Source of the DNA: Moniliella sp. 'wahieum'
Taxonomy: Eukaryota
Direction of reading: 5' to 3'
Length of the DNA stretch: 64,000 nt
NCBI GenBank assembly: GCA_003971905.1
Contig: RSEE01000047.1
Span: 372,001 to 436,000 of the forward strand
A model generated the notes under the pieces. The model searched no databases and was not told where the DNA came from. It worked only from the letters and a program-made list of their open reading frames with translations. Position 1 is the stretch's first letter, and every line of letters begins with the position of its first letter. Shown piece after piece: positions 1 to 64,000 of this stretch. The position numbers were made by a program, and so were the translations under genes.

Positions 1-1656
1 TCTTGACACTTCTGCTCTTGCGCTCGCCTCCCACGGCACAGCTGATGATGCAGCCAGCAAGGGCTGCTCTTCGTCTCTGCCACCGACTCCCACTCGAACC
101 CGGCGCATCATTGTCATGGGAGGAGAGGAAGACATCAGCACGCCCGCTGTCGGGCTGAGGACGGATGACAAGCACAACGCGGACGTGCTGGATGCCGACA
201 TGAGCACCCCTTCGCTCTCGGGATCGAGAGACGGGGATGACAGAGACGTTTCGGCAAGCGTCCACCCAATCGGTCCGTGAAGCGTCATCTGATCCCAGAC
301 CTAGTTCTCCTCGGAGCTGTGGGTCGATAGGCCCAAAAAGAATCGCCGCTGCTACTGCCCCTTGGGTCCATCCACTCGTCGCCCGAACTGGGTTCGGCCT
401 GGCAAAGTCCGACAGGTCCAGTGACGGTCCGCTGCTGCCGAATCAGTATCCTCTGTCTTCTGCATTGACCACAGCATACGTACTTTTACTCGCTCGATGG
501 GCACGTGCGCGCGGTCCATCTCTTTCAGTAGACCAAACAAGCGGTCCGATGGCCCGTGCAAAGGTGGGGGCAATTCGTCGTCACCAGTTGCATCTACGCT
601 CCCCTGGGATGGAGTGGGGGAAGGCATGCGGTTTTCTTCGAGGGGTAGAGAAAGGCACGCTTCTCCCCACCCGGAAAGGTGGTGCGCGAGGCGGCCCAAG
701 GCCCAACTGGATTCTGCCGAGCGCTGCACCCAGGAGGCATGCATGCATTCTCTGAGGAGAGGATGGGACCACATGGCCTTGGAGGCCAGTTGAACCAGGG
801 CACGCGAAAAGAGTGCTTCGACATTGGGCGGTAGCACCTCACTTGCCAGCTTGGTTCGACCGTCAGCGGCTGTGGGAGTGTGTGTTGGGGTGGGCGGTGG
901 CGGAGCGTCCATTTTGCGTCGTTTACAGGGCGGTCCGTTTTCCCTGGATTGGTCCCAGGCGAGAAGGATAAAGTCGATCTGGAGCACGGGCTGCATGTTG
1001 GGTTGAAAGAAAGCGGCAGGTGCGTTGGTCAGCGTCAGGGCCCCTGCACAGCCCAAGGCCCTCGGAGAGCGGCCGCTGTACGTCAGATGGAGGACTGGCC
1101 AAGGGGTGTCACCATGAGGGCACATGCAGGGATCACGTACACTCGATTGAGCTGGCGGAAGCCTCGGGAGCAGGAAGAGGGCGGACTGCGAGTAAGTTGA
1201 ACGCATCCTGGTTCTAGACGGGGTGGCGGTGCATGGGTGAATGCGGGTACATTGATTGCAGACACATACAGAAGAGGGGAGACAAAAAGGTGTTATGCGT
1301 TGTGCTGCGTGTTAGTATACAGGCCCCGAGCGACGACGAGGGGATGCTTGAGACTACGGGAATGACGAGCGTACGCGTGAGAAGAAGGCCTCGACCAAGG
1401 CGGCTGCGCGTGCGCGTCTCAGTTCGGCATGAGTGAGCCACTGGGGCGCATGCTGGATGGCTTGGGCCACGCCCTGTCGGCGTTTGTTCTTGGGCTGGGT
1501 GGGGCAGGCGGCGAGGCGGAGAGCGAGGCGGATGGTGTTGCTGGTGGGCGCAGTGGCGACCGGCAGGGCATGGGGGACGACAGCCCAGCGCACGCAGAGG
1601 GAGAGGGTGTCGGACGAAGTGTCGTGCACTGTCAGCTGCTCCATCCCGCTTGCCAT
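1..1656 (-). CDS. Hypothetical protein, runs off the window; possibly TOPOVIB-like (Spo11 partner)
   Basis: ATG at 1656 (MASGMEQLTVHD), divergent from PET127; probable intron ~1214-1374 (GTACGC...TCTAG); protein-like ORF 352-1206 with a helical segment; low-complexity tail continuing to base 1. Family assignment is only a remembered resemblance. Confidence 0.5.
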
Positions 1657-1855
1657 GAAGCGGACGGCGGTGGGAAAATAGCACGGCGGCACTTAACGTG
1701 TGTTTCTCTCCCACACAGAGGCGGGGCAGAGCGGAATCAGTCTGCTTCCGCCCGCTGCCCTGGCTTTTTGGCTGCGAGTGCTGCCGCGTTTCTTCTGGAT
1801 AGCCGCCACTTTCCTAATTATACGCCACCCGTGGAGTCTCGACCTCCAACCTGCC

Positions 1856-4355
1856 ATGCCTTTGTTGCGGTTGCCCTTGCGCGCCGCCTACGTTCCGGGG
1901 CGGACCCAGCTCCAGCCTCGGCCGGCCGTCCGTGCTCTTTCGTGCGCTGCCTCCAGGAGAAACCGCGTCCCCAACATCCAAACCCGCGCGGGCGTGCACC
2001 GCAAAGCGTTCTCCGCCGCCGAGGCGGCCTTGCGTGCTGCCCTCGCCGGCCAAAAGAGCACCAATGCCCATTCCAATCGAACAGCAACAGCAGCAGCATC
2101 GGGAACGGGAACGAAGAGGAACACCGCCAGACCACCACCAAAGCCCTTCATTTTTACCTCGTTGCCGCCACCACAAAAGGACGGCACGCCTGCTCCCTCT
2201 CAACAACAACCCTCGATGCTTAAAGGCAGGCCACAGCGGCCCATGCCTACGTCCCATTCTTCCATTGCTGTGAAAGACAAGGCCATGGAGCTGCAGGAAC
2301 ACATTTTGGCCGCCCAGCGGCAGCTTGATACCTTGCAATCGCGCCTCTCCCGTCCTGGATCCGACGTGCTGCGCAGCCTCAGTGTCAGTAGCGAGATCCC
2401 TGAGCAGGATGAGCATGTCCTTCTCCACTTGGCCAGTCGGTTTGAACGCACTTCCTCGGCGGTTTTGGCCGGACGTGAGGATGACAATGCCAACAAAGTG
2501 CAGGTCGACTCTAGCTCGCGCGGTTTGCAAACAGCGATTCGCGAGGCCCGTGCCGAGCTCAACCAAAAAAAATCGGCCAAAGCGACCCTCTTGCGATCCC
2601 TCGTGCGACGGCCACTTATTTACGATGTGTACCACGACAAGAAGCTCACCCAGAAAGTTGCTCTCGTGAGCCCTACGTCGCCCGCATTTGAAACGCGCTG
2701 CCAAGTTGGTATGCACCGCTCCAAACATAAACAGTCCAATGGGAACTGGCAGAAAAAGGCAACCGCCACCCCTGCCGCGCTGAACGTCGCTGCAGTGCCG
2801 CCCATACAAGAGCATGTACCCGCCACGCTTGGCTATGGCCTTGATCGTGTCCTGTTCAACCCAGGCGTCTCCTGGGTGCAAGACCCGCACACTCAGCAGT
2901 TCAACTATGCTCCGCCGATGCGCAACGTGGAGTTTTCTGTGGACCCAAAGTGGAAAGAGCCTAGTCTGCAGCCAGACCCCCAGCATTTGGCCAACAAGGT
3001 CAAAGCCAAGTTTGTTGCAGAGGGCGAAACGATGGCGTCGCTCATGTCCCATTTGTTTTTTGTCATCACGGGCTGGCGCACACCAGACTTTGGTGCGTTT
3101 GGGCAGCGGTACCAGGACCTGATCTCATCTGTGCGTCTTTTTTATCTCCTCGGTTTCTTGCATCGTACTGACCTTCATGCAGCTTGGGGGGTATAGTTTG
3201 GGCGCGCGCTTGCCCTTGCAAGTCAAACTCATTTATCATCGCCTGAGTAATACGTACAGCTTGACGGACATGTCTACGCCGACGGCGGAACAACGTGTTC
3301 TGTCTTCCTTGGGCAAAGGCCTCGAAGCCAAACTCACCTCTACGCCTGAACAGGTCGAGGCGTGGAAACAACGCAACTGGCAACTGTCCAAAAAAGATGG
3401 AAGGCTCGGGGGCTTACCACCTGACCCAGGCTGGAAACATCCTGGTCCGATCTCCAACGCCCTGTATGGATCCCCGCCTGCCCGGCAAGACGTTTAACAT
3501 TAAACCACGAGGTGTGGTGGCTGTTCGGGGGGGGAAGATTGGGTGCAGGGATCGGGATATGAGATTCGTCATTCGGCTGGTCTTTTGAATTCTTTTGAGC
3601 GGGAAAAGTTTGACCTGGTCCGGTCCCGGATGCTCACCTATCTATTCCAATCCAAGCTTGGTGAGTTGGATGGCACGTTTGTCTGCTACCACAACACGGC
3701 ACAGGTGTTTGGGTTCGAGTATCTGCCGCAAGAGGAGATGAAGACATATGTCGGCGACCAAGCGCTGTTTGATTCCCTCTTCCACATGATCCTCCTCGTG
3801 CTCCAGGACGTCCTCAATGCTGCTACGGCGCACTTCCCTCGTCAAACGCTCGAACTCACACTGGATCCCCAGGCAGATCGTCTTGATGTCATCGTCTCCC
3901 AGATTGCCCAGGAAAAGGCGGCGCGAGCCCGGGAGGGTTCTGACTACGGCACGGGATACAGCAAGTTGCGCGGTCCCCGCACGTGGGCCGACCGGACCAA
4001 CGTTTTGTTGGAGGTATGTTTTGACCGATGGGTCAACACCAAATTCCTTTCTGGGCCCTTGCCGAGTACCAAGGAAGTGTCTAAGTTCGGCCTCGACTAT
4101 CTCATCTGTGCTCGCACCGATCTGAGCGAGGCAGAGGTCCACAACCTGGATCAAGCCATGCGTTGGTCCCGCCGTGCCATTTCCAGCACGTACATTCCGC
4201 ATCCCGACGTGGTGGATGAGCGCGAGCGCTACATTGAGACGATCCTTGCTCACAAGCCTGAGGTCAACCATAAGTTCTTCAAGACGCGTCACGACAATCT
4301 GGCGGCAGCGCTTCAAGCCGTTTCTTCCAAGAGCACGCGGTCGTCCCAACGATAA
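1856..4355 (+). CDS. PET127: Mitochondrial RNA-processing protein Pet127
   Basis: Arg-rich presequence MPLLRLPLRAA; motifs YGLDRVLFNPGV, DPRLPG, SFEREKFDL and DGTFVCYHNTAQVFGFEYLP; intron ~3131-3182; frameshifts. Confidence 0.9.
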
Positions 4356-4556
4356 CAGACTCTAAGGGCGAGGCGTGTGAGGACGCCCAGATTTGGTCTG
4401 GGTGGGAGAGAAGAGGTGTCCACTCGACGATTCGGACACGAGCTCTCTTGGTCGTTTTGCACCACATTTGTACACCTATACATTCATTCCATTCTAGCAA
4501 AGGGAATATGTGCCCAAAAGCATAGTACGAGCAACACTGCAAACACCATTACACCA

Positions 4557-5669
4557 TTACACATTGATATAGTCCCCAATGCGGTCTGCAAACAAAATGT
4601 CAGGAAGGTGATAGTGGACAAGAAAGGGGGGGAGGAGTGATGACGTACCTCGAGCGCCTTGGGCAATACACTCGGCAATCCAGCCCAGAGTGCGAATCTC
4701 CTGTTCCTTCAGCTTGGTCCAAGCGTAAAAGATGGAAAAATTAAACTGTTGGATGGTGAGGATTTTGTTGATCCTCACCTCTTCCTTGGAAAACTTGTCT
4801 TCCAGGTGATCCAGCTGGGCCTCCTCTTGTCCATGTGACGCATCAAAGAAGGATTTATACTCTGGCACCATCTCGCACACCGCCTTGACCTGCTCCACAT
4901 CGTCGGCCCGGGCCAGCGCATTGTTGCCTGCCGGGTACAGCTTCCCCACCGAGGGGAAAAGGCGTGCGCGTTCCTCCTTGGTCAAGCCCGTTCCAAAACT
5001 GTTAACGGTGATGGAAATGACACGGCGATCGGCTTCAAAGGCAAGAAGATCTTGCATCGCCTCGGTCGTTACACCGCCAAGAGAGAGGGAAAATTGATAA
5101 AAGTCTTCCAGGTAGGCCTTGTAGAGGGTGTTGCGAATAATCTCAATGTTGAGGTCGTCCAGGTCGGCGGCGGAGAGGCAGTCGCGGAAATAGGGTGCCA
5201 ATGGCGTCTCGACAAGGACGGTTTGGTACAGTTCGTCTACTGTGTTGGCCACGCTGAGGGCGGGAAGGGTGTCGAACCAGCCTAGAGGGTGGCAGCGCTC
5301 CAGCAGCTCGTGGGTGTCGCGTTCGTGCAGAGTGCCAGTGATGAGGAGAATGACATTGTCAATCATGTAGGCGTAGGTGACAAAGTCGAGGAACTTGCTC
5401 AGTGGGTACACGGCATTCTCGCGCAGGTACTCGAACTGTGTTACCATCCGCCTCGTCGCACGGTCCAGGACGACAGCGGTGGTGAGCGGCAAGGGCTCGT
5501 TGGCGAGAAAGTTGCCATAGTCTGTTGCCGAGAGCTGCATGCGCAGATCCTCCAGCGTCTCGCACTGGGTCAGCGTCTGGAACTGCGGTGCAGTCAGGAG
5601 GCCGTTCATGTAGCCGCGCACCACGCCCTCGAGGTAGCCGTTGTCGACATTGAACGACAGCATCTCCAT
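4557..5669 (-). CDS. VMA6: V-ATPase V0 subunit d
   Basis: MEMLSFNVDNGYLEGVVRG...NIEIIRNTLYKAYLEDFY...KEQEIR..WIAECIAQ; 63-nt intron 4586-4648. Confidence 0.97.
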   Translation of the reverse strand: MEMLSFNVDNGYLEGVVRGYMNGLLTAPQFQTLTQCETLEDLRMQLSATDYGNFLANEPLPLTTAVVLDRATRRMVTQFEYLRENAVYPLSKFLDFVTYAYMIDNVILLITGTLHERDTHELLERCHPLGWFDTLPALSVANTVDELYQTVLVETPLAPYFRDCLSAADLDDLNIEIIRNTLYKAYLEDFYQFSLSLGGVTTEAMQDLLAFEADRRVISITVNSFGTGLTKEERARLFPSVGKLYPAGNNALARADDVEQVKAVCEMVPEYKSFFDASHGQEEAQLDHLEDKFSKEEVRINKILTIQQFNFSIFYAWTKLKEQEIRTLGWIAECIAQGARGTSSLLPPFLVHYHLPDILFADRIGDYINV

Positions 5670-5843
5670 GGCGGGCAGCCGCAGGTGTGGGTTGTGGGCA
5701 GGCCAAACGGTGGTGGAAGGCGGGTGAACCGGGGACGCACAGACTTGTTCAGGTGCAAGTGGATGGCACGTGCTGCATTGCACCGAGCAGCGGAGCGCCT
5801 GGTTGGTTAAATGGGCAGGCCAACACCAGCTGATCCGCCCGGC

Positions 5844-6846
5844 ATGCCCAGCAACACGCCGCTGGGCGGCTTCGTCGCCGGGTATCCGCTGGTGCGCATC
5901 GACGACTTTGGCAGCCGCCGCCCGCCGCACGCACGAATCCCACCGCATCTCGCACCCGCTCGCCCGGAGACCAGCTGGTTCCCATTCCGCTCAACACGCC
6001 CACCCGCGTCCAGTACAAGCCCGGCGTCAAGCTGGTCGTGACGCTGTTGGATGCCAACCACATGCCGGGAGCGGTCATGGTCCTCATCCACGGCCCGCGC
6101 GGCGCCATCCTGCATACGGGCGACGTGCGTGCGGAAGCTTCAATGGTCTCCGCTTTGGCCGCCAACCCATTTGTAAGTCGCTGGATTCGCCCGTCGGCCT
6201 TGGCCCGCACGCTGGCTCCCGCCGATGGACAAGTGCCACGACTCCCCTTTGATTCCCATGCCCCCATAGGTGCAGACGACCATGTCAAAAGCAAGGACCA
6301 TGGCGATTCAGAAGGCGCACTGGTTGGACCCCAATGGACCCACGTATCGACTGCGACAAATCGTCCCATCCAGCAGGAGCAGGATGGCCCTCTAGCTGCC
6401 CCAGCCGTTCTTGGAATGGTCACCGCCGACAACACCGCTGAGAATCTTGACAAGTTGAGAGCAGAGATGATCGATCGCCATTGGCGAGGGAGGCTTGCTA
6501 CACTCCATCGCCTCGCCTTGACGTATGGGGACCTGCTCCCCCTCTTTGAGTTGGCTGAGTATCTCCCTTTGGTACTGCAGCCCCAAACCCCACCCACGCG
6601 AGCATCCCGCATGCCCCCCATTAGCCGCAAAAAACGGCCCCATACTACGATGGACGGCATGCCACCCTGGAGGACGCACCACCTCTGACCAAGCCAAGTC
6701 CGCCCAACCCCTCCACCCCTTCCCCGGGCCCGCCAGTCGCGTACGCTATTCGCCCCAGTCCCATCCTTAGTATTCTTTCCAGTCCCGTCGTTGTCTCCCC
6801 CACTGGGATCGCCCGGGCGTGTGTCCGGCTGTCGTTGACCAAGTAG
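5844..6846 (+). pseudogene. Artemis/SNM1 (DCLRE1) metallo-beta-lactamase nuclease, internally deleted
   Basis: N-terminus MPSNTPLGGFVAGYPLVRIDDF, then LVPIPLNTP...VTLLDANHMPGAVMVLIHGPRGAILHTGDVRAE; no HxHxDH motif and no beta-CASP domain visible. 3' end approximate. Confidence 0.7.
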
Positions 6847-7771
6847 GCTAATATAATACCCCCCAACTGAACACGCATTTTGCAACACGACGCCCCCGCC
6901 TGTGAGATTTAAGAGAGCGATACAACAACCACACCTGCGCCACCACACAGGTCTTTCCATTTAGCTCGTGTGCCTCCGATAGCATCTGGTAGTCCCCACA
7001 GGTTACCTCGAAGTGCCTTTGCCTAGCGCCTCGAGGAAGAGTTACTAGTTATGCCACGTTTGAGCGTTGCTTGCTACAGTGCAGCTGTCAAGGTATATCA
7101 GGTGCAGTTGGACAAGGCCTGGGGCGTAACAACGAAACTGGCTGCCGGCGAGTTTTCGCTCTTAAAAGTCGCCGGATCGCACTGAGTACTTTTTATCACA
7201 CACCCAAGTCGGGCAGTATATACTGAAACGGGCAATAACCGGATCAATTGTGCGAGGCCACTGCCCCCCATTGCCAATCTTGAGCCTGATCTTCAACCGA
7301 GAGTCCCCAGCCGCACACCCTCCACACACATTGGTTTGCCTAGCTCGGCCTTTTTCATAGAACGAGGAGCAGCGTCCCACACGCCATCCAGAAGAGAGAT
7401 GCATCTGAAGATGGTCATGATCTTCCACGTTGAAACCTCCCAGCTGAGGAACACAAGTGCCCGACTCCTTGATGGTGTAGTAGTCGGGAACTACGAGCGG
7501 GACAGATGAAAGTGTGATTAACCACGTGTCCTCGACGAAAGAGACACGCTACCCCTCCTCCTACCCCGATCCCAACTTCCCTCTCGTTATCATTGAGAAC
7601 ACAGAAGTGGCCGTAACGATGGTATGAGGATGCACTACTGATAACGTCGGGGTGTGCAGGCCACTATAAACAGGCCGAACGCCAAACGATGGCGTGCTCG
7701 ACTCCCCCCAAAGCACACCTCCTTCTCTCTTTCCCCCGACCCTCCCGACTCCTATACTATCACGACAGGAA

Positions 7772-9363
7772 ATGAGCCCACCCCAACTCTCCCGTCGAGG
7801 CACAGCGCATGCCCAATCGGTCACACCCTTCTGTGCGTACAACAACGCTCCGTTGCAGTTACGTGTGTGGGTGATGTCGGAAGAAACAATGCACTGACCT
7901 GCCACACATTATTCCTGTCCTCTTTTCTAGGGAGCATCTTTGATCGCATCCTCTCCGACACATATGACGCCGAGAGCAACCCAAACGGCATTGTCAACAT
8001 GGCGATTGCCAACAATTCACTCATGAGCAAAGATTTGCTAAAGTATATGCGTGCCAACTGTGCCATGCAGGCCACAGACTTGACCTAGTACGTTGTGCTG
8101 TGTATGTCCCCACTATGCTATCGGCTAACATGCGTGTAACCCCCCTTTTCTAGTGGAACGTCCTTGTTTGGTTCCTCCAGGCTGTTTGATGCCTTGTGCA
8201 AACTGTACAACTCGGACTACTATCGTCCATTTGAGCCGGTCCGACCGGAACACATTATCACAGGTCCAGGCTGTGGGAGTCTATTGGACCAAGTTGCAGA
8301 ACACCTTGCGGACCCGGGGGAAGCCTTCCTCACTGCGGCCCCCTTGTACAATGGCTTTGATGCCGATCTAGGCACACGGTCGCGAGTCAAGTGTCATGTA
8401 GTATTTTCCCCAGACCAGGACGAGGCCGAAGCATCCTCCTTCTCGGGTCTGGGTGCGCTCCGTGGGTTTGAGCAGGCGTACCAATCCTGCGCATTGAATG
8501 GGACGTCTGCCCGCGCGGTCATGGTGACCAACCCGCACAACCCATTAGGACGGTGCTACGATGAGGCGGCACTGGTGGCCTATGGCCAGTTTGCCCAGCG
8601 GCACAACCTTTTCCTTGTGGTTGATGAAATCTACGCGCTTTCCGTCTTCCCCACCTCGGACAACCGGTCCCCCCAGCCCTTTATTTCAGCCTTGTCGATT
8701 GATTGGGAGTCCAAGGGGGTGGATGGGGACCGAATTGTGATCCTCAGCAGTGCATCGAAGGATTGGGGCAGCAATGGGTTGAGGGTTGGAACACTGGTAA
8801 GCCGCAACGAGACGTTGCGCAACGCACTCAAGGTCACAGCCAAGTTGAACATGGTGGCTTCGCCGGCCGATTGCCTCTGGAGCGCTATCTTGACCGACGA
8901 AACCTTTTTGCCGTGGTACATCCAGACCAACCAAGCTCGCCTCTCTCACGCCTACGAGACGGTCAAAGCGTGGTGCCTGGAACAGCACCTGGAATACATC
9001 CCCTCCAACGCCGGCCACTTTGTCATGGTCAACCTCAGCGCCTACCTCCCCAATGGCCCCGGCACGGTCGAGCAACGCGAGACGCATCTCTGGTCCCATT
9101 GCCTCAGCCACGGCGTTGCCGTCACGCCTGGATTCAATTACCACCACCCAGTGCCCGGTTGGTTTAGGATCACGTTTTCCCTCGAGCCAGATGCTTTGGC
9201 CCAAGGCTTGCTGCGCCTTCAAACTGTGTTGGTCGACGTGATGACACCGAAACAGCCCCCGCCTGGGTTGTCGCATGCTTCCGACTTGGCCTCCACCACA
9301 GCAACAGTATTGGATACTTTGCCTGTTGTCCCCGTCGCCACCGGGATAAGTACCCTGTGTTGA
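7772..9363 (+). CDS. PLP-dependent class I/II aminotransferase, ACC-synthase-like
   Basis: Introns 7833-7930 and 8088-8153 give an open frame; motifs NPNGIVNMAIANN, TNPHNPLG, VDEIYA, SKDWGSNGLRVG (PLP lysine), GWFRITF. Confidence 0.9.
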
Positions 9364-10324
9364 GTCGGGCCCAGCGCAACCACAAATGAATATGCATCAC
9401 ACATACGACTCATACGTGTACACTCTCCTCAGGGAAAGATGCAACACACTCACGGTTGCGTTTCGATGATTCATTCCCTCGCCGTGGGTGTAGAGAGCCC
9501 TGCTCGAAGTAGGCGGTCTTCAGGGAATTTGGATCGTTCCTATAAAGCCAAGAGATGCGGGTTTGACGGCAGTCCTCTCTCACTGTATTCAGGAATATCG
9601 CTACATTCCATTATCGGCAGGGAGGAACGATGCCTTCCTTGGGTCCGATTGGCTATAGAAATATCTATGGAAGGCCTTGTTGGTGTGAATCAGATGATGC
9701 TCGATTATGAGCCCAAGCACACCGTACCTTGATATATACCTTGGCTTTACTCTAGACTTGCACCAAAAGTCTGCTATGGCGTTATGTTGTGTGCGTGCGC
9801 ATAGTCATTTGATCATTGGAAGAGACAACCAAGTATAAGTATCTCTAGCTGAAGATGGTTCCACGCCAATTCTGCGCATGCGGAGACGCCACTAAGTTGA
9901 ACTACCAAGTGACGATCTCGTGGCGACCTTAACTACCTCTACAAGGGGATATGCTGCTAAACACACCAAAAAGAGAGAGCACAACGGGCTTACAACTCAA
10001 CCGTCAGAGCCAAAACAACTGTCACCACGCATAAGTTCTGTTTGCAGGGTAGTCCGTTCTGGGATCTTGTGTGGATCTCAGGGCGGCCCCGCTTGCTTTC
10101 TTACATGCAGAAGCAGAGGCCCATGTGGCACTCACTGTACCCTTGGCTTCTGGTGGGAAGGCGGGCGGCTGGGCAACCAAAGGCGTCGAGCGTGGTGAAG
10201 GCGAGGGTGAGTAAGCACTGCCGTTATGTATGTTGTGTATAAATCAAAGTGATTGGTTAAAAGTGGAGATGGGGATAGACGTGGGTGCAAGTTGCCTCGA
10301 AGCACATGGTCGTTCAACCAGAGT

Positions 10325-11375
10325 TCAACCGCGCCCGACGTAGCTAGGCATGTTGGTAGCCATGATGGTCACCTCCTGAATGTTGACCGACAAGGGTAGG
10401 TTGGCAATGTGGACGATTTCCTTTGCGACAAATTCACGGTCAACACAGGTTCGGTCTTGACCGTCACTCCATCCGCTTGGAGCACCCCCGTGCCCGACAT
10501 GCGCTTCGTCATGGACGAACTGGCATTGCCAATGTCGATTTGGGACACGGCAATATCTGCTGCACAGTAGGTTAGCCATCGATCTCACCTCATTCCCATA
10601 GCAACGGAGGAGAGACCCACTGTACTTGCGCCCGTCCAACGCAAGGGATTTGGTCAGGCCCGTGATGGCATGCTTGGTGGCAGTGTCTGGTGGGGCGAGG
10701 GTTAGTAGTTATGAAGTGCTATGAGGAGGCGAAAGATGCGGAGCGGGGAAAACAGACAGGCAGAAGAGTGGGGACGTGGGACCTTGGAGCTGATCGAACC
10801 GTTGAGGATGATGCATCCACCCTTGGTACCCTTGGAACCGTCCATGTAGCGGAACGCCTCCCGGCTGCAGAGAAAGGCTATTCGGAGTGAGCTGTCTGCA
10901 CCCAGTAAAACAAACACGGAGGAGCAGACGCAGCACCGCACCACACACACAACACCACACCACACATACCTCCATTCAGGTTGACATGAACCACATTCGT
11001 CCACTGCTCCAAGCTCAACTCTTGGATCGGCACCGCCGGAGCCCCAATCCCCGCATTGATAAAGATGAGATCAACATGCCCAAACAGCTCCTCCGCCCGC
11101 GCAAACATATTCGTCACTGCCCCTTCCTCCCCCATGTCGCCCATGTACAGTCTTACCTGCCCCCCCGCCTCGGGCGCCTCCTGCCGCACACGCGCAGTAA
11201 TGCTCTTCACCACCGACTCGAGCGCTTCCAACCGCCGGCCCGAAATGAGCACGTTCCATCCATCCAACGCCAGTGCCTCGGCAGTGGAGCGACCAATGCC
11301 CTGCGACCCTCCGGTGACGATGGCGCTGCGCGTGCCGCGGGGGGGCGGGAAGGTGCGGACGGCAGGATCGGCCAT
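10325..11375 (-). CDS. Short-chain dehydrogenase/reductase
   Basis: IVTGGSQGIG (TGxxxGIG), INAGI, IILNGSISS...PRPHS, TATKHAITGLTKSLALDGR, QIDIGNA; several introns; ends MATNMPSYVGRG. Confidence 0.9.
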
Positions 11376-11789
11376 GACGGTTGGGACGGGGTGCAAGTTG
11401 CGGGGGCTGCGTAGCGCCGAGTCGGGCTGGTGGATGGGACGACGGGATTGATGGTCGCTGATCAGTAATCGATGACTGGGGGGGCGCTTGTCTGGCAGCT
11501 GTGATGTGCATGTGATGTTTACTTGAACGTTGAAACATCGGCATGAGTGTGTTCGTATATCTTACGTCAGATCCAGCCAGGCCAAACGGGTCAGATGGCC
11601 TGTGAGGCTGAGGCCCCTGAGGGAGAGATGACGATTGGTGGAGGAGAGGGTGGTGCCGAGGCGTCGTCAACGCAAATAACGCCCGCGCGACGCGGAAACG
11701 GAATAGGACAGCCACTTGGTCTCCGCCTCCTTCAACACCACCACGCCTACGCCGTTCCTTGCGCTTGATACCACCCCCCCTTGCCCACC

Positions 11790-12636
11790 ATGATGAATGT
11801 GCGTCGCTCCCGACCCTCGCCAAGGACGTTCGGTCGCTGACCCCTTCCCCCTGTCCGCCGGCAGATTTGGCAGCTGAAGGCCAAGGAGGAGGCCAGAAGA
11901 AGAGCGCCAAGACGTCGCCAGCGCAGCTGCGTGCCCAGAAGGGTATGCCTCCCACCCCTGCTCGTATTCTTGCTGTCCTAATCAAGGCTCACTGACGTCT
12001 TCCTCTGCCCTCGGCTGCCTCCAGATGTTTCTGAGCTGGATCTGCCCCCGACAATGCGAACCGTGTTTCCGGACCCGGCTGACCTGATGCACTTTAAGCT
12101 CTTTATCACTCCTGACGAAGGTAGGTTCCCCTCTCTTTGCGCTGCTTGGCCCTGTGCGTGGCTCTGATGCACCCCTCTCCCGCAGGCATTTACAAGGATG
12201 CTACCTTTGAGTTTGACTTTACCATCTCGACCAACTACCCCACCAAGCGCCCAAGGTCAAGTGCGCCAACAAGATCTACCATCCCAACATTGACCTCGAG
12301 GGCAACATCTGCCTCAACATCCTGCGTGAGGACTGGAACCCCGTTCTGAACCTCAATGGCGTAATGGTCGGACTCCAGTTCCTCTTCCTCGAGCCCAATG
12401 CCGACGACCCGTTGATAAGGGTACGCCACCTCCTCCCCCTTTTCTTCAGGAGCGCCTCCACTGACTATTGATAGATGCCGCCGAGGCACTGCGTCGCGAC
12501 AGGAAAGCATTGCAAGGGATGCCCGAGCTTGCCTCAGTGGCCGATCGCTACGTACGTTGGCTACCTTGTTTGCTTTGCCTTCTAGCTCGTTCTAACCTTT
12601 CCCCCAGGCGGCGTCACCTACGACAAGCTCCTTTGA
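11790..12636 (+). CDS. UBC12: NEDD8/Rub1-conjugating enzyme Ubc12
   Basis: MMN|IWQLK...[55 protein letters not shown]; about five introns. Confidence 0.93.
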
Positions 12637-12970
12637 TATTCTTCTCCCTTGCGACAGGAGAAACCTCTTCCTTGGTTGGTGCACCACCGTACCTCCATCC
12701 GCATTTACTTTCCTACGTTTGGGTGCCTTCTTCCCCTCGCCCCTTGAGATAGCAAGCTGCTAGCTAAGCAAGCAGGCAGAGCAGGGTGGCCCATATGACA
12801 AGCAGTGATATTACCGAGCTTACAATCTGTGCGGAGCTTGTCCCTGGATGGACCGAGCCCCTCTGGGGCTCAGCTAGAGTGGCGAGGGGAACGGGGCAAG
12901 TCAAGGCGCCGAGTCGGGCCTGCCGTGCACCGTCCCAGTGGGTAATAGGGCAACAAGAGCCAACCAGGGT

Positions 12971-13536
12971 CTAAGCAAAGGACTGAGCTGCGGCCGAGCA
13001 CGCCTTGAGTTGTTCCAAGTAGTACGCACAGGCGTTCGTGTCGTTGTTGGTCGCCTCAAAGCAGCGCAGCAGATCTAACCGGGCAGACAGTTAGCCATTG
13101 TTATTCGCACGGGCCAATCCACTCCAAATCCAAAGCAATCAGGGGAGCACGTACCTTTGGACTGCGCTTCGCATGCAGCGCCCTTGGTGGCGTCTTGGGC
13201 ATTGTAGCCCTGGGCCCAAGCGGCGGGCTGTTGCTCCTGCTGGGGGGCAGGCGCCGGCTCCGAAGAAGAGGAGCCGCCAAAGAGCATGTTGCTCAGCCCG
13301 TGGCCAACCGTAGACCCGACCGCGACACCGGCGGCGGTGGAGGCCATGTTGGCAAACAGACCGCCGCCGCCCATGCTGGGCTGGGCCATGGGAGGTGGCG
13401 CAGCTGGTGCGGGGCGGGGGGCGGGGCATGGTGCTGCGGGGGCGGGTGGTAGGCCTGGGTAGAGGCGCTGCGGGAGCCCGAGGGCATGCGCGAAGAGGGC
13501 GAGGGGCGAGAGCTGGAGCGGCCGCGCGCGGGGCAT
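12971..13536 (-). CDS. MIX17: Mitochondrial IMS twin-CX9C protein Mix17 (CHCHD2/10 family)
   Basis: GGGLFANMASTAAGVAVGSTVGHG; CEAQSK|DLLRC...NACAYYLEQLKAC; intron ~13076-13153. Confidence 0.92.
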
Positions 13537-13961
13537 GGTGAGTAAGTTGGAGAGTGGAAGGTGGAGAGAGGCGGTGGCGGGGCGGGGCGGGGCGGGGGGG
13601 GTTATATAGGCCAGCGGGGCCACGGACCCTTCTGCTCTCTTTCCGCGCCGGGCTTCTTCCAGCACCTTCGGGCGCTTCGCCTGCCTCATTAACCGCTGCT
13701 GCTCCGGCCGACGTCCACTCGCCGCTGCCTAGTCCCGCCGGCCTGCGCATTACTAATTCCGCTTGCTCCCCCCCGAGCCCCGTGCCCAAGGGGGGTCACG
13801 TGCCCTAGCTGAGGTCAGCACTGTCAGCTCCATTTTTTTCGAGCCATGCTCCGCTCCGGCAGAGGCTATGTTGACATGCTAGCTAGTCGATAGCTAGCCA
13901 GCCACACCGATTGGCTCCCGTGCCGTCCTCACCCTCGCCTGGTTGATCCTCACACCCCACC

Positions 13962-14332
13962 ATGCCCAAAGCTGGCAAGCCACCGTACGTCCCTCCTCCC
14001 GCCCCGCCTGGTTCGGCCTAACCGTCTATTGCCTCTCTTCCTCTCTCTCTCAGGCGCGGAGCGCAAGCAACCTGCGCCCCACCCGATCATCGAGGGCCGA
14101 CGCTGCCCAGGCCGAGGCCCAGCCCAAGCCCAAGCCCACGTCTTCCGAAGCATGGACGAGCAGTGTGCAGCAGGCCAAGAAGAAAGGGGCCAATCGGAAA
14201 CGCGGCTCGCTGTCCTCGGTCGCGGCGCGCGCCAAGCGCGAAAAGGCTCTCGAGCGCCAAGATCGGCTGAACGCCAAGAAGAACAGGAAAGAAACTCGGC
14301 TAGCACGCAACCAGGCGGGACGCGGGGAATGA
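13962..14332 (+). CDS. Small basic protein, possibly Alb1-like ribosome biogenesis factor
   Basis: ATG 13962 (MPKAGKP), intron 13985-14053 with CTAAC branch; Lys/Arg-rich helix AKREKALERQDRLNAKKNRK. 3' end uncertain (GTAAG right after). Confidence 0.55.
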
Positions 14333-14869
14333 ACGGTAAGATCTAAGATCGGACAGCTTAGGTTGGAAGGGCATGGTAGGGTATGGCATGGAATGGCGGT
14401 GGTTGATGGGGACAAATTGGTGCATGTGGGGAAGAGAGGGGCGGGACGTGGGGTACGGTTTACCACGCCAGCAGCGGGGCAACAACGAACGTCAGCAGAA
14501 ACAACAGGTCGTCCAGATCGTCCCAGGAGAAGGGCAGAGAAGTGGAACCGAGGCAGGACACAGGGACCGGCGTTGGAGGCGGTGACAACGGGAGACCGTC
14601 TAGCGCAGGCGGTCGAGTCGGCCTGGGTCTCCCGGGCTCCGGTTGATCTCCCCCCGAGGCGGGCGTGATGCATGATGCATGATGGGAGGTAGGCCCAACT
14701 GCTGCAACGCGCGATCGGACCAGGACCAGGAAACCCACCCGGCTGGCACACGCCCTGACCAGGTCGGGTACGAGTACAGCTGCGCGACGGCCTGGTGCGG
14801 TGTAAAAAACAGAGGTTGCGCGGTGCATCGTCCGCCTGTACCGCCTCCGACGGGCGGAGATGGACAAGG

Positions 14870-15940
14870 CGGATTTGCAGAGGACAATGTGCATGCTGCC
14901 AGGAGAAAAGGCTGTTGCGAACTAACCACCGACCATTCCCCAATCGTTTTCCTTGGCTTCCATACACGCCCAGCGTCGGGCCAGAAACGTACGCCACAAA
15001 GCCGGCTTGGCCAGTGTTGCGGAAGAAGGAAGGATAGTTTTTGAACAACACGGTGGTGTTGCCGTTACCAAAACTGATTACTAGCGCTTGGCTGGGCGGG
15101 TCGAGCGAGACAATGTCACATAGTGTACGAGGACTCTGAGGAAACCACAATGTTAATCATCATCCTGGAAGCAACAGGAGACAACGTACCTTGTCTATCG
15201 TGGCTACTCGTTCAACCAAAGCGACAGGATCCTTCGCTTGGAAAGTAAATTCAATCTGTTGCGTCAATGGCTTTTGCCCCCGAGGACGGCGGTCAGGGTG
15301 CACCATGCCATGCTCTAAACTCCAGATGGGCGCACCTGTGACAAAGTCGTCTGGACCTGCTCGCCAGTTTCGACATTATAGATGCGGACTTCTTTCACGG
15401 TCCATCTAGTCCAGCGGTTCAGTGGCTGCAATCCAGCAGGCATAGAAGGGGGGAGGGGTGGCAACGCACCTTGCCAAGAGGGCGGGGCAAACGTATGCCT
15501 CCCCACAGCAAATGGGAACGTGGCGAGTTTGACAAACTGGCCGGGGCGAGGGGAGCGGCCGAACCAGTGTGGTGGGGCAGGTAGGTTTCCAAGCGGTAAA
15601 AGATAGTGCTGGGCCGCGCGTGCCGGGTGCGAGGCGCGAACGCAATGTACCCTTTCGGGTGGGAGAGCTGGAGAGCACGGCTGTGTCCCGCCTGCTTGGG
15701 AGATGGGCGAGGAGGTGTGCACGGGGCCTTAGGCCTTACGACCACCCGTCTTCGATTCATCTACAATCCCGTCGCCGAACAATGCCAGCTGATTGAGTTG
15801 ATCGGACCATCGCCCACGTCCAGGACCGCAGTCATCGATGGCAAAAGGGAACCAAGTATGGATTGGACAAGTAGGCAGCCAGTACAGACGCACTTTTTAC
15901 CAACCGACAACCACGGGCTTTTCGGGCCTAGTACATAGAT
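14870..15940 (-). pseudogene. Degraded beta-propeller-like gene fragment, resembling the C-terminal part of the F-box gene at 52.8 kb
   Basis: Intron 15136-15189 (GTACGT...TTAAC...CTCAG) joins VERVATIDK to SPRTLCDIVSLDPPSQALVISFGNGNTTVLFKNY; VRIYNVET resembles VVVYNVDT of the F-box gene; no clear start or F-box. Ends approximate. Confidence 0.45.
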
Positions 15941-17990
15941 GAAGCAGCTGCAAGCAGTACCGGCGCGCCGCAACGACGCCACGGTGACGCGTTGCGCGAT
16001 ACGACGCGTCACGCGCTCACGCGTCACGCGGCATGCGGCAAGCTTCAAGCACATGCATCATGATGCATGATGCATCATAGCACGTGACGCGTGGCGTGGG
16101 CGTGCAAGATTTCGCCACTTGGAGTACCCGCTGTAACAGTGTTACACTAAATCCAACAAGTGGGGGGAGAGGGGGTTCTCGAAGCAAGCGCACCCCGACT
16201 TGTCGCTGAGACTCAGCAGCCATGCATCGTGCATCATGCATCGTGCATCATGCATCATGGCCGCCCCTCTGAAAAACGAGTGAAGGAGGGTGCCTCGGGA
16301 CGCTCGCTCGCTCGCCCACCCGAAAAAGTTTGTGCGAGAAAAGGGGGGGCTGGGCATGCCAAGGGTACATTTCAAAGGTTGGTAAGGGAATCGAGATCGT
16401 CGATCATCGATCATTAATCAAGCTTCCAGCTTCCAGCTCACCAAGCGGCACGTCCAGGCGAGGGCAGCTCGGGTGTGTGACATGTGACCGGTGAATATGA
16501 ATACGAATGAGGCGCTCGAGGAGGTGGATGAAGTCATCGACCATCCATCTCATCAGCGCCATCAGCGCATCAGCCCTTGCAGGCCCCCTCGCCGTGGCCT
16601 CCTCTCTCCTCCCTCTCTCCTCTGCCCGACTCCCCCGATGTCAAGCACCGATCGCAGCCCTGTTCTCCACTGTTTCTCAGGGGAGGGGCAGAGCCTGCTT
16701 GGTGCATCGCGCCGCCCAAGTTCGACTCGTCAGTCGCTAGTTACCTAGTTACTAGTTAGTAGCACTCTCCGAACGGCCTGGCCCAGCCTAGCCCCCCGGC
16801 CTGGGTGCCTGGCCTGGGGTGCGGCAGGGGCGGCCTTTCCATATCAGCTGAGGCTCAGGCGCTCAGCCTGGTTGAGGCGCTGGCTGCTAAAAAGCTAAGT
16901 AAGCGCTAAGGCTAAGCGCCCACTCTCGGCAACCAAGCTAAGCCATGCTGAGTGCTGTGCTGTGCTGAACTGGGGCTGGATGTGCGTGACGCGTGACGCG
17001 TGACGATGCAGAGTGACTCGGTGACTCGGTGCCGGTGACCGGTGACTAGTGACTAGTGACATTGCCATGCAGGACACCATCCCGTTCGAGGCTGCGCGGT
17101 TCGCATCCGCGTCCAGCCACTTAGCAACTCGTTTTAGTAGCCCGTCGCCGCTCTCGCGCGTCCGCCGCATACAAGTCCCCCGAGCGCCCAGCGCTCTCAA
17201 TGGGAACGTTGCCCATCCGTACAGCGTGCCCATAGCGCTCCTTGCGGGTGGCTGGGCAGCTGCTCTCTAGGCGCTTCCAGTTGCTAGTTACATGTTACAG
17301 GAGCAGCTGGGACCTACCATATATCAAGCTTCTCGCGATTCGACCCCTTGGGCTAGGAAAGCAGGCCAATCTACCAGTAGAGGTTACCACGCACAGACCA
17401 ACCCCCCAGCCAAGGTCCAGAGAAAAGATGGTACGGTACATTCAAACAAACAAATAAGAACCGTCTGAGCGCCAGCGCTCCAGACCAGCAACGAGAGGTA
17501 TATGCTGAGAAAATACGGGGGGACGAGCGGAGAGGAGGGCAGGGCGAGGTACGGCGAGCCAGGCATCCACAAGCTCCACGGGAGCCAGCGAGCGGTCCAA
17601 CGCCCGCCTGGTGAACCGCACCGAGGAAACGGGACGAGTGACGGGTGCCAGGACGGGTGCGAGGGGGCCAGCTCAGGTCAAGGTCATCATGGGCGCATGC
17701 TTGAGACTTGAGAGCCGAGGCACAGCGCCGAGACAGGGCGATCCAATCCAGCGGGGGGGGGGAGACAAAGGACAAAGCGAGGAGTGCGGGAAACGATGGG
17801 AGGAGGGGGGGGGGGATGCGAGACGTATGAAGCAGAGACATGGGGATGCGAGAAAAATGCAGACCGGGGTGAAGGGCGTGCGTGCAGAGGCACGCAGTGA
17901 CCCATGGCGGTCATGGATAAAAACAAGTGGGAGAGCGAGGAACCGAGGCTCAGGGACAGAGCGCAGCGCAACAAGTGACGAGACGAGGCG

Positions 17991-18217
17991 CTAGCTCCGC
18001 ATCGTCCTGCACCGTGCATCGGCCGGATCGCACACGGGCCCCGTGTGCCTCGTCGTTGCGCTGGGGTGCTGGTGCAGGTCGTGCACAGTTTGTTTCGGCA
18101 GCGCAGGCGCGCGGCTAACCGGACGCGCATTGACCAGATCCGCGTCGCAGAAGACACAGATTCCTGTCCGGTGCGCGTCACGTGTCCGCACTCGGCGCAG
18201 ACAGCGTACGTCGTCAT
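17991..18217 (-). CDS. Zinc-finger microprotein A (~75 aa; CX2CX10CX2C after one +1 correction)
   Basis: TATA at 18521-18527, pyrimidine-rich leader, 5'-UTR intron 18224-18317 (GTAAGT...GCTAAC...CCCCAG), ACAACC-ATG. Restoring one G at 18163-18164 gives MTTYAVCAECGHVTRTGQGICVFCDADLVNARP...RCRTMRS*. Confidence 0.7.
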
Positions 18218-18520
18218 GGTTGTCTGGGGCGGAGCAAGGGCAGAGGAGGGTTAGCTGAGCGTGGGGGGAGGAGGCAGACGCGGCCAGAGAGGGCGCGTGC
18301 GGCAAACACCAACTTACGGAGAGGAGGCGGCGGCGGCGGAAAGTGGAACGAGGTGGGCGGGAGAGGGAGAATAGCGCGGTGGGCAAGAGCAAGACGTGCT
18401 GTAGAGGAAGCAGCAGCGTTCAAGGAGCAAGCGGGGGGTGGGCGTAGGAGCGAGCAGGCGCAGAAGCGGTGGGTGGGGGGTGGGGGGGTAGCACAGGCGG
18501 GGGGGCGGGGTGGGGGTGGC

Positions 18521-18527
18521 TATTATA
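18521..18527 (-). promoter_or_regulatory. TATA box of microgene A
   Basis: TATAATA on the minus strand, in a GC-rich context, followed by a C/T-rich leader. Confidence 0.65.
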
Positions 18528-21500
18528 TCCCCGGGCGGGCGTTGAACGTTGAACGTTGAGTCGTTGAACGTTGAACGTAACGGTGACCGGGGCAGGCGCA
18601 GGGCCCCGATTCGGCGCGGTGGCAGCAGCGGGCGATTGGGGCGATGCTGGCCGCTGGCAGCCAAGACTGCCGGCCCAGGCACGCAGGCAGCTCGCCAGTG
18701 CCCACGGCCGGCCACGTTGCCGGCGCGGACACTGCCCCCCTGCCGCGCATTCCGGCCCCCCATTATGCATTAGAGCGAGGCGCCGCCAGCGGGGGGCACC
18801 GCAGCGGGCACCGCAGCCCAGGCGCCGCTGCAGCAGCGCCTGCGCAGGCGCATCGGATGGGTGATCTTAGCATGCCGCGGAGCGCAGTGGCAGTGCGCAG
18901 CGGAACTTGCTCAGGCTCACGCGTCACGCGTCATGCGTTGCCTGGGGGGTGCGCTGGGGAGGTCACCCGTCTGACATGGCAGCGCATGCTGGGGCGGCGT
19001 GGGGCGGGTGGTGCGGCGTGGTGCGGCGTGGTGCAGCGGTGGGGGCGATGCATGGGGCCATAGGGCGCCGCCCGGCAGGACCCCCATGCCAAGAAGCGTC
19101 ATCGATCAGCCATTACTACTTAGTACTTAGTGCCGTACTCGGGGGTGCGTGCATCGCAGTCGTCAGTAACTCAGTACTCAGTTACTCAGTCTGCTGAGCG
19201 TCACAGCCGCTCTCGCACCCTCGCAGCTCGGCCGTCCACGGGCAACCCCCTGAGCTGGGCCTGCGTCATCGACATCGATCATCCGAGTGAGCCACCCATC
19301 GAGTCGTAGCCATCGCAGCCATCGGTGAACCAGCGACATCCATCGCCAGCGCCATGTACCATGGACCAGCCCGCCCCCACTAGGCCAAGCAGGCAAGCAG
19401 GCGCTGCGCAGGGCGTGAGTGCATCAGCGCGCTTGCCTACTCATCATCGCATGCATCTCCATCCATTCCTCCGATCGATGACTGAGCACGGCGCAGTGAA
19501 CATTGCACATTGCACCAACAAACACAACCTGGGCCGGAATGCCAAGGCAAGCCGCTTGCGTGTGCGCAGGCTTAGGGCCGCGGGCACAGCGCCAGTCAAC
19601 CTGGTCAACGGCCATTCGCTCGGCGCGAGCGGTGGGGCGGAGCCTCAGCACGCAGCGCTGCGCGCGCAGCTTCAAGCTTCTAGTGACTACTCGAGTGACC
19701 ACAGTGACTACGACCTACTCCACCTCCTCCTACCTGCCCCGATGAGGATGCGCTCTCGTTTGCCACAGTAGCCGCCCCAGCATGGCGCCGCACACGACAA
19801 CCCCACTCCACATCAAAAAGTGGGGAACGCAAAAGCCGAGAGACGAGAGCAGTCGACCTGCGAGGGGGCCCTCCCCCCGCCCGCGACAGAAGCAATGAAG
19901 CACAGAGAGCGAGAATCAGGGGCTCCTGCCCAAGTCGTATGCTCCGAATGTGGTGCTCACCACCATGACCGAAGTGGAGTAAGGATTGCACACATGGTGG
20001 GGATGTGGCCCTGCTCGTTTCCCCAGCTCAGCACTCACATAACTCACAACTCGCATGTCTTCACAGAGCTGTCCAAACGTGAGCCCCTCCTCTCTGTCGG
20101 GGCTCCGCGCGCATCCACATCCCGCATCACGTCACCGGCGTCACGGCTATCCTATCGTGCTCGTCATGGCGCTGTCCCTTGCGAGGGGTGGAGCAGGACG
20201 TATATAATAGCTCAAGTATATACCCCGGCCCCGCTGCAATGCTCCACCGGCCGCCACATGTCTGTCGTATTCTATGTACGTGCCCCCGCAATGAGAGGAC
20301 CTAGATTTTAACGCGGTACCCCGTGGTCGGATGGCCATGCCCCGATCCACACTAACAAGTTGGCTCAAGTGTGGAGCCTAGATAGACACTGAGATCGGAG
20401 AAGCGAAGCCTGGGAAACTCCTACAGGTGTTGTAAGGAAGAAAAGCAAAACGACGTCGTCTCGCCATGGTATTAGAGCCCCGGGCAACAACATTCAATCC
20501 ACTACGCCACGGAGTGGGGCTGTTGGAGCACACATGCGCATGGACGCACATATGCTGCGGGGTGCGGGAGGTGGGGGAGAGTGGAGACACACAAAGGAAC
20601 GTCTCCTCTCTCCGCATTGGCTCCCAGATCTCACTACCTGCGCGCCGTAGCACTTTTGGGATCGATGACTAGTGACTAGTGACTGCGGTGCGTGCGCCTC
20701 AGCCTCTCAGGAGAAGCGTTCAAGTTGGAACGTTGAGGCGTTGGGCCAGCAGAGGGCGGTAAAGATCCCCTTTGCCCCACCTAGTCAGTAAGGTAGTTTG
20801 GGCTTTGGATTGACTTCGCTGGGAGACTACCAACGGAGGAGCGGCGACTGCTCCACAACTATAATAAAAAGCTTCTTACGCGCGTCGCGTTAATTTTGAG
20901 TCAGTACCGGCGCCGGCCGACGGGCTCCGAAAAATTGCCACTTTTCCCCCCCCGCTCCGCCGACACCCGGCGTAGACAGCAACTCCGAGAGCAAGTTATC
21001 GAGGCATGCCGACAGCCGGCCGTGAGATCTGAGACGCGTGAGAGTCTGTGAGAGCTTAAGGAAGCGAGTCATTAATAGAAGGCTCTCGCATAGTGCTCTT
21101 CCTCATAGCACCGCCATTCTTCCACAGGTCTTCTTCGTTTTGGGACGTATAGCGCCGTAGCGTGCATCCATCACTAGCTTCACTACAGAACAACAGTCCA
21201 ACGGATCTCAACACCACTGGCTCGGACATCTGTGCTGGAAGGCACATGCCCGCGTTGTGGTACCCGTGATACGTGTTCAAACCTCGAGTTATAACGCAGT
21301 GTGGGGATATGCAGGACACCCCACGTGGCACCAAGTGGAACCCCGTTGTTTCGGAGGGAGACTTGGTCGTGTTTAGTACGGACTAGAAGTGACTATAGTG
21401 ACAATGTTGACGATATAGTGACTATATAGGAACTGCGGCCGACGAAGGAAAGCGGTGCGCCGCGGAGCGGGACCGGCAAGCTGTGCTCTCTCGCCAGCTG

Positions 21501-22573
21501 CGTCGTTCTCCTGCCCCACACACGCTCCAACTAGGCGCTCGCAGGTTCCACACTCTGTCTTGTTGATTATAAAAAATTTACCGTGCAGAAGACTGTGCGT
21601 GTTTAACGTGCCCGTGTGCGCTCTTCCCTCAGGCCTCAGGCCTCATTCAAGAGGTCCCAGACCGGCATCAGACCTCAGCCTCAGACCTCAGCCTCAGACC
21701 TCAGTACTCAGTCCTCACCAGGCTGAGGGCTTCGGTCTCATTTACCCGTCCCATATGGTCTTTTGCTGTCTCTGCGTAAAGATCGAACGAGGCCGCACAC
21801 TGGCTCGGGAAGGATCTGCCGGCTGAATTTCTTCGCTCCGGACGAGGTTCCACGTCCATGATGCATGCGTTGCATCTGCTCATCTTCGTACTCCTTTAGC
21901 CCAGCCCTTTTCTCATCAAAGAGATCCGTTCATCTTCTCCGGCCTCAGGCGGGCGTCCTGCTTTCTTTCCCGTTAAAAACCAGTCCGCCCTCCTTTTGTG
22001 GCATGTGAGGTACCTCTGACCTTCAGTTGTTGGGACAGGACTTCAGAAGAAATTATATGCACATCCTATACTCATTGATTGGCTTTGAACCGTCCTTCTC
22101 CTCAGACCACAGCCGTCCTGCAGCCACGTTCACCTCTGCCCCGCATTTGTTCTCTAGAAACGGAACCGAGTCAAGGATCGCGTCTCAGCTCTTCCTATAG
22201 TGTGAGCGCTGGACTAACGCTCGTTCTTCATCTTTTCGAGTGAACGTCCAGTATGCGGTGGGTGTTACTAATACCCCCCCCGCGCGCGCGTTGTCCGTCC
22301 TCCCAGTGCCTTCTTTTCTTTCCCAGGTTATGCACCATGTCGCGTCGCGGCCCTGCCGGTAGTGCGTTCTCACTTATAGTGAAGACGGTGATATATGCTA
22401 TTAGATAATGCTTTTTTGGGGGGTGCAGGAAGGATATAACCAAACACCGTTTTTGCTGCCTAGTAACGATTCACGAAATGCGTCCCCTGTAAGTAATGTT
22501 TAGAGAGGTGAGGAACCAGGGCGTGCGTACAAGGCAGAGAGGATGAGTAGGGCAGAAAGGCAAACTCTTTGAA

Positions 22574-22807
22574 TCAGCTCATCCCTACTGCTTCCCTCCT
22601 CACTTCTCCATACAACAAAGCTCTCTGTGAGTGGGGCGAGGCAAAAGAGGGGGCGTATAGCACGTGGTCTCCTGTATAACCAGGGGGAGCTCCAAATAAG
22701 CACTGGGAACTACACGACAGGGGGGCAGGGTATTCTGAACGGCTTGATGAGGGGACAGGGGCAGCGAGACTCAACAGAGAAAAAGGGAGAAAGAAAGAGA
22801 AATGCAT
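22574..22807 (-). CDS. Candidate small secreted peptide (77 aa)
   Basis: MHFSFFLPFSLLSLA|APVP signal-like N-terminus; no recognised homology; could be a chance translation of a pyrimidine tract. Confidence 0.3.
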   Translation of the reverse strand: MHFSFFLPFSLLSLAAPVPSSSRSEYPAPLSCSSQCLFGAPPGYTGDHVLYAPSFASPHSQRALLYGEVRREAVGMS

Positions 22808-25800
22808 GCCGAACGAACTGCACAGGTTAATACACAACTCTTCAGGCACACAGCCCCCCAGATGTACAATCTGCCCTTGTTACTTCCTTGGGCATGGTAG
22901 CGAGGAATTGGACCGTGTGCCAAGTCGAGATGGCGTTGTGAGGCAAATAAATGTACACAAAAAACGGCTACGTACAACCCATCCAGGTCGCCTCCAGGAG
23001 GTTCTGCTTCCCATCCGAGAAAGGAGCAAAACCGTGTTCATCGAATGCGCTGCATGGCCGACGACCAATATACCAAAAACATCCGGCCGCGCCCGCGATC
23101 GTGAGATGGAGACGGTACCGATCGAGGACAATCCAGGATCTAGAACCCCCGCCACCAACGTTGGTGGGTGGGCTCTCAGAACTCAGAACCCACTCATGCT
23201 CAGAAACCCCGAAGAGTGGGGACAGGCGGGATGGCCTGTGCCATCGCCAGCGGGGATCCCCAGGATGGACAATATACCCGTCGGATAATAAGCTACCCAC
23301 AATAATAAGATTCACGGCGTGTGGGGTATAGGAAGCTATGAAGCTTATTGAAGAAAACAACCTGTTTCACTATGGCATCTCTCTTGTTTGCAGACGAGAC
23401 AAGAGCCCAGCGCGGGCAAGACACGGGCGCATTGGTGCACGCACCCTATGTAGTTCCTGCCCTGCGATCGCGCATGGCGGGGCGGATTGTTTGCTTTTAC
23501 AAGGTACACCCGCGGCTGGCTGTGGCGTGGCTCCTATTTTTTCCAGGGTACGTATACACACATCGCGCACCGAATCCATGCCGAGATCATGCGATCATGC
23601 TATGCCAGCTATTATATGCCCCTGTGTGTGTGTGCTGTACTAAATTACCCCCACCGTCATCGACGGGGCTGCTGCCGCGACCATCAAATGCATCCTACTC
23701 GTTGCACGCCGCGAGACCCCCCTATCCTGGTATCTCGATACCTTCGCCATACAGACGGTAGCCTTCGTATTTGATCCGCGATCAGAAAAATTGTCCTCGT
23801 AAATTAAGGAGCCATGACCCACGGCTTTTTCATTTACTCTCCCTAAGAGCATCACAGTGGGACCACGTGCCTACCAAGTGGAGCGCAGCTGTGGTTTTAT
23901 GATTCGATCTCTCGTCTATACACTACGGTCGATGCCCTTTCCCCTGGCCTAGGCCGGATCGGCGCTTGGGCAAGGTGAGATCTGTCCTCTGCTCTATGGG
24001 CTGCCTGAAACCTGCTGAGGGCCCGAGGGCTTGCCATGCATTGCATCATGTGGTGCCCGGGAGCAAGCCAGTCTCACCGACAGACAAACAAATGGCAGTG
24101 AATCGGAATCGGAATCGGAGCGTTCGAGACAACGGAAGAGGCATGTGTGGGGTAATTGAACTGTTGGGAGCATGCGTTACGCATTACAGAGCCAGCCTTC
24201 AGTTCTCCAACTATATATACGTTCACGTCTATGATGAAGCATGAAGAATTAATGAAGCTTGAAGATAGAACACGATGAGGCGGGTCGGCACAATCGGACT
24301 TTTCCACGGGGTCTCTTGAACGTTGCGCCTGGCCACGAGTTCCGTGGGAGAGTGTCTCCATGAGATGACCTCTGCAATGGACGCTTGGGGGAACATAAAC
24401 ACTGGATAGTGCTTTGCTGTAGTCGTCGGGCAGAGCCAGGCAGCGTCCCAGAAGGAAGGGAGGTTTTTCACACACACACGTTATTCATATGGGCCCGTGC
24501 GCCGGACCATCATGAAAGTGGGGAGCGCCGATGATCGAGGAAGGGAGAGCGAACTGTTGATTGAAAAGGTGGTTCTTATAGAGTGGAGTGTCTCAAAGAA
24601 GGGGAAAGAGGGGAAAGAAATGCTGGCCAGCTTATTGGCCATCACCATTTGGGATGTATAAGAACAGAGGCAGGTTCTATTCATGAGGAGAGAAGATGAA
24701 AGACCAACAGGTTTACAGTGTAAAGTGGAAAGGAGTCGGAGGGACGAAGTGAGGACCAAGGACGAAAGGCACACGAGGCGAGACGAGGCGAGGGTCAAGG
24801 ACATGAATCATCTCTCACGAAAGTATACACAGGCTCTCAGATATGAAAAAAGAGACCAATACAACCCTTTTAGTGTGCAACAGCTAATGTGCACCACAAT
24901 ATTGGCTGAGGTATATGTTTGCATCACTCGTAGTGCGCGCCCCTCCCCTTCCTAACATCAAAAGAATGTTTTACGGGCTGGGACTATAGACGTCAATCAT
25001 GGCTGTTGCGCTCATATGAACGCTATGAACATCCATGGCTGCATTACTTCTTTTCGCGTCTAAATCCACTGAACATGTACGCTTGGACCTGTGGGACGTG
25101 GGCCAAGAGTCTATCAGGTACGGCCGAGGGTGCTGTCACTGGTGTGCGTTTCCTTTTTGTTCACATCTCTTTTCTCATATCCTGCTTCGAATGAATTCTA
25201 CAGGAAAATGCGCGCACGGAGAATATAGTACAACGATTGTGTGAATTACGAGTTTCTTGATCTGTGTGCGTCCTGTCCTCTGGTGGTCGCTGGGTGAGGC
25301 TCTTCCCTCGGCCTGCCCTTTTATTGTTTGTGCCTTTTCGCTATCATTTTCCCCATCTCCATCTCTTGTTAATCTGTACCTTCTGCATCTTCATCATTAT
25401 GCATACACAAAGGATCACGATAACAAACTGCTTTCTCTCTCCGCCATACAACTCACGTCTGCTCTGAGGCCAAAATGAAGCATAGTGACGATAGCCTCAT
25501 GACGCCCTGAAGAGGCCTTGGATAGTAGTAGTAGTAGTGATGGTGGTGGTCTAAAGGCGAACCAACGAGAGACACCTAATACAAACAGCAACAAGCGATT
25601 TCCAGCACGATGGATACGGAACAACAAGAGGAAAAACAACAGAAGAGCGGAGGGAAAACATATACTTCCATCAAGCTGCATCATGCATGCTGATGTACAT
25701 AATGTACACCGAAGGCGGAAGAGACCATGTGCTGGGGGCACAAGAGACTAGTATAAGAGAGACTAATATCAACTTTTTTCTTCAAAAGAGCTGAGGGAGA

Positions 25801-26423
25801 ATAACCTGTAGTTCATCTTGGCAGTTGGGCCATACGTAGACTAGGTGGGGCTAGGCCCGAGCCTACTAGGGCCATAGCTTAGCGCTAAGGTTTAGCCCTG
25901 TTCACATGATCATACTTAGAGCGTATAGCCTGCCTCGTGCCACTTGTCGTCCGTCACGTTTTCCAAAGATGGGCCAATACCCGCATCAATACCCTTTTCT
26001 GCGTGCTTTGGGCTGAAGCCCCCTAAAATATAGAAGCCCGCCATCCGCGCGTGCACCACGCGCCGAGAAGTGTGTATACTAACAGCGCAGTTCTCCCACA
26101 CAGGCTATATACCACGGTAGGAACTTGCAGGAACTTGCACTTTTGAATGGGAACACTGAAGGAAACTGAAAGTAAGCACACCGTACACCCCCCCCTGGTG
26201 GGAGAGAGAGGATGCTATGCAAATGACACCACCGGACCTCTCCCCAGCCCTCGGGGAGCCTCGGAGCCTCCGCTTCAAATCTGGTAATAAGGACTGGATC
26301 ATGCATATGTCATGCCATCTCTCAATCTTGCACACCGGTTGTGAGTTTGTGCCAGACTTTTTGCTAGGCGGTGTGTCAGGCAGTGAAGAGCTTGGGGAAA
26401 TTGGGGTGTTCCAGTGGTGTCCC

Positions 26424-27600
26424 TTCAAGCTTCAAAAGCTTCAGTGCAAGTGTGAAATAATACCCCCTGCGTGCTCGCGCGCGCTCGCGGCGTTTTCTGC
26501 ATGACGTGTGTGCTAGATGGCGCAAACGTCGCGTGTGTTGAACTTGAAGCTTGAAGCTTGAAGCTTGAAGCTGTGAGAAGTTTCATCGCGTCTCTCGATG
26601 GATGTCCGATGGGCCCGGCGAGGAATGGAGATGGGCATGGGCAAAAGAAAATGTGCAGTGCAGCTTCTTTTGAAGCCGCAGTTCGCAGCAGCGCCGGCTC
26701 GCAGTTGCGTACCATCAGCTCGAGAGTGAGTGACACAAGTGACTAGTGAAGCTAGTGACTAGTGACAGGTCCGCTATTATTAGGCTCTTGGAGGACCATG
26801 TTCCAGTTGTTTAGCTCCCGAGACTGCTGCGTAGTCCGAGGGTCTACTATAGGCGCTATTACCACGATGCCAACTCACCGGTACTTACCCCTCCCCTCCC
26901 CTCCTCCACACTCGCGTCCCTGCCATCCAACGCTATCGCGGCGTTGGATGTTGCAACGGTTCACCGTTCCGCCTCAGCGTCCCCAACGTCTCATCTCCAC
27001 CGCCTCATCTCCACCGTCTTTTGGCCCTTGTTTTCCGCAGCCGCAGCCGCAGACAAGCACAATTGACGATGGAGGCCGATGCACGATGCTTCTCGGGGCG
27101 GCAGCGACGTGGTGACGGATGATCGATGATTAATGATTCACCCCCGTCACCTGGAAGCTTTTTGAAGGTACCAAGGTACTAAGGCTTGAAGCTTGAACAG
27201 CTTTGGACGCGGAGCTGGCGAACGATGGGCGAAGCAGCACAATGGCATGGTGGGCGCTCATCTCGTCTTGGGCAACAATTATGAATCAACGTTCAACGCT
27301 CAACCGTGGGATTAGGAGCTGCGGCGCGACGGGGCGGGGCAGGGAGGCGGTGTGGGGTATGGCACCTTCCCAATCGCACAGCACCCCTTCTCTCGTGGGA
27401 TTGCCACGTACCCTCTGCTACTAGTACAATCCACGCCGTGTAGATTTGTGGTGCCGAAAACGAAAACGGAACCGGCGCGAGCTGCCGTACGGCCGCAGCC
27501 CTGCCTGCCCCCCCTTTCCGTTTGGCAACCCCCGCACTCCACAGCGCCACACCCCCACAGCCGAGAGCTGCGTTGAGCAGCTGCGCGCTGAGCCTGCGCC
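26424..27600. repeat. Right field of period-7 (TGA/TCA + 4-nt palindrome) arrays
   Basis: TGA-AGCT x4 (~26545-26572), TGA-CTAG-TGA (26740, 26756), TGA-TCGA-TGA-TTAA-TGA (27120), TCA-ACGT-TCA (27286). Confidence 0.9.
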
Positions 27601-27826
27601 CTGGGGTAGTCATAGTCATACTCGACGGTTCTTGGCGCCAATACGCAGTGTCCAACGCGTTGTGCCGCGGAGGGCGCTTTGTGCCGCGGAGGGCGCTGGG
27701 TGCTGAGCGCTCGCTGAGGCAGTAGCGCCGACAGCTCAGCCTGGCGCCATCGCAGCACAGCGTCAGTGTCAGGCGCAGTGCTGTGCACCGTCCCCCCTCC
27801 CTCCCCCGGACTTGGCCCCGCGAGTG

Positions 27827-27832
27827 TATAAA
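27827..27832 (+). promoter_or_regulatory. TATA box of microgene B
   Basis: TATAAA followed by a C/T-rich leader. Confidence 0.7.
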
Positions 27833-28041
27833 GGCGCTCCTAGCGCCCCCTCCTTCTCCATTCTCTTTGTCTGTCCCTGGCACGATCCGCCTCTCCTTTG
27901 TTGAGTGCTTTCCCACCGCCGTCCACCCCTGGCTGTCTCCTTCGCTCCCCACTTCGACACACGCGTGCCCTCTGCGCCCCACCCACTCAACCCACATCCC
28001 ATCCCATCCCCCCGAGAACCAGCCCCTCCTGCAGCTCAACC

Positions 28042-28230
28042 ATGTCTGGCGGCGTTCAGCTCCGGTGCCCAAACTGCAACTACAATGTGAGTTACTACTG
28101 GGAGCGGTGCAAGAACTGCGGCTTTTTCCTCGCTTGCCGCCCCGGTGCTCCCGATAACGGTCCCCTTTGGCCCCATCGCCATCTGGATGACCTCTCCTCG
28201 GCCTTGTCACGCGAGACGAAGCATTGCTGA
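28042..28230 (+). CDS. Zinc-finger microprotein B (62 aa; CX2CX10CX2C)
   Basis: Intact ORF MSGGVQLRCPNCNYNVSYYWERCKNCGFFLACRPG...RETKHC*; TATAAA upstream; TCCTGCAG acceptor followed by CTCAACC-ATG. Confidence 0.8.
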   Translation: MSGGVQLRCPNCNYNVSYYWERCKNCGFFLACRPGAPDNGPLWPHRHLDDLSSALSRETKHC

Positions 28231-28833
28231 ACAAGCCCCCTCGCACGCCCCCCCCTTCCGCCCTCGATCCACATCCTCTCAACTTCCTGCATTCACCCAA
28301 GGCTGGACCTTGAATCAAGACATTAGGATGGCTTGCTATCCAACCTTGTTCCTCCTGATCGATGATCCCTCTCCAGGCAACCCTTCCATCCGCACTCGCC
28401 ACGCTGCCCCACCGCGTGCGCTTACGCATTCGCCCCTCGGGGCACCAGTCTTCCCGCCATTTTCTTCCCACTCTCTCCCCTTTCCCAGCTCCTCTTTTTC
28501 TATATCCCTGTGTGCACCACAGGGTCATACCATATTGGCATTGGCGTTAGTGCTGTTCCTCAGGCGTGGCCTTCTCCCTCCCCTCCTCCTGATCGTTGTT
28601 CCGTCTTCCCTCGCATCTGCATTGGTGTCTGCACACCCCACTGTACCTATGTATCACCATGGCACCTTGCCTCTGCAGCAGGCTTCATCTGGAGCTCCCG
28701 CAGAAATGATTGTATTCGTGCCGGTCATGCGTGCCATCAAAACAAACCTTCCTTCTGCTCTGCAGGGGGAGGGGAAGGGCGTAGAAGGATAATACAGTAG
28801 CAAGATGAGGAATATGGATGCGAACGGTGCGGA

Positions 28834-29859
28834 TCACAGTGCTGTGCCGTCCGGTTGGGAGGCCGGGGTGAAGGCAGAGATGGGGTAGGTATCTCCTTGC
28901 CAATGCAGATGGGCTGCGACAGCAGATGGACCGTCTTCTGGTTCTTCTACCAACTCCAACCGGTCTGCTAGGTGGCGCAGGACGAGCGAGTCGGACAAGG
29001 CGCAGACAGGCATGCCGGCGCGCAAGAGCGGCCGTGGGGACGGGTGGTAGATCCGTCCGGTTTCAGGATGGAGGGTCAAACGCGCCGGCTCAAACGGCTC
29101 CAATCGTCGGCCCCCAAAAGCGACAAGTCACTGGGCGTTTTCGGGCAGGGAACCAGGTCGCGGTACACGACCGCCGTCCCGTCCGGCTCAGTGGGACGGA
29201 CAAAGTTCAGCTCGCCCATGCAGGGGCTCAGGTACCTGTACCCGGCACGCTGGGCTATCTGCGCCGCACGTTGTTCCACCTCGGCCTTGGTCGCACTAGG
29301 CGAGCTGTGCGATAGCAGCTGCTCGGGCCAGTCGTGTCGGTCCCATGCCGGGACGCCATCCTGGCCCAGTTCCTCGTCCGCACAACCCAGCGTTTCGACC
29401 AGTTCCGACAGAGGTGCCGCCCGGTACGGGTTGGGCCTGATGCGGACAAGAAAAAATCAAGAAAGGCTAGGTCCTTGTAGCACGTCTGCCAACAGGGGCT
29501 ACGTCAGCGAGAAGTAACAGCAAAGGGGCTGTGCCCAGGCAAGAACACATAGCAAGCGGGGTGAAGACGAAGCGCGAGCTGGTTACCTTACCGCCATGTT
29601 CTTGACCGGCGTGTCGTGCAGAAAAAGTTGGCCGTGCGCATCGACGGCATAGCGATAGATGCGCACTGGCTCTCCTTGCCGCCCGGCGCCCGAAAGGGGC
29701 ACGGCCGCGGCGGGGTACGGGGGGAGAGGCCGAGGCGGACGCGGTGGAGGACACCATGCGCCCCGCACACGTGGCGAGGCGAGACCAGGAACGGGCGGCG
29801 CAGAGAGGTGGCCGTGCACCGCCAGCAGCGTGCCCACCGCAGAGCGCAGCCCAGCCCAT
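28834..29859 (-). CDS. UPF0598/C8orf82-like (DUF4505) protein
   Basis: [70 protein letters not shown]; intron(s) ~29480-29590; start approximate. Confidence 0.85.
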
Positions 29860-30109
29860 CGTCGCCACTGGCGGTGGTGTGTGCGGCGGCCAACGCAGGC
29901 CGCGACGCAGACGGCCGCCGAGCACGAGAAGCGGCGCCGCATCACGTGATGCCCCATTGGCGGCGGTGAGTCATGCATCCTGGAAGCCACCGACTGCTCG
30001 GCGACGTCGAGGGCGGAAGAATTTTGCTGGCCACCACCACCTCCACCACCTCCACCACCTCCACCACCGCCTCTCCTCCTCTCCGTCGACGCGGCTGCTG
30101 CGTCGGTTG

Positions 30110-32767
30110 ATGAGCCACGGGTTCTTCTTCTTCTCCCGCTCGCCCTCCACCTCCCTTCCCCGCCGCTTGCTCAGCACCTTCGCCACAGCCATGAGTGCTG
30201 CCCAGCCGCCCTGGCTGCGCCCGCACGCGCCCGCGCCGGTGCCCGTGCCGCTGCGTATGCAGAACAGCCTGACGCGCTCCAAGGACGTCTTTGTCCCCGT
30301 CCGCCCTGATGGCGTCGTGACGTGGTACAATTGCGGGCCGACGGTGTACGATGCGTCGCACATGGGCCATGCACGCAACTATGTGACCCAGGACATTATC
30401 CGCTCCGCATCCTCCGTGACTATTTTGGCTTTGATGTGCACTTTGCCATGAACATCACTGACATTGACGACAAGATCATCCTGCGTGCCCGCCAACAGTT
30501 CCTCCTCACGGAAAACCGTACCGCCCAGCCGACGCTTTCCCCGGCCCTGCTGGACCAGGTCCAGCGCGCGACCGATGCCTACACGCTCACCCACCTTGCC
30601 GCCTGGACCACACCGCCGCCGCACGAGTCGACACTCGATCCCGAAGCCATCTTCGAAGCCGTCCGTACCGCCCATGCCGCCCACGAGCAGAGCCCAGGCC
30701 AAACGCCCCTGACCAAGCCGGACGGCACCCCAGCCAACGCCGAGAGCAGCGCCAAGCTCAAGATGCACCTGACCGCTGTCCAGTCGGCGCGCGATGGCTT
30801 GTTGGCAGCCAAGCTGGCGCCAGCAGGGAGGATGCCAGTGCGCTGCACACGGCGGCGGGGGATGTGTTGGCGCCGTACTTGGATGCGGCCAAGGGGGCAA
30901 GCGTGACGGATCCTGCGATTTTCCGCGCCTTGGCTGCCCGGTGGGAAGCGGCATTTTTCCACGACATGGCGCGGCTCAATGTGGAGCGTCCGACGACCCT
31001 GACCCGGGTCAGCGAGTACGTGCCGGAAATCGTGTCGTTTGTGGAGCGGATTGTAGAGCGCGGGTTTGGCTATGCCGACGCAGCGGGCAATGTGTGGTTT
31101 GATGTGCGTGCGTTTGATGGGGCGGCGGTGGACCCCGTGGCGCAGGCGCAGGTCGAAGGCCAAGCGCAAGGCGCATCGTGCCAACACACACAGTGCACCG
31201 CGTTGCACCACGTGTACGCCAAGTTGGCTCCGGCGAGCAAGACGGATTCGGCGCTGCTTGCCGAGGGCGAGGCAGTCTGTCGGTGGGCGCGGCGCAGACC
31301 CGGGGCAAGAAGAGTGCAGCTGACTTTGCGCTGTGGAAGAGCAGCAAGCCCGGCGAACCGGCGTGGCCGTCGCCCTGGGGTCCTGGCCGGCCAGGATGGC
31401 ACATTGAGTGCAGTGTCATGGCCAGTGCGGTGTTTGGTGCGAAAATTGACATTCATTCCGGTGGGGAAGACCTCAAGTTCCCGCACCACGACAATGAGCT
31501 GGCGCAAAGCGAGGCGTACCACGGCACGTACCAGTGGATCAACTATTTCCTCCACACGGGCCACCTGCACATCGAAGGCGCCAAGATGTCCAAGTCGCTC
31601 AAGAACTTTATCTCGGTCGACGATGCCTTGGCCCAGTACAGCCCTCGCCAATTGCGTCTCGCGTTCCTCTTCCAGCCGTGGGACCGCAGGATGGACTTTA
31701 GTGCCAAGGCGATTGATGAGGTGCGCCGGTTCGAGGCCGCGACCGATAACTTGTTCCGTACTGTGCGCGCGCGTGTCTTGGCAGCGCAGCAGGCGGCCGG
31801 GTCGGACGCCACAGCGCAGGCCCAAGCGCTCGACCCTCCCCTCCCCACCAGCGGGAGAGCATCACACATGGCTACACACACCGCGAAAGTAGCTTGGCAG
31901 CCGCACTGGGTCGCACCCAGCATGCCGTGCGCCTCGCGTTGGCGGACAACTTTGATACGCCACTCGCGCTGCGTTTGGTCCGCGACTTGATTGGCGAGAC
32001 CAACGTGTACCTCGACAGTGGCAGCAAGCCCAACCTGCCCGTGGGGGTGCACGTGCACATGCCCACGCTGCTGTCGGTCGTGCACTGGATGACCCATCTC
32101 TTCTCCATCTTGGGCCTCACCTACCCGTCCCCCACCGAGACGTTTGGCTGGGGCGTTGCGACGGCACCGACGCGCGCCGACGGCGCGACGAGCGGAAACG
32201 ACTCGGCCTCCGCCTCTGCATCCACATCAACGGTCGATAAAGAACAGCTGGTCGCGCCGTACGTGACGCTGCTGTCGCAGTTCCGGGACGAGGTGCGTGC
32301 GCTGGCGCGCACGACGGAGCCAGCCGCCTTGCCAAAGCAACTGCTGGCGCTGTGCGACCGGGTACGAGACGATGGCCGTCTGGACGAGCTGGGGGTGACG
32401 TTGGAGGACAGCACGACGGGTCCGGCGTTGGTCAAGTTTGTGCCGCCGGCCGAGCTGGGCGGCGCGCGTGGCGCGCGAGCAGGCGGCGCAGGACAAAGTC
32501 GCGCGGAAACAGGCTGCGCAACAGGCCGCGCGAGCCAAACAGTTGGCTCTCTGGCAAAAAGGTCGTACGCCCCCAGCTGACTTGTTCCGCTCCGCCCCCG
32601 ATGCCAGCACCAAGTATGCCACGTACGACGACCAGGGCATCCCGCTCACCGATGCCCAGGGCGAAGCCTTGTCCAAGTCGCGCCGCAAGGCGCTCGATAA
32701 AGAGTTCAAGGCCCAGGTCCGGCTCCACCAAAGTTTCCTCGAGGCGCAGAAGGCCGGCGAGATCTAA
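30110..32767 (+). CDS. CRS1: Cysteinyl-tRNA synthetase, probably dual cytosolic/mitochondrial
   Basis: [71 protein letters not shown]; second ATG at 30191; several frameshifts. Confidence 0.97.
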
Positions 32768-32951
32768 GCCACTACGGGGGTTTGGGTCCACGGCGGATGT
32801 GGATGGAAGGGGGGGGGAGTTTCCGATCCATATCCATCTATACATACACATGCAAGCAACATGCAACCGATCCCGCGGCCATGCCGAGGGCGCACCGCGC
32901 CATAGAAAGCCAAAGGAGCAGGGCAGGGCAGGGGAGCCGCGTGGGGTAGTT

Positions 32952-35900
32952 TTAGCTGGGGATGCTGGTGTGGTAAAACCGCTTGGCCTCGTCCAGCCGC
33001 GCGGCCTGGACCACGGCCCACTCTTGGCGCAAGCGCGGCAGCAGCCGAGCCAGCTTGCCCGGCTCGATGCGCTGCACGCGCACATCAAACTGGCTCGACA
33101 CGGGGCGGTGGTCCGAGATGCTAGTGGGCCAGAGCGGTAGCTATGGCCCTGCACCGACTGCGGTTGCGGCCGCAACGCCGGCTCGCGAGCAGGAACGGGC
33201 GCCAAGGTCGCACCTAGCACCTGCCCCACCAGCTCGTCATCTGCCGCGTCCTGCTCGCGCACGCACTTGGACGGAAACGTCGCCCCAGCATCGCACCACA
33301 GGATCCGATCGCACCACGCCGGCACACGTTGCTTGCTCGACGTGTCGTACTCGCACGACAGGTGGTTGTACTTGTACGTCGGCGCAAACCCGATGGGCGC
33401 TTCGACAAACCCGCGCAGCGCAAAACTCGCATTGCTACAAGTTTGGCTGCTCAACTGGTCCACATCATGAAGTGCGGCGAGATTGCCTGTGTGCAGGTAC
33501 CCCAGCGCCTCGTCCCGCGTAAGGTCGATCCGATCTACCACACGCGATCCCTCGATGTTAGCGCTACATTTGTCGTTCACCACGGGCGAAAGCGTAAAGA
33601 GCAAAGAAAAGGGACAAGGGACAAGGGGAAGGGGGAAGAGGGAAGGGGGAAAGGGCAAGGCACACAGTTCAGATCGCCGCTCCAAAAGACAATGTCGTGA
33701 TCCAAGATTTGCTCGCCGTCGCCGCCGCGGGTAAAGGCGAGGGTGTGACGGAGGGCCGGGGGGATGGGTCCGGGGGCAGTGTGAGGTCCGGGCGGGAGCG
33801 TGCTGGCGGCTGCAGCACTTTGGGGGAGTTTGGGTGCGGTGAGAATGGTAGCGGCGTCCATGTTGCGCGCTTGGACGTGGCGTTGGCCAGCGGCCAAATG
33901 ACAATTGACAAAGCACAAGCTAGTATCGTCGAGCACGACGCGCGCTGCCACCGCGCCCTTGTTGCCGTACCGACCTCCAAAGCCCGTCTTGACAGTGCCC
34001 ACTGCCGCTTCGGACAACGTGCCGGCCCGAATCTCTTGCACCGAGATAAACACGCACGTCATCAGGCCCACTAGCAACTCGGACTGCACCAGCTCGTACT
34101 TGCCCTGCCCAAACGTGTCGGCGACAGCGGCGATGAGCGCGGTGCGCCAGGCAGCATATTGGTGCGAGATGCGGTCGCCCACGTCGTTGCCCACGGGTTT
34201 CTTGGTCGTCGACTTCTTGCCCAACAAGACTTTTCGCTGTCAACCGCTTGTCTTCCAGATCAATCAGTTCCTGCAACCCAAACACAATCACCTCGGGGCC
34301 AACCGGCTTGATTGACTCCGTGGCACGCGTCGTCATCGTTACCGGCGGCGCGTGGCCAGCACTTCGAAGAAGGTCCTGTAGAAATTCGCGGTTCTCCGGT
34401 TCGCCCTTGGGACGTTGGAGAAGCAGTGGATCGGCCGCATCGACATTGTACGTCACATGGAGCGTGCGGATGGTGCGCGAGCTAGCCACGTGCGGCAAGG
34501 AGCGGCCAATGCGACGCTCAAACCAATCGTGCGTCAACAGCCCATCCCACACCCTCACCGCCCCGTCCATCCCGCCGCTCACGACCTGCAGCCGACCCAG
34601 CGCAATGGCATCGGGGTCCGTTACGAGTCGTGTAACGGGGTTGCCGCCATGCGCCACCCAGGATTTGACCACCACCAACCGACATGCCGGCGTGCGCTCT
34701 TTCTGCTCCGCCAGGCCAAACACCAAGATCTTGCCCCCCTTTGTCCCGGCCCAGAGGTACCGTCCGGCAGCCGTCATGCACAGGATCGCATCCAACGCGT
34801 TCTGGTGCACCGCCACACACTGGTACGACGTGCGGGACCATTCGGAGATCTGACGGTGGGCCAGTTAGTAGGGTCCAGTCAGTAGGGTGTCTCATGGAAA
34901 ACTAGGGATAAAGGACCTGCAGGAGACAGGAGACAAGAGAAAAAAGGGCCAAGGGAGAGGCGAACTTACATGGCCTGTCGTGTGCGAGATGAAGACGGTG
35001 GCAGGGGAGCAGGGCACCGTGGCTGCCGCCGTGGCTGGGCCGATCATCACCCCGCCACGACAGAAGGCAAGCGGGGAGGTGCTGGCAGCGCCTTGGCCGG
35101 ATCGTCATCGGTACTGGCAAGGGCGTCAAGATCTGCAGGCGAATGTCGTGCAGGTTGGGGGTATTGGGGGTAAAGGCAGGCGTGTGGTCTTCCGCGCCAT
35201 GAAATGCCAGGTCGGCCGCACGGCGCAAACTTTTACGGATTGAGCGGTGGAGGAATGTTTGTGGCGGTGACCCGATCCTTGCGCCGTACTGCCAGGCTCC
35301 GACGCATGGTATGCGCCCAACGTCGCCCCCCCGTTGCCACCCACAACTGATTGCCCACCAACAGCGGCACAACATGTTTCCCCTCGACGGGGAACTCCTG
35401 GATGACAGGGGTGGTGATGAGCATGCGGGTGGAAGGGGTCCGATCGAAACTCTTCTCGGCAGACGGCTTGTCCGTCAGTCCGCCAGAGGGGCGGGAGGAT
35501 GGGAGGCTGGCTACCTCCTCCTTATCCTGCGTCTGCTCGGTGCTACCCCGGGCAGACGCCGTTTTGTCTCCCAATCCCAACGAAGAGCGCGGTGGGGCAC
35601 TGGCCGAATTGTCTCCGCTGGCCCGCCCCGGCGACCAGATGGACATTTTGCCTCCCTCGTCCACAACCAGGATGCGATCGCCCAAGCGGGAGATGCGGAC
35701 AATCGCCACATTGTGCACGCCACGGTTGAGCGCCGTACGCACCTCCTTGACCACATCCAGCTCCCACAGCATCCCGCTCGTCGTGCCCACCCATGCATGC
35801 CGAGCACTTTCCTCCGTCCCCGTGGGCCGTAGGAAGCACAGCGCCGTCACACGACCCTGCAGCGCAAGGTCCGGGTCTTGGATCGTAGCTACCTTCTCGG

Positions 35901-37224
35901 GCGCGCTGGCAAGACTGGCTGTACTGCCAGCCGCGCTGGTGGGGGTACTGGCCAACCGAGTGGGCTCGCTCAGCCCGGCCACTTCGGCGCGCACCGTGCC
36001 AGCACGCAAGATTTTGACTTTATGGTTGTGGGCCGTGAGCACCGTCGGACCCGACACGGCAAACACGGAAAAGTGTGCATGCACCACCAGCGAACTGGCA
36101 CTGCCCACCACCTCATCCTCCCCGGTATCCTCTGCCTCCGCCTCGCCCGGAACGACGGAACGGAAGGGGACAGGTTTGCGCGGCACCCAGGTAATCGTGT
36201 TTTCCTGGCCGGGCATGCCGCCCGTGTCGTACTCGGGTGGACGGCGGGAGGAAGCGACGCCGCCCGCTGGGCCATGCAGCACCACATCCCCCACCTCCCT
36301 CTCACCATCATGGCCGTGGTGGTGGTCACCGTCGACGAGACGGTGCTCGATATGCGCCTGGTACGCTGACCAGCGCACCGTCGGACCGTCCGTGTCCATG
36401 TCTGACTCGGAGTCGGACGAGTCCAGGTCCGAGTACGCCAAGCCTTCGCTCGTGTAGCTTCCCTCCTCTTCCAGCAGCCCTGACGACGCGGGGAGCGGGC
36501 TGTGCTGGCGGGGGTGCCAATGCGGGGTGTGGGCGGCAACGTGCTCCGGGACCGAAGGTGGGAGGTGGAGTCGGTGGAGGAAGGGTGGATCGGGGTCAAG
36601 GTCGGGACACTCCGACTGGGTGAAGAAGGGGCGGTGTGCACCCCGGCCGACGGAGTGGGGCGGGACAGAGAGGTGGTGAGCGAGGGCAAGGAAGGCGTCG
36701 TCAGGTGCGTCTGCTTGTTCGTGCGCCCTTGGCGGCAGTGGGCGCGGTGCCTCCCCCACCGCACCGCTCTTGTGCGTGGGCGATGCGCCGCGGGACAAGG
36801 TGGTGTGGGTGGTGGTGGGCGGTGCGAGGGGGCGACATTTGGGACGGAGACGAAGAGGGTGCTGGGGGATGAGTGGGGGTGGCGGGGGAGGAGGGGGGCA
36901 AGGGGCGGGTGCGGGGTGGGACGAGGCGATGCGGGTGCGGATGCGGATGGTGAGGTTGATGGTGAGGATGAGGATGAGGATGAGGTTGATGGAGGAGGCA
37001 CTGGGCGGCGGAGACCCGAGGCGGGCGGGTGGGTGCGTGCGCAATCAAAGCCCGCTCAGGGGCATGTGCGGCGCGGCACTGGGCCTCCCACCGGCGCTGG
37101 TGGAAGTGGGCGTCGTGTGCGTCGGCTGGCTGCTCGGCCGGCGTGGTGGAGCGGCGGGGCGTTTGCTGCGGGAGGCGCAGGGGCTTTCCTCCCGGCTGAG
37201 CTGCCACAGCGTGGGCGGGGGCAT
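32952..37224 (-). CDS. Inositol polyphosphate 5-phosphatase with N-terminal Pro-rich and WD40-like region
   Basis: [70 protein letters not shown]-like [13 protein letters not shown]; introns near 33560-33660 and 34870-34970; start approximate. Confidence 0.9.
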
Positions 37225-37293
37225 CCCACTGATGGTAATCCGTGGGAAGCAATCGACGGACACGATCCAAGTGTCGGACAAGCGACGCCCAAG

Positions 37294-37340
37294 CGATGGC
37301 AACCGATGGCAACCGATGGACAACCAAAGGCAACCGATGG
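37294..37340. repeat. Imperfect 10-nt tandem repeat (CGATGGCAAC, ~4.5 copies) in the divergent promoter
   Basis: cgatggcaac cgatggcaac cgatggacaac caaaggcaac cgatgg. Confidence 0.85.
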
Positions 37341-37582
37341 GCAAGCTCTGACCAACCGACGGTCTGGATGGCCCCTCGACAGAAATATACAAACTCAAGC
37401 AGGTGTTGGTCACCCCCCCATCCGCCCCTGTGACGTCATCCCTACTTCCACTCCAATGTCAAAATTCAAAGTTCAAATCGCACAGGTGATGCTGGTGGCA
37501 CGTGACTCATCCTCGGTCGGAATCAACTCCCACCTGCTCCATTCCGCCGGCTGGATTCTGCCTCCCCCCCTCCATCCCCCCC

Positions 37583-37930
37583 ATGGCGCAGGTCGCAAAG
37601 CCCGAGCTGGAGCGCTACCTCGACAAGCAGGTGCGCATTGCCCTCCAGGGCGACCGCCAGGTCACCGGCACCCTGCGTGGGTACGACGTCTTCCTCAACC
37701 TCGTCATCGACAAGGCCGTCCAGCAGGTCCACCCGCCCGCGCCCAACGGCGGCGGCGGCCTCAACCAGCATGCCTGGGTCGACGCTGCGCCGTGCGGCAT
37801 GGTTGTACGTCCTGCCTTGCCTGCGCTGCTTGCGTGCCGCGGTCCCTGCTAACCCCATCTGCCCCAGGTCATCCGTGGCAACAGCGTCACCTCCATCGAG
37901 GGCCTCGAACCAGTACGGTCGAGGGTGTAA
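37583..37930 (+). CDS. SMX2: Small nuclear ribonucleoprotein G (SmG)
   Basis: KPELERYLDK...LQGDRQVTGTLRGYDVFLNLVID...GMV|VIRGNSVTSIEGLE; intron 37805-37867. Confidence 0.95.
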
Positions 37931-38044
37931 ACCAACCACGATACCACTGTCCTGTGTCCCACTCTACTTAAAAGTCACTTTCGCTGCTGCTGTAGCAGAA
38001 TTCCAGATGCGCATTTGTCTCGTACCCGCTAGTGTTGTCGTATA

Positions 38045-40451
38045 TTAGTCCGACTCCTCCTCCGACTCCTCCTCCGACTCCTCCTCCGACTCCTCCAGAA
38101 TCGACTCCAACACCTCTCTCCCCTGCCCACGCAGCTCCAACACCGCCTCTTCCGGCACCTTGGTCGTCTCGTTCCCACTGCCCTTGAGCCGTGCCGGCAG
38201 CGCCAGCAGCCGCTCCACCGACTCGTCCGGCACATTGGAGGCACGTGACTTGTACCATTGCATCAGACCTTCTTCGGTAATGATGCCCTGCTCCTCGTCC
38301 TCCTCGTCCTCCTCCCCTTCCTCCGCCGGGATCGCAAGGTTGTAGCAGCCCATCAGCAGTGGGCCGAACAGCGGGCGGAAGCCCGGCGTGACGGCACAGT
38401 AGGATTGCATGGCACTGATCGCAAACGTCTCTTCGCCCTCTGCGATCTTGGCCAAGACTGCCCCACTTTTGCAGCACACTGCCCAGCTCACGCAGGTCGG
38501 GCTTGGCCTGCTGCAGAATCCAGGTAAACACGACGGCGACCAACTCGCGCTGCTCCACATTCGATGCCATGCGTAACGTTGACAGTTCGATCGCCACATT
38601 TTCCTTGCGGTGACCCTCCTTCTGAGCGCGTTGGAGCGAAGCCAGCGCCTCTTGGTAAAAGTCATTGATCTTGTTCACCTCGGCTTGGGCCTCGGCCGCG
38701 GTCGCTTGGCCCTCAGTCACCGTCAGAGCCGCCTTGTCCTCCTCCGTAGGCGAGTCCGACGTATCACTCTCCTCGTCGGACGAAGATGCCAGCTCGCTGT
38801 CGCCATCAATCGACGACACATCCTCGTCGTCCGCTGGGCTCGGGCTCGCGCGTCCGATTTGCAAGTAAGACACATTGGTCCATGCTTCGATCGGATCTTC
38901 TTCCTCTTCCTCTTCCCTCTCCTCTTCATCGTCCGAATCGTCGACCGTATGGGAGGGCCAAATGTGACCTACGCCCCCTGTGCCGAGCTGGGCAGACGCA
39001 GGCTCGTCCTTGCTCGAGCGCCCGAGGTAGGCGCCATAGGAAATCCGCCCCACCCGCGTAAACGGCGGGAGAGAAACGCCATCGCCCACCACGCAACCAT
39101 CCGCCACCACGCACCCACGGCCCAGCCGTACCCCCGTGCCCACCCGCACCTTGTCTCCCAGAATCACATGGTCCATCTCCACCTTGTCCCCGATCACCAC
39201 GCCCGACCAGAGGTAGGAATGGGCAATGCGGCACTGATTCCCCACCTGGGTATGGTCCCCCAGGATGGAATGGGAAATGGACGTGTGCTTGCCAACCCGT
39301 GCGTCGCGGCCCAAGACGGTGGCCTTTCCAATGTCGGTCGAGAGACTGAGGTACACGCCCGGCGCTTGGTACCGCCCGGCCGGGTAGGCAGTGAAGCTGC
39401 CGTCGTGGCCGGGCAAGTACCCGCCCGGACCGAGGGGCGTGATCCACTTGCCGATAATGTCCTTGGCCACCACATCGTACGTCTTGGTATCCCGTACGCG
39501 CATGTGGTACCCCCACCCGCGCCCGATGCGCGTGTCCCACGCCACAGGCGCACGGGGCAGGAGCGCGCTGGGCGCGGCCGTGCCCAGCGGTGACGCCGGC
39601 GCAACGTGCAAGAAAATCTTGGCAGTCAAAATTTCCGACGTGAGGATGCCCGGGACAAAGTCGCGACGCAGTTGTTGGTAGTCAAAGTTTTCCGTAAACA
39701 GTGGTGGCACATCCACACTGCACACGTCCACCCCGCAATCCACCAGATCGTTGCGCACTTCCACATCTGCCGTGCCCTCGTCCGCATCAAACAGCCGCAC
39801 AGGGAGCACCATGCTCGTCTTGTGCGGCACGGCCGGGATGGACTCGTAGTGCACCAGCTCGTGCGTGAGCGGATTGATGACCATCAAACTCCGGTCGCCG
39901 GCCGGTCGGCGCGTACTGTCGCCGCTGGCACCCATCGTGCACAGTGTCAAGATCGCATCTTTATCGGCCTTGCGTCGTTCCTTGTGGATCCGCACCACCT
40001 CTTCCAAATCCAAGTTGCCCACCCCATCTGCATGCACCAGCAGGAAATCCGTCTTGATCAGCTTGGCATTGTCCAGCTCGCGCATTGCGTCGCCGACGCT
40101 CATTGCGCTCGGGATGGGCACGACGGTGATTCCCTTGCGACCAGCGACATGCGCTTTGATTTGGTCCGGAAAGGATCGGACAAGGATAAATGTATGCTCC
40201 ACCTGGGCCATCGATAACGCTTCCAACGTCCAGTCCAGCAAAGGCACCCCGACCAGCGGCACCAACGCCCGTGGCCGCTCAGCCGTCAAGGGCAGCATGC
40301 GCCCATTGAACGAGTCGGCCAACACGACGGCCACCAGCGCCTCCTCCTCCTCCCCGTCCTTCTTGCGCGCAAGCTTGGACTTGGCGTTGGCGCCCTTGGC
40401 TCCTGCCTTGGGCTTGGACACCGACTTGCCTGGCTTGCCCTTGGCTTGCAT
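38045..40451 (-). CDS. GCD6: Translation initiation factor eIF2B epsilon
   Basis: AVVLADSF..RMLPLT, RNDLVDCGVDVCS, FTENFDYQ, hexapeptide LbH repeats, W2 domain ending LEESEEESEEESEEESD; one frameshift ~38460. Confidence 0.96.
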
Positions 40452-40814
40452 CGGTGGTGGGTGTGGTCCGAGCTGGGACGAGTGGTGACTCGGGACGAGA
40501 GCAGGCTGGCTGAGTGGGTTGCCTGGCGCAGCGCTCGCCTGCTCGCTGCCAGCCTAAAAATCCTCCCAGCCCAGCTGTTCCGCACCCCACCCCAATTCCG
40601 CCAGTTGGCCCCCCGCCGCTCGGACAGGGCGACGAGTAACGAGTAAACTAAGTGCGCACTCTAAGTGGGCCCTGAAATTAAATGATCGAATCAGAGATCT
40701 GATGTCAATCAGGTCAGATGCGTTCGCTTGTCTTTCCTCTCCATCCCCCCGCCTCCCCCTCCACCACCCCTTGCGGACTGCACTCGTACCCGCGGACCCG
40801 GTAACCGTTGCACG

Positions 40815-41716
40815 ATGGCACCGAAGAGTACGTTTTCGTTTCTTCCCCTCGGTCCTTCGCCACGCGCGCGGGACCCGTCCGGGTGCCCACTGACCCTCCC
40901 CCCCCGCTACCTTATTAATAGCCAACTCCAAAGCTGCCGCGGGCCGAGCGCGCAAGCAAGAGCAATCCGACAAGAAGCAGGCGCGGCAGCGCAGGCCGAA
41001 GCGGCCGAGGCGGCCAAGTGGGAGCAAGGCGCCAAGAAGGGCAAAAGTGCCGGGGAGAGCAAAGCGGAAAGGCGGCGGAAGCGGCACGGAAAAAGGCCGA
41101 ACGCGAACGTCTCTTGGCCGAGGAAGAAGCTTCCTTGCCCTCCCACGTCAAGGCCAACCCCAAAGCAGGCGGTAAGAAAAGGGTCAGGCTCAGGGTCAGC
41201 TGGCGCGCCTGCCAAGCCGTCTGCCAGGGAACTGGGATCGACGATATGATCACCCAGCTGTCCGCGGCCAACATTGACGATGCGCTGGACGCGCTGGATG
41301 TGGTGAATGAAAAGACGGGGGATAAGGCGGCGATGGGGTCCAAGGCGGCCATGGTGGATGCCCACCCGGAACGACGGTTCAAAGCTGCGCTCGAGGCGTA
41401 CAAGGAGCGCGAGTACCAGAGCGCACGCAAGGAAAACCCCGGCTTGCGCAAGACTCAGATTGACGACATTCTCTACAAGCAGTTCATCGTATGTATCGTT
41501 TATTTGCTCTTTTTGATTTTTTGGGGGAGGGGGGGGGGGGGAGGGGGGAGGGGTTCCTGCAGTGAGGAGGAGTGGGACTGACGATGGTGCGTGCGCAGAA
41601 ATCCTCCGAAAACCCTTTCAACCAGCTCATGTCGCATACGATGCCGACAAGGCGACCAAGCTGGAAGCTCTGCAGCAAAAGCGCGACCAGACCATCCAGC
41701 GCCTCGGGGCAACTAA
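40815..41716 (+). CDS. CCDC124/Lso2/Oxs1 family (DUF1014) protein
   Basis: NSKAAAGRARK, AKWEQGAK, AANIDDALDAL, DAHPERRFKAALEAY, ENPGLRK, KSSENPFNQ; two introns. Confidence 0.92.
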
Positions 41717-42116
41717 CCTGCTCGTTGTCCTGTTGTGCTGATGATGAGATGGTTCTGCTAGGATGCGTGTGTGGAGGATGTGGTGGTGTGTAGTGTGCAG
41801 TTGCTCTTATTACCTGGGCTGGAAGATGTGGCGCTGCTCGCCAGGCGGACTACTGACGGCTTCGAGAGGGTACTAAGTACTAAATGCGGCTGGCCGATGG
41901 GAAAAAAGTTTGACAGAGAATGTGGGACCAAGACTGGCGCTGCGCTGCGCTTCGACCGCACTTTCTTCCCGCTAGCATTCGCATTCCGCGCGCGCCCTCC
42001 CGCGAGGCCCGCCGAGCGTGGGACGCGTTGTCTTCTTTTGGTGCGCCACCCCTCCCTCGCCGCTTCCTGCCCTAGCTCTTGCTCCTCTCCCTTGTCGCTG
42101 GAAGCACCCGTTCAAG

Positions 42117-43768
42117 ATGAGTGCGCTGGAGATGATCAACCCCCGTGCGGAGGCCGTGCGCCGCGAGCAGGCGCTGCAGGTCAACATTGCCGGAGCCGTG
42201 GGGCTGGCGAACGTGGTGCGCTCCAACCTGGGCCCCCGCGGGACGATCAAGTTGCTGGTGGATGGTAGTGGCAACCTCAAGATGACCAAGGACGGCAAGG
42301 TGCTTTTGACCGAGATGCAGATCCAGAACCCGACCGCAGCCATGATCGCCAAGGCAGCGGTGGCGCAGGACGAAACGTGCGGCGACGGGACAACGTCGGT
42401 GGTGTTGTTGGTGGGCGAGCTGCTAAAGCAAGCGGAACGGTACGTGACTGACGACCGGCTGCACCCGCGCGTCCTGAGCGAAGGGTACGATGTAGCCAAG
42501 ACGGCAGTACTGGAGTACCTGGAAAAGGTGCGGGTGGCACCAACGATGGACCGGGCCACGCTGGTGAGTGTGGCGCAAACGTCGTTGGGCACCAAGCTGC
42601 GTGGCAAGCTGGCCAAGCAACTCGCTGCCGACGTGGTGGATGCCGTGCTGGCCATTAAGCAGGAGAACGAACCGATTGATCTGCACATGGTTGAGATTCT
42701 CAAGATGGTGCACAAGTCTGAGACGGACACCCAATTGGTCCGCGGCCTGGTCCTGGACCACGGCGCGCGCCACGCCGACATGCCGCGCCGGGTGGAAAAC
42801 GCATACGTGTTGACGCTCAATGTCAGTCTTGAGTACGAGAAGACGGAGGTCAACTCGGGCTTCTTTTACTCCTCGGCCGAGCAGCGCGAGAAGCTGGTGG
42901 AAAGCGAGCGGCGGTTTGTGGATGCCAAGGTGCGCAAGATTATTGAGTTTAAGCGCGCCGTGTGCGACGAGCCGGCCAAGGCGGACCCGTCGGCTCCCAA
43001 GAAGAACTTTGTCATCTTTAACCAAAAGGGCATTGACCCGCTCTCGCTCGACATGCTCGCCAAGGATGGCATCCTCGCCCTCCGCCGCGCCAAGCGGCGC
43101 AACATGGAACGTCTCCAGCTCGCCTGCGGCGGCGAGGCGCAGAACTCGGTGGAGGACTTGAAGCCTGAAGTTGGGCTACGCGGGTCTGGTCTACGAGCAA
43201 ACACTGGGCGAGGAGAAGTTTACGTTTGTAGAAAAAGTGGAGCACCCCAAGAGTGTCACCCTGCTCATCCGCGCCCCCAACGCGCACACACACTCAGCAA
43301 ATCCAAGATGCCCTGCGCGACGGGCTGCGCGCGACCAAGAATGCCATCGAGGACAAGGCGCTCATCCCGGGCGGCGGCGCGTTCGAGGTGGGCGCGGCAC
43401 GCTACCTGCGGCACGTGTCCACCAAGAAGGCCAAGGGCAAGGCCAAGCTCGGCGTCACCGCCTTTGCCGAGGCGCTGCTGGTCACGCCCAAGACGCTCGC
43501 GGTCAACTCGGGGCTGGAGCAGCTGGACACGCTCGTCGCGCTCGAGGACGAGGCGGCAGCGGCGGCGGAGGAGCAGGACACGTTCGCTACCCCGACGATT
43601 GGCCTGGACGTGGCGACGGGCGAGCCGGCGGACATGGCGGCGCTGGGCGTGTGGGACAACTACCGCGTCAAACGCAACCTGCTGCATGCGGCAAGCGTGA
43701 TTGCCACCCAGATCCTCGCCACCGACACCATCCTCCGCGCGGGGCGGACGAGCCTCAAGGGGCCGTAG
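42117..43768 (+). CDS. CCT6: Chaperonin CCT/TRiC subunit zeta
   Basis: [56 protein letters not shown]; frameshifts at ~43170 and ~43290. Confidence 0.97.
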
Positions 43769-44016
43769 CGCGATGATTTGAATGCACGTGTGGAGTACCG
43801 AGTACTGATTGGTGCAGGAGACTGTAGGATGCCAGGCGGTAGAATGAAAATTTGCAACGTTGCCAGACAAAACCCAGCATTCCGCCCGGTGCTTCTGCGT
43901 TCCGCGGGCAGGCAGGCGGTTCAGCTGCTCTGGCGCCCAACCCGCCACCGTCTGGCCCACCAGCGTCTAACGTCTAACCGTCTAGCCGTCTAGCCGTCTC
44001 GCCCGCACCGATCGAG

Positions 44017-45589
44017 ATGTACAGTCAGGACGATCTGTACGGCGCGCCCTACAGCGCGCCGAATCCCTCGCGTCCACCGCCCCCCCCGGCGCCTACGTCT
44101 GCGCCTGCCAGTGCGCCCCGCGCCCCGCTCCCCCCCGCCGCGGGCCCTCGGCCCGAGCGACGCGCGGTGCGCAATGCAGCCGCCTTTGCGTCCGACTACG
44201 ATGAAGGGTAAGTACTAGTCGTGTAACTAGCCGCGTTTGTTTTCTGTGTCGTCTCTTGTCCCCTGCACCCCCTCCCCCCACCCCCAGCCCTGAGCGTGCG
44301 GGACAGACAGGTAGGGGCAGACAGCTAGGTGCACGGGTCGTGCTGTCGTACTCTTCGGCGTCGTACCGACGTGCCAATGCATCGTTCGGACTGGTCTGAC
44401 TCATGCTTGTTTGTTTGCTTTGGTTTGGTTGTGGACAGCAAGATGTTTATTGGAGGCTTGAACTGGGATACGACCGACGAGTCGTTGCACAAGTACTTTG
44501 AACAGTTTGGCCCCGTGTCGTCCTGCGTCATCATGCGCGAGGGCGGCACGGGCAAGTCGCGTGGATTTGCCTTTCTCACGTTCGAAGACCCAGCGTCGGT
44601 CAACGAAGTGATGGGCCGAGAACATTTTCTCGACGGAAAAATTGTAGGTCCCCCCTGACATGGCCCTAGGCTTTTTGCGGCGACATGCGGCGTGCGACGT
44701 GCGACGTGCGACATGCAATCGACCAGACCCAAGTACTGACTGCCACGGACTGTTCCCTTGCCTCAGATCGATCCCAAACGCGCCATCCCGCGCCCGGACC
44801 AAGCTCGCACGCAAAAGTGCTTTGTCGGCGGAGTGCCGCAAACGGCGACCCAAGAGTCGTTCCGCAAACTATTTGAACGCTATGGCCAAGTACTCAACTC
44901 GACCGTCATGATGGACAACGAGACGGGCCGGCCACGCGGATTCGCATTTGTCACCTACGCCGACGATGCTAGTGTGGATCGCTGTCTGGCCGACGCGCCG
45001 CTCAACTACCAAGGCTCGCTGGTACGTTCCCTTCTTTGCTGACGACTGTTTGTGGCTCCGTTTTTCGCGTGCGGGCATGCTGACTTTAGCGAACCCAGTT
45101 GGACATCAAACGTGCCTCGGCCAAAAACGACGGGTTTGACATGGGATCCAACTTTCGTGGGCCCCCGCGCGGTGCTCCGCGGGGCGGCGCGCGACCTGCA
45201 TGGGGCGCACCAAGAGGAGCTGGCGGATGGGGGGTCGCCCAGGCTACGACGGGTACGGCGGCGACGAGTATTCCGCTCCGCCCATGCCCGCTGCGCCTCC
45301 GCCCCCCATGCCATTTGACGCTGCGACTATGGCCCAGGTCTTCTCTTCGCTCGGGTACGGCACGCCGCGATGGAACCCCGCCGGCGCCTGGGCGCACATC
45401 CAGAGCTTGCTCCCTGCTTGGGGCGCTCCTCCTCCGCTCGCCGGGCCGCCTGGCATGTTGGGCGCCGCGCCGCCGGCTTGGGGACCACCCGTGCCCGCCG
45501 GCTCGCCAGCTTGGGGCGGATACGACCGCCAGCGCGAACGGTCGCCTCCGCGCGGCGAGCCGTACTACGCCCGGGCAGAGCGGTACTGA
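44017..45589 (+). CDS. HRP1: Two-RRM hnRNP A/B-type protein (Hrp1/Musashi-like)
   Basis: KMFIGGLNWDTT, KSRGFAFLTF, IDPKRAIPR, KCFVGGV, RPRGFAFVTY; RGG/Pro-rich tail; at least three introns; 3' end may be spliced further. Confidence 0.88.
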
Positions 45590-46295
45590 TATCGTGTCGT
45601 ACTGCGTGCTCCCTATCCGCCCTTGGCATCCTGTCCTTTTTTGCAGTGCTGTTCCGTTCTTGTGTGCTTGCTCTGGCCTGTGAGCCTGTGACCCATGCGA
45701 CCCAACCACGGCGCGTTTGTTCTTGTACCCTCTCTCTGCCCGCCACGCCCGCCCGGCGCTTGCTCGCCCCTTGCGTTTCCCACGCAACCCATCGGGGCGT
45801 GCTGGATGAACAACCGATCCAATTTCCATGTCCAGCAACCAAGCCAGCGGTGGCAATAGGCCGTGCTCCCCCCAACAGAAGGTGGTAGTCGTCCGATAGG
45901 TTGTTATGGGATGCGTGTCAGACAGAGAGAACCGCAGGGCGGCGGGTGAGGCAGCGCGCTAGTCAGTAGGACCGGTCGACGGTAGGATTATCTGCCAACC
46001 AAAACGTAACACATCTCGTTCCCCATAGATCAAGGCACCGGAGGGATGGTCTGGGATGGAGCACTTAGGACAGAGTGGCTTCATATCCATAGCAGCACAT
46101 AGTAAGCGTCACGTGCATCCTATGGAGTCGGTGCAACGAGCCAACGCGCTCAGTGGGTATTCCCGCTCTCGCAGCTCCCCACATGCTCTCCCTCCAGCAG
46201 CAACACTCCAAAACCCGCCGGGTCTGCTCCACCACCACCACCACCACCTCCTCCTCCTCCTCCTCCTGACCGCGCAAGCGGGCGCCAGGGCAGAC

Positions 46296-48460
46296 ATGTC
46301 AGACGCGGATGTAGATGCGACGCCCCATGTGGGGCATGGACAACGACAAGCTTCGCTCCCGCTTCCAGGAGGAGCTCTCGCCTCCTCTCGCTGCCACCCC
46401 GCGTCTTCACACCTCCTCCCCCGACGACCCAGGCTACCCCATCTTTGCTGGCGACCTGCCCTGGTCACAGCGGTCCTGGATGTACCAATTCCGCCCGTTC
46501 CGCGGCATGTACTACGATGTGCGCCGCCGTCTGCCTCTCTATCGCTCCGACTGGACCAGCGCCTGTGCGCCGCGCAACTGGTACACTCTTCTCGACTCGA
46601 CTGTGCGCATGTACTTTATCAAGTACGTTGTGTTTCCTGCATTGGCTGTACGTGTTCGCATGGTTAACGTGAGCACCCAGCCTCATGCCGGCTATTGCAT
46701 ATGTCCTCGACATGAACCACCGCACGCATGGCGTGTACGGTGTGAACGAAGTTATCCTTGCTAGCGCTTTGGCCGCCATCGTCTTCCCCATCTTTGGGTG
46801 CCAGCCTCTGACCTTTGTGGGTGTGACGGGGCTGATCAATCTGTGCAATTACACCATGTACAATGTCACAGTCCATCATTGGGGGTTTGACCATCTCCAT
46901 TACCTGCGCTTTCAGGCATGGATGCTCATCTGGGCCGCTGGCTTCTTGTTTGCCGGAGCAGCGCTCAACATGTCGGACTATACCCGTTTCATCACCGACA
47001 TGACCTCACAGACCTTTGGCTTTTATGTGGGCGTCGTCTACATTCAGAAGGGGATCGAGCTGCTGATCAATGAATTCGAGCCCAGCCCGAGACAATGCGA
47101 CCGGTTGGCTGTCGGTGACGATTGCCATTTTGTTCACCGTCAGCGTCTACCTTGTTTCGGCGGTAGGCAGAACCTCCTTTCTTCCCTTCCGTGTCCGAAT
47201 GGGGATCGGCTCCTACGCTTTTACTGCCGGCTGCATTTTTTGGACGGGCTTCTCGCATTTCCCGCACGGGTCCTTAAAACAGGTGCCGTTGGAACGGGTA
47301 CCGATCACTCGCTCTTGGTTCCCTACCATGGACCGCGGTTGGTTTGTCGATTTCTGGCACATTGATGTCAAGTGGGTCTTTGTTGCTGCCCCTTTGGCTT
47401 TCTTGTCATGCTTCTCTTCTACTTTGACCACAATGTTAGCTCTGTCATGGCTCAGGCGCGTCAATTCCCCGTTCGAACGCCAGCAGGCTTCCATTGGGAC
47501 ATGGCTGTCCTCGCTGCCACCACTCTCTCTCTGGCTTTCTCGGGCTTCCTGCTCCGAATGGACTCGTGCCCCAAGCGCCGGAACATACCGACTCTCTCGA
47601 TCTATGCACAGGTGGACCAGGCCCACCACCACCACCACCCTAGTTTGAATCAGGCACAGCGCCGCTCAACCGAAGAACCATCGTATGCCGAGCTAAAGCG
47701 CATTCGCACCGTCCAAATGGAACAATGTGTCGGCTCCCTCCCTGCCGGCCCCCGTTCCGCCCCTCAGGAGATCCGCAACGTGCGTGTGGTCGAGCAACGA
47801 GTTTCTCACCTCGCCATTGGCGCCTTGACCCTGGCCACCATGACACGTCCTTTCCTCGTATGCCTTGGGCTCATGCCGCGCGCCGTGTTTGCCGGCGTCT
47901 TTCTCCTGGTCGGATGGGGGTCGATTGAGCAGAACCATTTGGTCCAACGCGCTCTCGCCCTGGTCCAAGACCGCACCATGGCCGACCCTTCCAACCCCCT
48001 GTTGAGGGTCCGGCGACGTAAGATTTTTCTCTTCACCGCCATCCAATGGACCTTTTTCGGTATGACCATCGCCATCTCCCAAACCCTGGCCGGACTCGGG
48101 TTCCCCGTGATCATCCTCCTGTTAATCCCGGTACGGTACTACCTTCTTCCCAGGTGGTTCTCGCCCCCGGAACTGGCCATCCTCGACTCGCCCACCGCCG
48201 ATGCCCCCGCCGTACTATCTAGTCTCGGACACGAACCCGAACGCGTCACGGGCATCGGTGTCCCAGTTGCCCTCGATACGGGACTGGCCGGAACCGAGTG
48301 GGGCAAAGCCCCTTGGCCTCCCGCCCCTTCGTCCGCCACCGTCGCTGTCGCTACCGGCTTGAGGCGCTTTGATTCGGCCTCCACCACTGCGCCTGGCCAC
48401 CGGGCTGCCCCTGGCTCAGGGCCTGCCCCCCACTCCCCGCCCGAAGAGGAGGAGGCTTGA
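46296..48460 (+). CDS. BOR1: SLC4/HCO3- cotransporter family anion exchanger (Bor1-like)
   Basis: PFRGMYYDVRRRLPLYRSDW, GCQPLTFVGVTG, LFYFDHNVSS, GFHWD, VVEQRVSHL, MPRAVFAGVF; start approximate. Confidence 0.9.
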
Positions 48461-48921
48461 AGCGTGAAGCTTCGCTGCGATCGTACGCAGTGTTGTACCC
48501 GTCGAAGCAAAGCGACTCGGCTGCGCGATCTGCTTCCATATGCCATTGCTATCTTGTTGTCCTGCCGATGAGCGACCCAGTCAAGGCGCTCCCAATGCAT
48601 TCTTGTTGTTCTTGCCAAGGAGAGTGACATCTACAGGAGGAATCAGCACCCAACAGCGGCGCCAACCCCACCAGGCACACGACCAATTTTTGTAGCTACA
48701 CCCTGGTGCTGATAACCATGCCCTGAAACACATGTCACGTGCCGCACGCCCCCTCCCCGGCTTGTCAGCGGAACAGGCGGAATGGAATTTCCGCGTGACT
48801 CAGAGCGGCAGGAACAACCAACGGCTCGACGACATCAGCCCTGGCTTTGCTTGGCGTGCAGCCCATCCCCATCTCCATCCCCACCACCCTCCATCCCCAT
48901 CCCCATCCCCCTCCCACCACC

Positions 48922-51224
48922 ATGTCTGCGCCTGAGCCCGCGCCCTCGGCCCCCGCAGCTGCGGCTGCCCAGGTCGCCGACCTGGCCAAGATGTCGGCGA
49001 GAAGCTCGGCCTTGCCCCATCCAACTCCTGCCGCCCCGGACGCTGCCAAGAAGGCGCCCAAGCCCAAGAAGGAGGGCAAGAAGAAGGACAAGGAGGCGCT
49101 GCCCGAGGTACGTTGGTTTCTCCTCTGCTCCATTCCTCCCCTGTCTGCTCACACCACTGCCCACCAGGCCCAACCGGTCCACCCTTCGTACCTCGACAAG
49201 CGCATCGAGCTCTTTGAAAAGGCCAAGGCCGAGCGCGATGCGTATGTCGCTGCCCAGCCGCGCAAGGAGATTGTCGTGACGCTTCCGGATGGGAGCAGCC
49301 GCGTTGCTACGGCATGGGAGACGAGCCCAATGGACATTGCAAAGCAATCTCCAAGTCATTGTCGGAGAAGATTGTGATTGCCAAAGTGGATGGGCAACTG
49401 TGGGACTTGGAACGTCCGTTTGAAGGGCCTGCATCGCTCGAGCTGCTCGACTTTGACCACCCAGAGGGAAAACGTGTGTTTTGGCACTCGTCTGCTCACG
49501 TTTTGGGTGAGGCGGCGGAACTGCTGTACGGCTGCCACCTCTGCATTGGCCCTCCGACCGACGATGGCTTTTTCTACGAAATGGCCATGGGCGACTCGGC
49601 CGATCGGGCCGCGTGACCCGCCAGGAAGACTTCCCCGCGTTGGAGAAGCTGACGACCAAGGCAATCAAGGAGAAACAGGCGTTTGAGCGGGTGGTGCTGC
49701 CCAAGGAAAAACTGCTGGAGATGTTTGCGTACAACAAGTACAAGCAGCACATCATCAAGGACAAAATCCCCGATGGCACTTCCACCACCGTCTACCGCTG
49801 CGGCCCCATGATCGATCTCTGTGTCGGCCCGCACATCCCCCATACGGGACGCATCAAGGCCCTGTCGGTGCTGAAGAACTCGGCGTCGTACTTCCTCGGA
49901 GACCAGAACAATGACTCACTCCAACGGCTGTACGGCATCTCATTCCCTGACAATGCGCGCATGAAGGAGTACAAGAAATGGCTCGAAGAGGCAGCCAAGC
50001 GGGACCACCGCAAGATTGGCAAGGAGCAAGAGCTTTTCTTTTTCCACGACATGAGTCCTGGCTCCGCGTTCTGGTTGCCGCACGGGGCGCGGATCTACGA
50101 GAAACTGATGACGCTGATGAAGCAGGAGTACCAAAGCGTGGCTTCACCGAGGTTGGCACCCCCAACATGTTTAACGCCAAGCTGTGGGAGACGTCGGGTC
50201 ACTGGGCCAACTACAAGGACGATATGTTTACGCTGCCAGTGGAGAAGGAGACGTTTGCGCTCAAGCCGATGAACTGCCCGGGCCACTGCTTGGTTTATGC
50301 GCATCGCGACCGTTCGTACCGCGAACTGCCCCTGCGTCTGGCCGAGTTTGGCGTGATCCACCGGAACGAGGCATCGGGTGCGTTGAGTGGCCTGACGCGT
50401 GTCCGGCGCTTTGTGCAAGACGACGCGCACATTTTCTGCATGGCGTCCCAGATTGAAGAGGAGATGGCCAACTGCTTTGCCTTCCTCGAGAACATTTATG
50501 GCAAGTTTGGCTTCTCGTTCAAGCTCGGCCTGTCGACCCGTCCCGAGAAGAAGTACATTGGGGAGCTGGCGGTATGGGACGCGGCCGAAGCACGGCTCAA
50601 GTCGGCGCTGAACAAGTTTGTGCCGAACCAGTGGGTGGTGAACGAGGGCGATGGCGCATTTTACGGACCCAAGATTGACATTGAGATCAAGGATGCCATG
50701 GGCCGCGAGTTCCAGTGCGCCACGATCCAACTCGACTTTAACCTGCCCAACCGGTTTGACCTCAAGTTCCGCGCGCTCCCGGGCCAAGGCACCCTCGACG
50801 GCGGCAACTTTGATCGGCCCGTCATGATCCACCGTGCCATCCTCGGCTCGCTCGAGCGGTTCATTGCCATCCTCACCGAACACTTTGCGGGCAAGTGGCC
50901 CTTCTGGCTCAGCCCACGGCAGGTGATGGTGGTGCCCGTGTCGGTGGACAACTATGCGTATGCGCAGCAGGTGGCCGACAAGCTCCATGACGAGGGCAAG
51001 TTTTATGCCGATGTCGACGTGACCGACAACACGCTCAAGAAGAAGATCTTCAATGCCGAAAAGGCACAGTACAACTTTATCCTCGTCGTCGGTGCGCGCG
51101 AGGCGGAGACCAACGGTCAACGTGCGCGCCAACGGAAGGAGGTGGCGCACTCGTTGGAGGACACGCTGCAGGCCATGCTGCGTCTGTCCCAGAACCAGGG
51201 CTGGAGAACGTGCTGGACATTTAA
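48922..51224 (+). CDS. THS1: Threonyl-tRNA synthetase, cytosolic
   Basis: TGS domain (WDLERP), [68 protein letters not shown]; intron 49108-49167. Confidence 0.97.
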
Positions 51225-51436
51225 TGTGCATCGCATCGCATTGCATCCCGCCACGTCAATCGCATGCCTTTCCATCTTACCTCCTCATCTTGCTAATGGC
51301 GTTGTGCGGTCGATATGGGATAGGGACAGTGGAGGAAAGAGGACGTGCGATTTAAGTCAAAGACCATTTCCACGTAGCCCACCTCAAACAGGATCCAAGG
51401 TGCTTGCTCTCCTGCATCGACAGCAAAATATCAAAA

Positions 51437-51531
51437 TGCTTCAAAGGGGAATCGAACCCCTGTCACATCGATGTCTCACAGGCACTAGGGCTGTCTGGCA
51501 ACGATGTAGTATACCACTAACCCATTGAAGC
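51437..51531 (-). tRNA. tRNA-Gly(GCC) with 24-nt intron
   Basis: Acceptor stem GCTTCAA/TTGAAGC, anticodon arm CATCG-TTGCCA[intron]T-CGATG, T-arm AGGGG-TTCGATT-CCCCT, followed by TTTT. Confidence 0.93.
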
Positions 51532-52807
51532 TTGATATCCGTGTTGGTGGATGACAATTTCAGTGCAACTCCAGTTGAGCGATCATGTTGATCTTTCAGA
51601 TTGGGTCTTCGTCCCGCTGTGATTGCCGTCTTATCCAGCTCAGCTAGAAGCGCCTAAATGGAAGATGGGGTACAAACATGGACAGAGCCTGATACCCTGT
51701 GCTTCCTCCTCAACAGCAAACAGAAGTCCGCCACGCTCGTTCTAGAGCCTCCGCGGAGTGCGGTTGAACGGTACTCAGGTGTCCCTCTTCCTATTTAAGC
51801 TTTGGAATGCCACACGCATGAATACAGTTGCCAGGCCTCAGCGCCTCAGCCCGAATAACTTCTGAGTTCGATATATGATTTGAAGGACCACAAACAGCAC
51901 AGATGCATGCGAATACAATAGAGGTTCAATGCACACAACAGCTGCTTTTCGCGTAAAAAAGGACAGTCAATATAAGTCATCAGCATTGTCAGCCCAACCC
52001 GTCCCTCTTTCGCATAGGGGAACAGGGAGAGTCATAACCATACAGGTTCTGTTTCCTACTAGTATCCCACAGTAGACGATGCCTTCCTATAATCCACGAT
52101 GTCCAAACAGGATATGACGTCAAGCCGGACGAATGGTGCCACCATGCACCCCTCCGTCGCCACGCCATGCAGGGTGTGTATAATGGCCTGTTAGAGTGCG
52201 TGAGAAGGCGGTGAGTGTGGACTTAAATATTCGTCCGCCCCTGAGGCGCCCTTGGCGTAAAATATGCCCCCACAACAAGGGCCTCGTGCGCTCTGTTACT
52301 TTTCCTGGAATGGACTGTTGCCACAGGTGCCTATAGCACACGGCAGGCCGCCACCGCTATTCCCGCCCGTGGCGGCCCCAGATAAGGTCAACGGCCGCTG
52401 GGTGTGGGTCTGGGCCCTGAGTCAACCAGCGCGAGCAGGTCGGGGGGAAAGGAGGTTGGATCGACCATCAGTGCATCAGTATACCGCGTGACATGCGGCA
52501 TGCCCGCGACGGCTTCCCAAGGGCGTTATAGGGGCTGCGCCACATACACTGCCCTCCTGCCTCGTTCGCCCCCAGCGCGGCCGGCCGGGGCGCAGTGCTC
52601 TAATGCCGCCGGGTGTGGCGGTTAAAACACTCTGTTTCCCTGTTGGTTCCCATGCCTTTGTACCATCACTCGCGCACACGCCCACCCGTCCTCTCGATCG
52701 AACTCTGGCCAGTCCCTGGGCCTCTTGTCCCGTCTCTTGGCTCCGCTCCGCCCTCTCCCTCCTTCTCCCTCTCCCCGACACCCGCCTGCTGTGGCCCCCC
52801 GTCCTAT

Positions 52808-54989
52808 ATGGACATCCTCACACACGTCCCCGTCGAGGTGGCCGCCCACATCCTCAGCTGTGGCGTCCTGTCCATATCCGACGCCTGCCGTCTGTGCCTC
52901 GTGAGCAAGGGGTGGAACCAGTTGATACGGTCCGAGGTAAGCTGGCAGGCATTTGCCCATACCCACCATCTCACGAAACAGCCCAATGATACCTGGCGGA
53001 CCGTCACGCTCGGCCACGAATTGCGTTCCCGCCAACTGGGAAGGACCACCTCGGGCGAATTTGTCCCTCCCCTCCTCCCGGCTCTCAGCGACATCCAACA
53101 CATTTCTCCTGCATCGCCCAACCTGCAAGGAGAAGATCTGCCTCCCGCCGTTCATGTCGCCGGGTCTCCTAGTCCCAACGTGCTCGCCCTCTGGAGCCCT
53201 GATTGCCCCGACCACACCGTGGTCTGGACGGTCGACTTGTGTACCCATGAGCGCATGTGGATGCACCGTCAAAAATGTCCCCACATGAGCACAACGTGCC
53301 TCGCGGGAGACGGGTACATCCTGATGCTGTACCACTGTGCGTATATTCCCCATCGTCTCTTGACCAAGTGCGACTGACTGCTGCATCGCAGGCGTCGGTC
53401 ACCACGAGCGGTGGGTCCAAGTGAACATTTGGAAGTGTCCCGATGTAGAGACTGCGACGCCTTCCTCTTCTCCTTCTGCCACGGAGAGGGGAAAGGAGCA
53501 GTTCGAGTTCCAAGGCGAGATGCGCCTCTGTGGGATGAATCTCTTCTCAGGCACGTTTGGTCCGGCATCCTTCTCCGCGCCGTTCTTGGCCGTCGGGCCC
53601 AGCTGGGCTTTGATGAGTGCCACGGACGAGTGGCCCGTCAAAGTCGTGGTATACAATGTAGATACGAAGACCTATGTCGAGTCGGTCGACTTAGCCGAAG
53701 CGGTGAAAAAGACAGGTCCAGCCATGGGGCTGCATCCCATGTACGTTCTTCTCCCTCCCTCCCCCAGCTCTTTCGTCAACAGCCCCTCGTGTTGTGCATG
53801 GATGTAAGTGCAGCAACTTACACGACAGAACAGGGAGATGTGTTTTCCTCAAGCTCTCGCATTTGATGTTCACACTCGTCTTCTCTTTGTCTCCTTCAAG
53901 CGCTGGGGAACCATTCGGGGGCGAGGGGCTTGGCTGGGCAACACAACTGCTGTTTCGATGGACAATGGTACCCCCTTGTGGAGTTCACGTACAGGCCGGC
54001 TTTCCCCTGCCAATTCTTCTGAACCAAAAGCAACTGTCCTAATGGCCATGGATGTGCCCGATGATAACCCTGACGGTCGGCGACTGCAACCTCTCCCCTG
54101 CATCCCCTATTTGGACGAAGAAATGGAAGACACGTTGGCAGACACGACTGGTCGTTTGGCTCTCTCCCCATCAGACGGAACGCTCCTTTGCGCCGGACTC
54201 AAGGGCGTCTTTGTTCTGCGCGACTACCGCGTCTTCCTCACCGACCCAACCACTGAGCCTACCATTAACTGTGTCATCCTCGTCCCCCTGGGCGTCCACT
54301 CGCGTCGTTCCTCGGATGCCACCTTGGTTTCCGAGGTTCCGTCTCAACACATAAAGACGCCTCTTCCCGTTCTTCTTCCTTCTCCATCCCCGAGAGTCTT
54401 CCCTCTTCCCGCTCCACCCGCGCTACAGGCGCCAACGCAGCCCGCTGCGCCGTAGCCCTGGCGAACCACACCATCCTCTGGGCCACACCCCATACCGCGC
54501 CCATGCTACTCTTGCTGCCCGACCCCGCCCACGCCCACAGCGAACCTCGCCTGTTTACCCTTCCCCACCTTGCCCCCGAGGGATGCGAGGGTGTAGAAAA
54601 CGTGTGGGCCGCCACGGTTGGCGATCCCACCCAACGCGCTCGCCCTATGACCGCGTACCTCTCGCATAACCTGCTCGCCCTCGTTCTCAACCCGCCCCGA
54701 CGCGGCGTCTTGCCCGCCTCGGACGTGCAGCGCGTCGGTGCGGCCTTGCTCACCATCCATTTGGACCAGGCCGCGGCACTGTACCTCGGCCCGCTTGCCC
54801 GTCCGCGCGGTTGCACGTCTCCCTCGTTGCGTCGAAACCACGGTGGACTTACCCAGCCACCTTGGTATGGTGGAAGAAGGCTGCCAGGCCGTTCCCATCC
54901 CCGCCCCCCATCCTGTCCCTCTTGGTCGGGTGGACCCTCGTGTTCCTGAGCCTCGAGACAGGTGCAGCTTGTATGGGGCCCCACAGTAG
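52808..54989 (+). CDS. F-box domain protein
   Basis: MDILTHVPVEVAAHILSC..LSISDACRLCLVSKGWNQLI....W is an F-box consensus; beta-rich C-terminal region, introns and frameshifts; 3' end approximate. Confidence 0.8.
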
Positions 54990-56160
54990 GGCCCCACCTG
55001 TTCAGCCTCTCAGTTCACCCTGTTCTGTACGTTTCTCTTTTTTTCTTCCCTCCCGACCGGGTAGGGCGGTGCATATGTGTACTTTATCTTTCCCCTCCTC
55101 TAGCTTCTGTCCCTAAAAAACGAACCGTTGAGACTACATCGCGGCCTGGTAAATGTGCCTGGTGACCCGGTGACGCTGCAGCTTATTGAAGCTCCGCATG
55201 ATGCCGATGATGGAAAAATGCGTGCCTGAAAGTGTGTGCCTGATGATGGAGGCATATGTCCGTCCATTTGGGGGGTGTGGCGCATGGTGTGCCTGAGGGT
55301 GTGCCTGAGGCCTGAGGCCTGATGGTATATACTTTGAATCGGCAGTAGGGTGTGCGCCGAGCCCTTCTACTGTTTCTCTTTCCCTCTCCCTCTTTATACC
55401 CCCTTTCTGGCGGAGGTTTGTGACCACGATGCTCACGATCGATCACGAACGCTCTTACAAAACCCAACTCCCATTTTCCTGCTCTCGTCCCCTTCGATAC
55501 TTTTCTCCTCTGTGCCATCGAGCCCATCGAACGATGCCATTGACTACTATCTCTCCGAGTTTTCCTGGCGCGCTTGCGTCGCTCTCGAGTCTCCTCATTT
55601 ACTCCCTACACAGCCATTTGTTTGTGTGAAAAAGAAATGGAACGGATCACGCTTTCCTCTGAGGTGACTCGGTGCCTAGACAGAGGTGTGGTGCCTAGTG
55701 CCTCTCCCCCTTGTGTTACCTCGGTGGGGATTAGATCTCAGATAGAAAGGTACAGCGCACGGTGCCGATGCCAACGAAAACGAGTGCGTTAGCCCGACCG
55801 CCACAGCGGATTTGGTCGCCTGGACAGGGTGCTGGTCTGTGCTCGCTGGAATGCAACGAGGATGTGCGTGCCGCCGAACGGTACTATGGGTCGCGTCTTG
55901 CATTCATGCCCTTGATTGTGGTGGGATTTCTCTTCCACTGAGGCTAAGTGAACTTTCGCCAAAAAGTATTTTGGTCCAGACTCGCGGGGCATTTGTCCCG
56001 TCCATTACACCCTTAGTTTGTTTATTGGAGAAAGCACGCAGTGCGCGTCATCGGTTCCGTCGGTTTCGATGACGCGCGATACTAAAGGGTGGTTTGGCGG
56101 GACGATGGCATGCACGAGAGGGCAAATGACTGTGGAACCAGGACACCAAACAGCAAAAAT

Positions 56161-56252
56161 GGGGTCCGCCCGGGATCGAACCGAGGACCACCTCTACGAG
56201 AAAGCGGATGCGCTGACCCTAAAGAGGCATGATACCACTACACCACGAACCC
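56161..56252 (-). tRNA. tRNA-Pro(AGG) with 20-nt intron
   Basis: GGGTTCG...CGGACCC acceptor stem, CCTCT-TTAGGG[intron]T-AGAGG, GGTTCGATCCC T-arm, oligo-T terminator. Confidence 0.93.
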
Positions 56253-57170
56253 ATGCTTGTATTCTTGCAGCAGATGCAGATCTGGTGGAGGCGTATGTTA
56301 GTCGATTGATTATGGCTCTGATTGGTCATCGGATAGTCGACAGCCCAGAGAAAAGGCGCTGAGATTGGCAGGAGCAGCTGTCGATGGCACCAAGCAAGCA
56401 GGTTCCATCATGTTTTGCCACATGTCAGGTCCCAGGTGCGAGAAGCCATACTGGTTGTGGGGGGCGTGTGCTGCCCCATGCTGAGGTGGAAGTCGAGCGG
56501 AGATGAGAATGGTGATCGATTGGGTGGTGGCCCAGACCAGAATTGCGAAGAGGCGGGCGCAGTGGCTGGATTCGGGGTGTTTAGTTTCGAGACAGCTGTG
56601 TCTGAGCAGCGGAGATACGCCGCTCGCATCGCGCAATCGCTTCCGACGGTTCGCGGGGGGCGGAATGGGGCGGAATTGCGCCCCAGGGGGCATGGCGTGC
56701 TCGGTTGTGTGTTGGACAAGACGCAATTGGGCTCAACAGCTACCACGACGGGCATGCCCAGCGCCTCAGCCGCACAGCCAGGCACGAACCACCCGAGATC
56801 CAGCCCTACTCGGCCCCGCCCTGCCCGCTGATGCATGATGCTGCCTGTGGCGTGGCGCTGGGCGCTCAAAAAACATGGCCGGATGGGCGTCTTCGGAAGC
56901 GGTGGGCTTGGTTTTCCTCATCGCTGCCAACACCACTCCACTTTCTTGGGCGCCTCAGCAGTCAGTCTGAGTACCTGAGTACCCAGAACGCAGAATTCAG
57001 AGCTCAGACGCCCCCTCCTCGCGCTCTCGTCTCACCCATCTCACGCCCCTGTCGGCCGAAGAACACCGCTGAGGAAAACCGCAGAATTCGGGGCTCGTCT
57101 TATACCCTCCACCATCACCTCCACCACTCCGGTCTCTTCTCCTGCCACCCCCCTCCCTCTTCTGCCTGCC

Positions 57171-60052
57171 ATGTCGCTCGAGTCCAAGGGATTCGTCGAG
57201 ACGCAGACCCTTCCCCGCGTCGAGCAGGAGGCGCGTCAGCGCCACTTCGCTGCTGCTCCACCCGCCGACGCGCCCTCCAGCCGCTCCCGCCGCCTGCGCG
57301 ACGCCGCCCTCAAGGTTGGCAAGAAAATCGTCGACTACGACGGTCTCGAGTACCACCGCCTCGGCGTCCAGACCGTCTCTGTCAACGACTGGTTCCGCGA
57401 TGTTTTTTCTAACCCCGGCGCGATGGTGTGTAACACAGTCGTTCTGTTTCCTCCTCCTCACATTGCTGACTTTTCTTTCAGGCGACCGAGTACCTCGACT
57501 CCCTCTTTCCTATTCGCCACTGGCTTGGCTCGTACAACTTGAACTGGTTCACCGGCGACATGATTGCCGGCATCACTGTCTGCCTCGTCCTCGTCCCCCA
57601 AAGTGTCAGTTACGCCGCCGTGGCTGGCCTCGAGTCCCAATTCGGTCTTTACACCTCGTTTGTCGGAGTCATGATCTACGCCCTCTTTGCCACGGCCAAG
57701 GATGTGACCATTGGCCCCGTTGCTGTCATGTCGCTCGAAACTCACTCTGTTATCCAGCATGTACTGCACCAAACCGATGAATGGTCGCCGCAGGAGATTG
57801 CCTCGGCTCTTGCCTTCATTGCGGCGTGGTCACCCTCGGCCTCGGTGTGCTCCGCCTCGGGTGGATCATCGACTATATCCCCAGTACCGCTATTGCCGGA
57901 TTTATGACGGGCTCAGCTCTGACAATTGGCATTGGGCAGGTGCCCAAGCTGATGGGCATCTCAGCTGTCCACGCCAATACGCTTCCGTGCTACAAGATCG
58001 TAATCGAGACACTCAAACATTTGGGTGACACCACTTTGGACGCAGCGTTTGGTCTGCCAGCCTTGTTCATGCTGTACTTTATCCGTTGGTTCTTCAAGTG
58101 GCTCCCGACCCGTTACCCCCACACGGCCCGCTTCTCCTTTTTCTGCACCATCCTTCGGAATGCCTTTGTGATCATTGTTCTTCTCGTTGCTGCTCGTATT
58201 TGGCTTGGCAACGACCACTCAAAGAAACTGCCCATCTCGCTGCTCGGGCCCATTCCTCGTGGATTCAAAGATATGGGCAAGCCCAACCTGGACACCCGTC
58301 TCTTGGGCAAACTTGGAAGCAAGCTCCCGTGTCGATCATTGTTCTCCTCCTCGAACACATTTCAATTGCCAAATCCTTTGGTCGCATCAACAACTACACT
58401 GTTGTGCCTTCCCAAGAACTGATCGCCATTGGTGTCACCAATGTGTTTAGTCCCTTCTTTGGTGCGTACGCTGCCACGGGCAGTTTCAGTCGCTCGGCCA
58501 TCAAGGCCAAGTCGGGTGTCAAGACGCCCGTCGCTGGCTGGATCACGGGCATTGGGGTTCTGATTGCCATCTACGGTCTGACGGGCGTGATGCAGTGGAT
58601 TCCCAATGCGGCCCTGAGTGCCGTCATCATCCATGCCGTTGGCGACCTGATCACGTCTCCGGCTACGCTGTACCGCTACTGGCTCATGAGCCCACTCGAG
58701 TTGGTCATCTGGTTCGCCTCGGTCATGGTTACCGTCTTCACCTCGGTGGACAATGGTGTGTACACTTCGGTTGCCGCTTCGGCAGCGCTGCTCTTGATCC
58801 GAATTGCCCGTCCTCGCGGCCGCTGGCTCGGCATGGTGCGTGTTTCCCACGGCGACAACCGGTCGGCCTTTACCCGCTCTCGCACTACCGTCACTGGTTC
58901 GGGGCATGGTCGTACCGTTCGCGGCGCCCTTCGCACGATGGTGGTCGTCCCGATGAACGAGTGGTGTTTGTTCCGCTGGATTCGAAGGATGCGCTCCGCG
59001 ACCCGTCGGTGCATGTCGAGCCCCTCCACCCGGTGTCCTGGTGTACCGTTTCGAAGAAGCGTACCTCTACCCCAATGCTTCTCACCTTTCGGATGGGCTG
59101 ATTGAGCGGGCCAAGCTGTTAACCCGTCCTGGCAAACCGCCCAACTATGCGTCTCGTGGCGACCGTCCGTGGAATAACCCGGGCCCGATGCAGCCTTGGC
59201 TGCGTCGTGCGACCGGATTCACTGGCCACAAAAAGGCCGAGATTGATCAGAAGATTGCCGAGAAAACGGACGGATACCCCGGCCGATTCGCGCCCGTTGC
59301 TACGCGTTTGTTGTTGATTTTCGTGTGTGGCAATGGGGATACGACGTCCATTCAGGCTTGGTCGACGTACGACGGACGTCGAGATCTACGCCGACGCGCC
59401 ATTGAGTTCCACTTTGCTAACATTTTGTCCCCCTGGATCCGCCGCGCCCTCTTGGCCGGCGGCTTTGGCACGGGCATGGCCCGCAAGCATGTGGTCGAAG
59501 TGGCCCCCGTCGTGCCCAATGCGACGCCGGTCGCGCTGGCCGAAGAGCCACAACGACGCGCGGATGAAGACCGGCGACGCAAAAAGGGCATTGCACGAAT
59601 TATGGCCCTGCGCGACCGTGCCTTCCGACGAGCCAACCAGCGCCCGCCGCCCGACTCGAGCTTGTTCCACCTTGATGGGGACCAGTACTCGGACGAGTAC
59701 CTCAAGATGTCGGCTGCACAAGAGGAAACAGGCCGACCTCGAGGCCGACCTGGCCTCGGACCCAGTCCACGCCGACGCAGATGCCATCGCTCAACTCCCG
59801 CGCGACATTGAGGAGGACGAAGAGGACGAGGGCGAGGGCGAAGTTCAAGTCCCCATTGTCTGGGACAACGATCTTACCCCCCTCTTCCACCTCGACTTGG
59901 CCAGTGCCGTCGAGGCTGCCGCCGCCGCCGACCCGGAAGACGCCCTCCCTCTCGCCGAGGACTCGGAAGGAAACCTATCCTCCCCTCGGGTGAAGGCACT
60001 GAACCCCAACTGCAGCTCGCTACTGCCGCCCAACCTTCCTCGCCTGCTTTGA
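57171..60052 (+). CDS. SulP/SLC26 sulfate permease with STAS domain
   Basis: GDMIAGITV..VLVPQS, GLYTSFVG, KDVTIGPVAVMS, LLEHISIAKSFGR, ATGSFSRSAIKAKSGV, YRFEEAYLYPNAS; intron ~57426-57481. Confidence 0.95.
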
Positions 60053-60601
60053 AGGCATAAGTGGAGCATGCGCTTTCGGACAGAAGGACGCTGCATAACT
60101 CTCTCTCTCTTTTGCATATCTATTCCCCCACCCCTTGGTCTTGCTGTGGTACCCAGTAATCCCCCTGGGCTCGGCCCATTCCTTGTTGATCACACATTCA
60201 TTTATGTACTTGCCGTCGATGTGCCTGTATTGGTGTGCCTGTATTGGTGGTATCCCTTGTTTGGGGAGCAGGAAACAAAAGTAGACGATCTGACCGGTAG
60301 CACGGACGTTATTAGTTGCCTTCATTTCTCCTGGGCGCGATCGGGCATTGGAGTTGGCCCTGTGTGCTATATATAACTCAGAGGACGTCGTGCTTGCCAT
60401 GCGCCTGAATGTGATGTTGCCCCGCGCAAGCAGGCTCCCTCTCGCCCATGCGCGGGTGATGCTGATAGAGAAGGGGATGGGACTGGTGGATCGAGCAGTG
60501 ACGATGTTGCCGAGGGTGTCAAAGGGAGAGGTGCGGGCGAACCTGGTCAAAAACAACTCATGGTTCGGACACCAATATTTCTTGCTTGGAACGCCAAAAA
60601 T

Positions 60602-60701
60602 TGATCGAACCCGGGATCGAACCGGGGACCTTACGCGTCTCAACGAGACCTGTTGCTCCAGGATGTGAAGCGTACGTCATGACCAGCTAGACCATCCGAC
60701 C
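60602..60701 (-). tRNA. tRNA-Val(CAC) with 26-nt intron
   Basis: GGTCGGA...TTCGATC acceptor stem, TACGC-TTCACA[intron]C-GCGTA, CCCGG-TTCGATC-CCGGG T-arm, oligo-T terminator. Confidence 0.93.
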
Positions 60702-60785
60702 GTATGTTAGACATGCCTCGTCGAAATGAGTTGGTGCCTCTTCCTCCTTCAGGTTACCTATACCACCACAACGCAGACCATTTAC

Positions 60786-62509
60786 ATGTCCAGTAGATCC
60801 ATGCCGCAAACGCCGCTCTTTCTACCTTTGCAAGAAGGCTCTTCAACTGCGGCTTCGTCTCATCGCCCCCCAAGCTCGCTTTGAACAGTCCCCAGCTATT
60901 GCCTGGGACGCCTCTCGCCCTCGTCACGACAACCCGTCATCGATCATCCGACTCGCAGCCCTTGTGGCTCCAACGTATTGACCTTCGTCGTCCTCAGGCG
61001 CCGAGGCACAGCGATGCGGATGCAACGGAGGTTGGGGTGGGCCATGACGCTGTCCATAAGCGTGCCACTTCTTCCGACGACCATGCGAACGAAGAGGAGC
61101 AAGAGCAGCCTGAGGTGGAATTATCGACGCTTGTATCGCTTGTCATCCAGCAAGGCGCTGTGGGTGCCTCGGTCTGGTATGGCGCGTCGCGCACGCTGAC
61201 AATGCTTTCGGATACCCTCCTTGGCGCGCATTCTCAAGCAGTATAACACCATGGTGATTGTAACCGGTACCAAATGTGGGGGCAAGAACATGTACACTGA
61301 TCAAGCAAAACGCATTGATCGTGTATGTGCTGCACCTCACTGATGGTGTTGTTTGCTCTTTTGGCGCTAACCCTCTCTGCCAAGGTACATGGCTCAGAGC
61401 CGCTGCTTTGTCCCTGCAGACTCGGTCACCATGGGCATTTGCGATAAGACTATGGCGATTTCCCAACGGCGTGTGGTATTGCATTGTCGAGTCGGCGACT
61501 CGGGTGCAGGGCAGCTTTCTAATCGATATGGTACAGGTATCCTTTGCATTGCGCCAGGCTACACCTCGCTCTCTTCTCCTCGACGAGGTGGGCACAGTCA
61601 CCAACAAATTGGGTATGGGCACCCCCTTCCTCGTTGCGTCTCTTGCGTCGTCAAATGCTAGTCATGCATCATGCCCCAAGATGGCGCCATCTTTACCTAG
61701 ATCGCCGAGGACATGCTTCTGCCTGGCCCGCAGACGCCCAAGACCATCATCGCAACCCACTACTACGATGTCTTTCTCAATGGTCTCCTTCGTGACGCCC
61801 AAGACAACGGCCCGCGCCAGCTCCCCTTTACCCAGGCGCACATGGAGGTCCTCTTTCTCCTAATGCGGGTCGGCGTCGAGCTGAATGAGCCCGAGGAGAT
61901 GGTACACTTCTTCAAGTAGGTCTTGGTCTTATTTCCTCTATCCCATGACCAAGTTCCTCAGTACTGATCTGCCTGATACGGAACCAGGGTCACAGCTGGG
62001 TTTGCCAAAGCGTCGCACGCGGCCCATTGCGCCCGTCTGCTCGGATGTCCGCTGAGATCGTAGCGCGGGCCGAGTATGCGACCAGCTTGCTGCACCGTGG
62101 CGAAGCAGCATGCCTCGCATGGGAAGGGTACGACAATGCGCCCTCCGAAACGGCGTGGACCAGCCCGACACATGGTCGCGCCTTATTTTCTGCTTCTGCC
62201 TCGCCGAGAGACCAAGCGGTACAAGAAGAGCACGAGGACGAGCACGATCAGGAGCAAGAGCAAGAAGGCGAAGAGGAGATGGATGACTTGGCGCCTCTGC
62301 CGAGAGACAGGGTACTAATCTCCCCGCTTCAATGGCTGGAGCAGATCATGCACCTCATCCCGCCCCTCCTCGAGACAGATTTGAAAGGACGCGTTGCGGC
62401 GCTGCCTACCGCAGACGAAGAAGAAGAGCAAGGGGCCGAACAGGGCGAGACGCCTGAGGCAAGCCCGATTCGGGAGTGGGCACGCTGGCTGCTGGCGCAG
62501 GGGCCGTGA
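60786..62509 (+). pseudogene. MSH5: MutS homolog 5, internally deleted with degenerate ATPase motifs
   Basis: KQNALIV, CFVPADSVTMGICDK, SFLIDMVQVSFALRQATPRSLLLDE, PKTIIATHY, SHAAHCARLLG..EIVARA; only ~1.7 kb long; Walker A interrupted. Confidence 0.82.
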
Positions 62510-62568
62510 GGAAAGGATGCATTGGGTCGTGGTATTACTGTGACGTGGCACGGTCGGTAGCTTGTGAG

Positions 62569-64000
62569 TTAGGCGAGACTCTCGTAGGCGGGTGGGGAGC
62601 CGTTAGGAACTTCGCGTACCCCCATGCGAGCCAAGTCAGAGACGAGGCCCTGCGCCACCGGCCCCGAGTGCGCCGGCGTCGTCCGGCCCGATCCGCCAGG
62701 CGTGGGCGCGAGCGGAACGCCAGGCGACGGTGTGGGGGCAAGTTGTCGCGCGTGCGGCTGGAACGGGCGACCAGCGCACCCGTCCAGGCCGGCGGCGGTG
62801 GCCGCGCTGCCGCAGTACGCACAACGGGCGTGGAGTAGGAGCGTAGCATCTCCGGCCGCTTGGGGGGGTTCGCAGGCGACCAGGGCGGGCTGGAGATGGG
62901 GGTCGTGGCCTCCGAGACGGGTACCGAAGCTGCCAAGGCCGAAGCTGATGTTGACGCCGACGCGGATGTTGCTCCCCTATCGCGCTCCACCGCCGCATCG
63001 TCCACCGGCGCATATTCGCCAATCTTGCCATGCGACCGCACTTCGTTGACTGGCACAGGGTAGCCGGGGCCCTGGGGCAGCATGTTGCGCTCCTTGGCCT
63101 CCAAATCCGCAATGCTCATCCCGCACACGCACTGGTCGTGTCCGGCACCCTGGAACGGCGCGGCAGCCACGGACCAAGGCGATTGGGTAGCATTGTCGTT
63201 GCTGGCCAACTCTCGGGCACGCGGTACATGTGTTCCAACGTCGTGGGCGCGTTCTCCTTCTCCTCGTACCGGGGCAGCGTCACGGCATTGTACGCCACAC
63301 AGCACGAGGGAATAACGACGGGCTGCCGCAGCGCATACACCTTGAGTTTGCGCTCCGTGCCCGCCGGGTGGCCCTCGGCAACCGGGTCGCGCGAGTGGAT
63401 GACCTCGACGACGAGTTGATGCGAAAATCGGATATCGGCCTTGCTCCCGGGGGGTGGTGGGCGGGTGGTGGTTGTCATCGGGGGGATGCGCGCCAGGCCC
63501 TGGACCGACCAAGAATCTTGTGTGCCACTCCACCGAATTGCCGTTTCTCGGATCTTGGCACTCTCCATCTCGCCCGCCTTGTGTGGCGCGGCCCCCTTCT
63601 CGAACAGCCGGACAGGCCGGATGCGCGTCGTTTGCCGCCCGCGCTTGGCCGTGTAGAGATCCACGGTGGTTTCGAGCGTGACGCGGACCTGGTACACAAT
63701 CAAATCCGTTGGCGAGTCGGGCGAATGGACATCAATATTGAAGATGCCGCCAACCGAGATGGAGTTGGCCGTGCACGCGACCGACAACACACCGCCCAAG
63801 CTGTCATGCCAGTCGTGGTACAGCACCGATAAGGGCGTATTGGGTGAATCGGACGAAGGCACGGCCATCGGGAAAATTTCGCGCACGGCATCCACGTTGC
63901 TCTTGGCTCTCCCGCCGCCAAGAATGGTCGCCTTGATCATGTACCGCACGCGGCCATACGACGAACGCTCGTACGGCGCGCAATTGGACGGAAGGATAAA
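62569..64000 (-). CDS. Alpha-arrestin / ART-like protein, 5' end outside the window
   Basis: FILPSNCAPYERSSYGRVRYMIKAT, IRFSHQLVVEV, LPRY and terminal PPAY motifs (Rsp5/Nedd4 PY motifs); stop at 62569. Confidence 0.85.

Follow-up and report, generated by a model that had tools for sequence, protein, structure and literature searches.

Period-7 arrays with palindromic spacers

What kind of process holds a repeat to a strict symmetry rule while leaving the identity of the symmetric bases free? This question is raised by a 64-kb stretch of Moniliella sp. 'wahieum' DNA, here called the window, in which an earlier note had described short arrays with TGA or TCA every 7 nt around a 4-nt spacer that changes but stays palindromic. 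All twelve spacers that it named are present at the positions given, each flanked on either side by TGA or TCA: TGCA (14666), TCGA (16404), TTAA (16411), CATG (16478), CCGG (16485), CGCG (16987), CTAG (17043), ACGT (18543), GTAC (19171), GATC (21023), GGCC (21629), and AGCT (26545). The figure of 12 out of 16 possible palindromes holds for these flanks and becomes 14 if flanks that are TAA/TTA or mixed are included; this adds GCGC and ATAT, AATT and TATA are missing, and usage is fairly even. TAA/TTA-flanked variants occur, for example, at 14337, 15729, 16749, 16900, 17288, 18763, and 19120, and different spacers are indeed chained in phase, as in TGA-CATG-TGA-CCGG-TGA (16478-16494) and TCA-TCGA-TCA-TTAA-TCA (16404-16420).

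The excess of palindromic spacers is real and far beyond chance. Between TNA triplets with the same N, the window holds 55 palindromic 4-nt spacers where 1.3-2.6 are expected; Markov backgrounds of orders 1, 3, and 5, with 200 simulations each, gave means of 1.9, 1.3, and 2.6 and a maximum of 8. Non-palindromic spacers in the same setting numbered 32 in the window versus 18-30 simulated. The comparison with Markov backgrounds, which the earlier note had proposed on a genome-wide scale, revealed a more than 20-fold enrichment in the window, and the note's argument that slippage of a single unit cannot give a symmetry rule with variable sequence holds. Palindromic spacers made up 55 of the 87 found with the four TNA triplets, and 101 of the 1693 (6.0%, the random value) found with the 60 other triplets, which served as an internal control. 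Given these figures for all three backgrounds and the control, we attach practically no weight to chance or to an assembly or sequencing artefact: no simulation reached the observed count, and the arrays are short, sequence-diverse, and embedded in unique DNA, unlike collapse or stutter artefacts.

The repetition is direct rather than inverted. Within the window, spacers were palindromic in 31 of 40 TGA-N4-TGA and 15 of 33 TCA-N4-TCA sites, whereas inverted flanks showed no palindromic enrichment (TGA..TCA, 1/6; TCA..TGA, 2/8); TNA pairs around a palindromic spacer had the same N in 55 cases and a different N in 6. The choice that had been offered, between fold-back or template switching and selected sites or structures, is partly supported, with two of its parts weakened. 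One of these is simple fold-back or template switching, because the inverted flanks that it predicts (TGA-palindrome-TCA) are not enriched. When spacer lengths of 1-10 nt between TNAs were tested, length 4, corresponding to period 7, was alone enriched (55/87 versus 5.4 expected); lengths 2, 3, 5, and 6 were at expectation, and lengths 7-10 gave zero palindromic spacers in the window. A reported variant with a 6-nt spacer, TGA-CTATAG-TGA at 21390, is present, but its class is not enriched overall (1 of 52 palindromic in the window), nor are 5-nt spacers (3 of 27).

The window contains 43 exact duplications with period 7 and a length of at least 14 nt. An interrupted-palindrome unit was found in 25 of them (11.3% expected for random units), and T-N-A lies at the centre of all 25. 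Exact period-7 arrays with TNA were palindromic in 25 cases and non-palindromic in 4, where free flanks would give 1:15. In the gene-free region, heptamer palindromes centred on T-N-A numbered 103 versus 37.5 ± 6.7 expected; it was the only enriched centre, with ANT, GNC, and CNG at expectation. The A....T class was the only enriched class of hexamer palindromes (102 versus 40.7), and solitary TNA-centred heptamer palindromes were modestly enriched as well (48-52 versus 31-36). A better description of the grammar takes a 7-bp interrupted palindrome, y'x'-T-N-A-x-y, as the unit of short tandem arrays with 2-5 copies each; equivalently, 6-bp A....T palindromes follow one another with one base between them. 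Its flanks show covariation, not sequence preference. Heptamer repeats in general do not have palindromic spacers: in a sample of 129 bacterial or archaeal loci (at least this number among the matches listed, each with at least five TGA at period 7), 7 of 783 spacers were palindromic, and the main spacer was so in 0 of 132 arrays.

A gene-free stretch in a gene-dense genome

The arrays had been placed at 14666-27600. They are concentrated there, 33 of 46 chains lying in 14.3-27.3 kb, but not confined to it, as examples at 41874 and 55306 show (Table 1). Period-7 runs cover 969 of 13,701 nt, about 7% of the gene-free stretch, with no strand bias (17 arrays of TGA/TAA and 16 of TCA/TTA, interleaved). 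Counted by eye, it has 33 chains in 13.6 kb and the window's other stretches lacking codon periodicity have 3 in ~8 kb, a ~6-fold difference in density.

From 14.1 to 27.6 kb, 3-base periodicity is absent. The 130 stop-to-stop ORFs of at least 60 aa scanned over 13.8-27.7 kb yielded no Pfam domain at E ≤ 0.01, and a separate scan of longer ORFs gave just two matches, both left of 13.8 kb. The two longest ORFs of the gene-free stretch have low-complexity translations rich in R/G/A/P/S; no Rfam families or tRNAs were found in it, and self-blastn revealed no dispersed repeats. GC content falls to 47% at 24.5-26 kb versus ~60% overall. We infer that the setting of this stretch is neutral. The rest of the window is gene-dense, with recognisable genes spaced ~3 kb apart. 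The host genome, otherwise gene-dense, belongs to the Ustilaginomycotina; the best named match of the eIF2B-epsilon gene is from Tilletiaria anomala (44%), followed by Ustilago, Kalmanozyma, and Moesziomyces (about 40%). The link to Ustilago made in the earlier note was therefore right as to the clade, but we found no paper on heptamer-rich intergenic DNA in that group, and a literature search returned no published description of the arrays.

Table 1. Gene-free stretch and period-7 arrays (positions in the window)
Feature	Position	Strand	Remark
Gene-free non-coding stretch	14100..27600	.	33 of the window's 46 TNA-(palindrome-TNA)k chains
TAA-GATC x2	14337..14350	+	exact, 14 nt
TGA-TGCA x2.7	14666..14684	+	
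GGCC-TTA x2	15725..15738	-	
Composite quasi-palindromic block	15986..16098	.	fold -31.1 kcal/mol, z -3.1
TCA/TCG-TGCA x5.6	16221..16259	-	14-nt super-period (CATGCATCGTGCAT x2.6)
TCA-TCGA-TCA-TTAA-TCA	16395..16420	-	adjacent units unlike only at central dinucleotide
TGA-CATG-TGA-CCGG-TGA	16478..16494	+	
CTAG-TTA x3.6	16737..16762	-	imperfect
TAA-GCGC-TAA	16900..16909	+	within TAA-rich patch
GTGAC-rich cluster	16984..17060	+	TGA-CGCG x3, then period-8 GTGACTCG run, then TGA-CCGG-TGA-CTAG-TGA-CTAG-TGA
TTA-CATG-TTA	17288..17297	-	
TGA-ACGT x5.4	18540..18578	+	one 5-nt spacer interrupting; fold -12.3 kcal/mol, z -3.1
TTA-TGCA-TTA	18763..18772	-	
TCA-CGCG-TCA-CGCG-TCA	18917..18933	-	perfect inverted copy of 16987-17003; TGCG flanks both copies
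TCA-TCGA-TCA; TTA-GTAC x2; TCA with GTAAC, GTAC, GTTAC spacers	19099..19190	-	
TGA-CTAG x2.7	20666..20684	+	
TGA-GATC-TGA	21023..21032	+	
AGTGACT units with AT between	21388..21429	+	includes TGA-CTATAG-TGA
TCA-GGCC x2.7, then degenerate TCA array	21627..21717	-	non-palindromic spacers GACC, GCC, GTAC, GTCC
TGAAG words	24235..24270	+	decayed array; spacers AGCA, AGAATTAA, AGCT, AGAT
TTA-GCGC-TAA	25879..25888	.	mixed linker base
TCA-AGCT-TCA	26424..26445	-	plus partial unit
TGA-AGCT x5.1	26538..26572	+	longest array; fold -7.9 kcal/mol, z -4.4
TGA-CTAG-TGA-AGCTAG-TGA-CTAG-TGA	26738..26766	+	
TGA-TCGA-TGA-TTAA-TGA	27118..27142	+	palindrome order as at 16404; linker G, not C
TGA-AGCT x2	27184..27197	+	
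TCA-ACGT-TCA-ACGC-TCA	27283..27304	-	decaying
GTAC-TAA x2	41870..41883	+	outside gene desert, ~235 nt upstream of TCP-1 ORF
TGA-GGCC x2.9	55303..55322	+	outside gene desert, in another stretch without codon periodicity

Repeat behaviour and predicted folding

The arrays include 14-nt super-periods (16221-16256) and graded decay series (21668-21717, 24235-24270, 27283-27304, and 20716-20743). Their ends are non-random in phase, clustering at the TNA edge and the palindrome centre. The length variants GTAAC, GTTAC, and CTATAG are located exactly at the palindrome centre; the first two, at 19099..19190, are GTAC with one base inserted there. Where neighbouring units are heterotypic, the change between them is a symmetric double one in all four cases (CATG/CCGG, TCGA/TTAA twice, and CCGG/CTAG), which hints that palindromy is restored or selected. 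In the block at 15986..16098, TCA-CGCG units (16004-16030) and TGA-TGCA units (16059-16077) stand head-to-head in the perfect palindrome ATGCATCATGATGCAT, which sits within an 18-nt palindrome (16052-16069); GTGACGCGTG lies on the far side.

The other weakened part is the suggestion of mismatched hairpins. Only the longest arrays are clearly stable in the predicted fold (z -3.1 to -4.4), whereas weak folding is predicted for the usual arrays of 2-3 copies (-1.6 to -4.9 kcal/mol, z -0.1 to -2.2). For six of eight short folded segments (27-29 nt), at least 13 of 200 shuffles folded as well or better; the best two of the eight were 55300-55326, with a GGCC spacer (6/200), and 21622-21650 (13/200). 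Since the predicted hairpins are weak in typical arrays, thermodynamic help for slippage is doubtful.

Origin of the arrays

Canonical Tc1-type footprints consist of direct TNA repeats on either side of a palindrome, and the layout of the arrays matches this architecture. Cut-and-paste transposons, or a transposase-like nuclease, might have left such scars in two forms: as excision footprints (TSD + 2 nt + 2 nt + TSD), with T-N-A as a 3-bp target-site duplication (TSD), as in PIF/Harbinger and IS5-type elements, and the 4-nt palindrome as two terminal dinucleotides of inverted ends; or as empty 7-bp TSDs of elements that make duplications of this length. The phase of the array ends agrees with such an origin, as do the small insertions at the palindrome centre, which would mark a repair joint, and the 1,947-bp segment 16987-18933, bounded on both sides by perfect 17-nt inverted arrays plus TGCG. 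A single TGCG-flanked pair is, however, near chance level given several array pairs of the same type. DNA transposons with 7-bp TSDs do exist in Basidiomycota, namely hAT7 (Pucciniales) and Kyakuja (Agaricomycotina) (PMC12730594). Nevertheless, the window yielded no element that combines terminal inverted repeats with a duplication of TNA or of 7 bp, no ORF scanned carried a transposase domain, and self-blastn detected no dispersed repeats. Excision footprints would require 14 different terminal dinucleotides within 13 kb, empty TSDs predict mainly non-palindromic heptamers against the observed 25 palindromic to 4 not, and up to five identical units would require repeated visits to one spot. 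A transposon origin is, in our judgement, quite unlikely.

Selection for structure would instead keep dyad-symmetric arrays for their non-B DNA (slipped hairpins, small cruciforms), marking a chromosomal element, most plausibly a regional centromere occupying the gene-free stretch. The concentration of arrays in 13.5 kb of gene-free DNA within a window that is gene-dense elsewhere, the local GC dip, the symmetric double changes that preserve palindromy, the enrichment of solitary units, and the longest arrays, which fold significantly better than shuffles, are all consistent with this proposal. Dyad symmetries below 10 bp are likewise reported as enriched at centromeres (PMC5889037). We consider it rather unlikely, however, because hairpin selection leaves the T-N-A-only centres and the 7-bp-only period unexplained, for most arrays the predicted hairpin is unstable, TNA-loop hairpins outside arrays are not enriched, and longer dyads barely are (four loci with arms of 8 or more). 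Compared with the Malassezia centromere cores, at 78% AT and <1 kb (PMC7025860), the GC dip is mild, and the retroelement relics that this source attributes to the large regional centromeres of Ustilago were not found in the gene-free stretch. Arrays also lie outside the region (41870, 55303). A large regulatory region, with proteins bound to direct TGA (TGAC-like) half-sites every 7 bp or dimers on 6-bp palindromes, seems very improbable, even though TGACTAG (17043, 20666, 26740/26756), TGAAGCT (24253, 26425, 26545, 27187), and TGACGCG (16017, 16987, 18917) recur and some hexamers, such as ACGCGT, presumably resemble known fungal motifs. One scaffold carries 14 different palindromes, which the direct TGA half-sites of the earlier note leave unexplained, and complementarity that leaves identity free is predicted by no single factor and by no plausible factor set. 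Words are expected to recur among 33 loci that draw on only 16 classes; 7 bp is not a helical repeat, and no gene was detected for 13 kb as a regulatory target.

Taken singly, neither chance nor ordinary slippage nor transposon scars nor protein-binding sites account for the rule. Our tentative preference, held with clearly less than even confidence, is to see in the arrays short tandem repeats of a lineage-specific class, a by-product of DNA duplication and repair in neutral DNA rather than selected sites. An array would be born when a T-N-A-centred dyad-symmetric site is duplicated head-to-tail by exactly 7 bp, either through a two-fold-symmetric cut with a 7-nt stagger that is filled in and rejoined, or through a nascent strand that re-primes one unit back. 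Ordinary slippage would then alter copy number in 7- or 14-nt steps. Erosion would follow through point mutation and small insertion, in many cases in the middle of the 4-nt palindrome, and the arrays would accumulate where constraint is absent, here in the 13.5-kb gene-free stretch.

The rule would need two ingredients: an enzyme-like specificity that would fix the T/A pair and the 7 bp, and nucleic-acid pairing that would enforce complementarity of the other two pairs and leave their identity free. The pairing could take place within a hairpin of two units (5-bp stem, TNA triloop) or between identical strands or ends. We know of no process that yields all three constraints together. From hairpin-assisted slippage alone one would expect periods 5 and 9 and C-N-G/G-N-C centres to be favoured too, and none of these was seen; a protein-directed staggered cut leaves the covariation unexplained; and pure neutrality does not predict the ~6-fold array density in the desert. 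The enrichment of solitary TNA palindromes could reflect selection or relics of old arrays. That the flanks are complementary yet vary freely in sequence speaks for pairing between strands rather than recognition by a protein, and the invariance of the T/A pair and of the 7-bp length suggests a specific enzymatic step.

Symmetry rule of the spacers

The arrays consist of a T-N-A triplet (TNA) and a 4-nt palindrome, repeated head to tail with a period of 7 nt. The earlier note had described them for TGA and TCA and had listed twelve palindromic spacers, whose coordinates were all borne out by checking the sequence. Across the whole window, the spacer was palindromic in 31 of 40 TGA-N4-TGA and in 15 of 33 TCA-N4-TCA occurrences, and the inverted flank arrangements were not enriched (TGA..TCA, 1/6; TCA..TGA, 2/8). 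When palindromic and non-palindromic spacers in the window were counted against a Markov background (200 simulations each for orders 1, 3, and 5), the palindromic ones were in excess. T-N-A flanks with the same N enclosed 55 palindromic spacers, compared with simulated means of 1.9, 1.3, and 2.6 for the three orders and a top simulated count of 8, and 32 non-palindromic spacers (18–30 simulated). All 64 possible flank triplets served as an internal control: the four TNA triplets had palindromic spacers in 55 of 87 cases, and the other 60 in 101 of 1693 (6.0%; the random value is 1/16). In a scan of spacer lengths from 1 to 10, the palindrome effect was seen at length 4 only; lengths 2, 3, 5, and 6 were at expectation, and lengths 7–10 had no palindromic spacers. 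The variant with a 6-nt spacer described in the earlier note is real, but it is one case only.

Rotation of TNA plus xyy'x' gives y'x'-T-N-A-x-y, a 7-nt palindrome with a one-base interruption; in tandem, the unit reads as 6-bp palindromes A-xyy'x'-T with one base between neighbors. Exact period-7 duplications of 14 nt or more numbered 43, and 25 of them had such an interrupted-palindrome unit, compared with 11.3% expected for random units. T-N-A was the center in all 25, and A-N-T, C-N-G, and G-N-C never occurred. Exact period-7 arrays with a TNA were palindromic in 25 cases and non-palindromic in four. Heptamer palindromes centered on T-N-A numbered 103 at positions 14000–27700, versus 37.5 ± 6.7 expected, and the three other center types were at expectation (37 vs. 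35, 59 vs. 65, and 64 vs. 69). Likewise, 102 A....T hexamer palindromes were counted in the region of the desert, the gene-free stretch that holds most arrays, versus 40.7 expected; hexamer palindromes with other outer pairs, and all those outside the region, were at expectation. Fourteen of the 16 possible 4-nt palindromes are used, roughly evenly. Any base may stand at the central N (about three quarters are G or C), the period is 7 throughout, and in 55 of 61 pairs flanking a palindromic spacer the TNA is repeated with the same N, at a period of exactly 7. The counts of palindromes, centers, and periods thus indicate that the outer two pairs may have any identity but must be complementary, and that the inner pair is always T/A. 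We regard the arrays as short tandem repeats whose symmetry rule is without precedent. In the literature covered, which took in few subscription journals, searches that included exact array strings and 7-bp target-site duplications (TSDs) found no published description, which is absence of evidence only.

Behavior and predicted folding of the arrays

The arrays have few copies, 2 to about 5. In some, two variant units make up a 14-nt super-period, which shows growth by whole-unit steps after mutation, and a decay series leads from perfect to barely recognizable arrays (see the table of positions). Where neighboring units have unlike palindromes, the change is symmetric and confined to the central dinucleotide (CATG/CCGG, TCGA/TTAA twice, CCGG/CTAG). 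Length variants also occur at the palindrome center. Array ends are non-random in phase and cluster at the edge of the TNA and in the middle of the palindrome; because no one phase fits every array, the birth event is not readable from the ends, and a single fixed unit phase was rejected as a clue to it. A 5-bp duplication with two palindromic nucleotides would suit the commonest end pattern, but its predicted relatives with periods of 5, 6, and 8 are absent. At two places the units ATCGAT and ATTAAT follow each other in the same order, and a simple inverted copy would give the reversed order.

Except for the N.N position, the arrays are self-complementary. As single-stranded DNA, two adjacent units are predicted to form a 5-bp stem closed by a T-N-A triloop, with N.N mismatches farther out. 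Ten segments were folded and compared with 200 shuffles each. The three at 26538, 18536, and 16000 were equaled by 0–1 shuffles, and the other seven, arrays of 2–3 copies, had predicted energies of −1.6 to −4.9 kcal/mol (z −0.1 to −2.2) and were equaled by 6 to 80 of the 200. Given the weak predicted folds of the short arrays, a stable structure is plausible for a minority of arrays only. We rejected a general class of conserved-loop hairpins (TNA loop, any stem), which was not enriched outside the arrays, where odd palindromes with TNA centers extend no further than those with other centers. A general excess of long palindromes was rejected as well, long perfect dyads being present at 4 loci only.

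Positions of arrays and other features in the window
Position	Feature	Remark
10881–11561 (−)	Short-chain dehydrogenase gene	Left border of the gap
13400–13620; 18460–18520; 41523–41553	Long G-runs, GGGGCGG-type repeats	Possible G-quadruplex formers; the first at the left edge and the second in the interior of the desert
13800–29600	Gene-free gap	About 14–15 kb without recognizable gene
15986–16098	Composite block of TCA-CGCG and TGA-TGCA units	Predicted fold −31.1 kcal/mol, z −3.1
16053–16069	TCA-type and TGA-type arrays head to head	Perfect palindrome inside a quasi-palindromic block of ~100 nt
16221–16256	Array with 14-nt super-period
16404–16420; 27120–27136	ATCGAT, then ATTAAT	Linker C in one, G in the other
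16987–18933	1,947-bp segment	Ends are perfect 17-nt inverted TGACGCG arrays (TGACGCGTGACGCGTGA and its reverse complement); TGCG outside both
18540–18578	TGA-ACGT ×5.4	Predicted fold −12.3 kcal/mol, z −3.1
19163–19190	GTAAC and GTTAC beside GTAC	Length variants at the palindrome center
21390	CT-AT-AG	Length variant at the palindrome center; 6-nt spacer
21668–21717; 24235–24270; 27283–27304; 20716–20743	Decay series	From perfect to barely recognizable
26538–26572	Longest array	Predicted fold −7.9 kcal/mol, z −4.4
~29606 onward (+)	Cysteinyl-tRNA synthetase gene	Right border of the gap
30031–30068; 46229–46267	CCA/CCT trinucleotide arrays	Alike
33609–33660	AAGGGAC ×2.7, GGGGAAG ×5.1	Purine-rich period-7 arrays
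34737	PRE-like word
44680–44716	GCGACGT/GCGACAT ×5.3	14-nt super-period
51437–51531; 60602–60701	Rfam tRNA genes	95–100 nt
56161–56252	ARAGORN tRNA call	4-base anticodon

Genomic setting

The window is eukaryotic and gene-dense, with an overall G+C content of ~60%. Genes for Pet127, V-ATPase subunit d, an aminotransferase, and a short-chain dehydrogenase lie on the left side, and those for cysteinyl-tRNA synthetase, an inositol-phosphatase-like protein, eIF2B-epsilon, Ccdc124, TCP-1, a bicarbonate-transporter family protein, threonyl-tRNA synthetase, an F-box protein, and sulfate permease on the right. The best named relatives of the eIF2B-epsilon ORF are from Ustilaginomycotina (Tilletiaria anomala, 44%; Ustilago, Kalmanozyma, and Moesziomyces, ~40%), with two further clusters at 72% and 64%. 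These matches indicate a basidiomycete related to smuts for which that search gave no close named relative.

Outside the gap between the short-chain dehydrogenase and cysteinyl-tRNA synthetase genes, there is about one gene per 3 kb. Of 46 chains of TNA-(palindrome-TNA)k in the window (33 with k = 1, 11 with k = 2, and two with k = 3), 33 lie within 14.3–27.3 kb. By our reading of the periodicity profile, other non-periodic stretches of ~8 kb hold three chains, which makes the desert about six-fold denser. Both chain orientations are balanced and interleaved there (TGA/TAA, 17; TCA/TTA, 16). No Pfam domain was found in the scanned stop-to-stop ORFs of at least 60 aa at 14.3–27.3 kb, and 3-base periodicity, strong in the flanking genes, was absent at 14.1–27.6 kb. 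The longest desert ORFs encode strings rich in arginine, glycine, alanine, proline, and serine without a domain match. Searches of the desert for Rfam families and tRNAs, and for dispersed repeats by self-blastn, found none. Its G+C content ranges from 71% to a local dip of 47%, with the trough at 24.5–26 kb, and retroelement domains were not found in the scanned ORFs. In related fungi, regional centromeres are marked by a chromosome-wide GC minimum or retroelement relics. The gap is a long stretch without domains or codon periodicity in a gene-dense chromosome, with housekeeping genes on either side, and we consider it a candidate for a regional centromere or for a chromosomal region that is special in some other way.

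Several readings of the array region were rejected. A coding or peptide repeat would need an ORF with a domain or 3-base periodicity, and neither was present; RNA genes were absent from the region. For a mating-type locus, STE3 and a homeodomain were not found, a convincing CAAX pheromone ORF was absent, and the one PRE-like word lies far off. Each TNA gives a stop codon on one of the two strands, and 7 equals 1 modulo 3, but a three-frame stop-codon cassette leaves the palindromes without explanation, and most arrays have fewer than three units. A decayed satellite or dispersed-repeat family had no self-blastn match in the region, and common flanks such as GGCGGGCGT are short. Telomere-like repeats were dismissed because the Microstromatales motifs, in the available part of the source, are 52–178 bp long and not heptamers (PMC13234504).

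Comparison with known repeats and elements

The arrays share with microsatellites and other slippage-derived short tandem repeats the head-to-tail short units, a low and variable copy number, 14-nt super-periods, decay by point mutation, and a location in non-coding DNA. Head-to-tail copies of a 1–10 bp unit were found by TRF and by exact-run scans. The unit is, however, not unconstrained, and neighboring periods do not behave alike: only period 7 and only T-N-A palindromic units are in excess. Ordinary tandem repeats have no symmetry rule on the unit, whereas here it is an interrupted palindrome with a T-N-A center. As a control, we used at least 129 bacterial and archaeal loci, each with five or more TGA at period 7, among the matches listed. 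In these, palindromic spacers made up 7 of 783 (0.9%), below the random value of 6%, and the main spacer was palindromic in none of 132 arrays, again among the matches listed. Such prokaryotic arrays thus tend the opposite way, and the TNA-palindrome rule is not a universal property of heptamer repeats. Many of the listed loci are from cyanobacteria, Bacteroidota, and Acidobacteriota.

Quasi-palindrome correction and template-switch mutagenesis create or perfect inverted repeats. They could account for the mirrored half changes between neighboring units, but they yield no 7-bp direct repeats, and inverted flanks are not enriched in the window. The "palindromic microsatellites" of Fusarium mitochondria are, in the accessible text, (A)n(T)n arrangements and therefore not comparable (PMC7218506).

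Transposon traces also resemble the arrays. The TSDs of PIF/Harbinger elements are TNA, and Tc1-type excision leaves footprints of the form TA-xy-y'x'-TA. TSDs and footprints share with the arrays a direct duplication of fixed length, dyad symmetry, a T..A target pair, and a palindrome between duplicated triplets. In contrast, the window has no element, terminal repeat, or transposase, the arrays reach five identical units, and their flank covariation is not produced by a protein's target preference. Searches of the 64-kb window for terminal-inverted-repeat elements with TNA, 7-bp, or 2–9-bp duplications and for MITEs gave chance-level matches only. No intact or decayed element with matching ends and duplications was found in it, nor did any of its scanned ORFs (12 + 22 + 130 + 99) have a transposase domain. 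The 1,947-bp segment bounded by inverted TGACGCG arrays has a foldback-element-like layout, possibly a product of chance.

Centromeres offer another parallel. Dyad symmetries shorter than 10 bp, along with non-B DNA, have been described at centromeres (Kasinathan and Henikoff 2018; PMC5889037), and the desert likewise gathers short dyad symmetries in a gene-free chromosomal region. The available part of that description contains no T-N-A or 7-bp rule, the desert is a candidate only, and the predicted folds of its arrays are mostly weak. The nearest mapped centromeres are those of Malassezia, in the same subphylum, where, according to the part of the source at hand, a 12-bp AT-rich motif with one consensus is enriched, though not exclusive, in a gene-free GC trough with a core of <1 kb at 78% AT (PMC7025860). 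The desert differs from these in look: its symmetry rule is GC-neutral, leaves the sequence variable, and extends over 13 kb at 47–71% GC.

Origin of the arrays

Complementarity without identity points to nucleic-acid pairing, whether when the arrays arise, as they grow, or through selection, and is not readable by protein; the T/A pair and the 7 bp, which never vary, argue for a constraint of the enzyme type. To our knowledge, no process supplies both, and since no single known process fits the two constraints, we tentatively prefer a mutational origin with two ingredients in neutral DNA, although at less than even confidence. The enzyme ingredient might be, for example, a two-fold-symmetric cut whose stagger does not vary, or a duplication of constant length of the kind seen in transposition. 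Plain or hairpin-assisted slippage would account for growth and perhaps for symmetry, but it leaves out the restriction to T-N-A and period 7, and the bacterial control speaks against a general bias. Fill-in after a staggered cut would give 7 bp, dyad symmetry about the central base, and joints at the palindrome center, and transposons with 7-bp duplications are known in Basidiomycota (hAT7 and Kyakuja, in the available part of PMC12730594); it predicts, however, that duplicated heptamers are mostly non-palindromic.

That the arrays are selected structural or centromeric DNA is unlikely, although the chance is appreciable: selection for non-B DNA in a centromere suits the location and the mirrored changes but not the T-N-A and 7-bp rule, and the Malassezia centromeres look different in the part of the source available (PMC7025860). 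We give transposon scars a small chance, as TSD+2+2+TSD footprints would account for a palindrome between direct triplets, yet 14 kinds of element ends would be required, more than the few kinds that footprints should reflect. Arrays of binding sites are very improbable, because no consensus is shared beyond T-N-A and the rest is spread over 14 palindromes, and an artefact is practically negligible. The probability left over is assigned to explanations not yet conceived.

We allow a modest chance that the lineage has an undescribed DNA transaction at T-N-A sites that read alike on both strands, or a new type of regional centromere. The former could be strand-specific nicking or cleavage in which base pairing, with a guide or a folded strand, sets the target word. 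It would break both strands 7 nt apart at palindromic words only, and fill-in would then leave a 7-bp duplication. Alternatively, the arrays may be the signature of a regional centromere defined by a symmetry code and not by a consensus sequence.

A fixed symmetry with free sequence is the mark of nucleic-acid pairing, familiar in RNA stems and unexpected in tandem DNA repeats. Should the arrays be mutational scars, as we prefer, they record an undescribed site-specific duplication process that could be caught in mutation-accumulation lines. If they are selected, they would form a rare chromosomal element, possibly a centromere, set by a structural grammar, and a small, tractable genome of a yeast-like kind would then allow a direct test of the idea of non-B DNA at centromeres. 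In both cases, the rule is so simple that its instances can be counted in any assembly.

Other repeats and tRNA genes

The purine-rich period-7 arrays in or beside the inositol-phosphatase-like gene have the strongest 1/7 periodicity of the window and lie off the TNA-palindrome rule. The GCGACGT/GCGACAT array is a near-miss, as it has the palindrome ACGT but the linker GCG in place of TNA. The two CCA/CCT arrays gave the sole self-blastn match in the window. Both Rfam tRNA genes are, judged by their length, probably intron-containing; ARAGORN missed both and called an odd tRNA between them.

Follow-up and report, generated by a model that had tools for sequence, protein, structure and literature searches.

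A putative orphan zinc-ribbon short ORF beside a long gene-free tract with heptamer arrays in an Ustilaginomycotina fungus

Features of the locus

The window, that is, the whole 64-kb stretch of DNA that was analysed, belongs to a fungus of the Ustilaginomycotina, and Tilletiaria anomala is its nearest named relative. An earlier note on this DNA described two outward-facing zinc-finger microgenes, here called A and B, at the borders of a long non-coding interval. The features of the locus are as follows.

17991..18217, minus strand: ORF A in the limits of the earlier note, 227 nt, which is not divisible by 3
18147..18199, minus strand: CxxC knuckles of A, TGCGCCGAGTGC and TGTGTCTTCTGC, first bases 41 nt apart and one base out of frame
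18224..18317, minus strand: intron-like signal in the A leader (GTAAGT at 18317, CTAAC at 18254, CAG)
18521..18527, minus strand: TATAATA, 310 nt upstream of the ATG of A and 12 nt downstream of the heptamer array
18540..18578, minus strand: tandem array of TCAACGT on the A side, 5.4 copies (CGTTGAA on the plus strand)
18218..28041, no strand: non-coding interval, intergenic-type composition with many 7-bp tandem arrays
27286..27305, plus strand: ~2.7 copies of the same heptamer TCAACGT, in inverted orientation to the A-side array; the ATG of B lies about 740 nt downstream
27827..27832, plus strand: TATAAA, 215 nt upstream of the ATG of B
27833..28041, plus strand: putative B leader, 209 nt, ATG-free, 72% pyrimidine
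28042..28230, plus strand: ORF B, 62 codons and TGA, starting at the first ATG below the TATA box in the context CAACCATG
28066..28119, plus strand: putative zinc-ribbon core of B, CPNC-X10-CKNC followed by G

Both loci look like promoters. Two such promoter-like segments face outward from the interval, and in each a TATA element precedes a pyrimidine-rich leader that lacks ATG, the first ATG standing in CAACCATG. A TATA box, a pyrimidine-rich leader and a shared ATG context had been claimed for both loci, and all of them could be located: TATAAA at B and TATAATA at A, leaders of about 200-300 nt with 72% (B) and 75% (A; 303 nt) pyrimidine, and an identical context, CAACCATG, at the start of B and at the ATG of A at 18217. 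The DNA downstream of the two ORFs is pyrimidine-rich as well (0.70 and 0.69), as the earlier note had said, and no 300-bp stretches of the window are more purine/pyrimidine-skewed than the flanks of A and B, where the skew is directed outward. By our own reading, CC precedes the ATG in 5 of 7 likely starts of real genes here, and CAACCATG occurs four times in the window against 2.8 expected. The splice acceptor proposed for A was found as described, with a CAG that ends 6 nt upstream of the ATG context and, together with GTAAGT and CTAAC, makes up a complete intron-like signal; the window holds 31 such patterns, that of A among them, and four of the 31 lie within 13.8-28.9 kb. At B, where a CAG stands 7 nt before CAACCATG, the proposed acceptor holds in so far as an AG follows a pyrimidine tract, but a canonical GTRNGT donor is absent between the TATA box and this AG.

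ORF B and its zinc-ribbon core

B is an intact ORF from ATG to TGA, and it encodes 62 residues with CPNC-NYNVSYYWER-CKNC, as had been claimed. Its core is the sole in-frame CX2C-X8-14-CX2C in the six frames of the whole window, where Markov-2 simulations gave 1.26 and 1.15 expected occurrences; the bare motif arises by chance about once per 64 kb in simulation. A B-like ORF, defined by a Met at most 12 aa upstream and at least 50 codons, with motif criteria set after the ORF was seen, appeared in 8% of simulated windows, and in 2% if CP or CG was also demanded. Under the composition of the flanks, simulations rarely give such ORFs: 0.003 B-like and 0.0067 A-like ones per 2.2 kb.

The codon-usage score of B (0.086) ranks sixth among 185 ATG-ORFs of 50-90 codons and exceeds the 95th percentile of off-frame chunks (0.005); a real LSM-domain gene, serving as positive control, ranks second. 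In residues 1-33, GC at the three codon positions is coding-like (0.42/0.48/0.79) and GC3-GC2 is 0.31, versus 0.34 +/- 0.10 for coding sequence. The same difference is 0.11 in residues 34-62, which is not coding-like. The coding-like stretch thus amounts to about 20-30 codons, with an LLR of 10.1 versus 20-214 for genes. The frame of B stays open for 66 codons 5' of the ATG, the surrounding DNA is stop-poor, and the opposite strand holds a meaningless 417-codon ORF. AlphaFold2, run on the single sequence, gave a mean pLDDT of 46.8, with none of the residues at or above 70.

Among Pfam models, DZR (PF12773) matches B best (E=3.7e-4 / 2.2e-4), although its 21-21.8 bits are below the cut-off of 27.3, as are the 13.4 bits of Zn_Ribbon_1 (PF13240) below a cut-off of 25; weak matches (E 0.026-0.068) were given by Zn_ribbon_15, Zn_ribbon_3 and Zn_Ribbon_1. 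When 1.84 billion representatives were searched exhaustively with HMMER, eight matches at E<=1e-3 emerged, all inside residues 3-49 of B and seven of them inside residues 3-35. By our own reading, six of these are CPxC...CxxCG repeat proteins and two are low-complexity proteins. Among predicted proteins, where short ORFs are rarely annotated, no homologue of B was found at any length, and none of A. A metagenome locus that seemed to match B was rejected as a spurious word match in a 605-codon ORF; the matched stretch is cysteine-free, and the contig was read as bacterial.

It is possible, if somewhat doubtful, that neither ORF is a gene, both having arisen by chance from a first ATG in non-coding DNA that is rich in pyrimidines and poor in stops, with coincidental cysteine patterns; the DNA would then consist of promoters, of leaders of non-coding transcripts, or of untranscribed sequence. 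The bare motif (1 versus 1.15-1.26) and CAACCATG occur at chance frequency, homologues and similarity between A and B are both absent, and the tail of B is non-coding-like in codon usage, all of which would fit this explanation. However, B-like and A-like ORFs are rare under the composition of the flanks, at both loci the start is the first ATG below a TATA element and stands in the same 8-mer context, and the knuckles of B are of the typical CPxC / CxxCG form within a coding-like first half.

We regard B as a short ORF that is plausibly an orphan zinc-ribbon gene, because its ORF is intact, its motif is in frame and weakly matched by Pfam and HMMER ribbons, its first half is coding-like, and its flanks are skewed. 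The same reading is weakened by the missing homologue, the sub-cut-off Pfam scores, the non-coding-like tail, the stop-poor DNA and the post hoc criteria. Should the unit be transcribed, the ATG of B would be the start site for scanning ribosomes, and a 62-residue peptide would result. Residues ~9-26 of this peptide are predicted to fold into one Cys4 zinc ribbon of the generic CPxC...CxxCG type; the tail behind it is of low complexity and probably disordered. The predicted module might serve as a small unit that binds nucleic acids or proteins.

ORF A and the question of a pair

The frame that begins with the ATG at 18217 has no stop at 17991, and the TAG at 17993-17991 belongs to another frame. 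The zinc finger proposed for A is therefore only half there: the first CxxC is in frame, but ICVFC and the TAG are in another frame in the DNA as assembled, which reads MTTYAVCAECGHVTRTGQESVSS... and lacks the second CxxC at X10. A zinc finger in A requires a hypothetical 1-nt insertion. The earlier note was right that an added base corrects the dominant error of this assembly, since it is needed in 7 of 10 abutting frame changes (one-base deletions), and about one abutting frame change occurs per 1.5 kb of conserved coding sequence. Frameshifted motif pairs number five in the window, that of A included, versus 2.5-2.8 expected. Frameshift-tolerant A-like ORFs are present in 28% of simulated windows, a frequency in favour of the view that neither ORF is a gene, and the window itself contains a second one inside the eIF2B-epsilon gene (38258-38032).

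Neither frame of A is matched by Pfam. The codon score is -0.225 as assembled and -0.065 in the other frame, neither being coding-like, and no codon-LLR segment reaches 7, whereas GC3-GC2 is 0.17-0.22 in the corrected frame versus -0.02 as assembled. When A was read through with X at the break, 22% of decoys with the same Cys skeleton scored as well, and zinc-ribbon likeness beyond the cysteines was absent in this decoy comparison. Such decoy-like scores, together with the non-coding-like codon usage, again favour the explanation without genes. Beyond the cysteines and one leucine, no similarity between A and B is detectable, and their flanks do not align apart from the heptamer repeat.

That A and B are both real, related and divergent zinc-ribbon microprotein genes, with A broken by an assembly deletion and the interval serving as a shared regulatory region, is unlikely. 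The two loci do match in TATA element, leader, CAACCATG and pyrimidine tail, and, after one added base, also in CxxC-X10-CxxC and in small size (62 and 75 aa); frame changes are frequent in the assembly, and GC3-GC2 of A is higher in the corrected frame. Yet the added base is hypothetical, cysteines and a single leucine are all that A and B have in common, the decoys do as well as A in more than a fifth of cases, the codon score of A is negative with all LLR segments below 7, and no homologues were found. A real pair would point to a large regulatory locus in a relative of the smuts that has received little study.

As assembled, A is not a zinc finger, and its status as a gene is unestablished. 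The ORF may have arisen by chance from a first ATG in DNA poor in stops and rich in pyrimidines, or it may be a decayed copy or a gene interrupted by an assembly deletion; A may be real too, because CAACCATG, the TATA element, the heptamer and the N-terminal knuckles are common to A and B. The claim that A and B constitute one family is unsupported and unproven, and it cannot rest on a 'corrected' frameshift without reads. The lesson is that a four-cysteine pattern is near chance level in GC-rich, stop-poor DNA.

The gene-free interval and its heptamer arrays

The interval of ~9.8 kb was claimed to be non-coding, and indeed it has no recognisable coding sequence by Pfam or codon LLR: of its 98 ORFs with 60 aa or more, none passes a Pfam cut-off, and its top codon-LLR segment is 12.6 versus 20-214 in known genes. 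An Rfam match at E<=1 was not found in 18218-28041 either. A and B are not brackets of this tract as had been proposed, for low coding potential extends to the left past A to ~15.2 kb and, weakly, to 13.8 kb.

The tract contains a few recurring heptamers in tandem (TCAACGT, GTGACTA, TTGAAGC, GCGTGAC and CATGCAT). With up to two mismatches, TCAACGTTCAACG has nine matches versus 1.3 expected, seven of them at the A-side and B-side arrays. A TCAACGT array upstream of both ORFs in inverted orientation would suit a divergent pair, and the recurrent arrays could be clusters of binding sites. However, the arrays lie at different distances (about -320 nt at A and -740 nt at B) and adjoin a TATA element only on the A side; since such arrays, built from a few recurring motifs, are frequent throughout the tract, a motif shared by A and B is not rare. 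The continuation of the gene-free tract to the left of A also argues against the pair. An extended version, a divergent pair of stand-alone Cys4 microproteins in a Georgefischeriales-like fungus with A broken by the assembly and, between and beside the two ORFs, a heptamer-packed tract of 9-13 kb as a linked cis-regulatory or ncRNA locus, appears quite improbable. If true, it would represent a hitherto undescribed type of regulatory locus in fungi, organised around microproteins.

The symmetry of the borders might instead reflect a chromosomal structure. Such a structure could be a centromere, a large and decayed mobile element with its ends at the borders, or a mating-type (pheromone/receptor) region. 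An ORF-free tract of more than 9 kb with lowered GC (0.47-0.57) is exceptional where the surrounding DNA has about one gene per 2 kb, and heptamer arrays lie inverted at its borders. This origin is nonetheless very improbable. Centromere cores of Malassezia are shorter than 1 kb and 78% AT (PMC7025860); by that criterion, an AT-rich core is absent from the interval, whose GC minimum over 200-bp windows (0.43) equals that of ordinary intergenic DNA elsewhere in the window. A RIP signature is absent from the interval, models of transposase, reverse transcriptase and STE3 match 0 of the 98 ORFs, and the inverted match between the borders consists of only 22-24 nt of heptamer repeat. Neither a CaaX pheromone-like ORF of plausible form nor an ACAAAGGGA element was found, nor was a telomerase-template-like 9-mer.

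Interpretation

The preferred reading, with a probability of roughly 0.4, is that the first ATG on the right side opens B, a plausible lineage-restricted (orphan) short gene, that A is unestablished, and that the interval, although unusually long, is ordinary non-coding DNA of an Ustilaginomycotina genome dense in genes. Regulation of A and B by the interval is unsupported. The gene-free tract with its heptamer arrays is the more solid and less expected observation here. A real B would mean that this fungus encodes an unannotated microprotein comprising hardly more than one zinc ribbon. Single-zinc-ribbon microproteins are well known in archaea, bacteria and phages; to our knowledge, they are hardly described in fungi.

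Comparison with known zinc-finger proteins

The RanBP2/NZF motif is W-x-C-x2-C-x3-N-x6-C-x2-C, and the earlier note assigned both ORFs to its spacing. The spacing CX2C-X10-CX2C is the likeness, and B has it; A has it only after the hypothetical 1-nt insertion. The assignment to this family (PF00641) failed, as W-x-C is absent and no zf-RanBP match at E<=0.1 was obtained with the B-holding ORF or either A frame. The Trp of RanBP2/NZF stands two residues before the first Cys, where B has L-R-C and A has A-V-C, and the Asn of the spacer is absent at its conserved position (B LRCPNCNYNV, A AVCAECGHV).

Small proteins in which a Cys4 ribbon is the main fold include the RNA polymerase subunit Rpb12/RPABC4 and Spt4 (<110 aa), which, as far as is known, are universally conserved and have spacers unlike that of B; no relative of B of this type was found among the 1.84 billion representatives. 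Brz is reportedly a small protein with hardly more than one Cys4 finger. Brz of Halobacterium salinarum is a stand-alone, intergenic zinc-finger small protein with CPxCG knuckles and a regulator; it differs from B in being archaeal, in having a function established via deletion and in having no sequence relationship to B (PMC2253796).

The closest Pfam, HMMER and Atlas neighbours of B are the generic zinc ribbons (PF12773 DZR, PF13240 Zn_Ribbon_1 and PF13248 Zn_ribbon_3). These are common in small bacterial and phage proteins, whereas the host of B is a fungus; they match only ~25 residues of B, which has no ribbon repeats and no detectable orthologue, and they do not match A. Their knuckles appear in A as CAECG...CVFCD only across the frameshift, whereas those of B, CPNC...CKNCG, are in frame. 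B thus resembles the generic zinc ribbons in its two CxxC knuckles ~10 residues apart, located N-terminally in a protein of less than 100 aa.

Two short ORFs and a tentative single gene

The earlier note had proposed a divergent pair of zinc-finger microgenes around a ~9.8-kb non-coding interval. The features discussed here are as follows.

18217-17991 (-): ORF A, 227 nt
18527-18521 (-): TATAATA above the ORF A leader
18218-28041: the interval between the two ORFs
-215 relative to the ORF B ATG (+): TATAAA
28042-28230 (+): ORF B, 62 codons and TGA
13800-28900: the wider gene-free tract

We tentatively favor, at a probability of about 0.4, the reading that ORF B is plausibly an orphan gene, short and with one generic zinc ribbon, in a promoter-like unit, that ORF A is unestablished, and that the two do not form a family.

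ORF B is exactly as claimed, encoding 62 aa with CPNC-NYNVSYYWER-CKNC. Its 209-nt leader has no ATG and is 72% pyrimidine, and the start context is CAG-CTCAACC-ATG. Of the splice acceptor claimed before this ATG, the AG is present, but it has no canonical donor upstream. ORF B was also considered as the first exon of a longer gene, and this was rejected: the downstream frames have no coding potential up to the convergent gene on the minus strand at ~28.9 kb. No usable splice donor was found after the zinc ribbon, and splicing at the GTGAGT inside ORF B would disrupt the motif itself. About 130 nt upstream of the ORF B TATA box, at 27656-27703 (+), lie 2.2 copies of a 19-bp unit, CGCTTTGTGCCGCGGAGGG. 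Antisense to ORF B runs a Gly/Arg-rich, stop-free frame of 417 codons (27293-28546, -), an artefact since the purine-rich strand offers few T from which stop codons could form. This frame is an example of how little ORF length means in these flanks.

Coding potential was scored by a codon model trained on 2249 codons from Pfam-aligned genes. On this scale, 60-codon pieces of true coding sequence lie at 0.34 +/- 0.14, and off-frame pieces at -0.39 (95th percentile 0.005). ORF B scores 0.086, the sixth-highest value in a list of 185 ATG-ORFs with 50-90 codons, whose second entry is the real LSM gene. The signal of ORF B lies in residues 1-33 (GC1/2/3 = 0.42/0.48/0.79), and residues 34-62 look non-coding. 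For ORF A, the assembled frame gives a score of -0.225 and a GC3-GC2 of -0.02. The other frame scores -0.065, and GC3-GC2 after correction is 0.17-0.22, where genes have 0.34 +/- 0.10. A maximal-segment scan puts known genes at 20-214 and the ORF B core at 10.1, and nothing in ORF A reaches 7. The highest codon-usage score of any short ATG-ORF in the window, 0.378, belongs to 61713-61919 (+), of 68 aa, which has no Pfam match and is probably one exon of a real gene.

Host, neighboring genes and assembly errors

The window is fungal, with a density of ~1 gene per 2 kb. Pfam confirms genes for an aminotransferase, V-ATPase subunit d, a UBC-type E2, CysRS, an Exo_endo_phos2-family (endonuclease/exonuclease/phosphatase) protein, eIF2B-epsilon, TCP-1, ThrRS, an LSM protein, and HCO3- and sulfate transporters. 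V-ATPase subunit d shows 78% identity to Tilletiaria anomala, the best named match, and 95-96% to two other assemblies; thus, the host is placed in Ustilaginomycotina near Georgefischeriales, in agreement with the first guess. Among the labels proposed for the flanking genes, UBC (UQ_con) and CysRS were recovered by Pfam, but 'C8orf82-like' and 'MIX17' were not. Two minus-strand exons at 29.1-30.2 kb have no Pfam match, and 13075-13728 has only a sub-threshold match to DUF2076. Rfam also matches tRNAs at 51437-51531 (-, 95 nt) and 60602-60701 (-, 100 nt), both missed by ARAGORN and likely to contain introns. At 56161-56252 (-), ARAGORN itself predicts an odd tRNA whose anticodon has four bases.

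Ten abutting frame changes occur in 14.8 kb covering seven conserved genes, or ~1 per 1.5 kb.

Sites 1-5: 30397, 30819-30828, 31271, 34230-34247, 38458-38466
Sites 6-10: 49607-49613, 50134-50140, 57823-57826, 58308-58317, 59727-59729

The genes that hold them are CysRS, sulfate permease, ThrRS, the Exo_endo_phos2-family gene and eIF2B-epsilon. One added base is needed at seven of the ten, which bears out the view that one-base deletion is the main assembly error, and the pattern suggests that the assembly was made from long reads, was left unpolished and carries deletion errors.

The frame problem of ORF A

The ATG of ORF A (18217, -) has CAACCATG, the start context shared with ORF B. Its leader is 303 nt long, without ATG and 75% pyrimidine, and the proposed splice acceptor is there as part of a full intron-like signal, GTAAGT...CTAAC...CAG. 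The CX2CX10CX2C motif is not found as assembled: the frame reads ...CAECGHVTRTGQESVSS... and lacks both a second CxxC knuckle at X10 and a stop codon at 17991. Both ICVFC and the stop at 17991 lie in a frame other than that of the ATG. Therefore, the second zinc finger of ORF A is hypothetical and depends on a putative missing base in the GG or AA run at 18160-18167, which would restore CX2C-X10-CX2C.

When the frame is read across the break, with X placed there, ORF A scores 0.1 bits on a zinc-ribbon profile built from 15 repeats of six HMMER matches to ORF B, and 22% of decoys that share its Cys skeleton equal or beat it. ORF B reaches 46.2 bits on this profile, a value we discount as circular because the source matches were selected by ORF B. 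The two ORFs have in common only the Cys residues and one Leu. Alignment of flank against flank yielded heptamers and CT-rich matches of low complexity and nothing else (best E=0.003), and an inverted duplication is therefore not detectable. The model of a zinc-finger pair, for which the common start context speaks, is unlikely.

The interval and the gene-free tract

The interval is indeed non-coding. Stop-to-stop ORFs that overlap 18.3-27.9 kb and have 60 aa or more number 98, and none reaches a Pfam cut-off; 89 have no match at E<=0.1, eight have one weak match (E 0.031-0.092), and the last is the ORF that holds ORF B. Rfam has no match in the interval at E<=1. Low coding potential continues to the left of ORF A down to ~15.2 kb, which places ORF A inside the gene-free tract instead of on its border. 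In this otherwise empty tract, coding-like signal is strongest in two segments without Pfam match: 14096-14284 (+; LLR 18.6), which is Lys/Ala/Arg-rich, and 14962-15117 (-; LLR 13.7), the start of a 368-codon open frame. Each may be an orphan gene or a gene broken by frameshifts.

A structural or mobile-element reading of the locus is very improbable. The GC content of the interval (0.47-0.57) resembles that of other intergenic DNA in the window. A Malassezia-type centromere was rejected as no AT-rich core was found in the interval, by the criterion of PMC7025860, and a RIP-degraded transposon or repeat as no RIP signature was found there. Neither pheromone-like features of a mating-type locus nor telomerase-template features of a telomerase RNA were found.

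Short tandem arrays of period 7 are strongly enriched in the tract (13800-28900): they make up 16 of its 58 arrays, versus 6 of 60 in the remaining 48.9 kb. The recurring heptamers are TTGAAGC (6 sites), GCGTGAC (4), GTGACTA (3), TGATGCA/CATGCAT (3) and CGTTGAA (2). One of the recurring motifs, read as TCAACGT, forms an array of 5.4 copies 12 nt above the ORF A TATA, and ~2.7 inverted copies stand ~520 nt above that of ORF B, with no TCAACGT array at other sites. Given how often arrays of this kind turn up here, this sharing is weak evidence. The arrays could represent homotypic clusters of binding sites, or a tendency to slippage in the non-coding DNA of this genome.

Chance expectation of the motifs

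Chance counts were obtained by comparing the window with Markov-2 simulations. In all six frames, in-frame CX2C-X8-14-CX2C occurs once, in ORF B, against 1.26 and 1.15 expected. The simulated number per window falls to 0.16 with a Met at most 12 residues upstream, to 0.08 with an ORF of at least 50 codons in addition, and to 0.02 when CP or CG is also demanded. Five frameshifted motif pairs are present, versus 2.5-2.8 expected. Of the simulated windows, 28% contain an A-like ORF, defined by a Met upstream and a combined length of 50 codons or more, and the real window has two, ORF A and one inside eIF2B-epsilon. CAACCATG occurs four times against 2.8 expected. Each feature alone is thus near chance level. 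The reading that neither ORF is a gene is somewhat less likely than the favored one.

Two results run counter to chance: in simulations with flank composition, such ORFs are rare per 2.2 kb of sense strand (B-like ORF 0.003, A-like ORF 0.0067), and the flanks are strongly skewed, as described below. The co-occurrence of these features is suggestive of something beyond chance; it falls short of proof because the motif criteria were fixed after the fact. Whatever the ORFs, their flanks are the most purine/pyrimidine-skewed 300-bp stretches in the whole window and point outward. Pyrimidine-rich DNA up- and downstream of both ORFs had been noted before, and the skewed segments, ~1 kb each, do run past both sides. 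At 17600-18500 and 27750-28700, symmetrical around the interval, the outward-reading strand is ~70-75% pyrimidine.

Comparison with known zinc-binding proteins

The Cys spacing of both ORFs had been identified as that of RanBP2/NZF fingers. An assignment to these fingers does not hold: ORF B has no zf-RanBP match, and the Trp that RanBP2/NZF fingers typically carry is, as already noted, absent from both ORFs. Homologues were found neither for ORF B among predicted proteins of 34-109 aa nor for the second-frame piece of ORF A among those of 31-100 aa. A metagenome locus (one from more than 597 pattern matches) was rejected as a relative of ORF B: the word NYNVSYYW matches there by chance, within an ORF of 605 codons, and the matched stretch has no Cys. 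The AlphaFold2 model of ORF B from the single sequence is uninformative (mean pLDDT 46.8). Among the publications listed by a full-text literature search, none on fungal zinc-ribbon microproteins was found.

ORF B comes closest to generic zinc ribbons. It scores 21-21.8 bits on Pfam DZR, below the cut-off of 27.3, and more weakly on Zn_ribbon_15, Zn_ribbon_3 and Zn_Ribbon_1, all sub-threshold. The ESM Atlas gives a mere lead to zinc-ribbon clusters (best score 0.88, 140/256 shared features) and adds nothing beyond Pfam. A HMMER search of 1.84 billion representatives gave eight matches at E<=1e-3 and zero at E<=1e-10; all eight lie within residues 3-49 and are CPxC...CxxCG ribbon-repeat or low-complexity proteins.
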